Shown one piece after another: positions 1 to 64,000 of a stretch of 64,000 bases of DNA. Positions within the stretch are counted from its first letter, which is position 1; every line of letters starts with the position of its first letter. The position numbers and the translations under genes are program-made. This DNA is from an uncultured Candidatus Saccharibacteria bacterium (lineage in GTDB: Bacteria; Patescibacteriota; Doudnabacteria; UBA920; O2-02-FULL-48-8), in contig CAZSDS010000001.1 of assembly GCA_964605735.1 (NCBI GenBank), positions 198,771 through 262,770 on the forward strand. The letters run 5' to 3'. The notes under the pieces were generated by a model. That model was not told the origin of the DNA. It made no database searches and worked only from the letters and a program-made list of their open reading frames with translations.

Positions 1-768
1 TGCCGCAATTCTTGTGTTGTCCCACATTTGCCACCCGCTGACAAAAGAGCTGACTGAATTGTCGTTCCAATCCCTGTTCAGCCAATAATACGCGGATATT
101 CCGATATAATCCAACGCATCCCAGAACTTGATCCGAGGCGGTTCGGTGTTATCAAAACTTTCGCCCCAATTGGCGCTATAAGTAAGTTTGCCGCCGTATA
201 TAGCCCGGACGCTGGAGATCATGTTTCGCCAGGCTTGGGTGTTGCCGGAGTTATGGTCATCAGCGCTCATGCGGATCAGCTCAGTGCCAAGCGTGAATTG
301 CTCAACTCCTGTGCTTTGCCCGATCCCGGCGTAGTGTTTTAAAATGTTCCCGTAGTTAGTGTACCAGTTGTTTCGTTCCGCACCGTTCGGGTCAATAAAG
401 GCGCGCCACTCCCCGGTAAAAAGCTCAATATGCATTTTGAAATTCACGTTCAAGCCGATTGAATGCGCAAAATTCACTCCATCTATTAGGGATTGATCAG
501 TTGGAGTATTCCATCCTCTCTGCAGGTCCGCAGAAAAACGGTTGCTTTGATAATATGGTATGACCAGGGTTACGTAGTTGGCACCAGTGGCTTTGAGGTC
601 ACGCAGTGACTGCTGGTATGGTGAGCTCCCAAAATCAGTGGTGTGTTTAGGCACCACACTGGCGCTCTTCTCCCAATTCGACACTGCCGCTTGGCTTGTT
701 TTTGGAACAACAGCAAAAGCTACAAAAAGAATTGCTGCCGGCCACAGTTTTTTCATTACTTTGAACAT
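1..768 (-). CDS. Secreted glycoside-hydrolase-like protein (TIM-barrel, GH5/GH113-like); 3' end of gene lies outside the window
   Basis: A minus-strand frame is open from the ATG at 766-768 to the window edge. It is absent from the ORF track because there is no stop inside the window. Hand translation shows an N-terminal signal peptide (MFKVMKKLWPAAILFVAFAVVPKTSQAA) and motifs NWGESFDNTEPP and FWDALDYIGISAYY, which are typical of TIM-barrel glycosidases. Confidence 0.45.
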   Translation of the reverse strand, partial: MFKVMKKLWPAAILFVAFAVVPKTSQAAVSNWEKSASVVPKHTTDFGSSPYQQSLRDLKATGANYVTLVIPYYQSNRFSADLQRGWNTPTDQSLIDGVNFAHSIGLNVNFKMHIELFTGEWRAFIDPNGAERNNWYTNYGNILKHYAGIGQSTGVEQFTLGTELIRMSADDHNSGNTQAWRNMISSVRAIYGGKLTYSANWGESFDNTEPPRIKFWDALDYIGISAYYWLNRDWNDNSVSSFVSGWQMWDNTRIAA

Positions 769-906
769 ATAATTTATTTGGATAATAATTAGGTTAAACA
801 TATTATTTTGTTATTCAAACATAGGGTCAACCAGACAAAAGCGACAAAAAGCAATCGAGTCAAAATTGTTTTTTATTTTGTTTGTACATTCATGTAGAAT
901 AGAATT

Positions 907-1665
907 ATGAATATACTTAGAACCAGGTTAAAAAACGGCCTTATTGCTGAATTTTTGCCTCCTAAAACTGAATCAAGGCGGGTAGTTGTGATTTGCGACG
1001 GCTTGCCTACAGTTCCCAGTAAGAAGGGTTTGATGGAATTTCTTTCAAAGCACGGGTTTTGGGTGTTCCATCTAAGATATGGGGGCACATGGGAGAGTGA
1101 GGGAATTTTTTTGAAACATTCTCCGCATCGGGACGTCTTATATCTACTGTCACAAATAAAGACTGGCATCACTGATATTTGGGGAGGGGGGAAATATAAA
1201 GTTAAGGCTTCGCAAGTGATTGTTGTTGGGGCAAGTTTCGGCGGCACCTGTGCTTTGTTGTGTTCGCTGGACAAGAGGGTGGACAAGGTTGTTTCAATTT
1301 GCCCGGTGATTGACTGGCGTGAGATGAAAAAAACCTCGGAGCCGATTCCTGTAATGTTCAGGCTCACTAAACTCGGCTTCGGGCCGGCGTATCGTCCTGA
1401 AAAAAGAGCTGCGGAAAAACTGGCTTCCGGAAAATTCTTCAACCCGATCAATCATATTACTGAATTCAATGGGTCAAAAGTCATGCTGATTCAGGCAATG
1501 GATGATGATTTAGTGGCGCCGCAATCGACGAAAAAATTCGCCAAAGAGATTGGCGCAAAATTCATTTCCTTCAAAAAAGGCGGACATTTGAGCTCAAGAA
1601 TTTTGGGAGAACCCAAAGTTTTTAAGGAGTTTAAAAAATTTCTTAAACAAAAAACCGCCAAGTGA
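907..1665 (+). CDS. Alpha/beta-hydrolase fold protein (serine hydrolase; GxSxG = GASFGG)
   Basis: 252-aa ORF with the nucleophile-elbow motif VVGASFGG. It is followed by a hairpin plus T-run. Confidence 0.7.
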   Translation: MNILRTRLKNGLIAEFLPPKTESRRVVVICDGLPTVPSKKGLMEFLSKHGFWVFHLRYGGTWESEGIFLKHSPHRDVLYLLSQIKTGITDIWGGGKYKVKASQVIVVGASFGGTCALLCSLDKRVDKVVSICPVIDWREMKKTSEPIPVMFRLTKLGFGPAYRPEKRAAEKLASGKFFNPINHITEFNGSKVMLIQAMDDDLVAPQSTKKFAKEIGAKFISFKKGGHLSSRILGEPKVFKEFKKFLKQKTAK

Positions 1666-1677
1666 GGCGGTTTTTTG
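1651..1677. terminator. Bidirectional intrinsic terminator between convergent genes
   Basis: Sequence aaaaCCGCCaagtgaGGCGGtttttt. The stem ccgcc/ggcgg has an A-run upstream and a T-run downstream. It sits between the 907-1665 (+) and 1690-4140 (-) genes. Confidence 0.6.
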
Positions 1678-1689
1678 TCAGTCTTAACT

Positions 1690-4140
1690 TTAGAAAATTG
1701 AGGTAATTCCAAAGATTGAATGCAGGCGTGGTGAGGCCAAAATTATAAACTGCACCAATAAGGTTATCAGCACGGCCCAAACCAGTTTCAGATTCGTCTT
1801 ACGGAACCCATGGATCAGAAACGCCACAATCATCTGAAACAGGATTAACAAAGTGAATGTCCATGTTCGTGCCAGGGTCAGATTGTTAGTCATTTCATAT
1901 ACGTAGGTGTAGGCAATAAGACAACACCCAGCTACCACAACTCCGATCCCGAGCAGAAACCCAATTTGTTTGGCGGTAAACAGTGGTGCGTCTTTGGCGC
2001 GGGGTTTTTTCAAAAGTGCGTTAGCTTCTTTAGGGTCAAGGGCCAGGGCGAGAGCGGGTAGTCCGTCAGAAGCCAGGTTGATCCAGAGAATCTGAACAGG
2101 CAAGAGGGGAGCTGGCAATCCAACGATCAGGGCGAACAGGATAGTGAAAATTTCGCCGATGTTGGTGGAGATCAGATAACGAATTGCCTTATGGACATTG
2201 TCATAGATGGTACGCCCTTCCTCCACAGCGCTGACAATGGTTGCGAAATTATCATCAGTGATGACAATGTCAGCTGCTTCCTTTGCCACATCAGTTCCAG
2301 TTCTGCCCATAGCAATCCCAATTTCCGCCTGCTTTAACGCCAAAGAATCGTTTACACCATCTCCCGTTACAGCCACGTTATAATTCATCCTTTGGAAAGC
2401 TGAGACAATTCTGAGCTTGTCTTCAGGATTTGTGCGTGCAAAAACAGTGACTTTCTGGAGGACTTCGGCCAATGCTTCGTCTGTGTATTTCTCGACGTCT
2501 TTTCCGAGCACTACATGGTCACCGTCCTGAGCCAAACCAAGTTCATTGGCAATAGCCATGGCTGTGTGCTCGTTGTCTCCAGTAATCATGACAGTCCTGA
2601 TTCCTGCGCGCTTTGCCGCCATAATTGCGGGGCGGGCCTCCGGCCTTATAGGGTCAGACATAGCAACAAAACCAAGGCAGATCAGGTCAGACTCAACTTC
2701 GTCCCGTTGGTATTTTCTGGCATTAACAAGTCTGTCTTTGTAGGCGACTCCGAGCACCCGGTAGCCTTTCAGCGAAAGGTTTTCATAAGCCTGGATTAAC
2801 CGTTGCCTTGAGTCCTGGTCAAGGATTTTGACTCTGCCATCCTCAAAATGTCTGCTTGAGGATTTAATGATGTATTCCGGAGATCCTTTGACCAGCGCTT
2901 CCACTTCGCCGTTTATGTTGCAGACCACGCTCATGCTTTTGAGTTTTTGGTCAAAAGAGAATTCATCCAAAACTTTGCACTTAGTGCGGTGGATTTCGTA
3001 ATCGATTCCCAACTCTTTGGCAAAAATCAGAAGGGCGCCTTCCGTGGTGTCTCCCAGTACGGTTACCGAACCATGGTCAAATTTATAAACCAAGCCTGCT
3101 GTGTTGACCACCACCGCCACATCAACAATTTTCCTGGCATGCGTAGTTTTCAGGTGCTTGAACTCTTCGGGTGAATGCACGCCGCCGTTGAAATATATTT
3201 GGGAAACGCGCATTTCGCCCCGGGTAAGAGTGCCTGTTTTATCAGTGCAAATGACGCTGACTGAACCCAATCCTTCAATAGCCACAAGCTTCCTGACAAC
3301 CGCTTTTTTCATGGCCATGCGTTTAACGCCAACAGCCAGGGTGATCAGGATAATGGAGGGCAACCCCTCAGGTACCATGGCCACCATACTGCTGACCGCG
3401 GTAAGGAACATTTCAAAAGTGTCGTAACCAAGGTAAATACCAACGCTGAAAATAATTGCGCTTAAAATTATTGCAAGCCCGGCCAGCGTCAGAGCCAAGG
3501 CTTTGATTTGGGTTTGCAGCGGGGTGGGGGTTTCCTGCAATGAATTTAGGGTCTGGGCAATTTTCCCAAAGCGCGAATTCTTTCCGGTTGCGGAAACCGA
3601 AATTGAGGCTCTTCCGGAGGCAACAAGGGTGCCGCCCAAAACCGTATCGTGCTCAGGCTCACCAGGTTTTTTGTAAACCGGTATCGATTCTCCGGTCAGT
3701 ACAGATTCGTTAACCTCAAAGTTGTAGGCCTCCACCACCCAGCCGTCTGCAGGGACCTTATCCCCGGTTTCCAGCAAAACCAGATCGCCAGGCACCAGCT
3801 GTTCTGCGTTAATCAAAACTTCCCGGTTGTCGCGCATCACCCGAACAGAAGCGGGACTAAGCTGTTTTAATTCATGCAGAGTTTGTTCAGCTTTGTATTC
3901 CTGCCAAAAGGAAACTGCGGCATTAACAAGGACAATCCCTACAATCAATATTCCATCAGTGTAGTGATGGATGTAAATTGCGATCCCTGCGGCCGCCAGA
4001 AGCATCACATTGAGCTGGCTGAATATCTCACGGAAAATCAAAGCCAAAGCACGAAACTTTTTTTCCTTGGAAAAAGAATTTGGGCCGAATTGTTTAAGCA
4101 GTACCTTAGCTTCGTGGGTGGTTAAGCCTTTGTGTTGCAT
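1690..4140 (-). CDS. P-type cation-transporting ATPase (P2-type, Ca2+/Mg2+-ATPase-like)
   Basis: 816 aa. It carries the phosphorylation motif ICTDKTGTLT, plus TGDN, the VAVTGDGVNDSLALKQAEIGIAMG hinge and about 10 TM segments. Confidence 0.9.
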   Translation of the reverse strand: MQHKGLTTHEAKVLLKQFGPNSFSKEKKFRALALIFREIFSQLNVMLLAAAGIAIYIHHYTDGILIVGIVLVNAAVSFWQEYKAEQTLHELKQLSPASVRVMRDNREVLINAEQLVPGDLVLLETGDKVPADGWVVEAYNFEVNESVLTGESIPVYKKPGEPEHDTVLGGTLVASGRASISVSATGKNSRFGKIAQTLNSLQETPTPLQTQIKALALTLAGLAIILSAIIFSVGIYLGYDTFEMFLTAVSSMVAMVPEGLPSIILITLAVGVKRMAMKKAVVRKLVAIEGLGSVSVICTDKTGTLTRGEMRVSQIYFNGGVHSPEEFKHLKTTHARKIVDVAVVVNTAGLVYKFDHGSVTVLGDTTEGALLIFAKELGIDYEIHRTKCKVLDEFSFDQKLKSMSVVCNINGEVEALVKGSPEYIIKSSSRHFEDGRVKILDQDSRQRLIQAYENLSLKGYRVLGVAYKDRLVNARKYQRDEVESDLICLGFVAMSDPIRPEARPAIMAAKRAGIRTVMITGDNEHTAMAIANELGLAQDGDHVVLGKDVEKYTDEALAEVLQKVTVFARTNPEDKLRIVSAFQRMNYNVAVTGDGVNDSLALKQAEIGIAMGRTGTDVAKEAADIVITDDNFATIVSAVEEGRTIYDNVHKAIRYLISTNIGEIFTILFALIVGLPAPLLPVQILWINLASDGLPALALALDPKEANALLKKPRAKDAPLFTAKQIGFLLGIGVVVAGCCLIAYTYVYEMTNNLTLARTWTFTLLILFQMIVAFLIHGFRKTNLKLVWAVLITLLVQFIILASPRLHSIFGITSIF

Positions 4141-4166
4141 CTGTTTATTTCTGTTTAAATTTTTGT

Positions 4167-5087
4167 TTAAACGAACACTTTTGTTTCTAAATTTTTCATG
4201 CCGTTGAGAAAGTCTGAGCCGGAAATTGGATTTTTGCCGTCTGGTTGGACTCTTACCAGTTTAAGGCTATAATCGCCGCATTTTACCAAGCAATCGCGCC
4301 CATCTTGGTAAATTTTGCCAGGTAATTCTATCTTTCCAGTTTTGACTTCTTTTGCCTCTAGTATTTTAACAGATTTTTTTTCCAGAGTTGTCCACGTGCC
4401 AGGTTCTGGGTTTAGGGCTTTAATCATCTGGGTAATTTGCCTTGCAGGCTTAGTCCAGTCAATTCTGCTGTCTTCCCGTGTCAGAAGCTTGGTATAAGTG
4501 GCTTGTTCATGGTTTTGCTCCTGGCCTTGAATTTCATTACTGAGCCACTGCGGCAAGGTCTTTGCAAGGATTACAGCAGCGGCATCAGCCAGCTTGGCAT
4601 GCAGGGTCAGATAGATATCAGATTCATCAATGGGGATGCTCAGGCTTGAAATGATGGGGCCATGATCCATTTTTTCATCCATCTGGATGACAGTCACACC
4701 AGTTTCTTTTTCGTCATTAAGCAGAGCTGTTTGGATAGGAGAAGCACCTCGATATTTTGGAAGCAGGGATGCGTGCAAGTTTATGGAACCGCGCTTAGGA
4801 ATGTCCAGGACTGATTTTGGGATAATTTGTCCATACGCGGCTACGACCATGACATCCGGAGCCAGGGCAGAGATTTGTGCTGCGGCTTCGAGAATTTTGG
4901 CCGGCTGAAGGACCGGAATATTATTTTTCATTGCCCATTCTTTGACAGGCGGAGGGGTGAGCGTTTTTTTACGTCCGACTGGTTTGTCAGGCTGGGTGAT
5001 CACGGCAACTAGTTCATACTCCTTTTTTAGCATTTCCAATGCTGGTATTCCAAATTCCGTTGTTCCTGCAAAAATTACTTTGGGCAT
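4167..5087 (-). CDS. fmt: Methionyl-tRNA formyltransferase
   Basis: 306 aa. N-terminal formyltransferase fold (VIFAGTTEFGIPALEMLKKEYELVAVITQPDKPVGRKK) and SLLPKYRGASPIQ motif. It lies immediately downstream of def. Confidence 0.9.
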   Translation of the reverse strand: MPKVIFAGTTEFGIPALEMLKKEYELVAVITQPDKPVGRKKTLTPPPVKEWAMKNNIPVLQPAKILEAAAQISALAPDVMVVAAYGQIIPKSVLDIPKRGSINLHASLLPKYRGASPIQTALLNDEKETGVTVIQMDEKMDHGPIISSLSIPIDESDIYLTLHAKLADAAAVILAKTLPQWLSNEIQGQEQNHEQATYTKLLTREDSRIDWTKPARQITQMIKALNPEPGTWTTLEKKSVKILEAKEVKTGKIELPGKIYQDGRDCLVKCGDYSLKLVRVQPDGKNPISGSDFLNGMKNLETKVFV

Positions 5088-5151
5088 TATTTTTTTCTGT
5101 TAAGTCTTTCAATAAGTTCTATGTTGAAAAGTTTCTTTTCAAAATTGTCAT

Positions 5152-5631
5152 TTACATTTTCTCGTTAGGTTGGCCTGAGGTTTGCTTGAGCATTTTGCTG
5201 GTGAACAATACGCCATCAAGGTGATCGATTTCATGCTGTATTACTCTGGCAAGAATTCCATCCGCCTCAAACTTGGTGTCGACACCTTCAATATTGGTAG
5301 CCTTTACAGTTACTTTTGCCGGCCTTTTGACAATCCCAAACAAGCCCGGAATGGATAAACAACCTTCTTCCATTTCAACTTTTTTCCATGAGCTTTTGAC
5401 GATTTTCGGGTTGATCAAAGCAAAAGGCGGCAAGCCCATGTGTTCCAAATCAATAATGCAAATCCGCAAAGACTTTCCAATCTGCGGCGCGGCCAAGCCA
5501 ATGCCGTTGGCCTTTTTGCAGGTGTCCATCATGTCTTTAACTAGCTTTAAAATCTCCGGAGTGATTTCTTTCACCGGAGAGGTTTTTTTCTCTAATATTG
5601 GGTCTGGAATTTTTACGATCTTTTGAATCAT
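5152..5631 (-). CDS. def: Peptide deformylase
   Basis: 159 aa with PDF motifs GIGLAAPQIG, EGCLSIPG and QHEIDHLDG. This is the classic def-fmt arrangement. Confidence 0.9.
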   Translation of the reverse strand: MIQKIVKIPDPILEKKTSPVKEITPEILKLVKDMMDTCKKANGIGLAAPQIGKSLRICIIDLEHMGLPPFALINPKIVKSSWKKVEMEEGCLSIPGLFGIVKRPAKVTVKATNIEGVDTKFEADGILARVIQHEIDHLDGVLFTSKMLKQTSGQPNEKM

Positions 5632-6386
5632 TCTGGTTGTAATTGAATGGATTTAATTATTTGCCAAGCATCAGGAGTGCCGTCGGTTTTAACTAAAGCG
5701 ACTTCTGAAAAAGTAATTTGTTCCGGGAAGGGGGTGGTGAGTCTCCTGATCATTTCAGGTTTCTGCTCAGGCTTGTAGTTTCCGTAGAGCAAAGACAGGT
5801 GAGGGTCGAATTTATGTTTTGATTCTGAATCCAAAATTTTTTTGACTTTTCTTCTCAGACTGGCCAGTTCCTTGTTTTTTTCCACCGGCAGGTAAAGACT
5901 TTTAAAAAAAGACTCCTCAGTTTGGATTGGCCCTAAATTGGCGCTTAGAAATTTAACTTCTGTTACCCTGTTAAGCGGTTCCGCAGATTGCTCAAGGGGT
6001 AAATCTGCCAGCAGGGTTATATGCGCGGGAAAAGGAACGGAATTATAACTGGCAGCGAGGTTAACAATCAGCCGGTCAAACCTTTTGCGCATTTCCGGTT
6101 CAGGAAGAAGCCAGACAGAACAGCCGCGTGTAACATTTTTCTCTCGATTATACTTCTTGACCAGAAAAGCGAACAAGGCGCCGGGGTTCTGGTGTGATTT
6201 TTCTAGAACGTCGCCGGCAATTTTTCTTAATACGTTGTGGTCAACCGTCATGGCAGTTTTAAGGTAAAAGCCGAAGTGTTTGGCATCATCCAGTTTGCGG
6301 GACAGTTCGTCAGCAAGGACGTGGGTAGGGGAGTGAAGGTGCGGATCTCGTTTCGGTTTTTTGAGGTAATCTCTTGAGATCTTCAT
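5628..6386 (-). CDS. 2H phosphoesterase superfamily protein (cyclic phosphodiesterase-like) with an N-terminal extension
   Basis: 252 aa. It has two H-x-[TS]-x motifs (PAHITLLADL and PHLSLLYG) about 90 aa apart, preceded by roughly 80 aa of extra N-terminal sequence. The start overlaps the def stop by 4 nt. Confidence 0.6.
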   Translation of the reverse strand: MKISRDYLKKPKRDPHLHSPTHVLADELSRKLDDAKHFGFYLKTAMTVDHNVLRKIAGDVLEKSHQNPGALFAFLVKKYNREKNVTRGCSVWLLPEPEMRKRFDRLIVNLAASYNSVPFPAHITLLADLPLEQSAEPLNRVTEVKFLSANLGPIQTEESFFKSLYLPVEKNKELASLRRKVKKILDSESKHKFDPHLSLLYGNYKPEQKPEMIRRLTTPFPEQITFSEVALVKTDGTPDAWQIIKSIQLQPE

Positions 6387-6408
6387 GCCTTAATTTTAGC
6401 GGAAAATA

Positions 6409-6417
6409 TGGTATAAT
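6409..6417 (+). promoter_or_regulatory. Extended -10 element (TGgTATAAT) for thpR; likely a leaderless transcript
   Basis: tggtataat sits at 6409-6417, ending 3 nt before the ATG at 6421. A canonical transcription start would fall at or just after the ATG, so the in-frame ATG at 6427 (MRIFTAIPL, the typical ThpR N-terminus) may be the true leaderless start. Confidence 0.4.
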
Positions 6418-6420
6418 TCA

Positions 6421-6957
6421 ATGGTTATGAGGATATTTACCGCGATACCATTGCCAAAGGAAGTGAAAGACAGATTTGCTGAGATCGCCCGCGGCAAATT
6501 ACCCATTCCATATGTCAGCACCAAGAACTTTCATATTACCCTGAACTTCCTGGGCGAGCTTGATTCTGAACAGTTTGCGGCAGTGCAAAAGTACTGGACG
6601 CAAGGACTGCCACCAATAAAAAAGTTTCGAATTGAGTTTGACAAGCTGGTCAAGCACCAGCACCAGATCCATATGACAGTCAAGGACAATCCTGAGCTGT
6701 TTTCCATGCAGGATATGTTACGAAAACATTTTGAAGGTCAGGGTTACAAGTTTACATATCCGAAATACTACGCCCACGTAACAATTGGCAAGATGCATAT
6801 GGATAATGTCATGAACCGTGAGCGCAAAATTGAAGATTTCCCAAACCAACAACTGGCAGAATTATCTTTTGAAGTTGACCGCATTGTTTTATTCGAAAGC
6901 AAACTGCTTTTGCATCACGCTCACCATATAGAATTAGCCGAACATAAATTAACCTAA
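6421..6957 (+). CDS. thpR: RNA 2',3'-cyclic phosphodiesterase / 2'-5' RNA ligase (LigT/ThpR family, 2H phosphoesterase)
   Basis: 178 aa with both 2H motifs (FHITLNFLG and AHVTIGK). An alternative start lies at 6427. Confidence 0.75.
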   Translation: MVMRIFTAIPLPKEVKDRFAEIARGKLPIPYVSTKNFHITLNFLGELDSEQFAAVQKYWTQGLPPIKKFRIEFDKLVKHQHQIHMTVKDNPELFSMQDMLRKHFEGQGYKFTYPKYYAHVTIGKMHMDNVMNRERKIEDFPNQQLAELSFEVDRIVLFESKLLLHHAHHIELAEHKLT

Positions 6958-7761
6958 ATGAAGATAGATATTGCCGGTGTAAAAGTTGATGACGTTACTG
7001 TCAGTGAAACGCTGCAATACATTTCCGAATACGTGCGCTCCGGCCAGCCGCACCATATAGTCACCACCTATTCCGAGTTTATAGTTGAGGCAAAAAACAA
7101 CCCTAAGTACTTGGAGGTTTTGAATAAAGCGGATTTGTCTGTGGCGGATGGGATTGGAATTATCTGGGCTGCAAAATTTTTGTCTTTGCCTGAGCGCGAA
7201 CCGGTAATAACATTTTTGAATTGGTTTGGGACATTGTGTTCGATTATCCTTGCACCGCAGTCACTTCGGTCAGTAATTAAAGAGCAAGTGACAGGCAGCA
7301 GGATTATCTGGGACATTGCGGAGCTTGCACAAAGAAATGATTTTAGTTTGGCTTTGGTGGGCGGATGGGGTGGTGTGGCCGAAAAAACCGCAAAAGCTTT
7401 ACAAGAAAAATTTCCGGATCTGAAGATAAATTTAGTGCATGAACCTGCAGAGTTTAACCAGGACACTGTGAACAGGATTAGCAACAGCAATTCTGATATA
7501 CTATTGATTGCTTACCAGCCTCCTAAGCAGGAAATTTGGCTCTCAGACAATCTTCAGCGGTTGAATGTAAAAGTGGCAATTGGTCTGGGAGGAACGTTTG
7601 ATTATCTGGCTGGGCTAAGGTCTCCAGCACCTTCATGGATGCATAAAATGGGTCTTGAGTGGCTCTGGAGATTAATCACACAGCCATGGCGCATCAAGCG
7701 CATGTGGCGGGCAATAGTTGAATTCAGTATTTTAATACTTCAGCAAAAGTTAAAACAATGA
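6958..7761 (+). CDS. WecB/TagA/CpsF-family glycosyltransferase (N-acetylmannosaminyl/N-acetylglucosaminyl transferase)
   Basis: 267 aa. The C-terminal motif GLEWLWRLITQPWRIKR is the family signature, and ALVGGWGG is also present. Confidence 0.8.
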   Translation: MKIDIAGVKVDDVTVSETLQYISEYVRSGQPHHIVTTYSEFIVEAKNNPKYLEVLNKADLSVADGIGIIWAAKFLSLPEREPVITFLNWFGTLCSIILAPQSLRSVIKEQVTGSRIIWDIAELAQRNDFSLALVGGWGGVAEKTAKALQEKFPDLKINLVHEPAEFNQDTVNRISNSNSDILLIAYQPPKQEIWLSDNLQRLNVKVAIGLGGTFDYLAGLRSPAPSWMHKMGLEWLWRLITQPWRIKRMWRAIVEFSILILQQKLKQ

Positions 7762-9254
7762 GCAATAAAGTAAGGGTTAGAATGGCGCCATCCCCAACAG
7801 GGTATCTTCACATAGGGAGTTTGCGCACAGCATTATACAATTACCTCTTTGCAAAAAAAGAAGGCGGCATTTTCATTTTGCGGATTGAGGATACTGACCG
7901 TGCCAGGCTCGTCCCGGATGCCACGGAGCAAATCGTTAAGACCCTGACTGAATTTAACATGGCACCTGATGAGGGTTATGTTTGGCAGGACGGCAAGCTT
8001 GTTGAGAAAGGGGATTTCGGCCCTTACATCCAATCACAGCGGCTCGATATTTATCACAAGCATGTTCAGATGCTGATTGAAAACAAAACTGCTTATTATT
8101 GTTTCTGCACCCCGGAACGTTTGGAAGAACTTCGCCAAAGCCAGCAGGCTCAAAAACTTCCTCCAAAATACGACAAGCACTGTCTTAAATTATCACCTGA
8201 AGAAATCCAGCAAAAATTAGGTAGTGGTGAAAAACATGTTATCAGGTTGAATGTTCCAGCTGACAGGATAATGAAGTTTGATGATTTGGTTTTTGGCCAC
8301 ATAGAAATTTCAACAAATGAAGTTGATGATCAGGTTTTGATCAAATCCGACGGCTACCCAACTTACCATTTTGCTGTAGTTGTGGATGACCACCACATGC
8401 AGATCACGCATGTGTTTAGAGGTGATGAATATATTAGTTCAACACCAAAGGACTTATTGCTTTATGAGGCTTTTGGTTGGGAGCTGCCAAGATTCGTTCA
8501 CCTACCTCCAATCATTTCCAAAGTCACTAAGAAAAAACTTTCCAAGCGCGAAGGTGATGTTTCCGTTCAGTCCTTTGTCGATAAAGGATATTTGCGAGAA
8601 GCAATCATTAATTTTTTGGCATTTTTGGGTTGGAACCCAAAGACTGAGCAGGAAAAATTTACTTTGGATGAATTGATCCAGGCATTCTCTTTAGACAAAC
8701 TTAACAAAGCCGGCGCTACTTTTGATTTGGAAAAACTGGATTGGTTTAACAGCCTATATATTCGTGAAATGCCTTTAGAGGATTTGTATACGCAAATAGA
8801 ACCGTTTTTGAAACAGGCAAACTTGCCTCTTGAAAATTTTCCAAAAGAATTTATTTTGGGAATTCTTAAGCTGGAGCGAGAAAGGCTTAAGAAGTTGTCA
8901 GAAATAGGGGAGAGGGTGCAATACTTCTTCACTGACCCGCAATACGAAGGGGATTTGCTGGTTTGGAAAAAATCCAACAGGGAAGCAACGCAAAGAAATC
9001 TGCAAACAATTTATTCTTACGTACAGGAATTGCCACAGGATAAGTTCAATAAGGAATTTTTGGAAACTGAAATTAAAAAATTTATTTCCGAAAATAATTT
9101 GAACACAGGAGAAGTGCTTTGGCCTCTTAGGGTTGCCCTATCAGGTCTTCCAGCCAGCCCTAGCCCATTTGAGATCATGGGCGCCTTTGGCACCCTCCCA
9201 AACGGCAAAGAAATTATTCTAAGACGCATAAATACGGCTATCGAAAAATTGTAA
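7758..9254 (+). CDS. gltX: Glutamyl-tRNA synthetase
   Basis: 498 aa class I aaRS with the HIGH-type motif PTGYLHIGSLRTALYNY and a KMSKS-type motif (KLSKR). Confidence 0.9.
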   Translation: MSNKVRVRMAPSPTGYLHIGSLRTALYNYLFAKKEGGIFILRIEDTDRARLVPDATEQIVKTLTEFNMAPDEGYVWQDGKLVEKGDFGPYIQSQRLDIYHKHVQMLIENKTAYYCFCTPERLEELRQSQQAQKLPPKYDKHCLKLSPEEIQQKLGSGEKHVIRLNVPADRIMKFDDLVFGHIEISTNEVDDQVLIKSDGYPTYHFAVVVDDHHMQITHVFRGDEYISSTPKDLLLYEAFGWELPRFVHLPPIISKVTKKKLSKREGDVSVQSFVDKGYLREAIINFLAFLGWNPKTEQEKFTLDELIQAFSLDKLNKAGATFDLEKLDWFNSLYIREMPLEDLYTQIEPFLKQANLPLENFPKEFILGILKLERERLKKLSEIGERVQYFFTDPQYEGDLLVWKKSNREATQRNLQTIYSYVQELPQDKFNKEFLETEIKKFISENNLNTGEVLWPLRVALSGLPASPSPFEIMGAFGTLPNGKEIILRRINTAIEKL

Positions 9255-9329
9255 GTTGTAACTTCCCGCTTATTATTTCGTTTTAGTATAAGACGATTGA
9301 TTCAGACGCAATTTATCCACTGAAAAGCC

Positions 9330-9358
9330 TTTACAAAATTTAGCTTTTGTGGTACAAT
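9330..9358 (+). promoter_or_regulatory. Sigma70-like promoter (TTTACA-17-TACAAT, with TG extended -10)
   Basis: The -35 tttaca is at 9330-9335 and the -10 tacaat at 9353-9358, with a 17-nt spacer and a TGg upstream of the -10. The predicted transcription start is about 9365, 2-3 nt before the ATG at 9368. Confidence 0.55.
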
Positions 9359-9367
9359 GATTACGTT

Positions 9368-10678
9368 ATGAATTCAAACAAGAAACCCAAACAGATAACC
9401 AAGCAGATAAAAAGAAGAATAACAATCACAACATTGCTGATAGCGGCAATGGTTTTTGGTTTTTATTCCGATGCCACGGTTTTAGGTCAGGCTGCCGATG
9501 ACTTGGTTAAGCAAAAAGAGGCCAAGCAAAGAGAACTGCAAGCCATTACCCAGCGTGTGGCTGAGCTTCAGACGCAAATCAACCAGCGAAAATCATTGTC
9601 GCGCACCTTAAACAATGAAATTGCGATTTTGAATTTGGAAATTGCCCAGACAGAGGCGCAAATTGAAGAAACACATGCGAGAATCGACACAACAAACTTG
9701 GAAATCGCGGATGTTACAAACAACATTGTGAAGACCGAACAAGAAATTGTTAAGAACAAGGAAGTTTTGAAAAAACTCATTGCACAGATCTATGATTTGG
9801 ATCAAATGTCGCCGCTGGAAATTGCTCTTGAGAACGATAATTTTTCTGAATTCTTAAACCAAATGCAATATACGACTAACGTCCAGGAGCGCAGCCAGGA
9901 GTCTTTGAACAACATCAGAAAACTGAAAGCTGAGCTGGAGTTGCGCAGCGCTGAATTGAAAAAGCATCGCGCGGAATTGGATGCCTTGAATGAACAGCTG
10001 GAATTGACCCAGGCTGGGCTTGATGGCCAGCGAGTAGCCAAACAGCAAATTTTGGACCAGACCAGAAGCCAGGAACGAGCTTACCAGGCATTGCTTAACG
10101 AATCAGCCAACCTTGAAGAGCAGATTGAAAAAGAAATCTATGATTTGGATGCTGAGATTAGCCGCAGGCTTGGAAACCGAAAATTACCTCCTAAGAAGGG
10201 ATTGTTTATGTGGCCAATGGAAGGCACTTTGACACAGGGCTACGGCAACACAGGATTTACTTCACTTGGGTATAATTACCATAACGGTCTGGATATTGCG
10301 GCACCGGCTGGCCGACAAATATTTGCTGCTTATGATGGCGTGGTTGAAGATACAGGCACCGGACAAGGCGCTTATGGCAACTGGGTTACTATCCGCCACA
10401 CTGTGACCGGCGGGCGCCAGCTGATTACTTTGTACGCGCACATGAGCTCGTTCAAGGTTAAAAGGGGTCAAACAGTGAAGATGGGTGATCTGGTTGGTTT
10501 TGAAGGCAATACCGGAAACACTACTCGCTTGCTTTATGGACCTCACCGCGGTTACCACTTGCACTTCACAGTATTTGACGCTGAAGGTTATGGCGTAAGC
10601 AAAGGAACTTTGGTCAAACAGTTTGGCACCTATTATGTCCCTTACGGCGCAACATATAACCCAATGGACTTCCTATAA
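9368..10678 (+). CDS. M23/LytM-family metallopeptidase with N-terminal signal anchor and long coiled coil (EnvC-like)
   Basis: The C-terminal LytM domain shows HNGLDIAAPAGRQIFAAYDGVV, GNWVTIRH and HLHF (the HxH zinc site). The N-terminal 250 aa are heptad-rich. The ORF-track start at 9347 lies inside the promoter, so the ATG at 9368 (MNSNKKPKQ) was chosen instead. Confidence 0.8.
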   Translation: MNSNKKPKQITKQIKRRITITTLLIAAMVFGFYSDATVLGQAADDLVKQKEAKQRELQAITQRVAELQTQINQRKSLSRTLNNEIAILNLEIAQTEAQIEETHARIDTTNLEIADVTNNIVKTEQEIVKNKEVLKKLIAQIYDLDQMSPLEIALENDNFSEFLNQMQYTTNVQERSQESLNNIRKLKAELELRSAELKKHRAELDALNEQLELTQAGLDGQRVAKQQILDQTRSQERAYQALLNESANLEEQIEKEIYDLDAEISRRLGNRKLPPKKGLFMWPMEGTLTQGYGNTGFTSLGYNYHNGLDIAAPAGRQIFAAYDGVVEDTGTGQGAYGNWVTIRHTVTGGRQLITLYAHMSSFKVKRGQTVKMGDLVGFEGNTGNTTRLLYGPHRGYHLHFTVFDAEGYGVSKGTLVKQFGTYYVPYGATYNPMDFL

Positions 10679-10694
10679 AAAAGAAATTTAAAGA

Positions 10695-10716
10695 CCCGCA
10701 ATCTGCGGGTTTTTTG
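10695..10716 (+). terminator. Intrinsic terminator
   Basis: Sequence CCCGCAatcTGCGGGttttttg, directly after the M23 peptidase stop. Confidence 0.6.
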
Positions 10717-10742
10717 TTTCAATAAAAAAACGCTCAGACGAA

Positions 10743-11270
10743 TTATTTCTGAGCGGGTGCCTTGGCGTGGTCAAAGCTTGAGACCCGAAAACCTTCAAAC
10801 CACTCCATGAGCCTGCTTCGGCAAGGCGGTAGAGGGTCGCAGGATATCGCATACAAGCCTAGAAGATAGACCCAACCCATACCTGTTAGTCTAAGATCGG
10901 GACCAAAACAGAGGCAGTATGCTAGCAAGATTAGTCGGATGGCACACATCACTGGATCAATTTTGGCTGGGTTTTCCAATCCTTTGCTAAGACGTCTGTA
11001 AGCGATGGTTTCCAGGGATTCGATCCTGTAGACTACGATCAGGCCGACTCCTGACAGCAGTACAGCCGCAGCCATCATTGTGACAACCCTGGGCACCATG
11101 TCTTCTAATCCGGCAAACAAGCTGAAGAAAAACCAGAGAGCTAAGCAGCAGGCCAGGAGGAAAATTTGGTACCCTAGCCAAATGCAACTTCTTCCCGTTA
11201 GTCGCTGAATGCAATGGCACAGGCTTTCGGTGCGGGAGATTAGCCAGGCGTCGATTTTTGCCAATATCAC
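10743..11270 (-). CDS. Hypothetical polytopic membrane protein (GC-rich ORFan)
   Basis: 175 aa with about 4 predicted TM helices. Local GC is clearly above the flanking DNA. A hairpin (cgctcaga...tctgagcg) with a U-run overlaps the stop. Confidence 0.4.
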   Translation of the reverse strand: MILAKIDAWLISRTESLCHCIQRLTGRSCIWLGYQIFLLACCLALWFFFSLFAGLEDMVPRVVTMMAAAVLLSGVGLIVVYRIESLETIAYRRLSKGLENPAKIDPVMCAIRLILLAYCLCFGPDLRLTGMGWVYLLGLYAISCDPLPPCRSRLMEWFEGFRVSSFDHAKAPAQK

Positions 11271-11685
11271 ACCTCCTTGGAATGATGACCAATCATATCA
11301 CGGATAGGTGCCGCTGACAAGAGGTCGAATTTACGAAAACTGGAACTGCCCTACCTTAAAAATGATTTTAGCGGGGGAGGGGTTCTTTAAATGAATTAAC
11401 TTGGGTTGCGAGTGAGGGGAATAAAATAAAAAAAATTTTTCAAAAAATGAGAACAATAATATTAAATAGGGAACATAGAAGTGAATGAATTTGATCCGGC
11501 CAATTTGCTTATATTAAAGGTTTTTAAACTAACTATGTGTCGCATAAGTACCATTGTGCGACAAGCTTCTGCTCCCAGAATATCCTTCATTCAAGCGTTT
11601 TATAACCTCACCATCCTACATACTACCGTTCTCATTCATGACCGTAGTACTACTACGCTCTAGTTGAGAAAAATAATCTACGTTC

Positions 11686-12270
11686 CTAATGTTTGTATTT
11701 ATATTTACCAGTTTTTATATACTCTTCCAATGCCGGCATTAATTTATTGATATCAAGGGTAGACATCCTCCTTATAAATTTTTCTACTTCTTCCTTATTA
11801 GGATGCCATTTCTTTAGTTGAGTCAAGCGATTGGTAACTGTCTTGCGATATTTAACGACCGTGTTTAGGTTAAGTTTAACAGGTAACTCTATCCCTTTTT
11901 TTGTAAGTCTGGTGTACAAGACATTTAACCGAATTTTTTCTTTTTGCACTTCTAGTATACTTAAGGAATAATCGATCTCGTGATTTGGAATAGTATCTAT
12001 TATTTTGGTATAACGTTGTTTAGTTTCGTGAGTCAAAAATTTTTTAATCCATACCTCAGGTCTTTTTGGATGGTAATTGTAATATCCGCAGATAAGTACA
12101 ATTTTACCAAGTTCTTCTGCTGCATGACAAGTAAGTACAAAAGAAATTCCTGCATCGTTTTTTTCCATCTTTTCAGCGCACACTAAAAGTCGTTCTGCAT
12201 TAATAATGCAATTAATAATACCTTTAGCTAGTTGCTCAACGCTGTAGTTCATAAGATAAGTGGAATACAT
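11686..12270 (-). CDS. Hypothetical all-alpha protein (AT-rich ORFan; possible Abi-like or accessory cargo, unverified)
   Basis: 194 aa on very AT-rich DNA. It is separated from the next gene by about 400 bp of noncoding sequence. No recognisable catalytic motif was found by eye. Confidence 0.4.
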   Translation of the reverse strand: MYSTYLMNYSVEQLAKGIINCIINAERLLVCAEKMEKNDAGISFVLTCHAAEELGKIVLICGYYNYHPKRPEVWIKKFLTHETKQRYTKIIDTIPNHEIDYSLSILEVQKEKIRLNVLYTRLTKKGIELPVKLNLNTVVKYRKTVTNRLTQLKKWHPNKEEVEKFIRRMSTLDINKLMPALEEYIKTGKYKYKH

Positions 12271-12299
12271 TATTAGTAATAAACAAAAAGAACTCAGTT

Positions 12300-13052
12300 T
12301 TAAGAGTTCTTTTTTACAACCATCATGACTGTGTCTGTTTTGTGATAGCCTTCGTGGGTTCCAGTTTCATATTCGTAAATTGAACTGATTACATTATCAT
12401 ATTTGAACTTGAAGTGTCTGCCGTTACGGGTGCCCGGATCGTTTGTGATAAATTCCTTGGTGGTGTCGTCATATCCAATGATCGGTAGCATGTGGGTTAG
12501 CGGGCCAGCGCCGGTGTAGTTTGGGTTGTCTAAAATTTGGCCATTTGTTGGAACAATCACTATATTCCCCTTCGCCAACTCTTCTTTAATATCTTCAGAA
12601 GTAATTTTGCGGCGAATTTCATAATTACTGTGCTTGTAATATTCTTCGAACAATTTTCCGGTATCAACAATTGACCGGTCCACATAACCTCCCAGGTGCT
12701 GAGCTTGGTATTCTGATACAGCAATAATTTCAGCTTCAGCTTGCTGCATGGTCATGGTTTTTCCTGTCAGCCACAAATGTGCCATCAAAATAGATGCTTC
12801 CTCGCATCCGTCCTGCTGTCTGGGATCAGACCATTTGGCGGTAGGCGCCTGCGGGATGAAGGGCACATCAATCAAGACCTTATCAGGGGTGATAACGTCT
12901 GGTTCGCGTTGTTCGTTTTCACGTTCAATAGCCTGCTGGTTTTGGTTTTGCTGGACACCTTGATAAAACTCGCGGGTGTCGTCACGAAAAAAAACATAAG
13001 CGACTCCCCCCGCCAATCCAATTATGACTATAAAAATTAGAAATTTTTTCAT
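12300..13052 (-). CDS. Membrane-anchored C39-like (papain-fold) peptidase domain protein (Peptidase_C39_2-like)
   Basis: 250 aa with an N-terminal TM anchor. The Peptidase_C39_2-like signature IPQAPTAKWSDPRQQDGCEEASILMAHLW is present (Cys nucleophile), with a downstream His-containing region. Confidence 0.55.
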   Translation of the reverse strand: MKKFLIFIVIIGLAGGVAYVFFRDDTREFYQGVQQNQNQQAIERENEQREPDVITPDKVLIDVPFIPQAPTAKWSDPRQQDGCEEASILMAHLWLTGKTMTMQQAEAEIIAVSEYQAQHLGGYVDRSIVDTGKLFEEYYKHSNYEIRRKITSEDIKEELAKGNIVIVPTNGQILDNPNYTGAGPLTHMLPIIGYDDTTKEFITNDPGTRNGRHFKFKYDNVISSIYEYETGTHEGYHKTDTVMMVVKKNS

Positions 13053-13056
13053 AAAT

Positions 13057-13722
13057 TTATTCTCTTGACTCTATAACACGATCTTTACCTGCGCGCTTTG
13101 CTTCGTACAAGGCCTGGTCAGCTCGCTTGAACACTTCCCCCATATCATCGTCCATATTAAAGTCTGTAACTCCCCCACTAAGCGTGATGGTTGTTTCTTT
13201 TCCTTCGATTGAGGTTTGGACATTAACCCTTGCGCGTCCAACCTCTTCTCCATCTTTTTTCTGGTAAAGCTTGTTGATGATTCCTTCAGAATCGGTTTTA
13301 TCGAACACGACAACAAATTCTTCACCACCCCAACGAGCAACTAAATCCGTTTTTCTAACTGAGGATTTCAGGTGTGAAGCGACGGCCTTGAGAATTTCAT
13401 CACCAACATCATGGCCAAACGCATCATTAACAATTTTAAAGTTATCGATGTCCAGAACAAGCATTGAACCTCTTGTGGTTTTTGCATTCTCTGGCCGGCC
13501 GAGTTGTTTGCGTTCAAGATTGAGCTTTAAACCATTAAGATTTAGTATTCCAGTCTTTGAATCAAAATATGCAAGTTTTTCAAGCTCCGCGATTTTATCC
13601 TGGCTCTGCTTGAGCTGTTCTTTCAGTTCAGCGTTTTCAGCCTGCAGGGTTTCCACTGCTTCCAGTGTTTCCTGCTTTGCTTCCGTTTGCTCTGGTTTAA
13701 AACCAATTTTTTCTGGGTTCAT
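13057..13722 (-). CDS. GGDEF-domain diguanylate cyclase with N-terminal coiled coil
   Basis: 221 aa. It has DIDNFKIVNDAFGHDVGDEILK and the active-site RWGGEEF (GGEEF) motif. It lies 4 nt downstream of the C39-like gene. Confidence 0.8.
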   Translation of the reverse strand: MNPEKIGFKPEQTEAKQETLEAVETLQAENAELKEQLKQSQDKIAELEKLAYFDSKTGILNLNGLKLNLERKQLGRPENAKTTRGSMLVLDIDNFKIVNDAFGHDVGDEILKAVASHLKSSVRKTDLVARWGGEEFVVVFDKTDSEGIINKLYQKKDGEEVGRARVNVQTSIEGKETTITLSGGVTDFNMDDDMGEVFKRADQALYEAKRAGKDRVIESRE

Positions 13723-13746
13723 ATTGTTAGGATTATTCTATCAGGC

Positions 13747-14718
13747 TTAAATGCTCACCGCAAAGTGCATTTGCACGATTTTCGCTACTTCATCAGCGTT
13801 TTTGGCATTGTACAGTTCCACTCGCATCTCTGAAGCGCCAGGGTAGTTATTAACGTAGGCTTTATAATGCTTTTTCATAATGTCAAAACTTTTGATGCTT
13901 TTAAAGAGTTGTTCAAATAAATATGTGTGTTCCAGCATGACTTTCAAACGTTCTTCCAGAGGAATGGCTTCTTTGTCCCTGCCAGTAAACAGCCAAGGAT
14001 TTCCAAAAATTCCTCGTCCGAGCATTACGCCGTCACATCCGGTTTCTTTGGTTTTGCTGACAGCTTCTGAAATTGTTTTGACATCGCCGTTGCCGAGCAG
14101 TAATGGCCTGTCTTCTTCTTTTATTGCTTTAACCAGTTCAACAATCCGCGGCATCAATTCCCAGTGCGCCGGTACAAGCGACATTTCTTTGACTGTGCGC
14201 AAGTGCACTGTCAGCGCGGCTGGTTTGGTTTCCAGGATCGCAGGAATCCAGGTGTCGATTTCGTTCTTGTAAAATCCGATTCTGGTTTTTACAGAGACTG
14301 GCAAGTCCCCTGCCCCATCCTTTGTAGCGGAAACAATTTCTTTGGCAAGCGCTGGGTCTTTAATCAGCGCTGAGCAGGAATTTTGGTTAAGAACTTTTTT
14401 GACGGGACAACCCATATTAATGTCAACTCCATCAAAGCCGAGTTCTTTTACCATTTTGGCAACTTTGTAAAAATTTTCAGGATTAGACCCAAAAATCTGC
14501 GCGACAATCGGGCGCTGAGTTTCGGTGTACATGAAATCAACCAGAAGCCTTTCCTGACCAGGTGAAAGCAAACCGTCGATTGAAACGAATTCGGTCCACA
14601 TGACATCCGGTTTTCCGTACTTGGCAATAATACGACGAAAAGCCTCGTCCGTAACATCTGCCATTGGAGCGAGGGCCATAATTGGTTTTTTTAGTTTTGA
14701 CCAGAATCCGGTATTCAT
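13747..14718 (-). CDS. dus: tRNA-dihydrouridine synthase
   Basis: The Dus signature MALAPMADVTDEAFRR is present, in a TIM-barrel FMN enzyme. The ATG at 14718 (MNTGFWSKL...) was preferred because the ORF-track start at 14892 would add about 58 aa and overlap the next gene. Confidence 0.8.
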   Translation of the reverse strand: MNTGFWSKLKKPIMALAPMADVTDEAFRRIIAKYGKPDVMWTEFVSIDGLLSPGQERLLVDFMYTETQRPIVAQIFGSNPENFYKVAKMVKELGFDGVDINMGCPVKKVLNQNSCSALIKDPALAKEIVSATKDGAGDLPVSVKTRIGFYKNEIDTWIPAILETKPAALTVHLRTVKEMSLVPAHWELMPRIVELVKAIKEEDRPLLLGNGDVKTISEAVSKTKETGCDGVMLGRGIFGNPWLFTGRDKEAIPLEERLKVMLEHTYLFEQLFKSIKSFDIMKKHYKAYVNNYPGASEMRVELYNAKNADEVAKIVQMHFAVSI

Positions 14719-14829
14719 AATTTCTTTATAAACGGCTTTAATTGTACCAGAAACTGGCAAAAATTTCAAGGCTGATGGTATTTGTAATTGATCCCGGTCC
14801 AGTATATACTCCTTGAACAAGGAGGGCAT

Positions 14830-15246
14830 ATGAGAACAGACATAGCCGTGAACAACAAAAGACGTACTGTGACGGATTTTGTCAGACAGCATGTGCCTGA
14901 TGGTACGGATTGGCCTTTAGTTGAGACCGCCAAAGATATTTTTGCAAAAGCGGTTATTGCGGGGTTTGTCACAACCCACAAATCAGTCGAGCAGATCCTG
15001 GTAAGGATTAGAAGAGTAAGGCTGGGTGGAACCAAAGCGAGCAATCGCGAAAAGTACCAGCAAAACCTTAGCGCGATGGCCACGGTTTTGGCTGAAAAGG
15101 AACAGCAGATCGAAAACCTCCGTGTGCAATTTCTGGCTGAAGTTGAGAAGAACAAGAACCTTCAGTGCCGAATTGATTACCTACAAGGTCTTCTGTTAAG
15201 CATTCAAGAAGGCATCAATGAAGCGAATATCCCCGTTGACGACTAG
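14830..15246 (+). CDS. Hypothetical protein with C-terminal coiled coil
   Basis: GGAGGG lies 4 nt upstream of the ATG at 14830 (MRTDIAVNNK...). Length is 138 aa. A terminator hairpin overlaps the stop. Confidence 0.45.
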   Translation: MRTDIAVNNKRRTVTDFVRQHVPDGTDWPLVETAKDIFAKAVIAGFVTTHKSVEQILVRIRRVRLGGTKASNREKYQQNLSAMATVLAEKEQQIENLRVQFLAEVEKNKNLQCRIDYLQGLLLSIQEGINEANIPVDD

Positions 15247-15279
15247 ACTTGCACGAGCAAGTCTTTTTATTTCTTTTTG
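15246..15279 (+). terminator. Intrinsic terminator
   Basis: Sequence AGACTTGCacgaGCAAGTCTttttatttcttttt. Confidence 0.55.
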
Positions 15280-16541
15280 CCGAAACTCAGTTTCATTGTC
15301 AGGATTTTGTCCGTGGAAAAGATTTTTCCTGCAACCATAATAAAAATCAGGAAAAGTGCAACCAGATAGATCATGCCATAAACAACTGGCTGGTATTGCC
15401 CGAGCATTATGTTTGGCGCGGCTTGGAAAACATGCGTGAAGGGAATCGCCAAAACCAGCCATCTTAACCCTGCAGAAACTGTGTTCAAATCCAGGAAGAA
15501 AACCAAAAAATAAGGGATCAAAACCATGATCATGAGAGGAGAGATTACACCTTGCGCGCCTTTTGTGTCTTCTGCCAATGAACCCAGGATCAGCGCTATT
15601 GATAATGCCACTAAAATTCCCAGAAACAGAACGCCGCCGAGCATCATGTAGTCTCCGGTGTTCATGGTGATGCCAAGCTGCTCAATGGCAGTTCTGTCCA
15701 CCCCGCTATTCCCTCCTGGGTTGTTTGCCAGACCGTTTATGTAACTGCTTAGCCCTATTAAGTAAAAACCTGAGCTTACAAGGGCGATCAGCCCTGCTGC
15801 TACCAATTTAGCCGCGACAATGGCATTCCTGTTTATAGGCGAGGATAAAAGCGTTTCCAGGGTTTTATTTTCTTTCTCTGAGGCAATGGACGTGGCAATC
15901 AGACTGGCCGCAAAAGTGATCACCATCATCAAGACAATTGGGATAAAAGTTGCCTGGGAAGTAATAAACCCCGTGACCTGGCCTATGGCCACATCCGCTT
16001 GTTTGTCCCTGACGATTGTATGGTTTTGCACCACCAGCGGGTTCGATAATTTTTGCAAATCAGCATTAGGCGCAGCTTGCTTAATGAGCTGATTGCTGAA
16101 AGCCTGGTTGATTGCGCCAAGAACCGGGCTTAAGTCAGCACGGGAGGCGCCCATGAAAGAAAAGCTTTTTATAATATAAAAAACTTCAAGGTTTGTCTGC
16201 TGGTTTTGCAGCATGTTGTCTTCAAACTCGTTGGGAATGAAAACGAAAGCTTTCTTGTCCGACTCCTTTGCCTTAATCAAAGCAATGTCTTTATCAACCT
16301 CTCCAGTTACTTCCACCTGAAAGCCGCTTTCCGTCAAAATCTCTATAAGCTGTCTGGAAGATTCTGAGCTGTCCAGGTCCATAACGCTGATTGCTCTCCC
16401 CTGTTCGGTTTTTTGCGATTCGCTGCCCGCGACTTTTCCTATAAAGAAAAAGACAATGACAATCAAAATAAGGGGTAGAATTATTTGGAGGGTCAGGAGT
16501 TCTCGGATTTCTTTTTTCAACAGGACAAAAAATTTTTTCAT
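15267..16541 (-). CDS. ABC-2 family transporter permease
   Basis: 424 aa. An N-terminal TM segment is followed by a large extracytoplasmic loop and a C-terminal 5-TM bundle, the typical ABC-2 exporter layout. It is translationally coupled to the upstream ATPase. Confidence 0.7.
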   Translation of the reverse strand: MKKFFVLLKKEIRELLTLQIILPLILIVIVFFFIGKVAGSESQKTEQGRAISVMDLDSSESSRQLIEILTESGFQVEVTGEVDKDIALIKAKESDKKAFVFIPNEFEDNMLQNQQTNLEVFYIIKSFSFMGASRADLSPVLGAINQAFSNQLIKQAAPNADLQKLSNPLVVQNHTIVRDKQADVAIGQVTGFITSQATFIPIVLMMVITFAASLIATSIASEKENKTLETLLSSPINRNAIVAAKLVAAGLIALVSSGFYLIGLSSYINGLANNPGGNSGVDRTAIEQLGITMNTGDYMMLGGVLFLGILVALSIALILGSLAEDTKGAQGVISPLMIMVLIPYFLVFFLDLNTVSAGLRWLVLAIPFTHVFQAAPNIMLGQYQPVVYGMIYLVALFLIFIMVAGKIFSTDKILTMKLSFGKKK

Positions 16542-16543
16542 GT

Positions 16544-17269
16544 TTAGTTGCGCTGGGTCAATTTAATAAATACTTCTTCCAGGTTTTCTGACTGGTATTT
16601 TTGTTTCAATTCCTGGCTGGTGCCGGTTTCTTTGATCTCACCTTTATAAATTATGGCCAGCCTGTCAGACAAAAATTCAATTTCAAGCATGTTGTGGCTG
16701 GATAAAAGAACTGTCATACCCTCTCTAGCCAGCTGGCGGATGGTGTAGCGGACTTCCAGGGCATTGATTACGTCCAATCCGCTTGTCGGTTCGTCCATGA
16801 TGGCAAGTTTTGGTCTGGACATGACAGTGCGGGCGAGCAGGAGTTTTCTGGTCATTCCTTTGCTGTAGGTTTTGATTTTATCCTTGAGCCGGTCCTTCAA
16901 TCCAGTCATTTCTTTCCCGAATTCCAGAAACTGCTTTTGCTTGGCTGAATCATCTGTTTGGATTGCGGCCATAAATTGCAAATAACCCAAACCTGTCAGG
17001 TTTTTGTAAGCGCCAGCTTCTTCTGGCAGATAGCTGATGATTTCTCTGACTTTGTGGGCGTCTTTTTTTACGTCCAAACCAAAAATCTCCACGTCACCGC
17101 TCGTGATGGTTAATATTGTGGCTATCATTTTAAGCGTGGTGGATTTACCTGCTCCGTTAGGTCCAATCAAGCTGAAAATTTCATTTGGTAGGACGGTAAA
17201 ATTGACGTTATTGACTGCCTTAAAATTGCCGTAATTTTTTGTTAGGTTAGTGAGTTTGAGTGCTTCCAT
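16544..17269 (-). CDS. ABC transporter ATP-binding protein
   Basis: Walker A (GPNGAGKST), the signature region and Walker B (MDEPTSGLD) are present. The ATG at 17269 (MEALKLTNLTKNYG) was chosen over the longer ORF-track start because the latter overlaps tmk. Confidence 0.85.
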   Translation of the reverse strand: MEALKLTNLTKNYGNFKAVNNVNFTVLPNEIFSLIGPNGAGKSTTLKMIATILTITSGDVEIFGLDVKKDAHKVREIISYLPEEAGAYKNLTGLGYLQFMAAIQTDDSAKQKQFLEFGKEMTGLKDRLKDKIKTYSKGMTRKLLLARTVMSRPKLAIMDEPTSGLDVINALEVRYTIRQLAREGMTVLLSSHNMLEIEFLSDRLAIIYKGEIKETGTSQELKQKYQSENLEEVFIKLTQRN

Positions 17270-17373
17270 ATGGTTATTTGCAGAATAATATATTGGGCTA
17301 ATTTGGGCAACAGTTATTGTGATATAATACGGCGGGAACGGTTGCAAAGCATGATGAAAGGAGGCGAAATAAA

Positions 17374-18294
17374 ATGAAAACCGGATTTTACATGGCAATT
17401 GAAGGTCCTAGCCGGTCAGGCAAAACCACCCAGATCAAGAATCTGACCGAGTTCTGGCAGAAGAATTACCCAGAGCCTCTGGTGGTGACAAGGGAGCCTG
17501 GAGCTGGCCCGGGGCAATCGGAAATCGCGGACAAGATCCGTGACATTGTCCAGGGAGAGACTGCCCAGGGGTTCAAGGAAGAAATGAATCCGTGGGCTGA
17601 AGCCTGCTTGTACGCAGCGACCCGAGCCCAGACTCTGAGGCGGGTTGTTTTCCCTGCTCTGAGAAAGGGCCACAACGTGCTGGCTGACAGGTCTTTTGTC
17701 AGCAGCCTGGCATTCCAGGGCGGCGGCCGCGGGCTGGGGATTTCCCGAGTGATGGAGCTGAACCTGATTGCCATCACGGATTGGGACACTCCCGAGCGCC
17801 TCGGTGATTGGGGCAAAGTCGTAAAAGGCGAGATTGCCAAGTGCATCTACAATGAGCTTGTGGCCCAGAAGTTTCCTGGGGAAGAGCTTGAACGAGTGGC
17901 TTCCAACCTCCTCTACATGGCTTGCGAGGCTCAGACTACTGGGAATATAACTATCCCAGCCAACTCCCTACCATCAGAATGCAGCCAGGTGCGCTGCCAC
18001 ATGGCGCCGTTCTTGGTTCTGCATTTGGACATCAGTCCCGAGGAAATTTTCCGAAGGGAGCTGGATGTTAAAGGCGACAAGTTCGAAGGTCTGGACATTC
18101 AGTTCCACAGAAGGGTCCGCGACGCGTACTTTGAGTGCAAGGAGCGGGCACCGGTCATAAACTGGGTCACTGTCAACGGCGATCCAGAGCCAGGACTTAC
18201 GCCTGCACAGCTTGCCAATGAAGTTGAACTGAGAAAGGCAAGGGTTTTCGAAAAGATCATTAAGGGCATTAGCCCTTACCTCCCGCGTGCTTAG
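17374..18294 (+). CDS. tmk: Thymidylate (dTMP) kinase with an approximately 90-aa insertion in the LID region
   Basis: P-loop IEGPSRSGKTT, TREPG, DRSFVSSLAFQGG and a C-terminal FHRRVRDAY are present. A strong SD (GAAAGGAGG) precedes the start. At 306 aa it is about 100 aa longer than typical Tmk. The DNA is GC-rich. Confidence 0.8.
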   Translation: MKTGFYMAIEGPSRSGKTTQIKNLTEFWQKNYPEPLVVTREPGAGPGQSEIADKIRDIVQGETAQGFKEEMNPWAEACLYAATRAQTLRRVVFPALRKGHNVLADRSFVSSLAFQGGGRGLGISRVMELNLIAITDWDTPERLGDWGKVVKGEIAKCIYNELVAQKFPGEELERVASNLLYMACEAQTTGNITIPANSLPSECSQVRCHMAPFLVLHLDISPEEIFRRELDVKGDKFEGLDIQFHRRVRDAYFECKERAPVINWVTVNGDPEPGLTPAQLANEVELRKARVFEKIIKGISPYLPRA

Positions 18295-18325
18295 GTTTCG
18301 CGGGAGTTTTTATTTAATAAAAAAA

Positions 18326-18352
18326 CTGCGACGATAGTCTGTCGCAGTTTGG
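18326..18352. terminator. Bidirectional intrinsic terminator (tmk / thyX convergent)
   Basis: Sequence aaaaaaaCTGCGACgatagtctGTCGCAGtttggtcttttt. Confidence 0.6.
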
Positions 18353-18357
18353 TCTTT

Positions 18358-19977
18358 TTACTTTGCTGAATTTTCCTGAATTTGCTTCAGCCTCCGCTGA
18401 GTGGCAATTTCAGAATCCAGCCGGACCAGTTCTGGGTCTTCGCGGGTCTCAACGAAGCTCATGCCGCTGAAAATGGTCGGATGAACCTCGAGCCCAAGCT
18501 GATACATCTGTTTGGCGAGCTTCCTGTATCCTGGATGACCGTCCAGCCCGGATCTGAGTTCGATGAGGTGGTACGCTTCCCTCGCATTGGTGATGAAGCT
18601 ATAACGCATCTGGTGTCCCATCAGGGTTGCATACTGGGCCTCTTCCGTGAATCCTGCTTCATACAAGTGTGCGTACAGTGCTTCCGAGATGCGGTAGCAA
18701 CGCCTGTAGTCTTCCTCAAACCCAGCGTCAATGATTGTCTGCGGAACGTGGTAGCCGTAATGCGGCGTAAGCTGCTGCCATTCCAAAGCATCCACCATGC
18801 GGTGCCGCTGGAGGTCACGGAACGTGCCATAATCTCCAACAAAACTCCACTCATAGTGCGCTTTTTCAAAGGCGCGCCCAGGCCGGTGCCTTCGGTTCCC
18901 TCTCTCTCCGATGTACGCCATCAGGATGCGGCGCTTTTCGTCATCAGACAGATCTGCAACTGCATCCCTGACCTGATAGTGCGAGGCATGTACGCCAGGG
19001 GCACCAAACAGAATCTTCTCCACGATACTCAGTTCGTTTCTTGGCCAGTAATCCAGCAGCTCAACGCGAGGATCGAACTTCGAACCCAGTTCCCATTCAT
19101 CATCTTTCATGAGCTGCAGGTTTTTTGCAATGCGGGTCGCCTCCCTTCTGGTGGCCTTGATGTGGTTGATGGTTGCAATCCCGCGGTGCGGCAGGTCAGT
19201 GCGCTCGAAAAACGGTGCAGCCACCATCCTGACGTGCTTGAGGATTTGCTCCCCGAGCTCGTTGAACTCCTGCAGGTTCCAGGCCATAAGGTTCATGATC
19301 ATGCGGTCAATAGCCTGCGCACTCCCAACCAAACCAATATTGGAAAGAGTTGCTGCAGGAAGCACAGAACGAACAGCATCGCACGCCTTGGAACGGGTAG
19401 AGTTGAGCCAGGCAGTGCGATTCTCGGGGCTGTCGAGCGGGATCGCCTTGCGGTAGTGTTCGGTCAGCTCTCTGACCATCTTGGAGTACGTGTCGAACAG
19501 CAGAGTCATCTGCTGATCGTAGTGAATACGGAGGTTCTCAGTCAGGTTCTTTGGCGTGTAGAATAGGTAGCGGCCATCCGCGTCCTTTTGGTCAAAGAAA
19601 ATGTATCGGGTCGACTGTTCAAGATACGCCTGGAGCCTTCCCCACTCCACTGCTTTTGTGGCGAGGTTTGAGATCCTCACCAACCCAATGTGGATGCAAA
19701 TAAGCTGTGCCACGGAATCATCACCAAAACCGGTAACGATCTTGCTGGCCATGTCTGAGGCCTTTGACGGGTCTTGGGCAAACTCATCAGCAATGATCGC
19801 CCTGATGTCGTATTGGCTGCGGGACAGCCGGGCCATGGCAGCCGCGGAAAGAATTGGGCTGCCGCCCTTAAAGGCGTAGACAGAACTGTCCACGTCAGTG
19901 ACGATTTCGGAAAGGTACTTTCTCCCTTCATCGGTGATGCGCGGAATCGGTCCACTTTTGTCCAAATACGGGTTCAT
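18358..19977 (-). CDS. thyX: Flavin-dependent thymidylate synthase-like protein, long form (Thy1/ThyX family), with atypical substrate-motif residues
   Basis: 539 aa. It contains RHR (LQRHRMVDALEWQQLTPHYGY) and the C-terminal ThyX block NAREAYHLIELRSGLDGHPGYRKLAKQMY, which aligns by eye (from memory) with T. maritima [25 protein letters not shown]. The canonical ...LSGRY residues read ...LTPHY here. The DNA is GC-rich. Confidence 0.7.
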   Translation of the reverse strand: MNPYLDKSGPIPRITDEGRKYLSEIVTDVDSSVYAFKGGSPILSAAAMARLSRSQYDIRAIIADEFAQDPSKASDMASKIVTGFGDDSVAQLICIHIGLVRISNLATKAVEWGRLQAYLEQSTRYIFFDQKDADGRYLFYTPKNLTENLRIHYDQQMTLLFDTYSKMVRELTEHYRKAIPLDSPENRTAWLNSTRSKACDAVRSVLPAATLSNIGLVGSAQAIDRMIMNLMAWNLQEFNELGEQILKHVRMVAAPFFERTDLPHRGIATINHIKATRREATRIAKNLQLMKDDEWELGSKFDPRVELLDYWPRNELSIVEKILFGAPGVHASHYQVRDAVADLSDDEKRRILMAYIGERGNRRHRPGRAFEKAHYEWSFVGDYGTFRDLQRHRMVDALEWQQLTPHYGYHVPQTIIDAGFEEDYRRCYRISEALYAHLYEAGFTEEAQYATLMGHQMRYSFITNAREAYHLIELRSGLDGHPGYRKLAKQMYQLGLEVHPTIFSGMSFVETREDPELVRLDSEIATQRRLKQIQENSAK

Positions 19978-20135
19978 AAGTCAAATCCTCCATTAAGCGT
20001 TGCCAAATGTGCTTGGCTTATTATATTTGTTGCGCCTTTACGTTGCAACTTACCTGAAAAAGTGATCTTGCCCAAAAGCCAGGGTTTTACTAAACTATCA
20101 GCAGTTCTTAAGCACAAATCACAACCGGAGGATGT

Positions 20136-21209
20136 ATGTGGCCTAGAGGCAACGTGCTCGTGGATTCCGATATCCGCAAGCTTATGAGCGGACCACGTCC
20201 GAGTATCGCAACAAAAGGGACTGAGATCCCTCCAAGCTCACTGGACATGGCGGTCGGCGAGCGCGTCTGGCAAGTCTCCGGTCTGCCCACAGTGGCTGGC
20301 GGGTTTGATTTCAAGACGTTTATCGACGAATACGCCATAAACGAAATTCCGCACACTAAGCGCCCTTGGGCGTTCACACCAGGCAGCATCTACTTTGCAG
20401 AACTCGAGCCGAAATTCCGCCTGCCTGAATGCGTCGGTGGCGTTACCAACGCCAAAAGTTCTGCAGGGAGAATTGACCTGTATTGCCCCACAGTAGCGAA
20501 CGGGTGCGACCAATACAACGTGGTCCCCGCGGGTTACAAAGGTAAGCTGTACATGTTAATGGTCCCGCAAAGCTTTTCTTTCCGAGGGGTGCGGGCTCAC
20601 GAATTTGTCCAGATTCGATTGAACGAGGGCGAGCGGCAGTATCTTCAGGGATTCGAACTTCAAATGCTGCACGACCAGTACAAGCTGGTTTTAAACCGCA
20701 AACCGGTCCTCACGCAATCAGGGCTAATGCTGCATTTGGATCTGCGAAACAACCTGGTCGCAACCAAAAACGGCAAACCAATCGACCTCAACAGGCGGGA
20801 TATAAACCCGAGGTACTACTTTAGACGCAAGTTGAAGGACGCACAAGGAAGGCTTTTCCTTGAGCCCGGGGAGTTTTTGCTCGCCAACACAATGGAATAC
20901 CTGCGCATCCCTGACAAGGTGTGCGCAGAGATGGAGGCTCATGACGAAAAACAAGGCGAGATGCGCACGCATTATGCCGGGTTTTTCGATCCTAACTTTG
21001 AAGGCAACATTGTTTGTGAAATCAGGAATATTGGCACTGCGCCGATTATCCTGTCTCACGGACAGCCGATTGCCTTGGTTAGATACGAAGCTCTCCGTTC
21101 AAGACCAGTGGCGCTCTACGGCCAAAAGAAATCAGGTGCCAAGGTGTCAAATTACCAAGGCCAGCGGGGAATCCGCCTGGCGAAGTATTTTGCCCCCTGG
21201 GCTGCCTGA
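20136..21209 (+). CDS. dcd: dCTP deaminase-like protein, long (~360 aa) form (dUTPase-superfamily fold)
   Basis: 357 aa. A dUTPase/Dcd-like motif HYAGFFDPNFEGNIVCEIRNIG is present. The SD GGAGG lies 5 nt upstream. The DNA is GC-rich. Confidence 0.6.
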   Translation: MWPRGNVLVDSDIRKLMSGPRPSIATKGTEIPPSSLDMAVGERVWQVSGLPTVAGGFDFKTFIDEYAINEIPHTKRPWAFTPGSIYFAELEPKFRLPECVGGVTNAKSSAGRIDLYCPTVANGCDQYNVVPAGYKGKLYMLMVPQSFSFRGVRAHEFVQIRLNEGERQYLQGFELQMLHDQYKLVLNRKPVLTQSGLMLHLDLRNNLVATKNGKPIDLNRRDINPRYYFRRKLKDAQGRLFLEPGEFLLANTMEYLRIPDKVCAEMEAHDEKQGEMRTHYAGFFDPNFEGNIVCEIRNIGTAPIILSHGQPIALVRYEALRSRPVALYGQKKSGAKVSNYQGQRGIRLAKYFAPWAA

Positions 21210-21216
21210 AACGACA

Positions 21217-21254
21217 CTGCTCTGTCAGAAATGACAGAGCAGATTTTTATTATT
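21217..21254 (+). terminator. Intrinsic terminator after dcd
   Basis: Sequence CTGCTCTGTCAgaaaTGACAGAGCAGatttttattattt. Confidence 0.6.
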
Positions 21255-21269
21255 TAAGACTTCGTGGTT

Positions 21270-22442
21270 TTAGGTATTTACTAAGCTTTCAATAAATTTT
21301 ATCAATTTAGCGACTTCTGCTTCTCTGTTTGATTTTCCAAGGGTGACCCTGACAGTTGCCGACGGATCCTTATACCCTTTATTAAGCGCTAATATCACGT
21401 GAGAGGGGTCTGCTGAGCCGCTCACGCAAGCTGAGCCAGTAGACACGGCAAATCCAGCCAGATCGAATTTGGCAATAGCTGTTTCCTGATCCGTCCCCTT
21501 GACAGTGAAGTTAATGATATCCGGCGCCCGGTCCTCACCCAGCGGCCCATTTATTTCCACATTTTTCAATTTCTTCAATGCGCTGATCAGCTCGTTGCTA
21601 AGCTTCCTAATTTTTTCCCCGTCTTTTTGCCTTCGTTCAAAATCTCCCAACAGTTTTATGCTTTGGGCAAAACCAATAATGCCACTTGAATTCTGTGTTC
21701 CTGCTCTAAGCCCATATTCCTGAGATCCGCCGTTGATTAGGCCATCAATTTTCGTTCTATTTTTTATATACAACGCACCAATTCCTTTAGGTCCATTAAT
21801 CTTGTGGGCGGATAAGGTCATCAAGTCCACACCCAATTTTTCTACATGGCAGTTGTAATATTTTAACGCCTGGACAGCGTCTGTATGGAAATATATCGGG
21901 TGCCTCTGCCTAAGGTTAATGTCAGCAATTGCCCGTCCTATCTGCCGAATAGGCAAAACAGATCCAATTTCATTTGAAACAAAAATCACGGAAACCAAAA
22001 CAGTAGTATCTTTTATTGCCGCCACCACATCATCAGCAGAAACCATTCCGTTCTTGTCCGGCTTAACAAAAGTCGCATCAATTATCCCCTGCTCCTGCAT
22101 TTTCTTGATCACGTTATAAACCGACTGGTGCTCAAGTTCAGTGGTCACCACGTGCGGTTTTTCGTTCCACTGGCTTAAAGCTGATGAAACAATGCCTTTG
22201 ATAGCCATATTATTTGCTTCAGTGGCGCCGGAAGTAAAAACAATTTCCTGCGGTTTGGCTGAAATAGCTTGGGCGATTTCCGCCCTTGCAAAATCAATTT
22301 TTGCACGAGCCTGCTGACCTTCGTAATGAACCGAGTTTGGATTGCCAAAAAATTCCTGGTCAAAATCAAACATAGCCTTCTGGACTTTTTTGTCCAAAGG
22401 CGTCGTAGCGGCGTGGTCAAAGTAAATTCTGGTTTTTTTCAT
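21270..22442 (-). CDS. Cysteine desulfurase (class V aminotransferase, NifS/IscS-like)
   Basis: 390 aa with the PLP-lysine motif SAHKINGPKGIGALYIK, and an active-site Cys in the GSACVSGS region near the C-terminus. Confidence 0.85.
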   Translation of the reverse strand: MKKTRIYFDHAATTPLDKKVQKAMFDFDQEFFGNPNSVHYEGQQARAKIDFARAEIAQAISAKPQEIVFTSGATEANNMAIKGIVSSALSQWNEKPHVVTTELEHQSVYNVIKKMQEQGIIDATFVKPDKNGMVSADDVVAAIKDTTVLVSVIFVSNEIGSVLPIRQIGRAIADINLRQRHPIYFHTDAVQALKYYNCHVEKLGVDLMTLSAHKINGPKGIGALYIKNRTKIDGLINGGSQEYGLRAGTQNSSGIIGFAQSIKLLGDFERRQKDGEKIRKLSNELISALKKLKNVEINGPLGEDRAPDIINFTVKGTDQETAIAKFDLAGFAVSTGSACVSGSADPSHVILALNKGYKDPSATVRVTLGKSNREAEVAKLIKFIESLVNT

Positions 22443-22448
22443 TAAGCT

Positions 22449-22784
22449 TTATCTGTCGAATCGGTTAAAAATTATTTTCAAAATTGAAACAACAATACTG
22501 AAGAGCAGTGCATTCCAAAAACCGTTTATTTCAAACCCCGGGACAATCCCCGCGACCAGCATTATCATCAGGGCGTTGACCACAAAAGTAAACAAGCCCA
22601 AAGTTAGAATATTGATTGGCAGGGTTAGAATGATCACAATCGGTTTAATGAGCGTATTTACGATGCCCAAAATCACCGCCGCAAGTACGGCGATAAGCAA
22701 ATTGGACATTGAAGCACCGGGTACAACGTAGGTGGCAATAATCAAAGCCAGGCTGGTAAAAATAATGTTAAGAAGTAGGTTCAT
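22449..22784 (-). CDS. Small 4-TM membrane protein (phage-holin-4/DUF360-like)
   Basis: 111 aa, almost entirely hydrophobic helices. Confidence 0.45.
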   Translation of the reverse strand: MNLLLNIIFTSLALIIATYVVPGASMSNLLIAVLAAVILGIVNTLIKPIVIILTLPINILTLGLFTFVVNALMIMLVAGIVPGFEINGFWNALLFSIVVSILKIIFNRFDR

Positions 22785-22786
22785 TG

Positions 22787-23218
22787 TTAAAATATATTGC
22801 TAAAGTCTTTTGAATTCTCTTCCAAGCTTTCTTTCAGGTCAGATACTTTGGACTCAGGTTCTTGTGGAGGCGGCGGAGTGGCTACCCTTTTGAATTCTGG
22901 CTTCTTGAATTCATATGTCTGGGTAGGTTTTGGGGATTTCTCCACTTGCACTTTTGGTTTCATTTTCTGGTCAATAACGCCGAGCAAGCCCTTTTGCAGT
23001 TTATCCGCATGGTAAGAATTGAATCGGTCCTTGTAGTTGTCTCGCAGGGATTTTGCGATTTTCTTGATGTGGTCTTTGCTTATACCATCGCTCCTGTGTT
23101 TTTCAAATGCTTTTTTTAGCTCTTTTCTGTCAGTGGAAGAAAATTTTAAATCTTTGAGGTGGTTGTCCAGCTCATGGAACTGGATGCGGTTTGCTGGATC
23201 TGCAAAAAAGAATCCCAT
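22787..23218 (-). CDS. Hypothetical protein (K/E-rich, Pro-rich C-terminus)
   Basis: The ATG at 23218 (MGFFFADPANRIQFHELD) was chosen. The longer ORF-track start overlaps the next gene. Confidence 0.35.
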   Translation of the reverse strand: MGFFFADPANRIQFHELDNHLKDLKFSSTDRKELKKAFEKHRSDGISKDHIKKIAKSLRDNYKDRFNSYHADKLQKGLLGVIDQKMKPKVQVEKSPKPTQTYEFKKPEFKRVATPPPPQEPESKVSDLKESLEENSKDFSNIF

Positions 23219-23234
23219 ATTTTTGTTTTCCTGT

Positions 23235-23633
23235 TTAATTTTTCGATTTTCTAAAACCTGCGGCAATAGCTTCAGCTTCTGTGGAAAAGCATTGCTCTGC
23301 CATAGTTCTATTATAGAACGAACCGCCTGGCATATGGTAGACCTTGTTGCTTCCGCTGATATTGCCTTTAATTTGCCCGGGGAAACAATCGTTTTTGCCT
23401 GTTTGCGTGGCTGGCGCCGGGCCATTACTATTGTTATCGGTTCCTAATTGATTTGCCTGCGTTTCTGCGGTATTATTTAAGGGCGCAAACGCTTCTTCCA
23501 CCCTGATTTCCGGAGGCATGTGAGTGGAAGCTGAAATCCGGCCTAAACTGAAAGCAATCCCTGCCATCAGAACATAGCCGACCGTCAGAGTCAGTAATTG
23601 TTGCCGATTTTTTACAAATTCCTTCAAATTCAT
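23235..23633 (-). CDS. Small signal-anchored secreted protein with conserved C-terminal YHxPGGxFYNRT...CFSTEAEAIAAGFR module
   Basis: 132 aa with an N-terminal TM/signal segment. The C-terminal Cys-containing motif resembles a module seen at the C-termini of small secreted proteins (recalled from memory, not verified). Confidence 0.4.
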   Translation of the reverse strand: MNLKEFVKNRQQLLTLTVGYVLMAGIAFSLGRISASTHMPPEIRVEEAFAPLNNTAETQANQLGTDNNSNGPAPATQTGKNDCFPGQIKGNISGSNKVYHMPGGSFYNRTMAEQCFSTEAEAIAAGFRKSKN

Positions 23634-23640
23634 ATTTTTT

Positions 23641-24978
23641 ATGCAGTACGCGTTTATTTTAGGGAGGGTCTATACTTTATCTTTGTCCGAATTGCTTGAG
23701 GTGCTAAAAAACCTCGGCGTTGTTTACAAGATCATCGTTTCTTCAAACGAGGTGATTGTTATCGAAACGGAAACAGCGCTTAACTGCGAAAAACTGCAAC
23801 TCAGACTTGGCGGAGTGATTAAGATTATCAAAATTTTTGATACTTTCCAGAAAAAAGGAAGGGAATACCCGTCCCAGGTACTGGAGAATTATTTTACCTT
23901 CAAAAGAATAAAAAGCCAATACTTCACTGAATATAGCGGGAAAAAACAATTTGGTGTTTCAGTGTACTCGCTTGATCCTGCTGTCCGATTCCGCGAAGAA
24001 AATCAGCGCCTGGCATTTATGGTCAAGAAGATTCTGCAGGAAGAATCCCAAAGCGTGCGCGCTGTTTTACCGCAATACCCTGCCCAGACTCTCTCCTCAG
24101 TGCTGGTTGGAGAAAACCAGCTTCTGCAAAAAGGCGCTGAAATTGTGGTTGTCTCAGGCACGCAAAAACTTTTTGTGGGAAAGACAGTTACGGTTCAGAA
24201 CTACGAGGACTATGGACGTCGGGATTATCAGCGCCCGGCTCGCGATGAACGCGTTGGCATGATCCCGCCAAAAGTCGCGCAAAGCATGATAAACCTGGCA
24301 GGGCCGCTAAAACCCCTTGATTACGTCCTTGACCCTTTCTGCGGGTCTGGGACAGTGCTGCAGGAAGCAATTTTTATGGGGTATAGGGCTGTTGGCGCTG
24401 ACCTGGACCAAAAAGCTATTGAAAATAGTGAGAAAAACCTGGAGTGGTTCAGGAACAGGTACCATGTGGCGCCAAACCGCTATAAGCTGTTCAAATCCCA
24501 TGCCGCTGAAATTTCAATCCAACTGCCAAGCTATAAAATTGCGGCTATCGTCAGTGAAGGCACGCTAGGCCCAATTTACGGTAGCCTCCCTAAGAAGGCA
24601 GAAATGGCAGCAAATTTTAAGAATTTGGCAAAGCTTTATGAGCAGGTTTTCAGCGAGTTCAATAAGTTTTTGGAAGATGGCGCCCGGGTGGTCATGTGTT
24701 TCCCTGCTTATAAGACGGGCCAATACGCCTATGAATTCATGCCTAGCCTTGACTTTGCGGCTAAAAATGGGTATACTGTTCAAGCGCCAATTCCTCAGGA
24801 TTTAAAGGCGAAATACAAGTTTTTAAGGGTGACTGAACGCGATTCGGTGGTCTATGATCGAAAAGACCAGGTAGTGGCCCGAGAAATCATAATTTTTGTA
24901 AAAAACGGTTCTAAATTTATTGAAGCGGAAGCGCAAGTCGAAGCCCCGCCAGCAGAACCAGAAGTACAGGAAAATTAA
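23641..24978 (+). CDS. THUMP-like N-terminal domain + class I SAM-dependent methyltransferase (putative RNA methyltransferase)
   Basis: 445 aa. SAM motif I is VLDPFCGSGTVLQEA, and the N-terminal roughly 200 aa look like a THUMP/ferredoxin-like RNA-binding module. Confidence 0.55.
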   Translation: MQYAFILGRVYTLSLSELLEVLKNLGVVYKIIVSSNEVIVIETETALNCEKLQLRLGGVIKIIKIFDTFQKKGREYPSQVLENYFTFKRIKSQYFTEYSGKKQFGVSVYSLDPAVRFREENQRLAFMVKKILQEESQSVRAVLPQYPAQTLSSVLVGENQLLQKGAEIVVVSGTQKLFVGKTVTVQNYEDYGRRDYQRPARDERVGMIPPKVAQSMINLAGPLKPLDYVLDPFCGSGTVLQEAIFMGYRAVGADLDQKAIENSEKNLEWFRNRYHVAPNRYKLFKSHAAEISIQLPSYKIAAIVSEGTLGPIYGSLPKKAEMAANFKNLAKLYEQVFSEFNKFLEDGARVVMCFPAYKTGQYAYEFMPSLDFAAKNGYTVQAPIPQDLKAKYKFLRVTERDSVVYDRKDQVVAREIIIFVKNGSKFIEAEAQVEAPPAEPEVQEN

Positions 24979-25044
24979 TTTGAAGAAACGTAATAGCAGG
25001 CTTTAACTAGCCGAAGACGTTGATTCAAGGTAGTAAGGCATAAA

Positions 25045-25332
25045 ATGGCACATAAGAAAGCCGGTGGATCCACAGCCTTAGGCCGAGATTCACAAGCAAA
25101 GCGCCTTGGCGTCAAATTATTCGGCGGCCAAGCTGCTAAAACCGGAAACATCATAGTCAGACAGCGTGGTACCAAGTGGCATCCTGGCAAAAACGTCCGT
25201 ATCGGCGGAGATGACACGATTTACGCGGTTGCTGATGGTGTTGTAAAATTCACCAGCAAAAAAGTCCGGGGCTTTGACGGACAGCTGCACTTGAGAAAAT
25301 TCGTTCACGTTTTGCCTCAAGAGGCTAAATAA
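25045..25332 (+). CDS. rpmA: 50S ribosomal protein L27
   Basis: [24 protein letters not shown]..., 95 aa. Confidence 0.9.
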
Positions 25333-25408
25333 TAAAAACTCCTGCAAAGGGGTTTTTATTTTGACTTCTTGCGATAATTTCGTTAAGGTCAGGGTGTAAG
25401 GAGGAGAG

Positions 25409-25792
25409 ATGTATGCGTTAAGACCTCCCAGCTTCCCGGAAGGTTTTGATATCAAACATCCGTATTGGGGTTGGGTCGAAGTAAGCGAATCCGCCTGGTT
25501 CCGCTTCAAGCGAGAGTTTGATCCGGCTTCAGCGATGACGCAAAGTGATCTTGAAGAGGCGCTCGAGTTGTGCTTCTGGAGATCTGTTCCGCAGGTGTAT
25601 GAGATCACCATTACCGGAGGCTTGCGGCTTTTTGTTCCCCGGTATGCTGAAATTATTTATCTCCTTGATGAGGAGACCATGATGCGGTTCATGATCAGGC
25701 AGAGTGACCTCGTTCTCGTCTCGTCCAAAAAGATGATTGACCCGCTCGTTCCAAATCCTCAACCAGAGGAAAACAAAGTGAGCGCCGCATGA
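25409..25792 (+). CDS. Hypothetical protein (GC-rich ORFan)
   Basis: 127 aa. A strong SD (AAGGAGGAG) lies 5 nt upstream, and the gene has its own terminator. Composition differs from the neighbours. Confidence 0.45.
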   Translation: MYALRPPSFPEGFDIKHPYWGWVEVSESAWFRFKREFDPASAMTQSDLEEALELCFWRSVPQVYEITITGGLRLFVPRYAEIIYLLDEETMMRFMIRQSDLVLVSSKKMIDPLVPNPQPEENKVSAA

Positions 25793-25810
25793 ATGCAGCG
25801 CTCTTTTTTA
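25780..25810 (+). terminator. Intrinsic terminator
   Basis: Sequence GAGCGCcgcatgaatgcaGCGCTCttttttattt. Confidence 0.55.
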
Positions 25811-27655
25811 TTTGCCTGATTGTTTTGTCTCTAAAGCCACTACTTTTTTCTTTGCTTGTGATGTTCTTGTGGTCTTAGCCAGCTTTTCAGAGTGTCTAGT
25901 TTTTCGTTCTTTGATCTTTCGTTCCTTTTCAGCTTGTATTCTGGAAGCGACCACAGTCCTTATCAGTTCCCTGAACAGCGGTCCAGGGGTAAGTGGTCTG
26001 GATTTAAACTCCGGATGGAACTGCACTCCCACGAAGAATGGGTGATTCTCTAGCTCCACAATTTCCACCAGTTGTTTGTCCGGAGTGGTCCCGGTCACCA
26101 CCAAACCTTTGGCTTCCAGCTGTTTGCGATATTTGTTGTTGAATTCGTAGCGGTGGCGGTGGCGTTCAAAGATTTTCTTCTCGCCATAAGCCTGGAAAGC
26201 CTTACTTCCTTCTTTCAGCACGCATGGCCAGGCGCCCAGACGCATTGTTCCACCATACTCTTTTTTGAGCATTTTCTTTTCCTGGTCAGACATTATGTGG
26301 ATGACAGGATTAGGAGTTTTAGGGTCGAATTCCGTGCTGTGAGCATCCTTCAGCTTGGCGACGTTGCGTGCAAACTCAATGGTCGCGATTTGCAGGCCCA
26401 GACAAAGGCCCAGATAAGGCACCTTGTGCTCCCGGCAATATTTCGCGGCAAGGATTTTTCCTTCAATTCCCCGCTTGCCAAATCCTCCCGGAACTACAAT
26501 ACAATCCATTCCTTTCAGCAAATCTGTGCCCTTTTTAGCGACCTGCTCCGCGTCTATCCAGTGGATTTTAACGTGAGCGTCATTTGCCCCAGCCCCGGCT
26601 TTAATGGCTTCAATCACGGACAAATAGGTGTCCTTCATGTTCATATACTTGCCGACCAGCCCCAGGTTTATCTGGTGTTTCTTTGGTTTGCGAACGCGCT
26701 TAAGCAGGCTAACCCAGGATGTGTCTTTTCTGCCGCTTGGTTTAAGGCCGAATTTGTTTATGATCAGCGAATCCAGCTTATACTTTTCCAGGATCATTGG
26801 TACTTCGTAAACCGTGTCCACGGTTTCAAGAGGGATCACAGCTTTTGGTTCCAAACCCACGAACAAGGCAATTTTGTTTATTATTCCATTGCGGATTGGA
26901 TAATCAGAACGGCAGATTACTACGTCAGGCTGGATTCCCATAGCCTGCAGGTCGTGGACTGAGTTTTGCAAAGGCTTGGTTTTCAACTCTTCGCTTACAG
27001 CCAGGTAAGGCACAAAGCCCACATGCACGTAGATCACGTTTTCTCTGCCAACGTCATAAATCATCTGGCGGATGGCTTCAATGAAATGGGTGCCTTCGTA
27101 ATCACCCACAGTCCCCCCGATTTCAGTGATCAATACATCTGCTTTTGATTGTTTTGCTGCAAATTTAATTCGGTCCTTAACCTCATCCGTGACGTGCGGA
27201 ATCATCTGAATTGTTTTGCCCAGAAATTGCCCGGACCGTTCTTTTTCCAAAATGCTTTGGTAGATTTGTCCAGTCATGACAGAAGAAGCCTTGGACAGGC
27301 TTACGTCCACAAAACGCTCGTAATGACCCAAATCCAAATCAGTTTCTCCCCCATCGTCTGTAACAAACACTTCTCCGTGTTCAGCCGGATTCAATGTCCC
27401 TGCGTCAACGTTCAGGTATTGGTCAAATTTTTGCATAAACACAGAAAAACCGCGTGCCTTGAGAATGTTCCCAATAGACGCCGCAGTTATGCCTTTTCCG
27501 AGGCCAGAAAGGACTCCGCCGGTAACGAAGATGTACTTTGTATTCTGTTTTGCTGGCCTTGAAGCCGCTGACCTTGAAATCGTCCTGACTTTTTTTGCTG
27601 TCAGTTTTGCTGTTCTTGCTGTGTTTTTCTTTTTGACTGCTCTGTTTCGTTTCAT
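25808..27655 (-). CDS. pyrG: CTP synthase with Lys/Arg-rich N- and C-terminal extensions
   Basis: The synthase domain ([16 protein letters not shown]) and the glutaminase domain ([27 protein letters not shown]) are both present. At 615 aa it is longer than the usual ~545 aa, because of a ~38-aa basic N-terminal tail and a ~45-aa K-rich C-terminal tail. Confidence 0.85.
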
Positions 27656-28095
27656 AGTGCTTCAACATTTACCGTAACGGTGGCCTTGTGCTTGTCAGTA
27701 AGTTTTAGTTCTACTTTGTGGCTTCCCGTGGTTTTTATGGGGTTAAGAATTTTTATTTGCTTAGGCTGGAGATCCACTCCAAAGTGGGCTCGTATCTCAG
27801 TAATTATATCCTGTTCGTGAACTCCTGCAAAGAGCTTGGCCCCATCAGCCTTTTTCTTTAAGGTGATTTGTCTATTCTGGATCTTTTTTTGCAATTCTGC
27901 GAGTTTTTGTTCCTGCCTTGCCAGTTTTTCTGTATGTTCTTTCCTCTCCTTGTTGATTTTATTGACTTGCGACTGGCTGGCTGGAACTGCAGAGCCGTTT
28001 TTCATTAAAAAATTTCTGGCATAACCGTCAGAAACTTCTTTTATATCCCCTGCACGCCCCAAGCCTGAAACGTCCTTGGTAAGTATCACTTTCAT
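27652..28095 (-). CDS. rplI: 50S ribosomal protein L9
   Basis: [30 protein letters not shown]..., 147 aa. Confidence 0.85.
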
Positions 28096-28158
28096 GCAGG
28101 AATTATATAAAACTTGTGTGTGTGCAGCAAGTTTTTTAGTTTTATGTCGGTTCTCGCG

Positions 28159-28187
28159 TGGACATAGATTATTGCTCCGGTTATAAT
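28159..28187 (+). promoter_or_regulatory. Near-consensus sigma70 promoter (TGGACA-17-TATAAT)
   Basis: The -35 tggaca is at 28159-28164 and the -10 tataat at 28182-28187, with an exact 17-nt spacer. The predicted transcription start is about 28194. Confidence 0.5.
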
Positions 28188-28193
28188 GTGGCT

Positions 28194-28603
28194 ACTTTAG
28201 GAGGAATAAAATGGACACTGCCCAAGAAATCTCAGATCGAGTAGATAGGATCTTAGAAGGGCCGAAATTTCCCTTCTGGTTACTCTGCAAGTTGATCTGG
28301 TTCGAGCTTCGAGGGAAACAGGTGGAGTCTGTAATACTCGGTCCTGCTTACGAAGTTCACTTCGCCGGCCACGGCCACAACTAGCGCCATGAAGCCGCCG
28401 GCGCTCAAACAAAAAACCAGCGGCGGTATTCTAGCCAAACTGGTTCATCTGTTCCGCTGCAACCATCTCTGGTGTCCCTGGTGCGAGAAAAAACTCTGCC
28501 GGGGCGACCACAGTGAATGTCAGTTGTTCGAGACCGAAGTAAACGGCCCGAATTCCAAACTGATCCCGAACTAATACCTGGCCCTGAGTCAGGTTTTTAT
28601 TTG
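28194..28603 (+). ncRNA. Unclassified structured ncRNA candidate (~410 nt; possibly RNase P RNA or another housekeeping RNA)
   Basis: A GC-rich (~55%) region with no conserved CDS lies between the convergent rplI and ftsX genes. It has the promoter above and its own intrinsic terminator at 28583-28603 (CCTGAgTCAGGtttttattt). Several strong internal stems are visible, including agaagggccgaaatttcccttct and ccgccg...cggcgg. It contains only short ORFs (57 and 61 aa). Confidence 0.4.
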
Positions 28604-28610
28604 GGCAAAA

Positions 28611-29525
28611 CTAAATTTTCAAATACCTTCTCATGGCAATCGAGCTGGCGATAATGCCCAGACCAAGGCCCAGGAGCAAGTTCATTACAGCAATTTGAAT
28701 AAGCAAGGTATTTGTAAGGCTTCCGCCGATATTATCCAAGGACAGTAAGGATTCCACTCGTCCCGACATGAAATGCAAGAGAGCATACATGATACCTGTC
28801 GTAATTACAGTGGCAATAAACCCGTACATAACACCCTCTATGATAAATGGCATACGTATGTACCAGTTTGTGGCGCCCACCAGACGCATAATTTCGACTT
28901 CCTGGCGGCGATTATAAATGGTTAGCCGGATTGTATTAAACATAACCATAATGGTCACCACAACGAAAATTGCCGCTAAAATAATACCTAAGTATTTAAT
29001 GGTATTCGTTATGTTCAAAAGACGGCTGATGACCTTGCCGTTATCCTTTATCCGCTCAAAATATGGCGCGAACCGCTCTGATCTTAAGGTGTCAGCTATG
29101 GTTGAGTAGCTTTCCAAGTGTGCGGCGCGGATTGCGAAAGTATTAGGCAATGGATTTTCGCTCGCATTATAATTTTCCAAAGCTTCAATTAAAAGAGGCT
29201 CATCTTTATGCATTTCCTTGAAGATTTCTACAGCTACCGTATTCGGGATATATTCCACGTTAACTACATCTGGCATCAGCTCGATTTCAGCCTTGATATT
29301 CAAGATTTCACGCTCGCTGGTCTGGTTGTTGAAGTATGCCGTAATGCCCACCTTGTCCTGAATAGTCTGAAGAGAAAGGTTTGTCAGCGTGTATAAAACA
29401 AGGATTGTCGAGATTATGAACAAAGTGATTGTCATAATCGAAGTCGCCGCAAGAGACAACCAAATGTTGCGGAAGAAATTCGTAAACCCTGTTTTTGTTA
29501 ACCTTTTTGCTGTAACAAATGCCAT
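28611..29525 (-). CDS. ftsX: Cell division permease FtsX
   Basis: 304 aa. An N-terminal TM is followed by a periplasmic domain and a C-terminal 3-TM FtsX fold. It lies downstream of ftsE. Confidence 0.8.
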   Translation of the reverse strand: MAFVTAKRLTKTGFTNFFRNIWLSLAATSIMTITLFIISTILVLYTLTNLSLQTIQDKVGITAYFNNQTSEREILNIKAEIELMPDVVNVEYIPNTVAVEIFKEMHKDEPLLIEALENYNASENPLPNTFAIRAAHLESYSTIADTLRSERFAPYFERIKDNGKVISRLLNITNTIKYLGIILAAIFVVVTIMVMFNTIRLTIYNRRQEVEIMRLVGATNWYIRMPFIIEGVMYGFIATVITTGIMYALLHFMSGRVESLLSLDNIGGSLTNTLLIQIAVMNLLLGLGLGIIASSIAMRRYLKI

Positions 29526-29685
29526 TGTTGTTTTTTAGAATACTTTGTAGTTGACGGACGGAACCATTTGTTTGGGCAGAGGCCGTCGGAGACCGTTCTC
29601 AAACGGTCGAGACCTGAGCAGAAAATTTAACGTGAGCTAAATTTTACTGCGTACTCTGAACAGACAAATGGTGCAGTCCTAAAAA

Positions 29686-30363
29686 CTACAAAACGTATTT
29701 GCCTTTTTCTTGATCGTAAACGATCTCGCCTTTTTCAATTGTGACGACGCGCTTTTTAATGCTGTTAACTAAATCCTTAGCGTGCGTTGCAAGCATGACT
29801 GTGGTTCCTGATTTGTTGATTTTCAAAAGAAGCTGAATAATGTCCCAAGCATTGATGGAATCCAAATTGCCTGTTGGCTCATCCGCCAAAAGCAGAACCG
29901 GCTTATGCACCAGGGATCTCGCAATGGCAATTCTTTGTCTTTCTCCGCCTGACATTTCGTCCGGGAAAGCCTTGGCTTTCTCTTCCAATCCAACCATTTC
30001 CAGAATTTTAGGAACTTCTTTTTTAATGACGTGATTGGTTTCGCCAGCCACTTCCATGGCAAAAGCAATGTTTTCAAAAGCAGTCCTGTTCGGCAATAGC
30101 TTAATATCTTGAAAAACGACCCCAATTTTTCGCCTTAAAAAAGGTATATCTGACCGGCGGATGCGCCCCACATCAATGTCGTCGATTAAAATTCTCCCCT
30201 GGTCAGGCCTTTCTTCGCCAATAACAAGACTGAGCAGTGTGGATTTGCCTGCCCCTGACTGCCCAACCAATGAAATGAATTCTCCTTTGTGTATCTCGAG
30301 ATTGACGTTGTTAAGCGCCGCGTGTTTTCCGTACTTTTTTGTGATGTTTTCGAATTTGATCAT
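29686..30363 (-). CDS. ftsE: Cell division ATP-binding protein FtsE
   Basis: Walker A (GQSGAGKSTL), the ABC signature (MSGGERQRIAIAR) and Walker B (LLADEPTGNLD) are present. Length is 225 aa. Confidence 0.85.
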   Translation of the reverse strand: MIKFENITKKYGKHAALNNVNLEIHKGEFISLVGQSGAGKSTLLSLVIGEERPDQGRILIDDIDVGRIRRSDIPFLRRKIGVVFQDIKLLPNRTAFENIAFAMEVAGETNHVIKKEVPKILEMVGLEEKAKAFPDEMSGGERQRIAIARSLVHKPVLLLADEPTGNLDSINAWDIIQLLLKINKSGTTVMLATHAKDLVNSIKKRVVTIEKGEIVYDQEKGKYVL

Positions 30364-30397
30364 TTAGTGGGATTTTTCTTGCCTACTTATTATACCA

Positions 30398-31499
30398 TTA
30401 TTTTTCCTGGTTGCGCGAAAATTCGAGGTAATTTTTTATGAATTCGTCCAAATTTCCTTCCAGAACGCTTTCAGCGTCAGAAGTTTCGTAATTCGTCCTG
30501 TGATCTTTGACAAGCTTGTATGGATGAAGCACATAAGAGCGAATCTGGTTGCCCCATTCCGCACTGTGGTACTCTCCGCGCAGCTGAAGTTTTTCCTGGC
30601 GCTGTTTTTCTTCTTCAAGGGCTGCGAGTCTGGCTGACAAAATTTTTATGGCCTGATCTTTGTTCTGCGCCTGGGAGCGTTCGTTTTGGATGGTGACTGT
30701 AATGCCGGTTGGTCTGTGTGTGGCTCGGATTGCCGAGTATGTTGTGTTTACGGATTGCCCGCCGTGGCCGCGAGAAGTTTTTGCCTCAAAATCGATTTCT
30801 GAAAGATCCAATTTAAATTGTTCCTGATGGATGACTGGCAAAACCTCAACTAAAGAAAAAGATGTTTCTCTGGTTTGTGACGAGTTGAACGGCGATTGCC
30901 GGACCAGACGGTGGACCCCTGCTTCGCTCTTTAGATAGCCGTACGCGTAGTCACCGCTGACTTCAAAGACAACGCTTTTGATTCCGGCTTCTGTGCCGCG
31001 GCTTTCTTCAATGATAGTTACACCGAACCCTTTCTTTTCTGCCCACCTGTTGTACATGCGCAAAAGCATTTCTGACCAGTCCTGGGCATCCACCCCTCCT
31101 GCTCCGGCATGGATGGACATTATAGCGTCATTTTGGTCGTATTTCCCCGACAGAAAGGTGGTTAAGCGCATTTCCTCAAAAACTGCTTCCAGAAGGCCAA
31201 ATTTGGCCTTTAAATCGGCCTCAATTGCCTTATCTGGCTCATTTTGAGCGATTTCAGCTAAATCCAAGGCGTCTTTTACGTCTTTTTCCAGTTTCCCCCA
31301 TTTTTCAACCACAGTTTTAAGGGCCGTGGCTTCTTTGGCTACGGTTTTTGCCCTCTCCTGGTCTGCCCACAAACCTGGCTCTGACATTTGGTCTTCCAAC
31401 TCTAAAATCCTCTGTTTTTTCTGTGGGAGGTCAAAGATGCTCCTTAAGATCATTCATCCGATCTTCAAGCGTTTTAAATTGCCGTATTAATTCTTCCAT
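30398..31499 (-). CDS. prfB: Peptide chain release factor 2, expressed via programmed +1 ribosomal frameshift
   Basis: The SPF and GGQ motifs are present. ORF0 runs from the ATG at 31499 (MEELIRQFKTLEDRMNDLKEHL) to an in-frame UGA. The classical shift site CUU UGA C (31436-31430) is preceded by the SD-like AAGGAG with a 3-nt spacer. The +1 frame continues DLPQKKQ... to the stop at 30398. Confidence 0.85.
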
Positions 31500-31689
31500 A
31501 AGTTATTCAAATTCCATTAGCGCTCGCGGTCCTCCGCCTTACAGGACCGCATAAATCCCATATCTTATACATTCCTTTATTGTGGGATTTTGCTTAGTCT
31601 CGTCCGCTGAGGCGGACTGCGATGTCCTGACGGCAGAGATCCCGCGAGCTAAGTGCAAATTTCTTTTTTCAGTATTATTTACGCATAGC

Positions 31690-32121
31690 TTACTCTCCGG
31701 TGGATCCGAAACCGCCGCGTGCAGTTTCAAGTAACTGATCTACCTCTTCCCATTCAACTTGCTGAACTGGCAGAAAAATTCCCTGGGCAATTCGCTCGCC
31801 TTTTTTCACCTCAACGGGCAGGTCTGTAAAGTTGTACACCATAATCAAAGCCTCGTCATCCGGTCCGGCATAGTCAGGATCAAGTATACCCACGCTATGA
31901 GGGAACATCAGCCCCTTCTTCTTTGGTGTACTGCTGCGTGAAAAAATTGCCAAAAAATATCCTTCCGGTGGTTCGAAATACAATCCTGTATGAAGCAATT
32001 TAATTTCCTTTGGCTTAATAACGGCGTCTTCATTAGATGCAATATCAAAAGCCGCAGATTTTTTCGTGCCATATCCTGGCAACGGGACACTCGGGTCGAT
32101 TCTTCTAATTCTTACTTTCAT
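31690..32121 (-). CDS. dut: dUTP diphosphatase (dUTPase)
   Basis: 143 aa with the motifs GILDPDYAG and RGGFGSTG. Confidence 0.8.
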   Translation of the reverse strand: MKVRIRRIDPSVPLPGYGTKKSAAFDIASNEDAVIKPKEIKLLHTGLYFEPPEGYFLAIFSRSSTPKKKGLMFPHSVGILDPDYAGPDDEALIMVYNFTDLPVEVKKGERIAQGIFLPVQQVEWEEVDQLLETARGGFGSTGE

Positions 32122-32171
32122 ACTTAGATTTTAACATAAACAAGTTGTTAGTGCTGATTTGATATATTCCA

Positions 32172-32522
32172 AATAAAAAAGCAGGACGTATGGAACGGCC
32201 TGCGGAAATGAAGATGTCCTCCATGGACGATGCATCGACTCTGATGAGTTTAGCCGTGGGAGCTACCCCATCTCAAGACGTGTGTCTTGATAGGAAACGG
32301 ATATGGAGGTCCGAGTTGCCTCTAGACTTTGTAACTCCAAGAGCAATCCGCTCCTACAACCCCGCATTGCCTGCGGTTTAGGCTTTTCCGTCCTAGTGCA
32401 CAGAATGCACGTGTCTCCCTACTCAAGTTTGCTGTCCTCTTTCAGTTACCCATATCATTGACTTTCGCCAAGTAGGAACGGAATCGGCATGCGCCTTTCT
32501 CTCCCAGCAGAGTCAGATGCAA
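32172..32522 (-). ncRNA. Unclassified structured ncRNA candidate (~350 nt, minus strand)
   Basis: A GC-rich region with no CDS lies between the rplA operon terminator and dut. The minus-strand promoter is TTGACA (32556-32551), a 16-nt spacer, then TATATG (32534-32529) with an upstream TG. The minus-strand intrinsic terminator is GCAGGCCGUUCCAUACGUCCUGC followed by UUUUUUAUUU (32203-32171). Internal hairpins include gugcauucugugcac and caagacacacgucuug. Confidence 0.4.
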
Positions 32523-32556
32523 TAAAAGCATATACCAGAGAAAAGATATCTGTCAA

Positions 32557-32582
32557 AACAAAAAACCGCTCTTTGTGAGCGG
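32557..32582 (-). terminator. Intrinsic terminator of the secE-nusG-rplK-rplA operon
   Basis: The minus strand reads CCGCUCacaaaGAGCGG followed by UUUUUUGUUUU. Confidence 0.55.
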
Positions 32583-32597
32583 CTTATTGTTCTAGAA

Positions 32598-33272
32598 TTA
32601 GAGTTGTACTTTGATTCCAGGACCCATTGTTGCGTTTACTGTAACGTTTGAAATGAATTCCTTTTTCAAAGTGGAAGGCTTTGTGGCTTGCAAAGCTTCC
32701 ATAAAGGCGTTGAAATTTGCTGTTAACTGCTCTTCTGAGAAGTTGCTCTTGCCCAACAACATGTGCACGTTGCCGGATTCGTCGTTCTTGAATTCCATTT
32801 TGCCGCCAGCAAACTCTTTCACAGCCTTGCCTACTTCCGGAGTAACAGTTCCGGTTTTTGGGTTAGGCATGAGCCCGCGCGGACCCAAGAGTTTTGCGAT
32901 TACAGCCATTTTGGCCATCATAGCCGGTTCGGCAATAGCAACGTCGAAATTAAGCTCTTCGGTTTCCTTAATCTTTTTGATCAAGTCTTCGCCACCAACC
33001 AGCGCTGCCCCGGCTTCAGTAGCTTCCTTCTCTTTGGCTTCAGTTACGAAAGCGGCAATGCGCTTGGTCTTCCCTGAACCATGAGGCAAGGTTACTGTTC
33101 CGCGGATAGCCTGGTCCGTTTTCTTGGCGTCAATGCCAAGGCGAACATGAACTTCCAGGTTGCCTACAAACTTTGTAGTGGCGGTTTTCTTGGCTAAAGC
33201 AATTGCTTCAGTCAGAGAGTACTTCTTGTTTGCGTCTACTTCTTTCCTAGCAGTTTCTAATCTTTTACCCAT
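32598..33272 (-). CDS. rplA: 50S ribosomal protein L1
   Basis: The ATG at 33272 (MGKRLETARKEVDANKKYSLTEAIAL) was chosen, with the SD AAGGAG 7 nt upstream. The ORF-track start at 33314 would add a 14-aa extension. Confidence 0.85.
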   Translation of the reverse strand: MGKRLETARKEVDANKKYSLTEAIALAKKTATTKFVGNLEVHVRLGIDAKKTDQAIRGTVTLPHGSGKTKRIAAFVTEAKEKEATEAGAALVGGEDLIKKIKETEELNFDVAIAEPAMMAKMAVIAKLLGPRGLMPNPKTGTVTPEVGKAVKEFAGGKMEFKNDESGNVHMLLGKSNFSEEQLTANFNAFMEALQATKPSTLKKEFISNVTVNATMGPGIKVQL

Positions 33273-33326
33273 AAATCTCCTTGTGGTGCGAGCGACCATT
33301 TTAAGGTCTCCCACATTAAAGTTAAA

Positions 33327-33752
33327 TTAAATTTCCTTGTCTTTTCGGATTCTGTTCCAGTGATAGAAATACAGTGGAACTCCAACAATCAATAATGCTA
33401 CAGAGTTGGCTGCCTGACTTTGCCTGCTGGCGGTTCTTTGCTCTTCGCAAATGCGCCTGTTCTCTTCTTCCTGGGCGAGCTTTTCAGCTTCCGTCAATTC
33501 CTGTCCATCAGGCTTGACTGCTGAAGGGATTGACCGTTCAAAGCAATAGTTGTCTGCTTTGGTGAAGATGTAAGTCTTCAGCCCGAGGTTCAGCACGGTA
33601 ACCAGACCAATAATCGTGAGGACCAGACCAACTGACGCAAAGATGTATAGAAAAACTTTGCGCAAAGTAAGATTCATAGCCATATATAGTATTGTTCCGA
33701 TGAGCACTATCGCCAGAATAGGACCTAAGATGGCGAGAATAGTTATCATCAT
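33327..33752 (-). CDS. Hypothetical 3-TM membrane protein inserted between rplK and rplA
   Basis: 141 aa. It starts 17 nt after the rplK stop and ends 54 nt before rplA. It has three hydrophobic helices plus a charged cytoplasmic segment (EEENRRICEEQRTASRQ). Confidence 0.45.
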   Translation of the reverse strand: MMITILAILGPILAIVLIGTILYMAMNLTLRKVFLYIFASVGLVLTIIGLVTVLNLGLKTYIFTKADNYCFERSIPSAVKPDGQELTEAEKLAQEEENRRICEEQRTASRQSQAANSVALLIVGVPLYFYHWNRIRKDKEI

Positions 33753-33769
33753 GATTGTTAGTTTAATGT

Positions 33770-34192
33770 TTATTTGATTTCGATGCCCATTGAGCGAGCT
33801 GTGCCAGCCACGATCTTTTCAGCTGCTTCAACGTCAGCAGCGTTCAAGTCCGGAAGCTTGGTTTCAGCAATTTCACGCAACTGCGCCTTGCTGATTTTGC
33901 CAACTTTGTTCATTAAAGGGTTGGCAGCGCCTTTTTCAACGCCAGCTGCTTTTCTGATCAAAATTGAAGCTGGTGGAGTTTTTACGATAAAGCTATATGA
34001 GCGATCTTCGTAAATAGTAACTTCTGCTGGGACGGAAATGTCACCTAACTGAGAAGTTTTTTCGTTAAATTCCTTGAGGAATTGTCCGATGTTGAGCCCG
34101 TGGGGACCCAATGCAGTACCGGTTTGCTGGGAAGGAGTCGCTTTGCCTGCTGGCAAAAGGATCTTCACCATTGCCTTAACTTTTTTAGCCAT
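33770..34192 (-). CDS. rplK: 50S ribosomal protein L11
   Basis: [38 protein letters not shown]..., 140 aa. Confidence 0.9.
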
Positions 34193-34203
34193 TGTTTTAC
34201 GCC

Positions 34204-34749
34204 TTATATCTTCTTAATCTGTAAGAAGTCTAATTCTAAAGGTGTCTCTCGACCGAAAATAGACACCAAAACTTTAACCTTGCCTTTCTCTTCGTCAACT
34301 TCGTTGGCCTTACCTTCATAATCTTTGAATGGGCCGTCCATAATCCTGACCAGGTCTCCTGGTTTTACGTCGATCTTGTACTTCGGTTCTTCCACACCCA
34401 TTCTCTTTTGCAGTGATGTAACTTCTGATTCGGAAATCGGAGTTGGGATTGTTCCGGAACCAACGAACCCGGTTACGTTAGGGGTGTTTCGAACCACATA
34501 CCAGGAATCATCAGTTACTATCATCTCCACCATTACATATCCTGGGAAAATCTTTTCCTCTACAGTGGTGCGCTTGCCATCCTTAATCTTGATCTTCTTT
34601 TCTTTAGGAACCATGACATTGAAAATTTTGTCTTCCATGCCCATGGATTCAATACGTTGTTTGAGGTTAAAGGCGACACTGTCTTCATAGCCTGAATAGG
34701 TGTGAAGCACGTACCAGTGTTTTTCGCCTGTGACTTGTTGTCTTGCCAT
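34204..34749 (-). CDS. nusG: Transcription termination/antitermination factor NusG
   Basis: 181 aa with an NGN domain ([11 protein letters not shown]) and a C-terminal KOW domain. Confidence 0.85.
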
Positions 34750-34788
34750 TTGAAATACCTGCCCCTGTTCGGGGATTAAAATTAAAGA

Positions 34789-34974
34789 TTAGCGATTAAC
34801 GCCGAGTTCGAGAAGTTTTGTAAGCCCGTAGTCTACTGCACCCAGGAATGCCGCTACAACCAGTGAGATTGCAATAACCGCAATGGTGGTTCTAACCACT
34901 GATTTGCGATCCGGCCAGACGACTTTCTGCAGTTCTGACTTCACTTCTCTGAGGAATTGGATTGGGTTGGTCAT
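34789..34974 (-). CDS. secE: Preprotein translocase subunit SecE
   Basis: 61 aa with a single C-terminal TM, in the conserved position upstream of nusG. Confidence 0.75.
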   Translation of the reverse strand: MTNPIQFLREVKSELQKVVWPDRKSVVRTTIAVIAISLVVAAFLGAVDYGLTKLLELGVNR

Positions 34975-35143
34975 AAAGTTAGTTAATGTGCGCTATTATT
35001 CGCGCTTTTTTAAAAGGCCTTTGGGGCCTTTTGTTTATAGGCGCATTATAAAGTATTTTGGTTGTTTTGGCAAGTCAGGCCAGAAAGTATCTTATCCAAT
35101 AAAAAAAGCCTTCCTTGCGAAAGGCGTCCTGACTATGCGCGGG

Positions 35144-35554
35144 TCATTCGAAATGCCACCAGATGTTCAAAATCCAAACCCGCTTGTATTCCATAAGCGG
35201 GGATGATTGCGTGCAGACCCTTGAAAAAAATACACTGCAGCCGTAGTGGTCAGCGCGTGCTAATTCCTGATAGCGCTGTATCAATCCGCGGTGGTATTCG
35301 GTAAGCTCTGAGTTTATGGGCCTTGTAGCCACCGGCAGGAATATCCGGGTAACCCCTTTTCTGGCGGCACAGGATATTTCCCGGAGAATATCTGATTTAT
35401 ATTTTTCTTCTGCATCCCGGTATCCTCGTGCCCTGGCCTCTTCCTTGGATTCGTGCTCCTCTTCGTCCCGTGTGAGCTTGCGCACCTCGTTGGCCAGAGC
35501 CAGCATGAGAGCAGAGGGACTGTTTTGGTAATCAGGGTTTTGCGTTCGCCGCAC
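35144..35554 (-). CDS. Hypothetical protein (GC-rich ORFan, GTG start)
   Basis: 136 aa. The GTG start is preceded by AGGAGG with a 5-nt spacer. The first 22 nt overlap the upstream zinc-finger gene. Confidence 0.35.
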   Translation of the reverse strand: MRRTQNPDYQNSPSALMLALANEVRKLTRDEEEHESKEEARARGYRDAEEKYKSDILREISCAARKGVTRIFLPVATRPINSELTEYHRGLIQRYQELARADHYGCSVFFSRVCTQSSPLMEYKRVWILNIWWHFE

Positions 35555-35771
35555 TTAATCCTCCTAGTAATTCGCCTTTTCCTTGGCAACTCTGGCATGT
35601 GCCTGTGCCGCTACAGCTCGGGCAACTGTGGTTGCTTCTCATTTCAGGACAAAGGAGGTGAAGCTTGCGCGCCCACCGGTCTTTGTTTCCTGTGCCCGCG
35701 CATTCCTTGCACTTGCCATTGCCTTTGTCAGGCTCAATTGGGTTATGCCAATTACAGTCTGGACAGCGCAT
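35532..35771 (-). CDS. Small DnaJ-type zinc-finger (CxxCxGxG repeats) protein
   Basis: 79 aa. Motifs CPDC, CKECAGTG, CPSCSGTG and CQSCQGKG are present. The SD GGGAGG lies 7 nt upstream. Confidence 0.5.
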   Translation of the reverse strand: MRCPDCNWHNPIEPDKGNGKCKECAGTGNKDRWARKLHLLCPEMRSNHSCPSCSGTGTCQSCQGKGELLGGLSAANAKP

Positions 35772-35892
35772 GATGTTGCCTCCCTTCCGAAAAATATAAT
35801 AGCAAAAACAAAGTAAAAAGCGCCAGGGCTCACCTGCCGTTTGCAGGGTTACCTGGCGCTTTTTTGTAATTGTTGGACTGTTTGTTCTTTGT

Positions 35893-37806
35893 TTATGGAG
35901 CGACTTCTCTCATTTTAACTGCACCATTTTGAGTTTTTGTCAGAAGTTGGGTTAAGCAGACACGTCTTGTTTTGCTTCCGGTGCCGTCATAGTAATGAAT
36001 TGTCGAACAGTTGGAGATGGTGTCAGTGGATGAGGTTGAGTTCAATGTTGTGTCGAATTGAATAACCCACTTGTTGCCGCCCACATCCTTTTTGCCTGAA
36101 ACGTTAAACGTCAGGTTTGGATACGCGCCGGAGATTGCCGGGCTATTTAAAACGGCATTAGGACCGCTAACAGCAAGGTTGCGAACGTTGCTCAAATTTA
36201 TGGAAGGATTGTCTGTAATTTTTGTAATATATCCAGCTGATGGCCCAAGGTTGTCAATAAGCAGTTGGATTCTCAGAGTGTCTCCATTCTTGATGTTTTC
36301 AGGCTTGAACCCTGTTTGGCCATTTACAGCCACAACAGACATAGAGCCTTCGATTTGGGCACTGCAGGCGGTGACCAGTGATGATTTGTACGCTGGTGAA
36401 GGATAGATTTGGGCCGGGAAGTTTGTGTATGCCGCTACAATATAGTGGTAGCTCTTATTGTTTTGAGGGTGATCTACATAGGAGGTTGTGTTTGCAGATA
36501 CAGTTGCAATGCGCTGATATTGGGTATAGTCGCCGCCATTTTCCTGCTCTGAGCGGTAAACATGGAATCCAGCCTCAATGCTTGACGTGTCATCCCAAGT
36601 CAAAGTGATTTGGTTGCATGTGGCGTTGTTGGTTGAGTTGATGACCGGTGCTCCTGACGGTTGCTCCTTTTCATATGTGATCTGAAATGCGATAGTCCCC
36701 TGGTCAGCCAGCGTTTGTGGCTGATTTGGAATAATATCCTTAAGCAAGTAATTTGAACCGTTATATACCACGCTTGCCGGCGCAAAAATCAGCTGATAAA
36801 TTCCTGTTTGCGCAGAATACATAGCATAAGTGCCGTTTCCGTTGAAGTTTTGAGGGCCATTGACCACCCATGAGGTTGGAATGTTTGAGGTCACAAGGAT
36901 ATTGCCGTTTGTGCTTGGCGCTTGATCTATCACCTCAAAAGTCATGGAAACCTGGTTGCCGAAATAAATGTCGTTCCCCGGAGCCACCCCGCAAACAATA
37001 CCGCTTGAGTCCTTATATTCAGCACCTGCTCTATGCACCATTTGGAAAGAAATTGTATAGACGCCAGGCGTTGATGGGGCCACCAAAGTAAAACTCTTTT
37101 CTTGGGTATCGGTCGGTTTCATGCTTGGAGACAAGTGCCCGTAAAGAGGTGAAGTGGTCAGATTACTGGTCTGAACAAGCTGGTAAAAGGATCCGTGATA
37201 AAACCAGGTTTCTCCGGAGTTATAAATGTTCAGCCCAAAAGGGATGGCACTTCCGGCAGTGATTTTGGCTGGGATAATTTGGGTTGCGGTCACAACTGCG
37301 TTTTCAGTGCAAGTGGTTGGGTTAACGCCTCCTGGGCAGTCCACTCCATAGTCAAAGACTTCACCCATGAAGACTGCGCCTTCGTAGCTTCCGTCCACGT
37401 TTCTGTAGGCGGCATCAAGCTGGATGCGTCCGCAGTTGTAGCTGTTGATGTCATAGGAAAACATAGTCTGCCCAGTTTCGCCAGGGGCATAGTTAAGCTT
37501 GCCGGACATTGAGAAGGAAGACTGGTTCAGGGTGTGAGCCGTTGCAGCACATCCGGAAACGGGGTCATGGAAAGCAGCCTTCTCTATGTACACCGCTTCA
37601 CTGCCAAAGTTATCAATATCCGCAATCCATTCAATTTTCCCGTTATTGATAATTGATGATTGGCCTGGTTTGTGGCAGTTTTCTGAGTTGTCATTGACCC
37701 AGTGAACGCTTACGGCGACATTAGCCTGGGCAATATCAATAATCGGCTGAACAAAAGCAACCGTTGCAATTATCGCCACTAACAAAATTTGTGCTAATTT
37801 CTTCAT
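35893..37806 (-). CDS. Large secreted surface protein with fibronectin type III-like domain
   Basis: 637 aa with an N-terminal signal peptide (MKKLAQILLVAIIATVAFV). An Fn3-like segment (ITLTWDDTSSIEAGFHVYRSE...YHYIVAAYT) is present. The sequence is Ser/Thr/Asn-rich. Confidence 0.55.
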   Translation of the reverse strand: MKKLAQILLVAIIATVAFVQPIIDIAQANVAVSVHWVNDNSENCHKPGQSSIINNGKIEWIADIDNFGSEAVYIEKAAFHDPVSGCAATAHTLNQSSFSMSGKLNYAPGETGQTMFSYDINSYNCGRIQLDAAYRNVDGSYEGAVFMGEVFDYGVDCPGGVNPTTCTENAVVTATQIIPAKITAGSAIPFGLNIYNSGETWFYHGSFYQLVQTSNLTTSPLYGHLSPSMKPTDTQEKSFTLVAPSTPGVYTISFQMVHRAGAEYKDSSGIVCGVAPGNDIYFGNQVSMTFEVIDQAPSTNGNILVTSNIPTSWVVNGPQNFNGNGTYAMYSAQTGIYQLIFAPASVVYNGSNYLLKDIIPNQPQTLADQGTIAFQITYEKEQPSGAPVINSTNNATCNQITLTWDDTSSIEAGFHVYRSEQENGGDYTQYQRIATVSANTTSYVDHPQNNKSYHYIVAAYTNFPAQIYPSPAYKSSLVTACSAQIEGSMSVVAVNGQTGFKPENIKNGDTLRIQLLIDNLGPSAGYITKITDNPSINLSNVRNLAVSGPNAVLNSPAISGAYPNLTFNVSGKKDVGGNKWVIQFDTTLNSTSSTDTISNCSTIHYYDGTGSKTRRVCLTQLLTKTQNGAVKMREVAP

Positions 37807-37811
37807 ATGGT

Positions 37812-38309
37812 TTAGAGGTTGATTAATTCGATGCGCTCTGCTGATATTTGATCGGATGAATTTGGGTTAGTTGAGCTGTACACGGCAATATTCTTTCCCG
37901 CTGACAAATCAACTCTTTCTGCGGGAGCCAAAACAGGCTCTCCGCCTACAATCGAAACAGAATTGATTTCTGAATTTTCAGTTACAAAAAAGGTTTTTTC
38001 CTGTTCAGAGACGGTTACGGATGATCCATTTGTCTGAACAATGTTTACCCTGACAGTAATGCGATCTCCCTGAACTTCGGTAATTTTACCGTTTAAGGAG
38101 TATTCTTTGATTTGCAACTCATCAGAGGCAGACAAGACTTTTGGATTTTGGCTGTCGAACAACAAATATCCAGCTACACCAACGCTCAAAATCACCGTAA
38201 TTGCCAAGGCAGAAACGGCTTTATAAATGGCAGGGTGTGTAACTTTCAGCAATAATTTCTTATGCTGGATTGTAACCCTTAACATAGTGAATTTGGTGGA
38301 GATTCGCAT
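37812..38309 (-). CDS. Hypothetical signal-anchored protein (operon partner of the Fn3 protein)
   Basis: 165 aa with a single N-terminal TM. Its stop is 6 nt upstream of the Fn3-protein start. Confidence 0.4.
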   Translation of the reverse strand: MRISTKFTMLRVTIQHKKLLLKVTHPAIYKAVSALAITVILSVGVAGYLLFDSQNPKVLSASDELQIKEYSLNGKITEVQGDRITVRVNIVQTNGSSVTVSEQEKTFFVTENSEINSVSIVGGEPVLAPAERVDLSAGKNIAVYSSTNPNSSDQISAERIELINL

Positions 38310-38430
38310 ATACTTAAATTAACTTTAAGTAAACGGGGAATATTACACTATTTTGAGGGTTTTGTCAAGGCTTAAACAAGGGATAACAAAAAACCTGCAT
38401 TTCTGCAGGGTTTTTAGAACTACGTGTTGT

Positions 38431-38748
38431 CTATAAACCAATAACTACCCACAACAAAACAAGGGCAACCAGTGATGTGAGGACGAAGAATAATAATCCG
38501 GCTGCCGAAAGGGTTCGAAATGTTTTCGAGCCAGGCACTGTAACAGGAGGAGTATTTTTGTTTTCCAAACTTCTCCTGTAGTCCAGTAATATTGAAACGA
38601 TTGCTGTTATGAGAATTAAAAACCCAATAGCAATAAGCGATAAGCCTACAACATTCTCACCGCTCCTGCCATCGAATAATTGTATGATCCATCCCAGAAT
38701 TAAAGCAATGGTCCCGGAATAGATCAATGTTTTTGATGTAAATCTCAT
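38431..38748 (-). CDS. Hypothetical 4-TM membrane protein
   Basis: 105 aa, hydrophobic, immediately downstream of gyrB. Confidence 0.4.
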   Translation of the reverse strand: MRFTSKTLIYSGTIALILGWIIQLFDGRSGENVVGLSLIAIGFLILITAIVSILLDYRRSLENKNTPPVTVPGSKTFRTLSAAGLLFFVLTSLVALVLLWVVIGL

Positions 38749-38753
38749 TATTC

Positions 38754-40829
<2,076 letters not shown>

Positions 40830-40892
40830 TTAAGGTAACTTAATTATAGCAAAAAATAGCCTCTTTTGGAAGCTATTTTTAGGGGTTGTTTT

Positions 40893-42032
40893 TTATCTCA
40901 ATTCTGCGTTGTAAATGGCCTTGGTTTGCTCGTAAAGCTTGCTTTGCAAAGGGTCAACTTCTTCCGTTTTCAGCGTTTTATCCGGACTTCTGTAAATAAC
41001 CCGGTAAGTGTAACTGATCCTGTCAGGCCCGAACTTTGCCTCATTCTCGTATTTATCAAGCAGAGCCACTTCCTCCACCAAATCCCCACCAATGTCACGA
41101 ATCAGGTCAAAGTAATCATTTGGTATAAAACTTTTACTGACAATAAATGAAATGTCCCTGGTTATTGGCGGATACTTGCTGACTTCCTGGAATTTCTGCC
41201 CCAGTTTGAGTTGTTTGATGACGCGAGGGTCCTCTGACCAAAGCAGGCGTATATCCGGCAAAGCCATGCTGATTATTGCCAGTCTTTCCAAACCAAATCC
41301 AAATGCCCAACCATTATATTTTTCAGGATCAACGCCGAGTTTTTGCAAGACGCTGTCTTTGACCACGCCACTTCCCAGGACTTCAACCCATTTGCCGTCA
41401 ATTTCAATTTCCATTTCAAGACTCGGGTCCGTGTACGGGAATTTATCCTCGTTTATGCGATATTTCACACCTGGGCCGAATACAGCCTGGACAATCTTCA
41501 CTAACACCCCACTAAGGGTTTCCCTGTTTATTTCTTCTTTGTCCTTTGGGGCCAGATACCAGCCATCCATCTGGTGGAAAATATTCATGTGGCGCCTGTC
41601 GATTTCATCCTTGCGGTATACCTTGCCATAGCAGAAAGTGCCGAAGGATTCTCCTCTTGCGATTTTTTCCTTAATCTCCGGCTGGTTCAGGTAGTAGTAC
41701 CACATGACAGTGGTGTGGGTGCGCAAAATATTTTTCTCATCCACGTAATAGGTGTCAGATTTGCTTCGCGCCGGGTGGTCTGCCGGAAAGTCGAATAAAT
41801 CAAATGTAATGTCAGTCGGTACTATTTCCGGAACCTTGATCAAGTCAAAATTTTTAAACTCAGGTATGTTGATGATCCTTTGCGCAATTTCGTAAATGGG
41901 ACTGGATGGCGTCCGGGACAAATCAGGCATGTTCAAAAAGCGCTGCATGCGCAGGCTTTCAGGATCTTTTTTTGTTTCAAGATATTTACGAAGCTGTGCT
42001 TCCTGTCCTTCAATGACTATTTCGTTTCTCAT
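40893..42032 (-). CDS. pheS: Phenylalanyl-tRNA synthetase, monomeric mitochondrial-type architecture (PheS catalytic core fused to C-terminal FDX-fold anticodon-binding domain)
   Basis: PheS motifs HPARSKSDTYY, LRTHTT, GKVYRKDEIDRRHMNIFHQMDG, FPYTDPSLEMEI and GFGLERLAIISMALPDIRLLW are present. An extra C-terminal ~90 aa (KYPPITRDISFIV...YFDLIRDIGGDLVEEVALLDKY...ISYTYRVIYRSPDKTLKTEEVD) matches the anticodon-binding domain found in PheT and in mitochondrial PheRS (recalled from memory). No pheT is adjacent. Confidence 0.8.
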   Translation of the reverse strand: MRNEIVIEGQEAQLRKYLETKKDPESLRMQRFLNMPDLSRTPSSPIYEIAQRIINIPEFKNFDLIKVPEIVPTDITFDLFDFPADHPARSKSDTYYVDEKNILRTHTTVMWYYYLNQPEIKEKIARGESFGTFCYGKVYRKDEIDRRHMNIFHQMDGWYLAPKDKEEINRETLSGVLVKIVQAVFGPGVKYRINEDKFPYTDPSLEMEIEIDGKWVEVLGSGVVKDSVLQKLGVDPEKYNGWAFGFGLERLAIISMALPDIRLLWSEDPRVIKQLKLGQKFQEVSKYPPITRDISFIVSKSFIPNDYFDLIRDIGGDLVEEVALLDKYENEAKFGPDRISYTYRVIYRSPDKTLKTEEVDPLQSKLYEQTKAIYNAELR

Positions 42033-42053
42033 GGTTCAGAGTTAATGCAAGCT

Positions 42054-42494
42054 TTAGGATTTTACCATTTCAGAGGAAAATTCGCTACCCAGAGGGGCGT
42101 CATCCTTTAGGATGAGAATTCCACGGCTGTCTGAGGTAAGCCCGAGCTCTTTTCCGGAACAAATCATACCTTGTGACTCAATGCCACGGATTTTGGCTTT
42201 CCCCAATGTAAAAGGCTTTCCTTCAGGGTCATGCTGGTCATGTGGAATTATAGCCCCTGGCAAAGCTAAAGGAACAATAGCTCCCGCCTCAAAATTCCAG
42301 GCTCCGCAAACTACCGGGCCTATTGTTTTTTGCCCGTCAGTTAGCTCCACTACGCGAAGGCGGTCGGCGTTTGGGTGCTTCTCAACCTTTGTAACTTTAG
42401 CCACTATGATATTAGGGAAACTTTTATTAACGTGCTTCCCTGAGTTATTATTTCCATTTGAAAACAAATTGACTAACCAGTCTGCAATATTCAT
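42054..42494 (-). CDS. Standalone tRNA-binding domain protein (EMAP/Myf-like OB fold; homolog of PheT N-terminal domain / CsaA-Trbp111 family)
   Basis: The ATG at 42494 (MNIADWLVN...) was chosen. AKVTKVEKHPNADRLRVVELTDGQ...GKAKIRGIESQGMICSGKELGL matches the PheT N-terminal tRNA-binding domain. It lies immediately upstream of pheS. Confidence 0.65.
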   Translation of the reverse strand: MNIADWLVNLFSNGNNNSGKHVNKSFPNIIVAKVTKVEKHPNADRLRVVELTDGQKTIGPVVCGAWNFEAGAIVPLALPGAIIPHDQHDPEGKPFTLGKAKIRGIESQGMICSGKELGLTSDSRGILILKDDAPLGSEFSSEMVKS

Positions 42495-42495
42495 T

Positions 42496-43233
42496 TTATT
42501 GGCATTTAAAGAAAATAAATCTAGGCAACCTTGTGGCATATTCTAGCTTAGGGTGGGTTTTTAGGAAAGAGTCCGGCAATTCATGGGGCTCCACGATGTT
42601 TGATATGGAAAACCCTGCGTTAGCCAGAGATTGCGCATACTCCCCAATGGTCCTGTGATAATGGGTTAAATCAGTTTTGAAGTGGCTCTCAAAGCGTCCT
42701 TTTTTGTGGGAATAGTAATCAAACATCAAGGCTCTTGGTCTGGCAAAAGTCATCTTGTTCCAGAAACTTTTATACAGCGCGGCTGTTGGCTGGTTAAAAG
42801 CTGGATGCAAAACTGAAAAAATCAGGTGACCGCCTGGCTTGAGTAGCCTCTTAGCATCTGCCAGGAAAGTGTCGATTTTCTGCATATGCATCAGAAGCAT
42901 ATTAGCTAAAACCAAGTCGAAGGATGAGTCCTTGAAATTTGATTTATCCATCAAATCCTGAACTTCAAATTTTATGTCTGGGTATTTTTGCTTGGCAATC
43001 TTTATCATTTCCGCAGACCCGTCCACCCCTATCACCTTGGCTCCGCGTTTTTTTAGCCAATTCGAATAATATCCATTGCCGCATCCGGCGTCTAAAACCA
43101 GCTTTCCACTGCAATCAGACACCAAGACTTCCATTGCGCTGTCAATTAAAAGCGTCCGATAGGTATTTTCTTGCGCAATATCCTTGTCCCAACCAGCTGC
43201 CGCATCTTCCCATTTAATCAGATCAGAATTCAT
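42496..43233 (-). CDS. Class I SAM-dependent methyltransferase
   Basis: 245 aa with motif I VLDAGCGNGYY and the Methyltransf_11-like LKPGGHLIF. Confidence 0.7.
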   Translation of the reverse strand: MNSDLIKWEDAAAGWDKDIAQENTYRTLLIDSAMEVLVSDCSGKLVLDAGCGNGYYSNWLKKRGAKVIGVDGSAEMIKIAKQKYPDIKFEVQDLMDKSNFKDSSFDLVLANMLLMHMQKIDTFLADAKRLLKPGGHLIFSVLHPAFNQPTAALYKSFWNKMTFARPRALMFDYYSHKKGRFESHFKTDLTHYHRTIGEYAQSLANAGFSISNIVEPHELPDSFLKTHPKLEYATRLPRFIFFKCQ

Positions 43234-44211
43234 TTATTGTACGATAATTGTTCCAGTTATGGCCGGATTCAGGTGGTCGTGATACGTAAAAGTTCCTTTT
43301 TCTGTGAACTTGAAACTATAGGTCTGGTTTGTGGCCAAAATTCCTGACTCCAAATCCGGCAGAAGAATATGGGTAGGATGGGGATCAGAAGCAATTTGAT
43401 GGCTGTTAACTTCTTTGTTGGTCCATACAACAGTGTCTCCGGCGTTGACAGTAACCTCTGCCGGGTCAAACTTGCTGTTCATAATACTTACCTGCACCGT
43501 TTTGACCTGAGGACCTACTTTACTGATCGTTGTTATGGTGGGTTCATGCAAGCCATGGGTTTGCTTGTTGGCGGAAATTTGGCTTTTTCTTACTTCTGTC
43601 ATTTTAAAGCCTGGGGTCAGCGGGTCATACTCATTGGCAATTTGGGAACCGTCATGGTAACCCGCCTGCTCCGCTTCTTTCCTCGGGTCAGTATATTTTT
43701 TGGTTGGATTAGTAAGATAGATCTTTACTTCGTCCCCGTCTGCAAGCCCGTCCCCGTCTGTATCGTTTACTTTGGGATCTGTCTGCTCCACAAATTCGTC
43801 ATAGTTGTTCAATCCATCATTATCCGGATCAGCCTTGTCCCCGCAAGTATCCTGATCAGAGCATTGTTCAACCCCAAAGTACTGCATCAAAAACACTTTT
43901 GGAAGTTTTGATTCTTCCAGACCATTTGACGAATTTCCCGGCGTTGACCAAAGCAAATAATAGGCTAATCCGCCCAGTGCGGCCAAAATAACCACGGACA
44001 AGAATATGTATATGCCTTTGCCGCTTTTGGCTGGCGTATCTTCTGTTGGTAAATTTTGCTGGTCTTCCTCTGGCTCTGCAGAGGGGATTCCCTGCAGTGG
44101 GCCTTCACTGGAAACCAATTCACCGCCCGCATCCTGAGGCATGACAGCAAAATTTAGGACATCTTGGTTTTCGTTTTCAGAATCTTTCATTGAATCGTTT
44201 TTGTCACTCAT
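43234..44211 (-). CDS. Membrane-anchored extracellular protein with thrombospondin-type-3-like Ca-binding repeats and a C-terminal cupredoxin-like domain
   Basis: 325 aa. An acidic N-terminus is followed by a TM, then D-x-D-x-D-G repeats (DPDNDGLNNYDE, DTDGDGLADGDE). The C-terminal FDPAEVTVNAGDTVVWTN...YHDH lacks the Cys ligand of a type-1 copper site. Confidence 0.45.
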   Translation of the reverse strand: MSDKNDSMKDSENENQDVLNFAVMPQDAGGELVSSEGPLQGIPSAEPEEDQQNLPTEDTPAKSGKGIYIFLSVVILAALGGLAYYLLWSTPGNSSNGLEESKLPKVFLMQYFGVEQCSDQDTCGDKADPDNDGLNNYDEFVEQTDPKVNDTDGDGLADGDEVKIYLTNPTKKYTDPRKEAEQAGYHDGSQIANEYDPLTPGFKMTEVRKSQISANKQTHGLHEPTITTISKVGPQVKTVQVSIMNSKFDPAEVTVNAGDTVVWTNKEVNSHQIASDPHPTHILLPDLESGILATNQTYSFKFTEKGTFTYHDHLNPAITGTIIVQ

Positions 44212-44623
44212 AGTTTTGATCGCTTAAGTTTGTGTTTTTGTTTGCTTTTCGAGAATTATAGATAAAGAAAATTTCCAGGAATAAGAGGGCGCCAACTAGA
44301 AATAACGAATTTACCCAGGTAAACAGTCCGTGCGCCTGCAAAATTAAACCAGTTATAAAGCATATCGCTATCAATGCCCCCTGTCTTAACGAAACTATAA
44401 AGTGCCTTTTTGCCATTTCTCGTACGCCGAATCGCTGGCGAAAGGAGTAAAGCAGGAAAGCCAAAGTGAATAGGACAAACAGGCCTGAGGTGAAATAAAA
44501 AAGTACAATATTGGTCAGCTTTTCATTAGGATCAAGCGAGTAAATTAACCAACCAGTGCCAGCCGCAGACAGCAAAGCCATAAGCAACAGGAAAAATTTA
44601 TAGACAACGTTTATTTTTAGCAA
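44204..44623 (-). CDS. Hypothetical 4-TM membrane protein
   Basis: 139 aa. It overlaps the start of the downstream gene by 8 nt. Confidence 0.4.
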   Translation of the reverse strand: MLKINVVYKFFLLLMALLSAAGTGWLIYSLDPNEKLTNIVLFYFTSGLFVLFTLAFLLYSFRQRFGVREMAKRHFIVSLRQGALIAICFITGLILQAHGLFTWVNSLFLVGALLFLEIFFIYNSRKANKNTNLSDQNYE

Positions 44624-44678
44624 TTTTTGGTTTTCCTAGCTCATTAATTATACCAAAAATCACGGCTAAACGCGAAAT

Positions 44679-47666
44679 TTACCTGGCTTCGTAGTCTCGA
44701 TATTGGCAATCATGGGATTTCTTTTTATCCAATTCATAGAAGCTGTCCGTTTTGATTGTTTGAACGATCTGCTCTATGTTCTCCAGAAACTCAGATTTGA
44801 TTTTTTCAATGTCATCCTGCGTACCCGCAAACTCGATGATGTTGTTCAGGTCCTCAAGATCCCAGTAACTCAGGTTATTGACTTTCTTTTTCAGGAAATC
44901 CTGAGCAGCCCACTGATAGCCTAAAAGCTGTTTTTTATCCACTTTTTCAAGCTTGGTGCGCGCTTTAGCGCTTGTTTTGTAATCGATAATATTAATGCTA
45001 CCATCAGGATTCTCGTGGAAACAGTCAATGACCCCTACGTACTTGTACGGGCCAAGTTTTAGCTTGAAGAATTTTTCTGTTTCCGCTGGAATAATTTGCC
45101 TTGCAGTTACCTGGTTGTAATAATTTTCCAGCAATCTGAAGCCTCTTTTGCGGAATTTATCCTTATCCCATTTGCTCTCATACCAGTCGTCTATCCAGTT
45201 TTCGTTATAAAGCTGGAAGAGTTTATCCAGAGGCGGATACTCAACCTTTTTTGACGGCTGTTTTCCAAAAAGATCAACTTGTTTAGCCGCGTTCATCTGA
45301 ATGATTAGTTGTGAGAAAAGCTGGATGGTTTTGTGAATAGTTTGTCCAAACGAAGTGTAAGAATTGCCTGGGGATGGCAATTGATACAGGTATTTGTATT
45401 TGAATTCTAGTGGGCATTTTAAAAAGCTGGAAATGCTGGTCCATGAAAATGATTCCGGGATAACCAAGTGGCTTTTGGTCGGAAGCGGCAGCGCTTCCTT
45501 TTGCTTAAATACAACTACGCCTGTTGGCGCAGATTTAGTTCCCACTGTTTCCAACTTGGTCTCGACAAGAAATCTGGAGGGTTTTTTGTTTGTACTGCCG
45601 CCGTAATCATCAGCCCAGGCAAGGTACAGAAATTGTTTTGCCCGGGTAAGCGCCACGTAAAACAGCCTTCTTTCCTCCATTAAGTGTATATCTCCCTCGG
45701 AAAGAATCTCCTTTATCAGTTTGTCCGGTAACTCAATCTGCTCTCGCCTGTCCCTGGACGGGAATCTCGCTTCCACCATGTTTACAATGAACACGCATTT
45801 AAATTCCAGGCCCTTGGAGGAGTGCACTGTCATCACCTTAACGGCTTCCGGCCCAATATTCGGGTCAAAAGCCAAATCGCCGGTATCTCCCGCGTCCAAT
45901 TCCAGCTTAATCCTATTCAAAAAAGCCTTAAGCGTTTTGTCATCGCTTTCAGTTTCAAAATACTGGGCTTTGGTGTAAAACTGCTGAAGCAGGCTTCTGT
46001 TTTCCACGTTCTGCACTGAATCCGCTGCCAGATCTTTGGTAATCTGCAGGTCTTCGAGTATTTTTATAAAAAGTTCAGAAACAGGCATATGCCTAGCCCA
46101 GTTTGTGTGCTTATCAAGCAAAATTTGAAGCTCTGCAAGTTTTTTGTAGGTTGATTCTGACACTGTTACGATCCCAGGAACCTGTTTTATCACCTCAAAA
46201 AGGGAAAGCGCCTTTCTCTTGGAAATCTGAGACATATTAATAAGATCTGCAGATTCTATTTTGAATTTTTTTATGTTCAGGATTCGGAAGAGGTTTTCGC
46301 TCTCGTGATAGTTGTCCAGAAGCTTAAAATATGCCAGCAAATCCAAGATAAAAGGTTTTTTATATAATCCCCGGTTTGCCACATACATGTATGGTATGCC
46401 GCGCTTGTTTAACTCGCTGATGAAAGGGTCAGCGTGATCGTTCGCGCGCACCAGAATGGCGAAATCGTTATAACCAAAGCCAAGGGTTTCCGTCAGCTCA
46501 ATTATTTTCTCCGCAACTACGCTTGCTTCTTGATGGACAGTTTGCGCATGCAAAACTTTGATTTCGCCTGCTTCCACTGAATGTGAAGCAAGTTTTTTAG
46601 AAATTTCCAGTTTAGTTTCCAGCCGTTCCGGATTGTTAAGCTGGATAAAATCATAGGCAAGATCCAAAATCTGCTGTGTTGACCTATAGTTGTCTGTCAG
46701 AGTAATATCCTTGGCTTCAGGAAAATCTTCCTTAAATTTTAAGATATTGGAAATTGAAGCGCCGCGGAATTTGTAAATTGACTGGTCATCATCACCCACC
46801 ACCGTGACATTATTTCGCGGGCTGGCGACCAGTTTAACCATTTCATATTGGGCAAGGTCAGTATCCTGAAATTCATCCACCAACACGTATTTGAACTTGT
46901 TCTGGTAATATTTCAGAATTTTTGGACGAGTTTGAAACAGTTGAACAGTGTAATTAATCAAATCACCAAAATCCAAATATCCTTGTTGCAGCAAGGTGTG
47001 TTGGTATTTATGGTAGGCGTTGGCGATTTCGTTTATTCTTTGAATCTCTGCATGGTCGAGTTCTGCGGTTGTTTTAGATTCGCTTTTTTTCGATTTCTTT
47101 TTTGGCTTTTTTTGGGTGGTGTCTGAGGATAAAGCGAGCTCCTGGGCATACTTCAGGTAAAGCTCTGGAGTTATTCCCTCCCCTTTTGCCTTCTGAAAAT
47201 GCTTGAGCAGTGAATGGATGAATTTATTGGGATTACCCATGGGGCGATAATAATCCAGGTCAAAATCATAAAGATTCTTTTGCATCAGCATCCAGGCCTG
47301 GGTTTCCGTCAAGACTTTGAAATCCCCTGGGAGCCCGATGTCCAGGGCGTGTTGTTGAAGAATTTTTTGCGCAAAAGCGTGGAAAGTGGAGATGCTAATT
47401 TCTGCATAGCCGAGAGGCATAAGCTGGTCGACTCGGTCGTTCATTTCCGCCGCCGCCTTTTCCGTAAAAGTCAGTGCCAGAATTTCCTCAGGCTGGGCCA
47501 AACCCTGTTCAATCAGCCAGGCAATGCGGCGGGTCAACACCGTGGTTTTGCCCGTGCCTGCACCCGCAATAATCAAAAGCGGGCCATTGCCGAATGAAAT
47601 AGCCTTTTCCTGCTTGGTATTTACTCCCTCCAGAATTGCTGATTTTTGCTTGAGTTTTTGGGGCAT
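44679..47666 (-). CDS. UvrD/PcrA-family helicase fused to C-terminal RecB/Cas4-like PD-(D/E)xK nuclease (AddA-like helicase-nuclease)
   Basis: 995 aa. The Walker A motif is LIIAGAGTGKTTV. The C-terminal nuclease motifs are SFSWTSISSFLKCPLEFKYKYLY, GQTIHKTIQ, VIDCFHE...IIDYKTS and QLLGYQWA. Confidence 0.8.
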   Translation of the reverse strand: MPQKLKQKSAILEGVNTKQEKAISFGNGPLLIIAGAGTGKTTVLTRRIAWLIEQGLAQPEEILALTFTEKAAAEMNDRVDQLMPLGYAEISISTFHAFAQKILQQHALDIGLPGDFKVLTETQAWMLMQKNLYDFDLDYYRPMGNPNKFIHSLLKHFQKAKGEGITPELYLKYAQELALSSDTTQKKPKKKSKKSESKTTAELDHAEIQRINEIANAYHKYQHTLLQQGYLDFGDLINYTVQLFQTRPKILKYYQNKFKYVLVDEFQDTDLAQYEMVKLVASPRNNVTVVGDDDQSIYKFRGASISNILKFKEDFPEAKDITLTDNYRSTQQILDLAYDFIQLNNPERLETKLEISKKLASHSVEAGEIKVLHAQTVHQEASVVAEKIIELTETLGFGYNDFAILVRANDHADPFISELNKRGIPYMYVANRGLYKKPFILDLLAYFKLLDNYHESENLFRILNIKKFKIESADLINMSQISKRKALSLFEVIKQVPGIVTVSESTYKKLAELQILLDKHTNWARHMPVSELFIKILEDLQITKDLAADSVQNVENRSLLQQFYTKAQYFETESDDKTLKAFLNRIKLELDAGDTGDLAFDPNIGPEAVKVMTVHSSKGLEFKCVFIVNMVEARFPSRDRREQIELPDKLIKEILSEGDIHLMEERRLFYVALTRAKQFLYLAWADDYGGSTNKKPSRFLVETKLETVGTKSAPTGVVVFKQKEALPLPTKSHLVIPESFSWTSISSFLKCPLEFKYKYLYQLPSPGNSYTSFGQTIHKTIQLFSQLIIQMNAAKQVDLFGKQPSKKVEYPPLDKLFQLYNENWIDDWYESKWDKDKFRKRGFRLLENYYNQVTARQIIPAETEKFFKLKLGPYKYVGVIDCFHENPDGSINIIDYKTSAKARTKLEKVDKKQLLGYQWAAQDFLKKKVNNLSYWDLEDLNNIIEFAGTQDDIEKIKSEFLENIEQIVQTIKTDSFYELDKKKSHDCQYRDYEAR

Positions 47667-47748
47667 TGCCTCACTATTATGCCATACAAAATGAAATTAC
47701 CCCAAACAAGGCCTGGGGACAATTCATGACGCGAGAATTGGTTGTAAA

Positions 47749-48276
47749 TTATTGGTTTGAAGATCTTTTTCTGCCTGAGTTCCTTATCGGCATCAGGTAT
47801 TTCTTTGGGTCACTGTCCAGGTCCAAATACGAATCAGCCAACTCTCTCATCCTGGAGGAAGTGCTTTTCCCAAACGAGACAAGTTCCACCCGCTGACCCA
47901 AAATCTGCAGATATTCCAGGAGTGGGATAAAGTCACCGTCACCGCAACCAAGCACCACCACATCAAGTTTTGGGCTCAACTTTATGATATCCATTACGAT
48001 ACCCACATCCCAATCTCCTTTTTTTACCCCGCCATAATAACTCTGCAGATCTTTGAGTTTTAGCTCAAAGCCGGATTTTTTTACAGCGTCGAAGAAAGTC
48101 TGTTCTTCCGGCATTTGCGCTCTTATGCCATAAGCTATAGCCCGCACCAAAGGCCTCTCGCCAACGCCATCTTTTAAAATAGCTGAGAAATTTATTCTCG
48201 CGTTGTAAATATTTCTTGCCGAATAGTATAAGTTCTGAATATCCACGAAGAAACCGACTCTTTGTTCTGCTTTCAT
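47749..48276 (-). CDS. NYN-domain (LabA-like, PIN-fold) protein
   Basis: 175 aa with VGFFVDIQNLYYSARN and VVVLGCGDGDFIPLLEYLQILGQRV. Confidence 0.7.
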   Translation of the reverse strand: MKAEQRVGFFVDIQNLYYSARNIYNARINFSAILKDGVGERPLVRAIAYGIRAQMPEEQTFFDAVKKSGFELKLKDLQSYYGGVKKGDWDVGIVMDIIKLSPKLDVVVLGCGDGDFIPLLEYLQILGQRVELVSFGKSTSSRMRELADSYLDLDSDPKKYLMPIRNSGRKRSSNQ

Positions 48277-48280
48277 ACGT

Positions 48281-49333
48281 TTATTGGTTTATAAGTTTTT
48301 CAGTTTTAGATTCACTGGCCACAGCAGAAATTGGCTGTTCCTGCTTTTCAGCCTGCAATTCCAGAGTGGACGCGTTAATAATTGTTGTTTTAAGTTTTGC
48401 GTAATCCGAGCTGGCCACGTCCATGGCCCCGCTGGCGTTTTTAACATGTCTTAAGGCAGTATCAAAAGTTTTTTGGAATTTATCGCTTTCCTGTTTGATT
48501 CCTGCCACCATAGCCAAAATCTGGTGGGCAGCTTTGTTGATCTGCTGGCCACGCAATGAGAACAGGAAAGTCTGCAACGTCAAATACAATGTGTTTGGCC
48601 CGACAAAAACGACCTTCTTTTCCCTGGCGTATTTCATTGTTTCCGAGTCATCGGCGACTTCAATATATACCCCTTCGCTTGGGATGAACATTAAAGCAAA
48701 ATCATAAGTGTTTTCCTGAGGCAAAATATATTTTTTGGCAATTTCATCAATTCGCTTCTTTATATCGCGAATAAAGGTTTTCTTTAAACTCTCAGCCGCT
48801 TCGTCTGTGCTTGCTTCCTTATATTGCCTAAAATTTTCCATGCTGAATTTACTGTCTAAACAAATAATGCGATCACCTATCCTGACGATAGCATCCACAG
48901 TTTCGCCATTTTTGAATTTAACCTGAGTGTCATAAGCAGTCCGGGGAAGAACCAAACTTAACAAATTTTCCAGCATTTCCTCGCCAAAGTTGCCGCGCAT
49001 TTTAGGCGACGACATGGTCTCCGCAAGTCTTCTAATGTCCGGACCAATTTGCGAAACCCCACCAAGCTCTTTTGTCAGTGCCGCAATAACCCTTCCGGCA
49101 TTATCCAGTCTTTCATTAATTGCTTTGTTTGTTTCCTTTATTTCCCTCTCCATTGTTTCTTTAGTTGCTTCGGTTCCTGCCTTGATGTCGCGCATCCATT
49201 CAGTCATGACCCGCAGAGCTTCATTGTCCTGAGGTTTGGCTGAGCTTTGTTTCATATAATAAAACAAAGCAGCAAAACCCGCTGCCACCACCGCCAAAAG
49301 TATGTAAAATTGAGTGTTTTCCATATAAACCAT
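48281..49333 (-). CDS. rmuC: DNA recombination protein RmuC
   Basis: 350 aa with an N-terminal TM, a coiled coil and the RmuC core (KMRGNFGEEMLENLL). Its stop is 5 nt before the NYN gene. Confidence 0.8.
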   Translation of the reverse strand: MVYMENTQFYILLAVVAAGFAALFYYMKQSSAKPQDNEALRVMTEWMRDIKAGTEATKETMEREIKETNKAINERLDNAGRVIAALTKELGGVSQIGPDIRRLAETMSSPKMRGNFGEEMLENLLSLVLPRTAYDTQVKFKNGETVDAIVRIGDRIICLDSKFSMENFRQYKEASTDEAAESLKKTFIRDIKKRIDEIAKKYILPQENTYDFALMFIPSEGVYIEVADDSETMKYAREKKVVFVGPNTLYLTLQTFLFSLRGQQINKAAHQILAMVAGIKQESDKFQKTFDTALRHVKNASGAMDVASSDYAKLKTTIINASTLELQAEKQEQPISAVASESKTEKLINQ

Positions 49334-49370
49334 TATACCAAAATTGCCGGAAATTCACCAAAAAACGCAG

Positions 49371-49399
49371 TTGCCAAACCGCATAAAAAGGTGTATATT
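49371..49399 (+). promoter_or_regulatory. Sigma70-like promoter (TTGCCA-17-TATATT)
   Basis: The -35 is at 49371-49376 and the -10 at 49394-49399. It lies upstream of the 49469 gene, which has a strong SD (GGAGGAG). Confidence 0.45.
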
Positions 49400-49468
49400 G
49401 GTGTATCGCTCTTTGGCAAGATTTTTACAGCCCGTTAACCGGCAAACTGTGTTCGTATTGGAGGAGAA

Positions 49469-50470
49469 ATGAACGTAAGCTCGCCTGAAACGAAAAGCAA
49501 GATCACGGAACTTGGATTGAGTATTTCACAATACTCCAAACCCTTGCAAATTACACCCAAAACAATCCGTGACCGCCTCACAGAGCAACTCGTTCTTGAA
49601 TCGGATCTCGACGATCCAAAAAAGATTGCCAGTGTTCTTGGTCCTCTCCTGCACGAACAGAGAAGGATGAAGAGTGTGGAGGACTCCAGATCCGTTCGCG
49701 AGGTTGTCATCGGCTGGCTCAAGAAACTCCAAGAAAAGGGCTACAGTGATTGGGGTTCGAGAATCATCAATTTCGAGGAGATCACTGTGCCACTGGACGC
49801 GCCTGTTCTGCCTGAGCCGCACTACGAACCCGAAACCGTGTTCACGAGGTTCAAATCTGAGAACGGACACGCTCCGGAGCCGCGGTTCTCATGGTCAACG
49901 TGGTGGGACAGCAAGAAGGATGTTCTGGATATCCCAGGCACAGCCCTGCTTGTGATCGCACTGCTCCTGCTCATTGCAGCAAGACTCTGGTGGCCAGAGT
50001 GGCTGTTCATCACACTCGCGATTTCAGCCGTTCTAGCGCTTGCCTATTTCGTCGCAAGATCCACTGTAGTAAAGTCTATTGCTATGGCTGGACTCTTCAT
50101 CGTGGTTCTGGTGGGTGTCCTTTTGCTGATCCAGAAGTCCAGAGGGGACTCTGTGGTGGTAAGACACGGCGACACAACCTTGCCATCTGAAGCGAATCAG
50201 GCGGCAACCAAGGCAGACATCAACCAGGTCACGACCGCTCTAGGTTCGCAGATCGAAAGCGTGAAAACCGAAGTCAGTGCGCTGAACAGCAAGGTTGAGG
50301 CCGTGGACAAACGCGTCACGGCAGTGGAGGCGAAAATCGCCAAACCTGCGCCACGCCGAACAGCTACTCCGTCAGCCAAACCAACCACCAAAGGAGGAGT
50401 CATCATCTACGACAAGACAGTCCGCGGCAAAACGCGGGTTATCCGCACGGAGACGATGACAAAAAAATAG
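49469..50470 (+). CDS. Hypothetical membrane protein (GC-rich; cytoplasmic N-domain, 3 TM, C-terminal coiled coil and basic tail)
   Basis: 333 aa. GC is clearly above the local background. It is followed by two stem-loops and a T-run. Confidence 0.45.
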   Translation: MNVSSPETKSKITELGLSISQYSKPLQITPKTIRDRLTEQLVLESDLDDPKKIASVLGPLLHEQRRMKSVEDSRSVREVVIGWLKKLQEKGYSDWGSRIINFEEITVPLDAPVLPEPHYEPETVFTRFKSENGHAPEPRFSWSTWWDSKKDVLDIPGTALLVIALLLLIAARLWWPEWLFITLAISAVLALAYFVARSTVVKSIAMAGLFIVVLVGVLLLIQKSRGDSVVVRHGDTTLPSEANQAATKADINQVTTALGSQIESVKTEVSALNSKVEAVDKRVTAVEAKIAKPAPRRTATPSAKPTTKGGVIIYDKTVRGKTRVIRTETMTKK

Positions 50471-50502
50471 ACGGTCTTATGCCGTCTATTCACCCGCCCG
50501 CT

Positions 50503-51699
50503 TCAACGCGAGGCGGTTTTTTTATTGATGATTTCTTTAACAATCTCTTTTTCATTCCAAGGCAGCTCCTGATTAGCCAATGCCAAAGTTGGTTCATGTC
50601 CTTTCCCAGTAAGCACCAGGAAATCTCCTGCCTTTGCATTATTTATTGCAAACTCAATTGCCTTTCGCCTGTCTTCAATCAAGAATAAATTCTCGCCTGA
50701 TGTGTATTTTTGTGCTACACCTTTCCTGATCTGGTCAATGATTTTTGCAACTAACTCATCTCTAGGGTCGTCTGCAGTAATAATTATGACATCTGCATAT
50801 TTGCTGGAAGCTGCACCCATTAAAGGCCTTTTTGATTCATCACGTTTTCCCGGCGCACCAAACAGGTGAACCAATCTTGCCGGGTTTGTGGCTTTTGCTT
50901 CCCTGAGCAGATTTTCAATTGAATTTGGAGTATGCGCAAAATCGACCATAACCTTAAAGTCACCGTCGTATACGATGTTTTGCCGTCCGTCAGGGGCTTC
51001 AAAGGTTGTAATTGCGGATTTAATCACATCATCCGGCAAACCCAGCTCCCTGCAGACCCCTGCAGCCGCAAGAATATTGTAATCGTTAAAACTCCCAAAC
51101 AGCTTTGACGCAAATCTGAATTTTTCCAAATTTAGATCCGCTTTGCCCTTTCTGGAATAGGTCAGGACCTTATTCTTTAAAATTTCTGCATTTTTAGCAA
51201 TATTTGGATCATCAATATTTATGACAGCACAATCAGCCGACTGCAAAAACTTAAACTTTGCGGAAATATAGGCGTCAAAAGTTGGGTGATAATCAAGATG
51301 TTCGTGCGTAATATTCGTGATGGCTGCCACTTTATAATCAATGCCCCAGATTCTGTTTTGATCAATGCCGTGGGATGACGTTTCAATAACAGCAAAGTCA
51401 TAACCCTCTTTCACTGCCTGACGCAAAAGCCTCTGGATTGCAAATGCAGTAGGGGTGGTTACGTGAAATCCAGTATCAATTTTCTTGCCGTCGAAATATG
51501 CTCCCACTGTTGTAATCATGACGGCTTTTTTTCCGGAAGATTTCAAAATGTGGTAAATGAGACTGCACGTTGTGGTTTTGCCGTCAGTGCCGGTCACTCC
51601 AACAACAGTAATTCTCTTTCCCGGGAACCGGTACAGGATATTAGCGAGAATGGACAAGCCGAGATGGGCGATGTTTTTTAGTTTCCTAAGCATAAGCAA
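50503..51699 (-). CDS. Mur ligase family protein (MurE-like, lacking the N-terminal domain)
   Basis: Motifs VVGVTGTDGKTTT, TTP, VIETSSHG and ITNITHEHLDYH are present. At 398 aa it is shorter than a typical ~490-aa MurE. Confidence 0.65.
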   Translation of the reverse strand: MLMLRKLKNIAHLGLSILANILYRFPGKRITVVGVTGTDGKTTTCSLIYHILKSSGKKAVMITTVGAYFDGKKIDTGFHVTTPTAFAIQRLLRQAVKEGYDFAVIETSSHGIDQNRIWGIDYKVAAITNITHEHLDYHPTFDAYISAKFKFLQSADCAVINIDDPNIAKNAEILKNKVLTYSRKGKADLNLEKFRFASKLFGSFNDYNILAAAGVCRELGLPDDVIKSAITTFEAPDGRQNIVYDGDFKVMVDFAHTPNSIENLLREAKATNPARLVHLFGAPGKRDESKRPLMGAASSKYADVIIITADDPRDELVAKIIDQIRKGVAQKYTSGENLFLIEDRRKAIEFAINNAKAGDFLVLTGKGHEPTLALANQELPWNEKEIVKEIINKKTASR

Positions 51700-51788
51700 A
51701 TTATAGCATTTTCATCTGGTTAACAAGATCACACCTCCCAAAAATGAACAGAGGCCTGCCCATCAGCAACTGCTGACATTCAGACCTC

Positions 51789-51867
51789 TGGCGCTCGCGA
51801 AGGGATTTGAACCCTCGATCTTCTCCGTGACAGGGAGACGTGTTAGACCGGGCTACACCACGCGAGC
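51789..51867 (-). tRNA. tRNA-Asp (GUC), CCA encoded
   Basis: The minus-strand sequence GCUCGCGUGGUGUAGCCCGGUCUAACACGUCUCCCUGUCACGGAGAAGAUCGAGGGUUCAAAUCCCUUCGCGAGCGCCA folds as a cloverleaf by hand, with anticodon GUC. Confidence 0.85.
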
Positions 51868-51883
51868 ACGATATTGATTCCCT

Positions 51884-51960
51884 TGGTGGCTGGGGTGAGA
51901 ATCGAACTCACGACCTCGGGCTTATGAGTCCCACGCTCTAACCAACTGAGCTACCCAGCC
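51884..51960 (-). tRNA. tRNA-Met (CAU), elongator-type (could alternatively be a lysidine-modified tRNA-Ile2), CCA encoded
   Basis: GGCUGGGUAGCUCAGUUGGUUAGAGCGUGGGACUCAUAAGCCCGAGGUCGUGAGUUCGAUUCUCACCCCAGCCACCA. The G1-C72 and C11-G24 pairs make it elongator-like. Confidence 0.8.
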
Positions 51961-51965
51961 TTTCC

Positions 51966-52040
51966 TGGTTGCGGGGGCGGGACTTGAACCCGCAGTCTTC
52001 AGGTTATGAGCCTGACGAGATACCATTTCTCTACCCCGCG
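51966..52040 (-). tRNA. Initiator tRNA-fMet (CAU), CCA encoded
   Basis: CGCGGGGUAGAGAAAUGGUAUCUCGUCAGGCUCAUAACCUGAAGACUGCGGGUUCAAGUCCCGCCCCCGCAACCA. The C1 x A72 mismatch and the A11-U24 pair are initiator hallmarks. Confidence 0.8.
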
Positions 52041-52124
52041 TCGGTTGTTGTGGTGACAATCTAACATAAAAAGCAGGCATCGGATCTTATGTCACCTCGA
52101 AACGTTAATCCTGCAAGCCAATAG

Positions 52125-52152
52125 ATTATAACACTTTTTTGGAAATAATCAA
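52125..52152 (-). promoter_or_regulatory. Promoter of the tRNA-fMet/Met/Asp operon (TTGATT-16-TGtTATAAT)
   Basis: On the minus strand, the -35 ttgatt is at 52152-52147 and the extended -10 gtgttataat at 52134-52125. The predicted transcription start is about 52118, giving a ~78-nt leader before the tRNA-fMet 5' end. Confidence 0.5.
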
Positions 52153-52172
52153 GTCCTGGGACCCCTTATCGG

Positions 52173-52204
52173 CCTTAAGGGAAAATAAAACAACCGGCCT
52201 AAGC
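52173..52204 (-). terminator. Intrinsic terminator downstream of cca
   Basis: The minus strand reads CCGGCuuagGCCGG followed by UUGUUUUAUUUU. Confidence 0.5.
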
Positions 52205-52454
52205 CGGATGTTTTATCAGAGTGCGAAGCTTATCGCTTCTTCTTCTTTGAGCCGCCCTTGCGCTTTGCTTTCTTAGCGGCCTTCTTCTTCTTTGCCATTT
52301 TGGTAGAAGACTTTCTTTGCGCTTGCCGTGAAATTTATTTTCACCGCAAGACTTAATTGTGTTTTATTTTTTTTCTTTCACCACGATAGTTTTTGTATCG
52401 GGAGAAATGCAAATGTAATGAACAAATTAATCGTAAGGTAAATTGCCCGCGTTG

Positions 52455-53837
52455 TCAAGTACTTTTCTCAAAATTTTTCAAAAACTTTTTTGCATCGGAA
52501 ATATTTTTTATTTCGCCAAGAATAATTTTATTTTCAAGTTGGTTTTTTATTGTCCCTATAACTCTTCCTGCTGGAAGTTTTGTTTGCTTCATGATGAAGT
52601 CACCATCAGTTATATTTTTAAACAACTTTTTCTTAGAATGAATATTCTTAAGCAATTTCAAGCCTTCTTCATACGAACTAATATTCGCCGGTTGCACATT
52701 TCCATCCATTTGAATCAACTTCCCAAGCTGGTCGGCGCGCCATAATTCAATCAACTCCGGGAAATATTTATGCTTGGCAAGCTGAACTTTTTTCTCTTCA
52801 GACATGTTCTTTCCAAAAGGTATCCTAGCCATGTGCATCTTAGTTATCCACAAGACTAAATCTCTTTCTTTGCGCCCAAATTTTAACCGTTGAGCAAATT
52901 TTTCAAACAGATCCGCTGAGGCAAATTCATGGTTTGGAAATGAATTAACCACCTCCCCGTTTTTTCTTTTGGGCCTTGCGGTAACTGCTTTGCCAGTGTC
53001 ATGAAACAAAGCGGCGTAAGCAAGTGGGGTGCTTCCAGGCTTTATGTTTTTTAACACCATAACAGCGTGCTCAAAAACACTGCCTTCCAAATGGTAAGTT
53101 TTTGATTTATGGAAAACATTTTTTAAGACAGCAACTTCCGGCATGATAAATTTCAACAGCCCAATATCCAGGAGAAGCCGCACGCCATACTCCCGGTTCT
53201 CAGAAAGCAATATTTTGTCCAACTCTGCTTTTATCCTTTCACCCGAAATTTGTTGTATATACTTTGCGCGTGTTTTTATTGCCGCAAAACTGTTTTTTTC
53301 GATTTTGAACTGCAGTTGGGTCGAAAACCTAACCGCCCTCAACATACGCAAAGCGTCCTCGTCAATCCTTTCCTTTGGGTTGCCTACAAACCTGACAATC
53401 TTTCTTTCAATGTCATTTTTTCCTTGATGCGGGTCAAGCGTGACCCTTTCAACCGGATCATAGTATATTGCATTGATGGTAAAATCCCTCCGTTTGGAAT
53501 CAGTCAGATAATCATCAATGAAGGAAACGCTTTCCGGTTTGCGCCGGTTTAGATATTTACCTTCTTGCCGAAATGTAGTTATTTCAATTGGACCGTGCTT
53601 GGTAGCAGCCAGAACAGTACCGAATTTCTCACCTCCGGACTTGGCATAATATTTTGCCTTCCTGAGAATTTTAATCACTGTTAATGGTTTGGCAGAGGTG
53701 GCGATATCCAGATTGTCTGAAGTCTTCCCCAAAACCATGTCGCGGACTGTTCCGCCAACCCAAAAGGCCTCAAACCCCTGACTCTGAATGAGCTTTACGA
53801 TTTTAAGGCCTTCTTTTTGTAATGGAGTAAGTTCCAC
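52455..53837 (-). CDS. cca: CCA-adding enzyme / tRNA nucleotidyltransferase with HD domain
   Basis: 460 aa. The polymerase-beta head domain shows GFEAFWVGGTVRDMVLG and DLDIATSA, and the C-terminal HD domain shows LFHDTGK. Confidence 0.85.
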   Translation of the reverse strand: MELTPLQKEGLKIVKLIQSQGFEAFWVGGTVRDMVLGKTSDNLDIATSAKPLTVIKILRKAKYYAKSGGEKFGTVLAATKHGPIEITTFRQEGKYLNRRKPESVSFIDDYLTDSKRRDFTINAIYYDPVERVTLDPHQGKNDIERKIVRFVGNPKERIDEDALRMLRAVRFSTQLQFKIEKNSFAAIKTRAKYIQQISGERIKAELDKILLSENREYGVRLLLDIGLLKFIMPEVAVLKNVFHKSKTYHLEGSVFEHAVMVLKNIKPGSTPLAYAALFHDTGKAVTARPKRKNGEVVNSFPNHEFASADLFEKFAQRLKFGRKERDLVLWITKMHMARIPFGKNMSEEKKVQLAKHKYFPELIELWRADQLGKLIQMDGNVQPANISSYEEGLKLLKNIHSKKKLFKNITDGDFIMKQTKLPAGRVIGTIKNQLENKIILGEIKNISDAKKFLKNFEKST

Positions 53838-53846
53838 TTTGTGCAG

Positions 53847-54251
53847 TTAGATTAACTGTTTGTAATATGGGTCGGTAATGCTTGGAATATATACCTCTAT
53901 CATCGCATCTTTGTAACGGGCGCGAAGAATGGAAACAACGTGCCGCAAAAACATTTCAAATTGCTCTGTTAAATCCTTATCTTTCTGGAAAAGTTTGAGG
54001 TTTTTCACGCCGCTTAAATCTTTGTCGCTGAAAACGAGGATTTTTGCAGTTGGGCTTTTCTCAAAGACTTCATCAATCCTCTCAAATACTGCCTCCCGTG
54101 CCGGTCCTTCGTTAAAAAGAGTATAGATTATTTCGGGTACAGTCTCTATTTCATAAGAATAAAGACTCAGGTGATCCTCCAGAAATGTGCCGAGTTTATC
54201 CTCTGTTCCAAAAGGCACGCAGAGCAGCGCGATTGCTTGAGAGTGTTTCAT
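53847..54251 (-). CDS. Hypothetical protein
   Basis: 134 aa with no recognised motif. Confidence 0.35.
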   Translation of the reverse strand: MKHSQAIALLCVPFGTEDKLGTFLEDHLSLYSYEIETVPEIIYTLFNEGPAREAVFERIDEVFEKSPTAKILVFSDKDLSGVKNLKLFQKDKDLTEQFEMFLRHVVSILRARYKDAMIEVYIPSITDPYYKQLI

Positions 54252-54260
54252 GACCTTCTG

Positions 54261-54695
54261 TTAGACAATTTTTTTAAATGTAACCTGTTCTTCTGGGCTG
54301 ATTAAAGCTATATATGCTTCAATTTGCTTGCTTGGGAAAGTATCCTGGATTATTTGCACAGCATTCTTTAGCTGGGACTCGTGGTTTTTCAACTCCATTT
54401 CAAGGCTTTCAAACGATTTGGTCCCGCCATAAGCGCCGCAGTCTTGATGGTTTATCAGGATTAATCTGTTTACGCTGTGGAGGTCAAAAGCAATTTTGTA
54501 ATTTGCAAACAGCCATTCGCGGATGGGGCCACCTTCAACTATCATTTTCACCCCACCTCCGTCAGTTTTCAAATCTACGGCATCCAATTTAAGCTCTTCC
54601 GTAATAAAATTATTCAAAGCCTTCCTGAACCGAAAATCAATACATGTTTGGACCAAAGCTTGTGCGTTATGTGGCATATATTCAATTTTAATCAA
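54261..54695 (-). CDS. Hypothetical protein with beta-carbonic-anhydrase-like CxDxR ... HxxCG motif pair (weak)
   Basis: 144 aa. TCIDFRFR and INHQDCGAYGG resemble the Zn-ligand motifs of beta-class carbonic anhydrases. The protein is shorter than typical family members. Confidence 0.3.
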   Translation of the reverse strand: MIKIEYMPHNAQALVQTCIDFRFRKALNNFITEELKLDAVDLKTDGGGVKMIVEGGPIREWLFANYKIAFDLHSVNRLILINHQDCGAYGGTKSFESLEMELKNHESQLKNAVQIIQDTFPSKQIEAYIALISPEEQVTFKKIV

Positions 54696-54781
54696 TTACT
54701 AGAAAATTTTAGCGCAACTGAAGCAATTTGGCAATAAAAAAAGGAACTGCAGAGCAGTTCCTTACAATCCGGGCAACCGTA

Positions 54782-55411
54782 CTAATTGGCGCTGGTTGTA
54801 GACTCCTGAACGGAGGTCCTTGAAGAGTTCTGGTGGTACTGAATCCAGCGTTGACGGGCAATAAAGTAGGTTTTCTTCTTGCCGTCGCCGTAGTCGATGT
54901 GGCAGAAGACAGCCACGCGAACTCCGGGGATGTTGGCTTTGATGTGCGACTTGGCTGTGAAGGCAATCCGGACAATGTCTTCGAACGAAAGATTGCCCGC
55001 CTCCCGAGCCATTGCGCATGGCGCATGAATATACAGCGCGACCGTTGAGATTCCCTTGTGGTCGAACAGATACTTCATGTCGAACATCAGGTATTCACCG
55101 TAGTACGGAGTCGCGTAGTTCGCGGGCGAGAGCATCGGGATCCTGAGAGCTCCTCCGAGCGGTGACATCGGAGTTACTCGTTTCTGACAGCCAGAATTCA
55201 AGATGTCAGCGACCTTGTAGTCATACATCTCGGGGAACTGGTCAGGGTCTCCGCAGGAAACAATGATCAGCCCGGTCTTAGGGTCAAGCTTGTGCCCATC
55301 GATGTTATCGAGGACTCTCGCCGCCTTGTAGCTCGCAATCAACTCGAGGTCACGGTCGGTAAGTGCACCCAATTGGTCCTCCTGTTCGACTCTAACAAAA
55401 AAGCAAAACAC
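54782..55411 (-). CDS. Hypothetical protein (GC-rich ORFan with conserved-looking Cys/His positions)
   Basis: About 209 aa with an uncertain start (the GTG at 55411, or an internal Met). Candidate catalytic Cys/His residues lie in IIVSCGDPD, LYIHAPCAMA and AVFCHIDYGDG. GC is elevated. Confidence 0.35.
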   Translation of the reverse strand: MFCFFVRVEQEDQLGALTDRDLELIASYKAARVLDNIDGHKLDPKTGLIIVSCGDPDQFPEMYDYKVADILNSGCQKRVTPMSPLGGALRIPMLSPANYATPYYGEYLMFDMKYLFDHKGISTVALYIHAPCAMAREAGNLSFEDIVRIAFTAKSHIKANIPGVRVAVFCHIDYGDGKKKTYFIARQRWIQYHQNSSRTSVQESTTSAN

Positions 55412-55532
55412 ACCATGTGTTCTGCCTTTTCCTCAAACCACAAAATGATCTGGAGAAAGGGAGGAACTGCTACGACTAGTTATTCTACTCCTTTTTTCGC
55501 TTTTAGTCAACGCTATAGCTGACGTTGGCCGT

Positions 55533-55979
55533 TTATTCCGTAAATACCCCTGATTCGAGGTTTGTATGTGTTCGGGTACGGTGCTTGCGCGCAACTTTAA
55601 GCCGGGCCAAGTGCTTTTCCAGAGAAGCCACAGCTTCAGCGGAAACTTTATCATCGGAATAGTTTTCCTGCATCATTTTCTGCGCCAGCTCTCTGGCCTT
55701 CTCAGCACGATCAGGATCTATCTCATGGCCGAATTCAGCTGTGTCAGCGAGCACTATGACTTCATTACCTTCGCGAACCTCCACAAAACCGCCTGACACA
55801 GCAAAAAAATTGTCATTGCCATTTTCAACAAATCTAAGTTCCCCAGCCTTTAGGTTGGAAACCAAAGGTATATGATTTTTGAGAACAGTGATTTCGCCGG
55901 TCTGAGTAGGCAGAGTAATTGACTCTACATCCTTTTCCAACAAAATTCGTTCTGGCGTGACAATTTTAAATCTAATCAT
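55533..55979 (-). CDS. atpC: F1Fo ATP synthase epsilon subunit
   Basis: MIRFKIVTPERILLEKDVESITLPTQTGEITVLKNHIPLVS..., 148 aa. Confidence 0.8.
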   Translation of the reverse strand: MIRFKIVTPERILLEKDVESITLPTQTGEITVLKNHIPLVSNLKAGELRFVENGNDNFFAVSGGFVEVREGNEVIVLADTAEFGHEIDPDRAEKARELAQKMMQENYSDDKVSAEAVASLEKHLARLKVARKHRTRTHTNLESGVFTE

Positions 55980-55994
55980 TATCTTGCATTAAAA

Positions 55995-58245
<2,251 letters not shown>

Positions 58246-58246
58246 T

Positions 58247-59740
58247 TTACGAGTATGATTGCTTGAATTCTGTTATCGCCTTTTTCAAATCCTCTTCAAT
58301 TTCTGAAAAATCTTTGATGGTTGGGGTTTTCTCAACAAGTGCTTTGTATTGGATATCCAGGAATTTAGTGAACTTGCTTTCCCAGTCGCGGACCTTCTCA
58401 ACTTCAACATCGTCAAGGTAACCGTTTGTCGCGGCGTAAAGCACTGCCACCTGATGCCCAACAGGCACAGGCGCAAACTGGTCTTGCTTTAAAACTTCAG
58501 TAAGTCTGCGCCCCAACTCAATTTTGGCGCGTGTCTGCGGATCCAAATCAGAGGCGAACTGCGCAAAAGCTGCCAGCGCGCGGAATTGCGCAAGATCCAG
58601 TCGCAATTTTCCGGCAACTTTTTTAACTGCCTTTGTCTGAGCTGCTGACCCAACGCGGGACACCGACAAACCAACGTTCAACGCAGGCCTTATGCCTTGA
58701 TAGAACAAGTCGGTTTCCAAATAAATTTGACCATCTGTAATGGAAATAACGTTAGTTGGAATATACGCCGAGACATCACCGGCTTGGGTTTCAATAATCG
58801 GCAATGCAGTCAGAGAACCTGCACCTTTTTCGTCATTTAACTTTGCTGCGCGCTCAAGCAGGCGAGAATGCAGATAGAAAACATCGCCTGGGTAGGCTTC
58901 GCGACCCGGCGGACGGCGCAGGAGCAAAGAAATTTCGCGGTACGCAACAGCGTGCCTGGAAAGGTCATCGTAAACAATCAAAGCGTGCTTGCCGCTGTCC
59001 ATAAAATACTCACCCATGGCACAACCGGCAAACGGCGCAATGTAAGACAAAGCAGCAGGATCAGACGCCCCAGCAACCACAATAATTGTGTGCTTTAAAG
59101 CATCATGTTTTTCCAATTCCCCCATTATTCGGGCAATTTTAGATTCCTTCTGGCCAATCGCGACATAAATACAAATAACATCTTTGCCTTTTTGGTTGAT
59201 GATTGTATCGATTGCAACCGCAGTTTTACCGGTCTGGCGGTCACCAATGATCAATTCGCGCTGACCCTTACCAATGGGAATCATGGAATCGATAGCCTTG
59301 ATTCCGGTTTGCAGCGGCTCATGCACTGATTTTCTTTCCATAACACCCGGAGCAATTTTTTCAACCGGATTAGTTTTGTCTGTCTTGATAGGACCCTTGT
59401 TATCAAGCGGCTGACCAAGCGGATTCACAACACGGCCTATCAATTCTTCACCTACCGGCACTGATAAAACGTTTCCAGTTCCTTTTACGTGGTCACCTTC
59501 CTTGATGTGCGCATATTCACCAAGAAGAATCGCACCAATGGAATCCTCTTCCAAGTTTAAAGCCACTCCCAGGGTTCCGCCTGGGAATAGAAGCATTTCT
59601 GAGGCTTTAACATTCGAAAGACCACTGATCTTGGCAATGCCGTCACCTACCTGAATCACTGTACCAACTGTTTCAGCCTTGGCCTCAGTTTTAAACTTTT
59701 CGATTCTGTCGCGCAGCTGCGCTATTACATTTTGGCTCAT
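58247..59740 (-). CDS. atpA: F1Fo ATP synthase alpha subunit
   Basis: 497 aa with the P-loop GDRQTGKT. Confidence 0.9.
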
Positions 59741-59741
59741 A

Positions 59742-60140
59742 TTAGTCTGCTAACTTTCCTTTTAAGTCTTCAAGCGATTTCTTAACCGAGGCGTCGATCA
59801 GAGTGTCGTCCATCTTTATGATGACACCGCCCAGTATTTTTTCATCAACCTTTTTCTTAAGTTCCACTTCCGCGTTTACCATCTTGTTCAAGTGTTCAAC
59901 AATTTCCTTTTCTGAACGCTTGTCCAAAGGTTTTGCTGATGTAACCTCAGCAATCTTTATCCCTTTCTCGCCTTTTTCAATTTTTTCGAATTCAAGGGAA
60001 ATTTCCTCGAACATCCCGGTGTCATTGTTCAGTGCCAAGGCTTGGACAAAATTACCGAGGACTTTGTCATGATCTTCTGCTCTTGTGTCCTGGAGGCTCT
60101 CATATAGAGTTTTGGCGTATTGGTGTGCAGTTAGCTTCAT
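59742..60140 (-). CDS. atpH: F1Fo ATP synthase delta (OSCP) subunit, short form
   Basis: 132 aa. The C-terminus [25 protein letters not shown] is delta-like. The position between atpF and atpA is conserved. Confidence 0.6.
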
Positions 60141-60751
60141 CCCAAGTCCTTTATTGAGCCTGCCACCAGCTCTTTGTCTTTGCTGGAATCAAGCTTACTT
60201 CTAAGGATTTTTTCAGAGGCGGAAACTACCAAATCAGCCACATTTTGCCTGACATCCTTCAGCATTTGGTTTTTTTCATTTTCAATAGCTGTTTTAGCCT
60301 GTTCAATCATTTTGTTTGCCTGATCCTGTGCACTTGTTATTGTTTCCTGCCTTACTTTATCCGCGGTTTCAGATGCAGTTTTCAGGACTTTCTCAGCTTC
60401 AGATCTGACTTTTTGCATCTCCTGCATTTTCCATTCGTCGAATTTCTTCTTTTCATCTTCCATATACGCAGCGTTTTTTAATCCGGACTCGATTTTTTCT
60501 TGTCTAGCTGTTAAAGTGGCGCCAAGCGGCTTAACCACCCACTTCCAGAATATAAATAAAACAATCGCAAAGTTAACCAACTGGGCAAGAAAAAGTTTCC
60601 AGCTAATCCCCAACGTACCTAATGGTCCGGTTGCTGCTTCTTCAGTTGCGTGTGCTGCGTCTTGGGCAACTTCAGCTGCTGTGTGAACGGCTTCGGGTGA
60701 TGCGTTTTGTACAGCCTCAGTGGCTGCCATCAATATTGAGTGAAAATCCAT
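60137..60751 (-). CDS. atpF: F1Fo ATP synthase b subunit (with Ala/Glu-rich N-terminal extension)
   Basis: The ATG at 60751 (MDFHSILMAA...) was chosen. There is a TM helix (FLAQLVNFAIVLFIFWKWVV) and then a long coiled coil. The ORF-track start at 60823 falls inside a GC-rich intercistronic hairpin. Confidence 0.6.
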   Translation of the reverse strand: MDFHSILMAATEAVQNASPEAVHTAAEVAQDAAHATEEAATGPLGTLGISWKLFLAQLVNFAIVLFIFWKWVVKPLGATLTARQEKIESGLKNAAYMEDEKKKFDEWKMQEMQKVRSEAEKVLKTASETADKVRQETITSAQDQANKMIEQAKTAIENEKNQMLKDVRQNVADLVVSASEKILRSKLDSSKDKELVAGSIKDLG

Positions 60752-60826
60752 AATATAAGTTACTTCCTGTGGCCATCCTGAGGACGGTTCGCTTAAACAG
60801 CGTCCACCCCAGAATGGCGACACGAC

Positions 60827-61099
<273 letters not shown>

Positions 61100-61186
61100 T
61101 TAATTCTTGTGGTTTATTATTCGGTCGGCGGAGCGCAAAAGTGAATGTTTAAAAATTTTAAGCACTCAATTTTGGGCTCAACAACT

Positions 61187-62020
61187 TTAATTCCCGGCAA
61201 CAGGATGCTCGTCAGCCTCATGCGCAACACTATGAACCGGCGCAGTGGCCATGGTTAAATAAACCAAGGTCAGCATGGAAAATACTACAGCCTGTATCAT
61301 ACCCACAAGCAGTTCAAGCAACATAAAAGGCAATGGCACAAAGTAGGCAATCAATCCTGCCAGCACCGTCAGGAGCACTTCACCGGCAAAAACATTGCCG
61401 AATAATCGAAGCGATAGCGAAACCATTTTGGCAACTTCAGAAAACAACTCAATTATACCAACACCAAACTCAATACCTGCAACCATAATATGAGTACCGC
61501 CTTTTTTGAATCCGTGAATCAAATCCCCAACTTTGATAAATTTATTCGCGTACTTGAAGAAACCAATTGCAGCAACACCGAATACATGTGAAGCAATCAC
61601 AGCAAAAACAGCCATGGCCAAAGTCATATTTAAGTCAGTGTTTGCGGGACGGAAAATCGGCACCAGTTCTGTGTGTCCGTGCATGACCAACCAACGGCCA
61701 ACAGAACCAATCCCAGGCAACAAGCCCATCCAGTTTGTAATCAAAATAAATAAAAACAGTCCGCCTACTATTGGCAAAAACTGCATTGATTTCTTCCTGT
61801 CCTTTGTAACTTGGTCTACATATCCAAGCATAAATTCAAGAACACCCTCAGCAGCGTTTTGCAGGCCTGTAGGAATCTCTGATGTGCGCTTTCTGAGCAA
61901 TAAACCAATTACTAAAAACAACAAAACAGCCAATGTGGAGTTTATGTACGCATTGGTTATTGGAAAACTCCCGATATGGAAGATTGGTTCAGCTACTAGA
62001 GGTGGTAAAGCTAGGATCAT
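61187..62020 (-). CDS. atpB: F1Fo ATP synthase a subunit
   Basis: 277 aa, polytopic, with the conserved Arg in the SLRLFGNVFAGE region. Confidence 0.8.
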   Translation of the reverse strand: MILALPPLVAEPIFHIGSFPITNAYINSTLAVLLFLVIGLLLRKRTSEIPTGLQNAAEGVLEFMLGYVDQVTKDRKKSMQFLPIVGGLFLFILITNWMGLLPGIGSVGRWLVMHGHTELVPIFRPANTDLNMTLAMAVFAVIASHVFGVAAIGFFKYANKFIKVGDLIHGFKKGGTHIMVAGIEFGVGIIELFSEVAKMVSLSLRLFGNVFAGEVLLTVLAGLIAYFVPLPFMLLELLVGMIQAVVFSMLTLVYLTMATAPVHSVAHEADEHPVAGN

Positions 62021-62023
62021 TAA

Positions 62024-62272
62024 CTAATTCTTTGAGTCTCTTATATATTGTTTAAATTTCTTGGTTAACCATACTGTGGTTAAGACGATAGCCAGAATAA
62101 TTCCTCCAAGAGTCAGGAACGGTTCTGTTGAATATTTCCCGTCCAAATATTTGCCCAAAAGCCCTAAAACCACCAACGGAACGGCAATAATATAGCCCAT
62201 ATCCAAAGCCAGGTTGACCATATGCCATTTGCTGAACTTTGTTTGATTCTGTTTCTCGTTAGGGTTATTCAT
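62024..62272 (-). CDS. ATP synthase protein I-like small membrane protein (AtpI/AtpZ-like)
   Basis: 82 aa with 2 TM. It is the first gene of the operon, 3 nt upstream of atpB. Confidence 0.5.
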   Translation of the reverse strand: MNNPNEKQNQTKFSKWHMVNLALDMGYIIAVPLVVLGLLGKYLDGKYSTEPFLTLGGIILAIVLTTVWLTKKFKQYIRDSKN

Positions 62273-62355
62273 TTTGGCGCAGAAAGTGTAACAAAAAAAC
62301 GTCGAATCGGCAAGACTGGCGTTTTTTGGCAGTATTGACTTTTCGTTATGCTAAC

Positions 62356-62376
62356 TGGAGCCAGAGGTGGGAATCG
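62356..62376. repeat. 21-nt direct repeat of the tRNA-Thr 3' end (second copy at 62497-62517)
   Basis: tggagccagaggtgggaatcg occurs at 62356-62376 and again at 62497-62517. The second copy is the T-loop/acceptor/CCA end of tRNA-Thr. The first copy is not part of a complete tRNA. Confidence 0.6.
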
Positions 62377-62496
62377 GTTCGTCGCCTCAAGCTCCTCACC
62401 CTGGGCAGCGCCGAAACGTGCACTGCACGTTCCGTCGACGCTCGCTGCGCATTGCTATGATAGCTCGCTTCTGCCCGTTCGATTCCAGCTATTTTT

Positions 62497-62572
62497 TGGA
62501 GCCAGAGGTGGGAATCGAACCCACGACCTCTGCTTTACGAAAGCATTGCTCTACCAACTGAGCTACTCTGGC
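62497..62572 (-). tRNA. tRNA-Thr (CGU), CCA encoded
   Basis: GCCAGAGUAGCUCAGUUGGUAGAGCAAUGCUUUCGUAAAGCAGAGGUCGUGGGUUCGAUUCCCACCUCUGGCUCCA, with anticodon loop UUCGUAA. Confidence 0.85.
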
Positions 62573-62605
62573 CCGAAAGCCTGGTTATTATAACAGAAAA
62601 ACAGC

Positions 62606-64000
62606 TTATTTTCTAAGCTGTTTAGTCTCCTCTATCAGCGCCTGGATCATGTCTATACCGGCTTGCCAGAATTTACGGTCGTTTAAATCTATTCCTAATG
62701 GAGCAAGCAATTCCTGAGGCGAAGCAGTTAATCCAGCCTTCATCAGTTCAATATATTTAGGAACAAAAGCCTGTCCTTCCTGTTTGTATTTAGCGTACAG
62801 CGCGAAAACCAGCATTTCACCAAATGCATAAGAATAGACATAGAATGGCCAATGGAAAAAGTGCGGAACACTTCCCCACCAGTGCTTATAATTTTCAGTA
62901 AAGCTCATTGACTTGCCGAACATCTGAGTTTGCGTATCCAGCCAAAGCTGGTTGATAATCTCCGGCGCAAGCTCTCCGTCTGTTTTATGTTTATTGTGCA
63001 AAGCCATTTCAAACTGGTGCATAGAAGTTTGCCGGTACACGGTTGCGATTATGCGCTCAATCTTTCCGGCATACAGACTAAAAAGCTCTTCCTTGTCGGT
63101 AATCTTTTCTTTCAAGTCATCAAACAAAAGCATTTCAGCAAACACACTGGCAGTCTCAGCCAGAACAAGAAAAGTGCCATAGTTTGTAACGGGCCTTTCA
63201 CTCAGATACAAGTCATTGATACCATGTCCCAGCTCATGTGCCATTGTGCTAACATCTTCAATCCGCCCTTTATAGTTAAGCAGAATAAGCGGGTGTCTGT
63301 CCGGAGTTCCTCCCTGACAGTAGGCTCCGCCCCGTTTCTCAGGCATAACAGGAGCGTGAATCCATGAATTGTCAAAAAACATTCGAGCCTTCTTCTCAAA
63401 TTCAGGAGAAAACTTCCGGAAAGCATTTAAAACAAGATCTTTAGCTTCTTCGTAACTGAAATGGGACTTGCTCTCAGAAAATGGGGCATACCGGTCATAA
63501 TCAAACAGATGGTCATACCCAAGCCATTGTTTTTTGTGGTTGTAATAATCTTCCACCAAAGAATAGTTGTCAGAGACAACGGAAACCATAGCATCAACCA
63601 CTTTTGGGTCAATATCATTGTCCAAATGGCGGGACTGGTCCGGTGTCGTGAATTTTGTCAGACTGTCGTTAATCTCCTTATCTTCCACTAGGGTATTCAT
63701 GATAAAAGCGGTAAGTTTTGATTCCTGATTAAGTACCCTCCCGATTGATTCACTTGCGGCTTTCCGTTTTTCTCTGTCAGAATCATGCAAAAGATTGGAA
63801 ACTTCTTCAATAGTGTACTCAACTTTTTCGCCATCCACCTGCAAAGGGAACCTCAACCTAGTTCTTTCTTCGTCAAAAAGTCTTCCAAAAGCACTGGAAC
63901 TCGTTAAAGATTTTTTCTGCAAAATAATCTCTTCCTGTTCCGACAATCTGTGCGGTTTGAAAATAATCATTCTTTTCAAATAATATCGGTACTCTGAAAG
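62606..64000 (-). CDS. pepF: Oligoendopeptidase F (M3B family), N-terminus outside window
   Basis: The HExxH zinc motif MAHELGHG is present. The frame stays open upstream to the window edge, so the TTG/ATG at 63979/63970 is not necessarily the true start. Confidence 0.8.
   Translation of the reverse strand, partial: LSEYRYYLKRMIIFKPHRLSEQEEIILQKKSLTSSSAFGRLFDEERTRLRFPLQVDGEKVEYTIEEVSNLLHDSDREKRKAASESIGRVLNQESKLTAFIMNTLVEDKEINDSLTKFTTPDQSRHLDNDIDPKVVDAMVSVVSDNYSLVEDYYNHKKQWLGYDHLFDYDRYAPFSESKSHFSYEEAKDLVLNAFRKFSPEFEKKARMFFDNSWIHAPVMPEKRGGAYCQGGTPDRHPLILLNYKGRIEDVSTMAHELGHGINDLYLSERPVTNYGTFLVLAETASVFAEMLLFDDLKEKITDKEELFSLYAGKIERIIATVYRQTSMHQFEMALHNKHKTDGELAPEIINQLWLDTQTQMFGKSMSFTENYKHWWGSVPHFFHWPFYVYSYAFGEMLVFALYAKYKQEGQAFVPKYIELMKAGLTASPQELLAPLGIDLNDRKFWQAGIDMIQALIEETKQLRK

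What the first reader, a model, noticed from the sequence alone, without database searches (positions are those of the whole stretch)
17374..21209. GC-rich thymidylate island: tmk with a LID insertion, a long ThyX with altered substrate-motif residues, and a long-form dCTP deaminase
Three consecutive genes stand out by composition, at about 55% GC against roughly 40% background, and two of them have strong SDs. Together with dut at 31.7 kb they form a complete dCTP to dUTP to dUMP to dTMP to dTDP route. Each enzyme is atypical. Tmk has a ~90-aa insertion where the LID normally sits. ThyX is 539 aa against the usual ~230; it keeps the RHR and C-terminal NAR...LR...QxY blocks, but the downstream Ser...Arg-Tyr region reads LTPHY instead of LSGRY, so both the Ser and the Arg implicated in dUMP binding (role assigned from memory) are replaced. 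Dcd is the rare ~360-aa form. Substituted substrate-contacting residues together with foreign composition raise two possibilities: a horizontally acquired module, perhaps from a high-GC partner organism, or an enzyme working on a modified pyrimidine (compare phage thymidine-hypermodification clusters that pair ThyA/ThyX-like enzymes with nucleotide kinases). Both are inferences.
Basis: partly seen in the sequence, partly recalled or inferred. Interest (0 to 1): 0.6.

Follow-up and report, generated by a model that had tools for sequence, protein, structure and literature searches.

The report
Ordinary thymidylate genes, tandem-domain ThyX
These three genes are the normal thymine-nucleotide pathway of a tiny uncultured (Doudnabacteria/CPR) bacterium; the "missing" catalytic residues of its double-length thymidylate synthase sit, fully conserved, in the protein's other half, so there is no sign of an exotic DNA base.

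Summary
The three ORFs are real: tmk, thyX and dcd, with dut at 31.7 kb. The description is overstated in places. GC is 53.2% against 44.4%, not 55 against 40. All three genes carry a GGAGG Shine-Dalgarno sequence. The 73-aa Tmk insertion lies before strand β4, not in the LID.

The 539-aa ThyX is a tandem duplication of the Thy1 domain and belongs to a very large family. That family holds over 8,000 proteins in at least 596 species, across CPR, Acidimicrobiia, Thermoleophilia and Dehalococcoidia. 44 of its 120 closest relatives are Tmk-ThyX fusions.

The C-terminal half keeps RHR and the dUMP-activating Arg, and its S-x-R-Y loop is degenerate across the family (TPHY here). The N-terminal half has lost RHR (WGR here) but keeps an invariant S122-T123-R124-Y125. 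In solved ThyX tetramers these two residue sets come from different subunits. I infer a pseudo-heterotetramer with composite active sites acting on dUMP. Nothing supports a modified pyrimidine.

The GC excess is real and is shared by syntenic relatives, so recent import is unlikely. thyX is generally GC3-richer than its neighbours in CPR. Gene identities disagree with flank identities, which hints at old replacements within CPR. The Tmk insertion is rare (three 90% clusters) and its role is unknown.

The parts
17374..18294 (+). tmk, dTMP kinase, 306 aa. GGAGG lies 9 nt upstream of the ATG.
   Evidence: PF02223 at E 2e-23, and TIGR00041 at 98.5 bits against a cut-off of 83. All 25 invariant residues of a 23-sequence Tmk alignment are kept: the P-loop G11/G16-K17-T18, D105-R106, Q115-G116 and R228. 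The AF2 model has pLDDT 88.6, and Foldseek matches the Tmk core at TMt up to 0.91. Shine-Dalgarno sequence.
17779..17997 (+). Lineage-specific 73-aa insertion in Tmk (D136-C208). It lies between the helix after the YQGGGRG motif and strand β4, not in the LID. It is predicted to contain two helices.
   Evidence: PDB Tmk chains align to residues 4-128 and 210-260 only. The insertion is absent from the Tmk modules of CPR Tmk-ThyX fusions and from about 115 other Tmk hits. It occurs in only three 90%-identity clusters of a 5.8-billion-protein database: P0181, P0182 and P0183. AF2 predicts helices 153-163 and 174-189 at pLDDT about 91-93. Translation of the coordinates was checked.
18280..18350 (.). 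Back-to-back intrinsic terminators between the convergent tmk and thyX genes.
   Evidence: A stem CTCCCGCG...CGCGGGAG followed by TTTTT sits at 18280-18311. The hairpin at 18323-18350 is followed by a T-run on both strands.
19090..19977 (-). thyX N-terminal Thy1 domain (residues 1-296). Its own RHR and ELR sites are degenerate (W112-G113-R114). It retains the trans-acting loop S122-T123-R124-Y125, and also E120 and R203.
   Evidence: On its own it scores 46.1 bits on PF02511 (gathering threshold 24.8), with residues 45-253 matching profile positions 13-189. It aligns to Mtb ThyX 62-228 and to T. maritima ThyX H79-Y91. These residues are invariant or nearly so (one exception at S122) in 202 sequences, and 90-96% conserved in 147 distant cluster representatives.
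19603..19614 (-). Codons for S122-T123-R124-Y125, the conserved S-x-R-Y loop of the N-half.
   Evidence: The translation was checked. Conservation. The equivalent residues S88/R90/Y91 in T. maritima ThyX are critical for catalysis (PMC8316439, PMC11940539). In Mtb ThyX, Ser105/Arg107/Tyr108 come from a different subunit than Arg95/Arg199 (PMC6514825).
18358..19089 (-). thyX C-terminal Thy1 domain (residues 297-539). It keeps R391-H392-R393, N464/R466/H470, R475 (the T. maritima R174 equivalent) and H481. Its S-x-R-Y counterpart reads T404-P405-H406-Y407.
   Evidence: On its own it scores 56.3 bits on PF02511, matching profile positions 2-191 of 191. hhalign to T. maritima ThyX covers 34-204. 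Conservation. Motif translations.
18757..18768 (-).
   Evidence: Position 406 is R in 91, D in 24 and H in 17 of 182 close CPR relatives, and R in only 29% of 147 distant representatives. Position 407 is L, H or Y. The [ST]PRYG form of this loop persists even in family members that have lost all catalytic residues.
19978..20135 (.). Divergent spacer between thyX and dcd, at about 43-45% GC. It holds one sigma-70-like promoter match on each strand and a GGAGG for each gene.
20136..21209 (+). dcd, the long two-domain dCTP deaminase, 357 aa. The N-domain keeps K107-S108-S109-x-G111-R112. The C-domain keeps the catalytic-type Glu E295 and AGFFD. A terminator follows at 21217-21242.
   Evidence: Pfam finds DCD_N plus DCD_C. 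TIGR02274 scores 93.2 against a cut-off of 92.8. NF005734 scores 202 against a cut-off of 283. The match to PDB 2r9q is full length. These residues are invariant in 64 long Dcd sequences. Terminator.
31690..32121 (-). dut, dUTPase, 143 aa. It lies between the genes for ribosomal protein L1 and release factor 2. In a more distant Doudnabacteria genome this is where dcd and thyX sit too.
   Evidence: PF00692 at E 8e-22. Synteny in L003 and L004.

Best explanation
This is the housekeeping de novo thymidylate module of a Candidatus Doudnabacteria (CPR/Patescibacteria) genome. The route is Dcd (dCTP to dUTP), Dut (dUTP to dUMP, 10 kb away), ThyX (dUMP to dTMP) and Tmk (dTMP to dTDP). The three clustered genes are separate transcription units, each with its own GGAGG and terminator.

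ThyX is the tandem-domain form typical of CPR: two Thy1 domains in one chain that have degenerated in complementary ways.
- The C-half supplies what one subunit supplies in canonical homotetramers: RHR, the NAR block and the dUMP-activating Arg (R475).
- The N-half supplies what the neighbouring subunit supplies: the S-x-R-Y loop (S122, R124, Y125), E120 and the R203 phosphate-binding Arg.

A dimer of the 539-aa protein would therefore mimic a ThyX tetramer with two live and two dead active sites, acting on ordinary dUMP. The TPHY that looked like a substituted substrate motif is the relic loop facing a dead site.

Shown here:
- the domain duplication;
- the residue mapping;
- the family-wide conservation pattern.

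Inferred, not shown:
- the quaternary arrangement;
- the number of live sites;
- the catalytic activity.

The long Dcd shows the same kind of complementary split: KSSxGR in the N-domain and the catalytic Glu in the C-domain. Tmk keeps every family-invariant residue and an intact core. It carries a rare 73-aa helical insertion away from the LID, with unknown role.

The elevated GC has two parts. One is a general property of thyX in CPR. The other is a lineage feature shared with syntenic relatives.
For: Family assignments:
-.

Tandem duplication:
- Each ThyX half separately exceeds the Pfam Thy1 threshold.
- The AF2 model (pLDDT 82.8, pTM 0.76) shows the same order of secondary-structure elements twice, and it matches solved ThyX chains over one half, at TMt 0.6-0.69.

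Residue mapping:
- The N-half sequence EWGRLQAYLEQSTRY aligns to Mtb RHRHFSYSQLSQRY and to T. maritima HRIASYNELSGRY.
- The T. maritima sequence I used was verified as identical to PDB 1kq4/1o26.

Conservation:
- N-half S122, T123, R124, Y125, R114, E120 and R203, and C-half R391, H392, R393, R475, N464 and R466, are invariant or nearly so in 202 sequences from CPR and Actinomycetota/Chloroflexota.
- They are 90-96% conserved in 147 cluster representatives reaching down to about 30% identity, while C-half positions 404-407 and N-half positions 112-113 vary freely.
- The N-half S-x-R-Y and the C-half RHR plus R475 are kept together in 128 representatives and lost together in 13, with only 7 mixed (Fisher p 5e-13, not corrected for phylogeny). 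The C-half [ST]PRYG survives in the dead proteins.

Literature:
- In Mtb ThyX, dUMP is held by Arg95 and Arg199 of subunit A and by Arg87, Ser105, Arg107 and the Tyr108 lid of subunit C (PMC6514825).
- S88, R90 and Y91 are critical, and R174 activates dUMP (PMC8316439, PMC11940539).

Link to dTMP:
- 44 of the 120 closest homologues are Tmk-ThyX fusions.
- The window protein matches 102 of 110 positions that are at least 95% conserved in the family.

Synteny and composition:
-.
Against: - No member of this long family has a solved structure. Sequence searches of the PDB with the protein find nothing at E <= 0.01, and a profile search gives only marginal hits at E about 0.015.
- I found no paper reporting activity for a CPR-type long ThyX.
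- I had no model coordinates, so I could not measure whether the N-half loop reaches the C-half site in cis or in trans.
- TIGR02170, the ThyX equivalog model, scores only 39.6 against a cut-off of 87.9.
- Position 100 is Glu in 200 relatives and Val here and in the sister genome.
- The co-loss statistic is not phylogenetically corrected, and any inactivated enzyme would lose all its catalytic residues together.
- The cause of the extra GC3, +0.14 to +0.17, is not established.
Confidence: 0.75

Rival explanations
1. The three genes are a recently imported island from a high-GC donor, for example a host or partner organism.
For: - The island is the GC maximum of the window, at 53.2% against 44.4%, and GC3 has z 2.6-3.2.
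- The GC steps coincide with the gene borders.
- The long ThyX family also occurs in high-GC Acidimicrobiia and Thermoleophilia.
Against: - The same slot and gene order occur in GCA_019662105.1, in ERZ27297427 and in a JGI contig. Flanking genes in the two genomes with DNA are 63-80% identical to the window's, so the cluster predates their divergence.
- The closest homologues of all three proteins are from CPR or Doudnabacteria.
- Actinomycetota ThyX proteins are only 36-40% identical.
- There is no tRNA, integrase or flanking repeat.
- The intergenic spacers have background GC.
Confidence: 0.07
2. The GC excess reflects old or repeated replacement of individual thymidylate genes among CPR lineages, from members with about 50% GC, possibly helped by recombination-associated GC bias. 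It would not be a single block transfer.
For: Identities compared with the flanks:
- Flanks: window-L001 68-80% (one partial gene at 59.5%), window-L005 63-69%.
- thyX: 77% with L001, 46% with L005.
- dcd: 41% with L001, 60% with L005.
- tmk: 52% with L001, 32% with L005.

Other points:
- The dcd of L001 is closest to P0124, not to the window's dcd.
- The trio is GC-elevated in the window, in L001, in L005 and in L007, but not in L003.
- Doudnabacteria assemblies whose names carry GC values of 41-52% exist (the reading of those name numbers as GC is mine, not tested).
Against: - The window/L001 ThyX sits on a long branch, at most 52% identical to anything else, so rate acceleration could mimic replacement.
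- thyX is GC3-richer than its neighbours in 47 of 53 CPR loci, so part of the signal is gene-intrinsic.
- No proper phylogeny or reconciliation was done.
Confidence: 0.35
3. The ThyX-like protein, together with the unusual Tmk, makes or handles a modified pyrimidine nucleotide, as in phage thymidine-hypermodification clusters.
For: - The C-half reads TPHY instead of S-x-R-Y.
- Tmk has a rare 73-aa insertion.
- TIGR02170 is below its cut-off.
- E100 is replaced by Val.
Against: - The full catalytic set is present once the N-half is counted.
- The TPHY-type loop varies freely across a family of thousands of proteins.
- Fusion of ThyX to a canonical dTMP kinase is common.
- The neighbours are an ABC transporter, a class-V aminotransferase and a Dus enzyme. 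No glycosyl- or pyrophosphoryl-transferases or hydroxymethylases are nearby.
- The phage collection gives only three hits, at 23-24% identity.
- The Tmk substrate-site residues are intact, and the insertion is distal to the LID.
Confidence: 0.03
4. The N-half is only a scaffold or regulatory domain, and catalysis uses C-half residues alone, including T404/H406/Y407.
For: - The C-half carries most of the recognisable ThyX motifs and has the higher Pfam score.
- About half of close relatives have [ST]-P-R-Y in the C-half.
Against: - C-half positions 406 and 407 are not conserved: R in 29%, and L/H/Y.
- The loop persists in catalytically dead relatives.
- The N-half STRY, E120 and R203 are invariant or nearly so across phyla, and they are lost together with RHR and R475.
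Confidence: 0.08

Closest known systems
Canonical homotetrameric flavin-dependent thymidylate synthase ThyX (T. maritima TM0449, PDB 1O26; M. tuberculosis, PDB 2AF6/3GWC)
   Same: It has the Thy1 fold, here present twice. It has RHR, the NAR block, the dUMP-activating Arg and the S-x-R-Y loop. The active site is built from more than one Thy1 unit.
   Different: One 539-aa chain carries two non-identical Thy1 domains, and each has lost the motifs that the other keeps. No single domain has the full RHR...S-x-R-Y motif. I predict two live sites per pseudo-tetramer rather than four. Sequence similarity to solved ThyX chains is marginal.
Tmk-ThyX fusion proteins of Saccharibacteria and other CPR (for example P0057, P0063, P0077; 760-806 aa)
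   Same: They have the same tandem ThyX module, at 46-51% identity, with the same conserved residues. Tmk is linked to ThyX.
   Different: Here Tmk is a separate, convergently transcribed gene, and it carries a 73-aa insertion that the fused Tmk modules lack. Some fusions have catalytically dead ThyX modules. The window protein does not.
Long (about 530 aa) chlamydial ThyX. Its length is from my memory. PMC3498832 reports only that C. trachomatis thyX was cloned and its protein used in an NADPH-oxidation assay.
   Same: It is in the same length class, and it is described as too divergent to include in ThyX phylogenies (PMC6171736).
   Different: I could not obtain a chlamydial sequence, so I did not test whether it belongs to this family or shows the same split of motifs.
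Long two-domain dCTP deaminase (Pfam DCD_N + DCD_C; NCBIfam NF005734/PRK07559; PDB 2R9Q)
   Same: It aligns over its full length at E 1e-38. KSSxGR is in the N-domain, and GFFDP...E is in the C-domain.
   Different: The score is below the NF005734 equivalog cut-off, 202 against 283. The closest relatives are from CPR, at 38-62% identity. The Glu-equivalent position of the N-domain is Leu here.
Monomeric herpesvirus dUTPase, a duplicated dUTPase domain whose catalytic motifs are split between its two halves (from memory, used only as an analogy)
   Same: The principle is the same: an oligomeric enzyme with inter-subunit active sites becomes a fused pseudo-oligomer after duplication and complementary loss of motifs.
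   Different: It has an unrelated fold and a different reaction, and it forms one site per chain.

Membership tests
ThyX / flavin-dependent thymidylate synthase (PF02511, TIGR02170) | Thy1 domain fold | tested here: met
   PF02511 scores 98.3 bits for the whole protein. The N-half alone scores 46.1 and the C-half alone 56.3, against a gathering threshold of 24.8. Foldseek matches Mtb and T. maritima ThyX at E 3e-6 and TMt 0.6-0.69.
ThyX / flavin-dependent thymidylate synthase (PF02511, TIGR02170) | A complete ThyX motif, RHRxxS...SxRY, within one domain | tested here: not met
   The C-half has RHR but TPHY. The N-half has WGR but STRY. The motif is complete only when the two halves are combined.
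ThyX / flavin-dependent thymidylate synthase (PF02511, TIGR02170) | dUMP-contacting arginines equivalent to T. maritima R78, R90, R147 and R174 | tested here: met
   The equivalents are R391 and R475 in the C-half and R124 and R203 in the N-half. All are invariant in 202 sequences.
ThyX / flavin-dependent thymidylate synthase (PF02511, TIGR02170) | Score above the NCBIfam equivalog cut-off | tested here: not met
   TIGR02170 scores 39.6 bits against a cut-off of 87.9. That model was built on single-domain ThyX.
ThyX / flavin-dependent thymidylate synthase (PF02511, TIGR02170) | FAD- and NADPH-dependent conversion of dUMP to dTMP, and a tetrameric or pseudo-tetrameric assembly | not testable with these tools
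   This needs enzymology or structure work. The indirect support is that 44 of 120 homologues are fused to a dTMP kinase.
dTMP kinase (PF02223, TIGR00041) | P-loop, DR motif, YQG motif and LID Arg, with a score above the equivalog cut-off | tested here: met
   TIGR00041 scores 98.5 against 83.25. All 25 invariant columns of the 23-sequence alignment are kept. The core fold matches at TMt up to 0.91.
Long-form dCTP deaminase (DCD_N + DCD_C; NF005734) | Two-domain architecture with KSSxGR in the N-domain and the catalytic Glu in the C-domain | tested here: met
   TIGR02274 scores 93.2 against 92.8. NF005734 scores 202, below its cut-off of 283.
Phage-type thymidine hypermodification cluster | A TS-like hydroxymethylase with altered substrate-site residues, together with a 5-hmdU-type kinase and transferase or lyase genes, in a phage or prophage context | tested here: not met
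   The catalytic set is canonical once both halves are counted. The neighbours are housekeeping genes. The phage collection gives three hits at 23-24% identity.
Recently acquired genomic island | Atypical composition | tested here: met
   GC is higher by 8.8 points and GC3 by 0.14-0.17. About +0.05 in GC3 is the norm for thyX in CPR.
Recently acquired genomic island | Absence from related genomes at the same site, and mobility marks such as a tRNA, an integrase or direct repeats | tested here: not met
   The cluster is present at the syntenic site in three other genomes. There is no tRNA or repeat.
Recently acquired genomic island | A gene phylogeny that is incongruent with the genome phylogeny | tested here: inconclusive
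   Pairwise identities of thyX, dcd and tmk disagree with those of the flanking genes. A long branch is an alternative explanation. No tree was built.

The most novel reading that the evidence does not exclude
The long ThyX of CPR, Acidimicrobiia and Thermoleophilia would be an obligate pseudo-heterotetramer. Each live active site would be composite, with RHR, the NAR block and R475 from a C-half and S-x-R-Y, E120 and R203 from an N-half. That halves the number of catalytic sites relative to canonical ThyX.

This architecture has no solved structure and, as far as I could find, no published description. It covers at least 504 clusters at 50% identity.

A more speculative extension concerns the rare helical insertion in this lineage's free-standing Tmk. 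It could be a docking module that replaces the covalent Tmk-ThyX fusion seen in other CPR, and so channel dTMP.
Probability: 0.45. Interest if true: 0.5.

Novelty: new member of a known kind. Interest (0 to 1): 0.3.

Why it matters
- For annotation, the apparent loss of the ThyX Ser/Arg should not be read as a new substrate specificity. Single-domain ThyX models (TIGR02170) under-score this very large tandem family.
- For enzymology, ThyX is an antibacterial target. A natural fused form with complementary half-sites would be a ready-made system for asking which subunit contributes what. It could also test half-of-sites behaviour.
- For CPR biology, the cluster shows that these reduced genomes keep a complete de novo dTMP route.
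- thyX genes are systematically GC3-richer than their neighbours in CPR. That points to an unexplained compositional or transfer bias at thymidylate genes.

Tried and rejected
- Model coordinates are not exposed, so no distances between the N-half loop and the C-half site could be measured.
- I tried to link the protein to the experimentally studied C. trachomatis ThyX and failed. No paper in the library gives its sequence or motif. Ten low-identity cluster representatives of 524-538 aa turned out to be Ferrimicrobium or unnamed, not Chlamydia.
- hhalign of the N-half against the C-half, and of each half against a single T. maritima sequence, gave only weak scores. The residue mapping rests on these together with the HMM alignment to PDB chains and the Pfam domain hits.
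- Literature searches for ThyX in CPR, Patescibacteria or Saccharibacteria found nothing relevant.
- A search for flanking repeats and tRNAs as island marks found nothing.
- I rejected the idea that the GC excess is purely intrinsic to these genes. L003/L004 show no excess, and only 2 of 53 CPR loci reach the window's GC3 excess.
- I rejected a phage origin.

Full report
**What is there**

The three ORFs exist exactly as reported.
- tmk: 17374-18294 (+), 306 aa.
- thyX: 18358-19977 (-), 539 aa.
- dcd: 20136-21209 (+), 357 aa.

Pfam and NCBIfam identify them as follows.
- dTMP kinase: TIGR00041 at 98.5 bits, above its cut-off.
- A protein with two Thy1 stretches: PF02511 at 98 bits. The single-domain equivalog model TIGR02170 scores only 39.6, below its cut-off of 87.9.
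- A two-domain dCTP deaminase: DCD_N plus DCD_C.

The dUTPase at 31690-32121 (-) is confirmed. The dCTP to dUTP to dUMP to dTMP to dTDP route is therefore encoded.

The exact ThyX protein is on record on a 797-kb contig. Its closest named relative, at 77% identity, is from a Candidatus Doudnabacteria MAG. The window is a CPR/Patescibacteria genome.

**Anatomy of the locus**

- tmk and thyX converge on back-to-back terminators at 18280-18350.
- thyX and dcd diverge from a 158-bp spacer that has one promoter-like match on each strand.
- dcd ends at a terminator at 21217-21242.
- All three genes, not two, have a GGAGG 4-9 nt upstream of the start codon.

They are three separate transcription units, not an operon.

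**Composition**

- The island has 53.2% GC and the rest of the window 44.4%, not 55 against 40. It is still the maximum of the window.
- GC3 is 0.62-0.65 against 0.476 +/- 0.054 for 36 other ORFs, z 2.6-3.2.
- The GC steps coincide with the coding regions, and the spacers are at background GC.
- Two unrelated ORFs elsewhere in the window are equally GC3-rich.

**ThyX**

Most are 526-550 aa and 46-51% identical. 44 of the best 120 are Tmk-ThyX fusions of 760-806 aa.

A scan of species-representative genomes found at least 596 species with the same protein. They include Saccharibacteria and Parcubacteria. At 36-40% identity they also include Acidimicrobiia, Thermoleophilia and Dehalococcoidia.

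An exhaustive HMMER search counted 504 clusters (at 50% identity) with E <= 1e-30. The length of this protein is therefore typical of its clade.

Each half of the protein separately passes the Pfam Thy1 threshold. The N-half scores 46.1 bits and the C-half 56.3 bits. The AF2 model (pLDDT 82.8, pTM 0.76) repeats the same order of secondary-structure elements twice. It matches solved ThyX chains over one half.

**The 'substituted' motif**

That loop is not conserved in the family.
- Position 404 is T or S in most close relatives.
- Position 406 is R in about half of close relatives, with H in 9%. It is R in only 29% of 147 distant representatives.
- Position 407 is Y, L or H.

The N-terminal domain behaves in the opposite way. 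It contains EWGRLxxYLEQSTRY. This aligns with the RHRHFSYSQLSQRY of Mtb ThyX and with the HRIASYNELSGRY of T. maritima ThyX. I verified the T. maritima sequence against PDB 1kq4/1o26.

Conservation in the 202 sequences examined, from both CPR and Actinomycetota/Chloroflexota:
- N-half: S122, T123, R124, Y125, R114, E120 and R203 (the equivalent of T. maritima R147) are invariant or nearly so.
- C-half: R391-H392-R393, N464, R466, R475 (the equivalent of T. maritima R174) and H481 are invariant or nearly so.
- N-half counterparts of the R and H of RHR (W112, G113) vary among distant representatives.
- N-half counterpart of R174: no Arg (L or M at position 230).
- C-half counterpart of R147: no Arg (Q448-Y449).

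The two domains have therefore degenerated in complementary ways.

**Why this matters mechanistically**

- In Mtb ThyX, dUMP is held by Arg95 (the first R of RHR) and Arg199 of subunit A. It is also held by Arg87, Ser105, Arg107 and the Tyr108 lid of subunit C (PMC6514825).
- In the PBCV-1 enzyme, Ser88 and Gln89 come from one monomer, and Gln75 and Arg182 from the other (PMC3498832).
- S88, R90 and Y91 are critical for catalysis, and R174 activates dUMP (PMC8316439, PMC11940539).

The C-half of the long protein keeps exactly the 'subunit A' set. The N-half keeps the 'subunit C' set.

I infer that a dimer of the 539-aa chain forms a pseudo-tetramer with two composite live sites and two dead sites. 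The TPHY loop would face a dead site.

Supporting evidence comes from 148 long sequences (the window protein plus 147 cluster representatives).
- The N-half S-x-R-Y and the C-half RHR plus R475 are retained together in 128 and lost together in 13.
- They are mixed in only 7 (Fisher p 5e-13, not phylogenetically corrected).
- The proteins that lost them, mostly Tmk-ThyX fusions, still keep the C-half [ST]PRYG.

The window protein itself matches 102 of 110 positions that are at least 95% conserved in the family. The one radical difference is Val at position 100, where 200 relatives have Glu. Its sister genome shares that change.

**Tmk**

- Solved Tmk chains align to residues 4-128 and 210-260.
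- The extra 73 residues (D136-C208) lie between the helix that follows YQGGGRG and strand β4 (PFLVLHLD). They are therefore not in the LID. The LID follows β4 and keeps R228.
- All 25 invariant columns of a 23-sequence Tmk alignment are kept.
- The AF2 model is confident (pLDDT 88.6), with an intact core at TMt up to 0.91.
- The insertion is predicted to contain two helices, 153-163 and 174-189, at pLDDT about 92.
- The insertion is rare. Only three clusters in a 5.8-billion-protein database have it, namely this protein's own cluster, P0182 and the Doudnabacteria relative.
- It is absent from the Tmk modules of the CPR fusions and from the Tmk proteins of two other syntenic relatives, which are 221 and 238 aa.

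Its role is unknown.

**Dcd**

- It aligns over its full length with the 370-aa PDB entry 2r9q at E 1e-38.
- In 64 long Dcd sequences, the N-domain K107-S108-S109-x-G111-R112 is invariant or nearly so (S109 is T in 5).
- The C-domain AGFFD and E295 are invariant or nearly so.
- The C-domain counterpart of KSS and the N-domain counterpart of the Glu are not conserved.

This is a second fused pseudo-oligomer with complementary halves in the same cluster.

Its nearest relatives are Doudnabacteria and other Patescibacteria, at 38-62% identity. Planctomycetota and Alphaproteobacteria follow at about 30-33%.

**Origin**

The slot Aminotran_5 - dcd - thyX - (small ORF) - tmk ... Dus - C39_2 recurs in three other genomes: GCA_019662105.1 (L001), ERZ27297427 (L005) and a JGI contig.

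A more distant Doudnabacteria genome, GCA_001779955.1, has a different layout. There L1 - dcd - AAA_18 kinase - thyX - dut - RF2 form one co-directional cluster. That is where the window still keeps its dut.

| Locus | GC of the thymidylate genes | GC of the flanks |
|---|---|---|
| L001 | 48% | about 40% |
| L005 | 50-52% | 42-49% |
| L007 | 54-57% | 48-52% |
| L003 | no excess | - |

Across CPR loci:
- thyX is GC-richer than its flanks by about 2.5 points on average over the 75 scanned loci, and by more in most of the CPR loci.
- It is GC3-richer than flanking ORFs in 47 of 53 loci, with a mean of +0.052.
- Only 2 loci reach the window's +0.17.

Pairwise identities are not congruent with the flanks.

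| Gene | Window vs L001 | Window vs L005 |
|---|---|---|
| Flanking genes | 68-80% (one partial gene 59.5%) | 63-69% |
| thyX | 77% | 46% |
| dcd | 41% | 60% |
| tmk | 52% | 32% |

The window/L001 ThyX sits on a long branch.

My conclusions on origin:
- A recent block import from a high-GC partner is unlikely. The cluster is syntenic in relatives, its homologues are from CPR, and there are no mobility marks.
- Older or repeated gene replacement among CPR lineages is possible but not demonstrated.
- Part of the GC signal is a general, unexplained property of thyX in CPR.

**Modified-pyrimidine hypothesis**

Nothing supports it.
- The catalytic inventory for dUMP is complete.
- Fusion to a dTMP kinase is common.
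- The neighbours are housekeeping genes.
- The phage collection contains only three distant matches, at 23-24% identity.

**Verdict**

This is an ordinary thymidylate-synthesis cluster of a CPR bacterium. The individual oddities are lineage-typical (the tandem ThyX and the long Dcd), or rare but apparently benign (the Tmk insertion).

The most interesting residue of the finding is the complementary half-site architecture of the tandem ThyX family. It is well supported by sequence evidence. It is untested structurally, and I could not find it described in the literature available to me.

Noticed in passing
Proteins P0342, P0349, P0369, P0372, P0377, P0388, P0402, P0406, P0415, P0439, P0441, P0443 (one search hits; not in the window): Some Tmk-ThyX fusion proteins of 680-800 aa have lost the catalytic residues of the ThyX module: the N-half S-x-R-Y and, in most of them, RHR and the R475 equivalent (P0388 and P0441 keep RHR; P0439 keeps R475). 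They still keep the C-half [ST]PRYG loop. These look like catalytically dead ThyX modules attached to a kinase, possibly pseudoenzymes or regulatory domains.
   Followed up: partly
window 19678-19680 (-), ThyX residue 100: Position 100 is Glu in all 200 other family members examined. It is Val in the window protein and in its 77%-identical sister P0002, and an Arg follows it. This is the only radical departure from family-invariant positions.
   Followed up: partly
window 20136-21209 (+); the 64-sequence Dcd alignment: The long dCTP deaminase is also a duplicated domain with complementary motif retention. KSSxGR is invariant only in the N-domain. The catalytic-type Glu (E295) and AGFFD are invariant only in the C-domain. 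The cluster therefore holds two fused pseudo-oligomers.
   Followed up: partly
Loci L008-L067 (CPR genomes): thyX is GC3-richer than its flanking ORFs in 47 of 53 CPR loci, with a mean of +0.052. One locus, L066, exceeds its flanks by +0.36 in GC3. The cause is unknown.
   Followed up: partly
window 49469-50470 (+) and 54782-55411 (-): Two further ORFs have GC3 of 0.60 and 0.68, as high as the thymidylate trio. Neither has a significant Pfam match; the first has only a weak coiled-coil hit.
   Followed up: no
window 11686-12270 (-): This ORF is AT-rich (32.5% GC, GC3 0.29) and matches HEPN_AbiV. It sits beside the C39_2 gene, and neither L001 nor L005 shows a HEPN_AbiV-type gene next to theirs. 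It is probably an inserted defence gene.
   Followed up: no
L003/L004 (GCA_001779955.1), 8001-12537: In a more distant Doudnabacteria genome, dcd, a 179-183-aa AAA_18-type kinase, a 546-aa thyX and dut form one co-directional cluster between the genes for ribosomal protein L1 and release factor 2. No PF02223 Tmk is present there. That thyX is only 33% identical to the window's. The GyrB gene on the same locus carries an intein.
   Followed up: no
PP885688.1 (Tunturiibacter phage Tunturi_5), 46618-47964: A jumbo phage encodes a 'thymidylate synthase' that matches query residues 72-502 at 24% identity. It is apparently also a two-domain ThyX.
   Followed up: no
L001 3426-3647; the JGI 3300071358 contig: A conserved small ORF of 73-75 aa lies between thyX and tmk in two relatives. 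It is absent from the window, where the spacer holds only the two terminators.
   Followed up: no
window 16544-17398 (-): The mechanical ORF for the ABC ATPase starts at a TTG that overlaps the tmk start codon. The gene call in the identical Logan contig is 241 aa, starting at the ATG at 17269. That leaves a divergent spacer of about 104 bp upstream of tmk.
   Followed up: partly

Follow-up and report, generated by a model that had tools for sequence, protein, structure and literature searches.

The stretch of DNA analysed here (the window, 64 kb in length) comes from a Candidatus Doudnabacteria genome within the Candidate Phyla Radiation (CPR), and its nearest relatives by L1 protein are Doudnabacteria metagenome-assembled genomes. 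The minus strand carries a string of genes, secE, nusG, rplK, a DUF5671 membrane protein gene and rplA, which closes with an intrinsic terminator and is followed by dut, prfB, ftsE and ftsX (Table 1). A terminator scan described the hairpin after the rplA stop codon as having 9 pairs, 5 of them G-C, with a T-rich tail, and the relatives show the same hairpin-after-stop arrangement behind rplA. The spacer between rplA and dut measures 476 nt in this genome, and within it lies the element that is the subject of this analysis.

Table 1. Genes and observed or predicted features at the rplA-dut locus, in window coordinates.
Feature	Position	Strand	Details
secE	34789-34974	minus	
nusG	34204-34749	minus	
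rplK	33770-34192	minus	
DUF5671 membrane protein	33327-33752	minus	
rplA	32598-33299	minus	element next in order, then dut
Intrinsic terminator of the secE-nusG-rplK-DUF5671-rplA string	32563-32585	minus	AAGCCGCUC-ACAAA-GAGCGGUUU, then U-run
Element promoter (predicted)	32529-32556	minus	-35 TTGACA 32556-32551; 16-nt spacer; extended -10 TGgTATATG 32537-32529 (TG 32537-32536, TATATG 32534-32529)
Predicted primary transcript	32175-32523	minus	about 349 nt, placed from promoter and terminator positions
Closing helix, 5' arm (predicted)	32508-32521	minus	UGCAUC-U-GACUCUG; pairs with 32231-32243
5' domain (predicted)	32347-32482	minus	closed by 11-bp helix UCCGUUCCUAC/GUAGGAGCGGA, probability 0.86
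GAAA-tetraloop hairpin (predicted)	32471-32458	minus	in 5' domain
Hairpin GUGCAU-UCU-GUGCAC (predicted)	32410-32396	minus	in 5' domain
Segment GGAAAAGCC	32389-32381	minus	
Perfect hairpin CCGCA-GGCAA-UGCGG (predicted)	32376-32362	minus	in 5' domain
3' domain (predicted)	32253-32344	minus	closed by GGAGUUAC/GUAGCUCC, probabilities 0.6-0.93
Perfect 7-bp hairpin UCAAGAC-ACAC-GUCUUGA (predicted)	32290-32273	minus	in 3' domain
Segment ACGGCUAAAC	32257-32248	minus	
Closing helix, 3' arm (predicted)	32231-32243	minus	CAGAGUC-GAUGCA; inverted repeat I5
Element intrinsic terminator (predicted)	32171-32203	minus	hairpin GCAGGCCGUUCCAUACGUCCUGC 32203-32181 (= GCAGGCCG-UUCCAUA-CGUCCUGC), then UUUUUUAUUU 32180-32171
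63-aa ORF	32190-32381	plus	gene in Logan and NCBI annotation, protein P0121
dut promoter (predicted)	32119-32136	minus	TGTTAAAAT 32136-32128, 6 nt, dut ATG 32121-32119; downstream of the element's terminator
dut	31690-32121	minus	
prfB	30398-31498	minus	with CTT TGA C, the classic site of frameshifting
ftsE, ftsX, rplI, pyrG		minus	in this order after prfB

The original prediction had placed a minus-strand promoter after the rplA terminator, and its perfect -35 hexamer, 16-nt spacer, TATATG and upstream TG were all found where it had put them; the scan tool also listed an alternative promoter with an 18-nt spacer and TATGCT. Generic promoter-like matches were not enriched in the region (4 against 2.9 expected). 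The composite pattern TTGACA-N13-15-TGnTATA, which was designed post hoc with the site already known, occurred once in the window, at the element, where 0.03 occurrences were expected (3 of 100 shuffles). The strong minus-strand terminator with its U-run that had been claimed just upstream of dut is likewise present, its stem having a pair probability of 0.99-1.00, and it was missing from the scan tool's list on account of a single mismatch within the stem. AT-rich spacers frequently contain sites that look like terminators or promoters, which counts against reading such signals as a gene. The description of the block as GC-rich stood in a relative sense only, as the GC content of its core (about 0.50-0.52) is above the average of the whole window (0.449). 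The alternative of a long rplA 3' UTR was checked against the order of these signals: the rplA terminator precedes the element's own promoter, and the element, starting beyond that terminator, is on its predicted signals more than an rplA 3' UTR.

Six closest relatives were obtained via the L1 protein (82-87% identical; L001, L082, L083, L084/L085, L086). The order rplA-dut is kept in all six and is followed by prfB-ftsE-ftsX in the five with longer contigs, with an rplA-dut spacer of 61-148 nt as against 476 nt here, and the element is absent at this locus in every one of them. This comparison marks the element as an insertion specific to the lineage, about 385-420 nt long and placed between the terminator of rplA and a conserved dut promoter. 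The arrangement TG(C/T)TAAAAT-N6-ATG, present here ahead of dut, was also found in L001 and L086, with AGCTAAAAT in L082, and in these three relatives the rplA terminator is followed by (T/A)GCTAAAAT exactly 6 nt ahead of the dut ATG. Thus dut apparently has its own conserved, leaderless promoter which, together with an insertion bearing a promoter and terminator of its own, argues against both an rplA 3' UTR and a dut leader.

A cis-acting leader of dut (riboswitch or attenuator), working through read-through of the terminator hairpin at 32203-32181, would account for the element sharing the strand of dut, with 50-60 nt separating its terminator from the dut ATG downstream, and could make use of the 8-mer CCGCAGGC, one copy of which is in an internal hairpin and another in the terminator's 5' arm (repeat D7), so that alternative pairing is possible in principle. 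However, an 8-mer repeat within 350 nt matches chance expectation, no Rfam riboswitch, leader or aptamer matched, the conserved promoter common to the element-free relatives lies between the terminator and dut, and those relatives express dut without the element; we regard such a leader as highly improbable.

Searches for homologues were extended well beyond these relatives. Neither blastn nor nhmmer matched the element to any of 80 GTDB rplA loci, and Rfam run on 21 of these 80 loci gave nothing. In other Doudnabacteria with large gaps after rplA, the gaps have short motifs in common among themselves and none with the element. A single-sequence covariance model of the 5' domain, run on 515 kb of related loci, recovered only itself. 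No match was obtained by blastn against phage and plasmid records, and seven patterns run on IMG/VR revealed no homologue: 14-mer matches came at chance frequency, four 20-mers and an 18-mer returned nothing, and a 19-mer gave nine matches, which fell in the coding regions of unrelated phage contigs and included eight near-identical copies of one gene. Two scans of JGI metagenomes, in which relatives are represented and this genome evidently is not, with 11 degenerate 24-nt patterns spanning the element, found no relative of it. The only extra copies, located by exact-protein look-ups, were identical and came from SRR7082966 and SRR7082976, two runs of apparently one study; since the identical sequence is present in two independent assemblies, the element is no assembly artefact.

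Folding of the predicted minus-strand transcript gave an energy z-score of -2.98, with none of 100 shuffles equally stable; the 290-nt core on this strand reached z = -3.6 (20 shuffles only), and the plus strand z = -1.9. The fold is a single-sequence prediction, one sequence being known. It is organised by a closing helix of 13 bp, free of G-U pairs and with a predicted mean pair probability of 0.96-0.97, which begins 2-3 nt downstream of the predicted transcription start and encloses a 3-bp mini-hairpin and two multi-hairpin domains. The 5' domain contains several predicted hairpins, three of them well supported, and the 3' domain includes a predicted unpaired pyrimidine-rich stretch, CUCCAUAUCCGUUU, containing CCUCC (about 32308-32295). 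The internal perfect hairpins reported earlier were confirmed, for example those with ACAC and GGCAA loops in Table 1. An alternative long-range pairing joins 32449-32437 with 32343-32331 (inverted repeat I2). A GAAA tetraloop with its 11-nt receptor (UAUGG / CCUAAA) was considered and rejected: the strings are present, and the flanking bases are unable to extend the receptor helix. The element contains no tandem repeats and hence no TIGR- or CRISPR-like array.

The longest minus-strand open reading frames in the element have 29-39 aa, none with an in-transcript start behind a ribosome-binding site, and a Pfam scan of 12 reading-frame segments of the region gave no match. The earlier description of a CDS-free block encoding a structured RNA of about 350 nt agrees with the length of the predicted transcript and with these frames, none of which exceeds 39 aa on the minus strand. 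As judged from its frames, a plausible coding frame is absent from the element.

The plus strand carries a 63-aa ORF, and a small orphan protein gene there, with the minus-strand signals incidental, would offer another explanation of the block. The frame around it is open for 72 codons, Logan and NCBI both annotate it as a gene, the sequence shows a possible extended -10 (TGATATATT, 32160-32168) and an AGGA 3 nt ahead of the ATG, a weak terminator-like site lies at 32369-32383, and an insertion nearby, at 28.2 kb, resembles a plus-strand small-ORF cassette. Its codon score of 0.068 bits per codon is above the 95th percentile of off-frame sequence (0.015) but does not reach the 5th percentile for real genes (0.112). 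Moreover, a search of 5.8 billion proteins with the ORF returned nothing besides the ORF itself, no family was matched in Pfam or PHROGs, and AlphaFold2 returned a model with a pLDDT of 58.7, a pTM of 0.19 and almost no secondary structure. When the 72-aa frame was searched with HMMER against 1.84 billion representatives, a single match besides itself was obtained, to an NHL-like repeat protein (E = 5.5e-4), which we rejected as repeat-amplified chance: one 26-36-aa stretch aligned to several blades, the rest of this large family went unmatched and Pfam gave nothing. The start codon also falls in the loop of the terminator hairpin, and the ORF would account for 192 of the roughly 350 structured bases; we therefore consider a plus-strand protein gene very unlikely.

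The original prediction had raised the possibility that the element is a divergent rnpB or ssrA, and had proposed a covariance-model check. Rfam (4227 families) was searched with the whole window at gathering score and, at E<=10, with positions 31400-32800 (1401 nt) and the 316-nt core (32215-32530). At gathering score the window yielded four tRNAs only, and at E<=10 the two shorter searches yielded nothing relevant, the only matches being chance-level ones to the rplA terminator, so that the check gave no family match to the element. In particular, RNase P, tmRNA, SRP, 6S, riboswitch and leader families had no match at E<=10 in the 316-nt core, and RF00010, RF00011 and the archaeal and other RNase P models had none either, scores weaker than about E=10 not being displayed. 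ARAGORN, run on the window with permuted forms included, found the same number of tRNAs, four, and no tmRNA; in the element it detected neither a tRNA-like domain nor a tag frame.

The hallmark of bacterial RNase P RNA is the P4 pseudoknot, formed by CR-I (GAGGAAAGUCC...) and CR-V (ACAGAA..CGGCUUA), with its 3' strand adjoining P2. Mimicry of the L1 binding site was also considered, prompted by the rplA neighbourhood, and was rejected, no rRNA-model match supporting it and the likeness being confined to sequence fragments. In 10 of 35 circular CPR genomes, RNase P RNA was detected only at lowered thresholds, and divergent CPR RNase P RNAs may score under those of Rfam (PMC8172020), for which reason we checked the defining core by hand. 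No CR-I-like GAGGAAAGUCC is present in the element, the sole match in the window with <=2 mismatches lying at 47477-47489. By inspection, the best P4-like pairing to ACGGCUAAAC has 4 bp (AGCC/GGCU), without CR-I or CR-V, which bears out the earlier remark that the P4 halves were only loosely alike, and 8 nt separate its 3' strand from the P2-like helix, the expected distance being about 1 nt.

RNase P RNA (or tmRNA) in an extremely divergent form would fit the size and topology of the predicted core, which recall a reduced form with paired ends, a small hairpin and two multi-helix domains, as well as short resemblances to the bacterial RNase P motifs GGCUAAACUC, ACAGCAAAC and GGUAA..UGAAAG, and the need for lowered thresholds in CPR genomes would excuse a missed match. 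Against it, the failure at E<=10 was in a search space of only 316 nt, the P4-like pairing is short and misplaced, the tmRNA variant has neither of the parts sought by ARAGORN, the element is missing from the locus in the six relatives, and the 11 degenerate patterns retrieved nothing similar from the JGI metagenomes, relatives included. Having no detectable homologue anywhere searched is unlike the behaviour of a universally conserved RNA. On the sequence, membership of the RNase P family fails on the defining feature, the topology being only loosely alike, and the suggestion of a divergent rnpB or ssrA was not upheld; we find this explanation scarcely credible.

Compared with RNase P RNA (RF00010, RF00011 and the reduced CPR forms, PMC8172020), the element is alike in the length of its core (about 290 nt), in ends that would pair in a P1/P2-like manner (5+7 bp), in two internal multi-helix domains and in the layout of the gene, whose terminator would be trimmed away, but it differs in being without the P4 pseudoknot, CR-I, CR-V, a covariance-model match and conservation at this locus in relatives.

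The rplA-dut spacer is not the only one to have grown in this genome. The ftsE-ftsX spacer (29526-29685) is 160 nt here and at most about 20 in relatives, with a 136-nt stem-closed fold (z = -5.97); the dut-prfB spacer (31499-31689) is about 190 nt as against about 18, with a 144-nt stem-closed fold (z = -6.47); and the ftsX-rplI spacer (28096-28610), at 515 nt versus 18 in L001, carries small ORFs. The inserted spacer sequences are mutually unrelated, and none is repeated in the window. The ftsE-ftsX and dut-prfB folds (z about -6) are stronger than that of the element and have no promoter at all, and since stronger promoter-less folds exist in the same genome, folding well counts by itself only weakly towards function here; unique intergenic insertions with strong folds seem to be a trait of the lineage. 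At 28.2 kb, the block that had been put forward as another RNA of the same kind has on the plus strand a good promoter (TGGACA-17 nt-TATAAT) and a ribosome-binding site, AGGAGG, together with small ORFs of 57 aa, an orphan, and 61 aa. These opposite-strand features weaken the idea that the 64 kb contain two such RNAs.

These expanded spacers lend weight to the main rival explanation, in which the element is inert inserted DNA, a foldback or MITE-like remnant or decayed cargo in a recombination-prone spacer, with fortuitous or vestigial signals. The spacer after rplA varies across Doudnabacteria, being a hot spot occupied by many different genes or by gaps of 0-1562 nt; three more spacers of the conserved gene block are expanded relative to the relatives, two with unique stem-closed sequence (ftsE-ftsX and dut-prfB) and one with small ORFs (ftsX-rplI); and a homologue was found nowhere searched. 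The ends of the element also form a 13-bp inverted repeat (32521-32508 / 32243-32231), and imperfect 13-nt direct repeats, TTTTTTGTTTTGA and TTTTTTATTTGGA, stand 385 nt apart at its borders (D1). The flanking direct repeats are, however, merely the T-tails of two terminators, and the window, about 8% of the genome, holds no second copy of the element or of any other insertion. The promoter stands in the right place and is unusually good, with 0.03 such sites expected per window, and the structure is strand-asymmetric, unlike a purely DNA-level palindrome. We judge inert DNA somewhat unlikely, while giving it a real share of the probability.

The likeness to MITE- and REP-like foldback elements, such as the Rickettsia palindromic and Neisseria Correia elements, lies in a lineage-specific intergenic insertion with terminal inverted repeats that folds stem-closed, as do insertions in neighbouring spacers. 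It differs from them in that no second copy was found in 64 kb, there is no clear target-site duplication and the insertion sequences are unique, and in that the element is strand-asymmetric, with its own strong promoter and terminator.

Our preferred reading, held tentatively and at a little under an even chance, is that the element is an orphan, independently transcribed structured sRNA gene, a candidate from one genome. What sets it apart from the other insertions is the quality of the promoter, the presence of its own terminator, the strand-asymmetric fold and the pairing of its ends at the predicted start; from these sequence features we infer transcription, stability and any function. 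The transcription unit would have been gained by this Doudnabacteria lineage alone, through insertion at a point flanked by the terminator of rplA and the promoter of dut. A promoter of sigma-70 type (perfect -35 with extended -10) would start the RNA near 32523 and the intrinsic terminator would end it near 32175, and the 13-bp helix would join the first and last core nucleotides, enclosing the two domains in a compact core of about 290 nt. As modelled, this predicted core looks less like an mRNA than like a stable non-coding RNA. The RNA may act in trans as a structured sRNA, either as a protein-binding or scaffold RNA, which its compact shape would suggest, or as a regulator whose unpaired, CCUCC-containing pyrimidine stretch could pair with purine-rich ribosome-binding sites.

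Among known systems, stand-alone bacterial sRNA genes that have a sigma-70 promoter and a Rho-independent terminator of their own, among them those for larger structured RNAs of about 200-600 nt (6S RNA, raiA, OLE and ROOL-type), share with the element an intergenic promoter-to-terminator unit without a coding frame, a compact, multi-branched predicted fold with paired ends, and a GC content above that of the surrounding spacer. In contrast to these, the element matches none of the 4227 Rfam families, has no evident associated protein gene, and is known from a single genome, without the conservation and covariation that define a class. More ambitiously, the element might be the first member seen of a new class of stable structured non-coding RNAs in the CPR, acquired as a complete promoter-RNA-terminator cassette, a reading that we consider quite unlikely. 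The stem-closed insertions nearby could then belong to one process with it, by which new RNA structures would be seeded between the genes of a streamlined genome. A more extreme version, in which the element is an RNase P RNA or another essential RNA with a P4 signature diverged beyond recognition, keeps a minimal chance of being right.

For the annotation of such genomes, the case indicates that a promoter, a terminator and a stable fold are insufficient to identify rnpB or ssrA, and the practical value of the element is as a target for metatranscriptome mapping. The non-coding RNA biology of CPR bacteria is, to our knowledge, almost unexplored, and in these genome-reduced organisms each retained base is presumed to be under pressure. 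If transcribed and stable, the element would represent a large, family-less structured RNA in an uncultivated, genome-reduced CPR bacterium. The wider pattern may outweigh the single element, however: four spacers of one conserved gene block are expanded by unique sequence absent from relatives, three of them (the element included) folding strongly, which suggests that structured DNA or RNA turns over fast in this lineage.

The region downstream of rplA was found to be a variable hot spot across Doudnabacteria, with the genes that follow rplA differing by genome among loci L001-L054 and including response regulators, dCTP deaminase, sigma factors and kinases. Other genomes among these loci carry post-rplA gaps of up to 1562 nt without an ORF of at least 90 aa, and conserved motifs of 40-80 nt are common to some of the gaps (e.g. 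L005, L010, L015, L016 and L029); an Rfam search of these motif-sharing gaps gave no match. The candidate sRNA element between rplA and dut is flanked by T-rich tails (window 32168-32180 and 32553-32565) that are 385 nt apart and identical at 11 of 13 positions, one following the element's own terminator and the other the rplA terminator (TTTTTTGTTTTGA and TTTTTTATTTGGA, minus strand). This similarity could be the trace of an insertion event, or could simply reflect two terminator tails.

Long, structured spacers were also found further along the same gene order. The dut-prfB spacer (31499-31689) is ~190 nt, compared to ~18 nt in the close relative L082, and folds into a stem-closed multi-hairpin structure of 144 nt (z = -6.47); both Logan contigs, the other identical copies, end inside it, at 31616. 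Similarly, the ftsE-ftsX spacer (29526-29685) is 160 nt, where relatives have at most ~20 nt, and yields a 136-nt structure (z = -5.97) closed by an imperfect inverted repeat of 26 nt. Rfam searches of these two spacers gave no match. The adjoining prfB gene displays a classic programmed +1 frameshift (31449-31498), its short first frame running from ATG 31498 to CTT TGA C directly upstream of the 351-aa main frame.

The ftsX-rplI spacer (28096-28610) is 18 nt in relative L001 and, on this sequence comparison, the 28.2-kb block is a lineage-specific insertion. The original prediction had called this block a structured RNA; its plus-strand promoter, AGGAGG and two small ORFs (table) indicate that it may instead be an orphan small-protein cassette. 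Neither ORF gave a significant Pfam match or any PHROGs match, and a homologue search with the 57-aa ORF returned itself alone. In the CTP synthase ORF (25808-27655), both ends are extended and lysine- and arginine-rich, the N-terminal extension adding about 40 residues; such terminal extensions are unusual for CTP synthase.

Promoter and coding features of the dut start and the ftsX-rplI spacer
Feature	Window position	Strand	Detail
dut -10 element TGTTAAAAT through ATG	32119-32136		exactly 6 nt before ATG; no ribosome-binding site
rplI -10 element TATAAT through ATG	28093-28109		exactly 6 nt before ATG; no ribosome-binding site
-35-like TGGACA	28159-28164	+	17-nt spacer to TATAAT
-10 TATAAT	28182-28187	+	ftsX-rplI spacer
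AGGAGG	28199-28204	+	ATG at 28211 downstream
Small ORF, 57 aa	28211-28384	+	ftsX-rplI spacer
Small ORF, 61 aa	28389-28574	+	ftsX-rplI spacer; CxxC...C...C pattern

For dut, the spacing between the -10 element and the ATG is conserved in three relatives (L001, L082 and L086). Together with the -10/ATG arrangement of both dut and rplI, this suggests that leaderless mRNAs occur in this clade.

What the first reader, a model, noticed from the sequence alone, without database searches (positions are those of the whole stretch)
40893..42494. Mitochondrial-type monomeric PheRS plus a standalone PheT-like tRNA-binding domain; no pheT partner
The pheS-type gene carries all alpha-subunit catalytic motifs plus an extra ~90-aa C-terminal ferredoxin-fold anticodon-binding domain (KYPPITRDISFIV...YFDLIRDIGGDLVEEVALLDKY...YTYRVIYRSPDKTLKTEEVD). 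To my recollection this domain otherwise occurs only at the C-terminus of bacterial PheT and in the monomeric mitochondrial PheRS; the similarity to the human mitochondrial PheRS C-terminus is striking but recalled from memory. Immediately upstream is a 147-aa standalone EMAP/Myf-type tRNA-binding OB domain, which is equivalent to the PheT N-terminal domain. The usual pheS-pheT pair is absent: gyrB follows directly. Together these suggest a minimised, editing-domain-free PheRS built from three remnants, which is unusual for a bacterium and has fidelity implications (no B3/B4 editing site).
Basis: partly seen in the sequence, partly recalled or inferred. Interest (0 to 1): 0.7.

Follow-up and report, generated by a model that had tools for sequence, protein, structure and literature searches.

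The report
Mitochondrial-type single-chain PheRS in Patescibacteria
A tiny-genome (Patescibacteria/Parcubacteria) bacterium encodes the one-chain, proofreading-free kind of phenylalanyl-tRNA synthetase otherwise known from mitochondria, here paired with a small tRNA-binding helper gene. I found no sign of the usual two-subunit bacterial enzyme nearby, but I could not check the rest of the genome.

Summary
Window 40893-42032(-) encodes a 379-aa protein with a class-IIc PheRS catalytic core plus a C-terminal FDX-ACB domain. Its best solved relative is human mitochondrial PheRS (E 2.5e-57). The AF2 model (pLDDT 96) superposes on the closed form 3CMQ over its full length (TM 0.78). Window 42054-42494(-) encodes a 146-aa OB-fold protein closest to the B2 domain of bacterial PheT.

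The synthetase belongs to a large, tightly conserved Parcubacteria family (>6,700 90%-identity clusters). It is at least as conserved as the neighbouring GyrB and usually sits beside gyrB. The helper gene lies directly upstream in 28 of 80 species genomes, all of one Doudnabacteria-like subclade, and is fused in frame in two.

No B3/B4, B5 or B6/B7 PheT sequence occurs in the 64-kb window, in about 8 kb beyond its left end, or in 1.39 Mb of related loci. Genome-wide absence of pheST could not be tested.

"Three remnants" is only partly right. The enzyme is a stand-alone PheRS-M-type lineage, and the helper is a lineage-specific add-on. It is not NCBIfam's SrmL "mystery ligase".

No paper describing this was found in ten searches. 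I rate it a new variant of a known kind, of moderate to high interest.

The parts
40893..42032 (-). Single-chain, mitochondrial-type (PheRS-M-like) phenylalanyl-tRNA synthetase, 379 aa
   Evidence: ORF. Pfam tRNA-synt_2d + FDX-ACB. Best PDB sequence match is human mtPheRS, E 2.5e-57. AF2 pLDDT 96.4, pTM 0.91. Foldseek 3cmq/5mgv TM 0.78, rmsd ~3.3 A over ~388 columns.
41211..41909 (-). Class IIc catalytic core (aa 42-274). Motifs: RTHTT, YRKDEIDRRHMNIFHQMDG (motif 2), FPYTDPS, GWAFGFGLER (motif 3)
   Evidence: Pfam span. The motifs are conserved in 118-120 of the 120 closest homologues and were compared with E. coli PheS RTQTS/FHQMEG/FPFTEPS/GFAFGMGMER.
40896..41180 (-). C-terminal ferredoxin-fold anticodon-binding domain (FDX-ACB, equivalent to PheT B8), aa 285-379
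   Evidence: Pfam PF03147, 75.1 bits against a cut-off of 31.1. Matches TIGR00472 positions 692-798 and PheT chains 683-791 in the PDB.
42054..42494 (-). Stand-alone PheT-B2-like OB-fold tRNA-binding protein, 146 aa; proposed accessory tRNA-binding factor of the synthetase
   Evidence: Pfam tRNA_bind. TIGR00472 positions 38-153 at 7e-35, and YtpR at 99.5 bits against a cut-off of 100. Best PDB matches are the PheT B2 domains of P. aeruginosa (6.8e-22) and E. coli (1.3e-18). It lies directly upstream in 28 of 80 genomes and is fused in L010/L011 and P0028/P0054.
42033..42053 (-). 21-nt spacer between the helper gene and the synthetase gene. It is replaced by an in-frame linker in the fused homologues
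   Evidence: Sequence read. The fused proteins P0028/P0054 read through this junction. Gaps of 9-341 nt occur in other genomes.
42496..43233 (-). SAM-dependent methyltransferase gene. Its stop codon ends 1 nt before the helper gene's ATG, so it is probably co-transcribed. A functional link is not shown
   Evidence: Pfam Methyltransf_11/25. Junction ...TAAAATG read. The same order occurs in the relatives L001, L006 and L007.
40851..40880 (-). A/T-rich hairpin followed by a T run just after the synthetase stop codon, then a TATAAT box (40843-40848) ahead of gyrB. Probably marks the end of the transcription unit
   Evidence: My reading of the sequence. The consensus scan did not report it (too few G-C pairs), so this is weak evidence.
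38754..40814 (-). gyrB, the conserved downstream neighbour (context only; not part of the system)
   Evidence: Pfam domains. gyrB lies within 3 kb of the synthetase gene in 68 of 80 related genomes.

Best explanation
The 379-aa gene is this bacterium's working phenylalanyl-tRNA synthetase, and it is of the single-chain "PheRS-M" design known from mitochondria.

Proposed mechanism:
- One polypeptide carries the class-II catalytic core, which activates Phe and transfers it to tRNAPhe.
- A C-terminal ferredoxin-fold domain reads the GAA anticodon.
- As in human mtPheRS, the anticodon-binding domain probably packs against the catalytic core in the free enzyme and swings away when tRNA binds.
- There is no B3/B4 editing site. 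Accuracy must therefore come from the synthetic site alone or from factors not seen here.

Role of the helper: in the Doudnabacteria-like subclade to which the window belongs, a small PheT-B2-like OB-fold protein is encoded immediately upstream, and is sometimes fused to the N-terminus. It most likely acts as an added tRNA-binding module that raises affinity for tRNAPhe. This would substitute for the tRNA contacts that the alpha coiled-coil and the beta subunit supply in the (alpha-beta)2 enzyme.

Shown here: domain architecture, fold, motif conservation, family distribution, synteny and the fusions.

Inferred: monomeric state, Phe specificity, domain swing, the helper's role, and that this is the only PheRS in the genome.
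For: Architecture and fold:
- tRNA-synt_2d + FDX-ACB.
- The top PDB sequence matches are all human mtPheRS (E ~1e-57), against at best 7e-39 for bacterial alpha chains.
- The AF2 model (pLDDT 96.4) matches the closed mtPheRS structure 3cmq/5mgv over its full length (TM 0.78). Bacterial alpha chains cover only the core (TMq ~0.54).

Catalytic competence:
- Motif 2 Arg/His/Phe/Gln, the HTT loop, FPxT and the specificity Ala in GWAFG are kept in 118-120 of 120 homologues.
- The Glu->Asp change in FHQxDG also occurs in the locust protein P0296, which NCBI names "phenylalanine--tRNA ligase, mitochondrial-like" (FHQLDA).

Housekeeping character:
- More than 6,788 homologue clusters at 63-81% identity, all from Patescibacteria.
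- 244 GTDB species representatives carry a close relative.
- Mean identity to the window protein is 66.1%, against 60.1% for GyrB in the same 68 genomes. gyrB is adjacent in 68 of 80 genomes, with secE-nusG-rplK-rplA nearby.

No canonical enzyme seen:
- E. coli PheT residues ~160-570 hit nothing in the window or in 1.385 Mb of 80 related loci.
- Nothing PheT-like was found in the Pfam tables of the window or its left extension.

Helper link:
- It lies directly upstream on the same strand in 28 of 80 genomes, and is a single fused ORF in two species. P0028 and its 97%-identical cluster mate P0243 occur on 4 and 3 contigs from NCBI, JGI and Logan.
- Its nearest structures are PheT B2 domains.
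Against: - The rest of the ~797-kb contig could not be searched, so a canonical pheS-pheT pair elsewhere is not excluded.
- Some CPR lineages do have a PheRS beta subunit (PMC5370408).
- The protein falls below the curated cut-offs of both TIGR00469 pheS_mito (232.3 against 258.35) and TIGR00468 pheS. Its top NCBIfam hit by score is the "PheS-related mystery ligase" SrmL (247.7 against 300).
- In a rough NJ tree the family sits nearer to SrmL and to an Oligoflexia paralogue in a non-housekeeping context than to eukaryotic mtPheRS.
- Two substrate-pocket positions differ from almost all PheRS: Glu->Asp, and the second Phe->Tyr in FPYT.
- The helper is absent from the neighbourhood in 52 of 80 genomes, so it is not essential to the design.
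- AF2 gives only moderate confidence for the OB domain in the fusion (pLDDT 65-89), and no interface could be inspected.
- The fit to the closed state may reflect AF2 training on 3CMQ.
Confidence: 0.72

Rival explanations
1. Paralogue with another job. The genome has an ordinary pheS-pheT pair elsewhere, and this gene is a PheS-derived ligase of different or auxiliary function. Examples would be an SrmL-like "mystery ligase", a stress or back-up PheRS, or an enzyme that charges a tRNA for non-ribosomal use.
For: The highest NCBIfam score is to SrmL (247.7 bits), and neither PheRS model reaches its cut-off. In a rough NJ grouping the family sits with SrmL and with Oligoflexia proteins that lie among peptidase, GCS2 and racemase genes. 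Pocket substitutions E->D and F->Y are present. Whole-genome absence of pheST is untested.
Against: True SrmL members score 359-442 bits and have lost the FHQxEG motif. This family scores ~247 and keeps every PheRS motif. A 63%-identical family member passes the pheS_mito cut-off (264.3). The family is at least as conserved as GyrB and sits in housekeeping synteny. Redundant aaRS genes are unlikely in genomes of 0.7-0.9 Mb (inference). No PheT-like sequence was seen in 1.45 Mb examined.
Confidence: 0.15
2. The OB-fold gene is a general tRNA-binding or chaperone protein (Trbp111/CsaA/YtpR type) that merely happens to lie upstream. The synthetase works alone, as in most Parcubacteria and in mitochondria.
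For: The YtpR model scores 99.5 against a cut-off of 100, and the YtpR-like structure 3bu2 matches at 9e-16. 52 of 80 genomes have the synthetase without the OB gene within 10 kb. Stand-alone PheT-N-terminal-like proteins associated with other synthetases exist, such as NCBIfam TapR.
Against: The gene is always immediately upstream and on the same strand when present (28 of 28), with gaps as short as 9-60 nt. In-frame fusions occur in two species-level genomes, seen in independent assemblies. Its best matches are PheT B2 domains, not YtpR or CsaA.
Confidence: 0.3
3. Recent horizontal acquisition. The gene came into Parcubacteria from a huge phage or from a eukaryote, and its resemblance to mtPheRS reflects that transfer rather than an old bacterial lineage.
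For: Short (345-370 aa) PheRS-M genes lie on 160-494 kb phage-like contigs and in the huge-phage record LR745206.1. The CPR family collapses to about one full-length 50%-identity cluster, which means shallow diversity.
Against: The family spans many Parcubacteria "phyla" with conserved gyrB synteny, and its divergence roughly tracks that of GyrB. That fits vertical descent within the group. In the rough tree it does not nest inside the phage/eukaryote clade.
Confidence: 0.15

Closest known systems
Mitochondrial phenylalanyl-tRNA synthetase (human FARS2, PDB 3CMQ/3TUP; yeast MSF1; TIGR00469; "PheRS-M" in AARS Online, PMC11580382)
   Same: One chain combining the bacterial-alpha-type catalytic core with a B8-like FDX-ACB anticodon-binding domain. 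No coiled-coil, no beta subunit and no B3/B4 editing domain. About 32% identity over the full length, and the same closed-state domain packing in the model.
   Different: It is encoded in a bacterial chromosome in housekeeping context, not a nuclear gene for an organelle. It is shorter (379 against ~415 aa) and lacks the insertion that splits the alignment to mtPheRS. It scores 232 against the TIGR00469 cut-off of 258. It has FHQxDG and FPYT variants. In one subclade it has a B2-like OB partner or N-terminal fusion that mtPheRS lacks.
Bacterial (alpha-beta)2 PheRS, PheS/PheT (T. thermophilus 1PYS/2IY5, E. coli 3PCO)
   Same: The catalytic core is homologous to PheS (31% identity to E. coli PheS residues 59-327). 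The C-terminal domain is homologous to PheT B8, and the helper to PheT B2 (38.5% identity to E. coli PheT 38-151).
   Different: It lacks the alpha N-terminal coiled-coil, B1, B3/B4 (editing), B5 and B6/B7. B8 is fused to the alpha core. It is presumably not a heterotetramer.
SrmL, "PheS-related mystery ligase" (NCBIfam NF051887)
   Same: Same alpha-core + FDX-ACB architecture and similar length. It is the highest-scoring NCBIfam model for the window protein (247.7 bits).
   Different: The score is below the 300-bit cut-off, whereas genuine members score 359-442. In genuine members the FHQxEG motif was not found and motif 3 reads GLALGMGLDR or GLAMG.GLDR; this family keeps the canonical PheRS motifs.
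Trans-acting or appended OB-fold tRNA-binding modules (Trbp111, CsaA, YtpR, the MetRS C-terminal domain, Arc1p/EMAPII, TapR)
   Same: The helper has the same Pfam tRNA_bind OB fold. The idea that such a module adds tRNA affinity to a synthetase in cis or in trans is established for MetRS and Arc1p (my knowledge of the field).
   Different: By sequence the helper is closest to PheT B2. Its partner is a PheRS-M-type enzyme. No such pairing was found in the literature searched.
PheRS-M-type genes of huge phages
   Same: Compact alpha + FDX-ACB proteins of 345-370 aa that pass the pheS_mito cut-off.
   Different: They are phage-borne auxiliary translation genes, only 36-40% identical to the window protein, and they fall in a different branch of the rough tree.

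Membership tests
PheRS-M (mitochondrial-type monomeric PheRS; TIGR00469) | Class IIc PheRS catalytic core with motifs 2 and 3 and the Phe-pocket residues | tested here: met
   Pfam tRNA-synt_2d at 1.8e-55. RTHTT, motif 2 R/H/FHQ, FPxT and GWAFGxGLER are conserved in 118-120 of 120 homologues. Two conservative deviations are present (E->D, F->Y).
PheRS-M (mitochondrial-type monomeric PheRS; TIGR00469) | B8-like FDX-ACB anticodon-binding domain fused C-terminally to the catalytic core in one chain; no coiled-coil; no B1-B7 | tested here: met
   FDX-ACB at aa 285-379, 75 bits. The AF2 secondary structure shows only short N-terminal helices. PheT model positions ~154-691 have no match.
PheRS-M (mitochondrial-type monomeric PheRS; TIGR00469) | Score at or above the curated equivalog cut-off (258.35 bits) | tested here: not met
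   232.3 bits. The 63%-identical family representative P0244 scores 264.3 and does pass. The family therefore straddles the cut-off.
PheRS-M (mitochondrial-type monomeric PheRS; TIGR00469) | Three-dimensional match to mtPheRS, including the relative position of the two domains | tested here: met
   Foldseek: 5mgv/3cmq at E ~1e-34, TMq 0.78, rmsd 3.0-3.4 A over ~388 columns. The open form 3tup gives TM 0.59. This is a predicted model, not an experimental structure.
PheRS-M (mitochondrial-type monomeric PheRS; TIGR00469) | Active as a monomer; charges tRNAPhe with Phe | not testable with these tools
   Needs biochemistry (SEC-MALS and aminoacylation assays).
PheRS-M (mitochondrial-type monomeric PheRS; TIGR00469) | It is the only PheRS of its compartment or genome (no alpha-beta enzyme alongside) | tested here: inconclusive
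   No PheS/PheT-like sequence other than these two genes was found in the 64-kb window, about 8 kb beyond its left end, or 1.385 Mb of 80 related loci. The remaining ~90% of the contig could not be read.
SrmL (NF051887) | Score at or above the 300-bit cut-off | tested here: not met
   247.7 bits. Bona fide members score 359-442.
SrmL (NF051887) | Diverged active-site motifs (no FHQxEG; motif 3 GLALG.GLDR or GLAMG.GLDR) | tested here: not met
   The window protein has FHQMDG and GWAFGFGLER.
Bacterial PheS alpha subunit (TIGR00468) | Score at or above 237.45 bits; N-terminal coiled-coil; ends after motif 3; partnered with PheT | tested here: not met
   164.1 bits. There is an extra 95-aa FDX-ACB domain. 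No adjacent pheT.
Bacterial PheT beta subunit (TIGR00472), tested for the 146-aa helper | Full-length beta subunit with B1-B8, including B3/B4 editing, B5 and the catalytic-like module | tested here: not met
   Only model positions 38-153 are matched; 120.4 bits against a cut-off of 402.65. The helper is a B2-domain homologue only.
YtpR family tRNA-binding protein (NF045760), tested for the helper | Score at or above 100 bits and coverage of the full 185-position model | tested here: not met
   99.5 bits, matching profile positions 51-185 only. PheT B2 domains are closer than the YtpR-like structure 3bu2.

The most novel reading that the evidence does not exclude
A whole bacterial radiation (Parcubacteria/Paceibacteria, thousands of species) has replaced the supposedly universal heterotetrameric, proofreading PheRS with an editing-free single-chain enzyme. 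The alpha-core+B8 fusion that defines mitochondrial PheRS would then not be a eukaryotic invention. It would be an older bacterial or phage design, shared by Parcubacteria, huge phages and the SrmL paralogues, from which the mitochondrial enzyme may have been recruited. In one subclade the enzyme has re-acquired a PheT-B2-like tRNA-binding module in trans or in cis. That would give a natural series for studying how minimal a PheRS can be.
Probability: 0.35. Interest if true: 0.8.

Novelty: new variant of a known kind. Interest (0 to 1): 0.6.

Why it matters
PheRS is the textbook case of an obligate (alpha-beta)2 synthetase with a dedicated editing site. A 2010 review states that this organisation is conserved in all known prokaryotes, and that the mitochondrial monomer is the only monomeric class-II-core enzyme (PMC3275996).

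If Parcubacteria rely solely on a PheRS-M-type enzyme, four things follow:
1. A large part of bacterial diversity translates Phe codons without Tyr or m-Tyr proofreading. This bears on mistranslation tolerance in ultra-small symbionts.
2. The origin of mitochondrial PheRS becomes testable with bacterial and phage relatives.
3. Marker-gene and completeness schemes, and metabolic reconstructions, that expect pheS/pheT will mis-score these genomes. PGAP-style records call the gene "hypothetical protein", while JGI calls the 146-aa OB protein "PheRS beta chain".
4. The compact enzyme and its optional helper make a small, possibly orthogonal PheRS scaffold for engineering.

Tried and rejected
- **Whole-genome pheT test.** Not possible. 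The contig can be read only within ±10 kb of window genes. The left extension L091 added about 8 kb with no pheT, and the right-hand look-up stayed inside the window.
- **Genome-collection scan.** The window's own genome was not among the hits.
- **Third homologue search.** I left it unused. I had no Patescibacteria PheT to use as bait, and an E. coli bait would return only enterobacterial hits.
- **SrmL membership.** Rejected on score and motifs.
- **T-box, leader or other RNA regulator upstream.** Rfam found only four tRNAs in the window.
- **Promoter and terminator consensus scan.** Counts were no higher than in shuffled sequence, and it missed the A/T-rich hairpin I read by eye.
- **tRNAPhe identity elements.** No tRNA-Phe gene occurs in the window or among the 88 tRNAs of the 80 loci.
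- **Trans-editing factor nearby.** No B3_4, YbaK, AlaX or Dtd domains appeared in the Pfam tables of the window.
- **Docking of the OB domain on the synthetase.** The AF2 model of the natural fusion has pTM 0.77 and OB-domain pLDDT 65-89.
- **AFDB structure search.** The library was unavailable.
- **Literature.** Ten full-text searches found no description of monomeric PheRS in CPR/Patescibacteria. Targeted reads of CPR papers found nothing either.
- **"Three in-situ remnants of pheST".** Rejected, because the gene order is B2-alpha-B8 and the helper is confined to one subclade.
Full report
**1. What is there**

Two closely spaced genes lie on the minus strand.

The first is 42054-42494 (146 aa). 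A longer reading from 42539 is unlikely, because homologues are 130-150 aa.

The second is 40893-42032 (379 aa). The two genes are separated by 21 nt.

The helper's ATG starts 1 nt after the stop codon of an upstream SAM-methyltransferase gene (42496-43233). An A/T-rich hairpin with a T run, and then a TATAAT box, separate the synthetase from gyrB (38754-40814). That is my reading of the sequence. The consensus scan did not pick the hairpin up.

The window belongs to a Patescibacteria genome close to "Candidatus Doudnabacteria". The closest named homologues are 78% identical. The protein database records the gene on a 797-kb contig.

**2. The synthetase**

Pfam finds the PheRS class-II core (aa 42-274, 1.8e-55) and the ferredoxin-fold anticodon-binding domain (aa 285-379, 6e-21).

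Against all PDB sequences, the six best matches are human mitochondrial PheRS (2.5e-57 to 4e-56). The alignment runs through the C-terminal domain. Bacterial alpha chains follow at 7e-39 or weaker, and PheT chains match only at their last ~100 residues.

An AlphaFold2 model built on 110 homologues is very confident (pLDDT 96.4, pTM 0.91). It superposes on the closed form of mtPheRS over its whole length (3cmq/5mgv: TM 0.78, rmsd ~3.3 A). It fits the open, tRNA-bound form poorly (3tup, TM 0.59). Bacterial alpha chains cover only the catalytic half.

The motifs that build the PheRS active site are present and almost invariant in the 120 closest homologues:
- RTHTT
- YRKDEIDRxHMNxFHQ(I/M)DG
- FPYTDPS
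- GWAFGFGLER, which retains the specificity alanine (E. coli A294 by my knowledge)

Two positions differ from nearly all PheRS:
- The Glu of FHQxEG is Asp. Asp is also found in the locust protein P0296, which NCBI names "phenylalanine--tRNA ligase, mitochondrial-like" (FHQLDA).
- The second Phe of FPFT is Tyr.

**3. Which family**

NCBIfam gives three near-misses:

| Model | Score (bits) | Cut-off (bits) |
|---|---|---|
| SrmL "PheS-related mystery ligase" | 247.7 | 300 |
| pheS_mito (TIGR00469) | 232.3 | 258.35 |
| pheS (TIGR00468) | 164.1 | 237.45 |

A 63%-identical member of the same family, P0244, passes pheS_mito at 264.3.

Genuine SrmL proteins score 359-442, and the FHQxEG motif was not found in them. 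The window protein is therefore not SrmL. It is best described as a PheRS-M-type enzyme that straddles the curated boundary.

An exhaustive search of 1.84 billion cluster representatives finds only 249 proteins at E<=1e-30. The whole CPR family collapses to essentially one full-length 50%-identity cluster.

A rough NJ tree, rooted on the single outgroup E. coli PheS, has two sides:
- One side holds the CPR family, Oligoflexia-type proteins (found in a non-housekeeping context) and SrmL.
- The other side holds eukaryotic mtPheRS together with short forms from 160-494-kb phage-like contigs.

I treat this topology as a lead only.

**4. Distribution and constraint**

The word-indexed search returned more than 6,788 clusters at E<=1e-10. 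The best 120 are 69-81% identical to the query. Every organism name given by a source is a Patescibacteria taxon, apart from one MAG labelled "Candidatus Binatia".

In GTDB species representatives, 244 genomes carry a close relative. The best 80 are Doudna-, Zambryski-, Nomura-, Giovannoni-, Yanofsky-, Vogel- and Azambacteria, Paceibacterota and Minisyncoccia. Many carry generic or doubtful labels instead: "uncultured Candidatus Saccharibacteria" (which I take to be generic), "bacterium", and one "Candidatus Binatia".

In the 68 genomes where both genes could be compared, the synthetase is on average 66.1% identical to the window protein. GyrB in the same genomes is 60.1% identical. gyrB lies within 3 kb in 68 of 80 genomes.

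This degree of constraint and the housekeeping synteny (gyrB, secE-nusG-rplK-rplA) are what one expects of an essential synthetase. They are not what one expects of an accessory paralogue.

**5. The helper**

It is a Pfam tRNA_bind OB fold. Its best NCBIfam match is the N-terminal part of PheT (positions 38-153, 7e-35), and YtpR is just under its cut-off (99.5 against 100).

Its best solved relatives are PheT B2 domains (P. aeruginosa 6.8e-22, E. coli 1.3e-18). These rank ahead of the YtpR-like structure 3bu2 (9e-16).

Homologues form a coherent family of 98-162-aa proteins, mostly 130-150 aa. There are 1,240 hits, and none of the best 120 is embedded in a long PheT.

A family HMM finds the gene in 28 of the 80 loci. 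It is always immediately upstream on the same strand, with gaps of 9-341 nt. In two species (L010, L011) it is one continuous ORF with the synthetase. The fused proteins P0028 and P0243 (97% identical, one 90% cluster) occur on several independent contigs, and a second fusion, P0054, is on one.

Carriers are the genomes whose GyrB is at least 64% identical to the window's, that is, one Doudnabacteria-like subclade. Other Parcubacteria have the synthetase alone.

Adjacency plus fusion argues for a functional link. The restricted distribution, and the order B2-alpha-B8, argue that the helper is a later addition rather than a relic left in place by decay of pheS-pheT. That last step is inference.

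**6. Is there a normal PheRS as well?**

This is the key open point.

E. coli PheT hits only two things: the helper (residues 23-158) and the C-terminus of the synthetase (573-794). Nothing matches the B3/B4, B5 or first part of the B6/B7 region. This holds for the window and for 1.385 Mb of 80 related loci.

The Pfam tables for the window and about 8 kb beyond its left end show no such domains and no trans-editing factor.

About 90% of the contig remains unread. At least some other CPR lineages (Microgenomates) do have a PheRS beta subunit (PMC5370408).

I therefore put about 0.7 on "sole PheRS".

**7. Mechanism proposed**

Shown: architecture, fold, motifs, synteny and the fusions.

Inferred from mtPheRS (PMC3275996, PMC8136816) and from the model:
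- The enzyme works as a monomer.
- The anticodon-binding domain (ABD) covers the catalytic core until tRNAPhe binding swings it out.
- The GAA anticodon is read by the FDX-ACB domain.
- No post-transfer editing occurs, because the B3/B4 site is absent.
- The OB helper supplies extra tRNA affinity in trans or in cis. This would replace contacts that the alpha coiled-coil and the beta subunit make in the heterotetramer.

**8. Novelty**

Databases already label some of these proteins. UniRef calls one "phenylalanine--tRNA ligase" (name truncated in the output), and JGI uses "PheRS alpha chain". Other records call the gene "hypothetical protein". JGI calls the 146-aa helper "PheRS beta chain".

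Ten full-text searches found no paper that describes a mitochondrial-type PheRS as the bacterial enzyme of CPR, or its pairing with a B2-like protein.

A review states that the heterotetramer is conserved in all known prokaryotes. AARS Online lists PheRS-M among its "mitochondrial-like" families, with 3CMQ/FARS2 as the example.

I classify the finding as a new variant of a known kind.

Noticed in passing
L005 10001-11065; L089 10001-11104; L090 10001-11047; phage record LR745206.1 613854-614882: Compact (345-370 aa) PheRS-M-type genes (alpha core + FDX-ACB, passing the pheS_mito cut-off) lie on 160-494-kb phage-like contigs. Their neighbours include terminase, Clp protease, T4 RNA ligase, PcfJ, Thy1 and a GluRS. 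One is also found in a 635-kb uncultured phage record. Huge phages therefore carry the single-chain PheRS design.
   Followed up: partly
L087 10001-11245 (Oligoflexia MAG JAIBBV010000034.1); L088 934-2067: The nearest non-CPR relative (P0246, 44% identity, FHQIDG) sits in an Oligoflexia genome among peptidase M20, GCS2, MR_MLE racemase and beta-lactamase genes. True SrmL "mystery ligase" members share the alpha+FDX-ACB architecture but lack the FHQxEG motif. Their function is unknown.
   Followed up: partly
Homologue lists: Annotation pitfall. GenBank MAG records name the synthetase and the helper "hypothetical protein". JGI names the 146-aa OB protein "phenylalanyl-tRNA synthetase beta chain". 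Pathway or completeness tools would thus either miss PheRS or wrongly count a full beta subunit.
   Followed up: no
Fragments P0252, P0253, P0256, P0258, P0260, P0271, P0272, P0359, P0381: A set of mostly partial CPR-family sequences has Gly where PheRS has the amino-group-binding Glu (Asp in this family), giving FHQ(M/I/F)GG or FHQ(M/F)GA. This could be a sub-lineage with an altered pocket, or an assembly or cluster artefact.
   Followed up: no
L002 12174-15515 (Ca. Sungiibacteriota CP066690.1): The gyrB next to the synthetase gene in this complete genome is 1,113 aa and carries an intein (Pfam Intein_splicing). The same locus has a 23S_rRNA_IVP protein gene and no tRNA_bind gene upstream of the synthetase.
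   Followed up: no
window 18358-19977 (-), with 17374-18294 (+) and 20136-21209 (+): An unusually long ThyX (539 aa, two Thy1 stretches) lies in the most G+C-rich part of the window (0.53 against ~0.45). It is flanked by a 306-aa thymidylate kinase-domain protein and a two-domain dCTP deaminase, forming a small dTMP-synthesis cluster.
   Followed up: no
window 54782-62020 (-): A complete F-type ATP synthase operon (a, c, b, delta, alpha, gamma, beta, epsilon) in a small Patescibacteria genome.
   Followed up: no
window 13057-13722 (-) and 12300-13052 (-): A GGDEF diguanylate cyclase next to a Peptidase_C39-like protein, with an AbiV-like HEPN protein nearby (see L091). These are signalling or defence genes in a reduced genome.
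   Followed up: no
window 35893-37806 (-), 37812-38309 (-), 38431-38748 (-): Three ORFs between gyrB and secE (637, 165 and 105 aa) have no Pfam match. The 165-aa and 105-aa ORFs start with hydrophobic, membrane-like segments. The called genes recur in the relative L001.
   Followed up: no
window 51789-52040 (-): A tight tRNA cluster, tRNA-Met, tRNA-Met, tRNA-Asp, plus tRNA-Thr at 62497-62572. There is no tRNA-Phe in the window or in any of the 80 related loci.
   Followed up: yes
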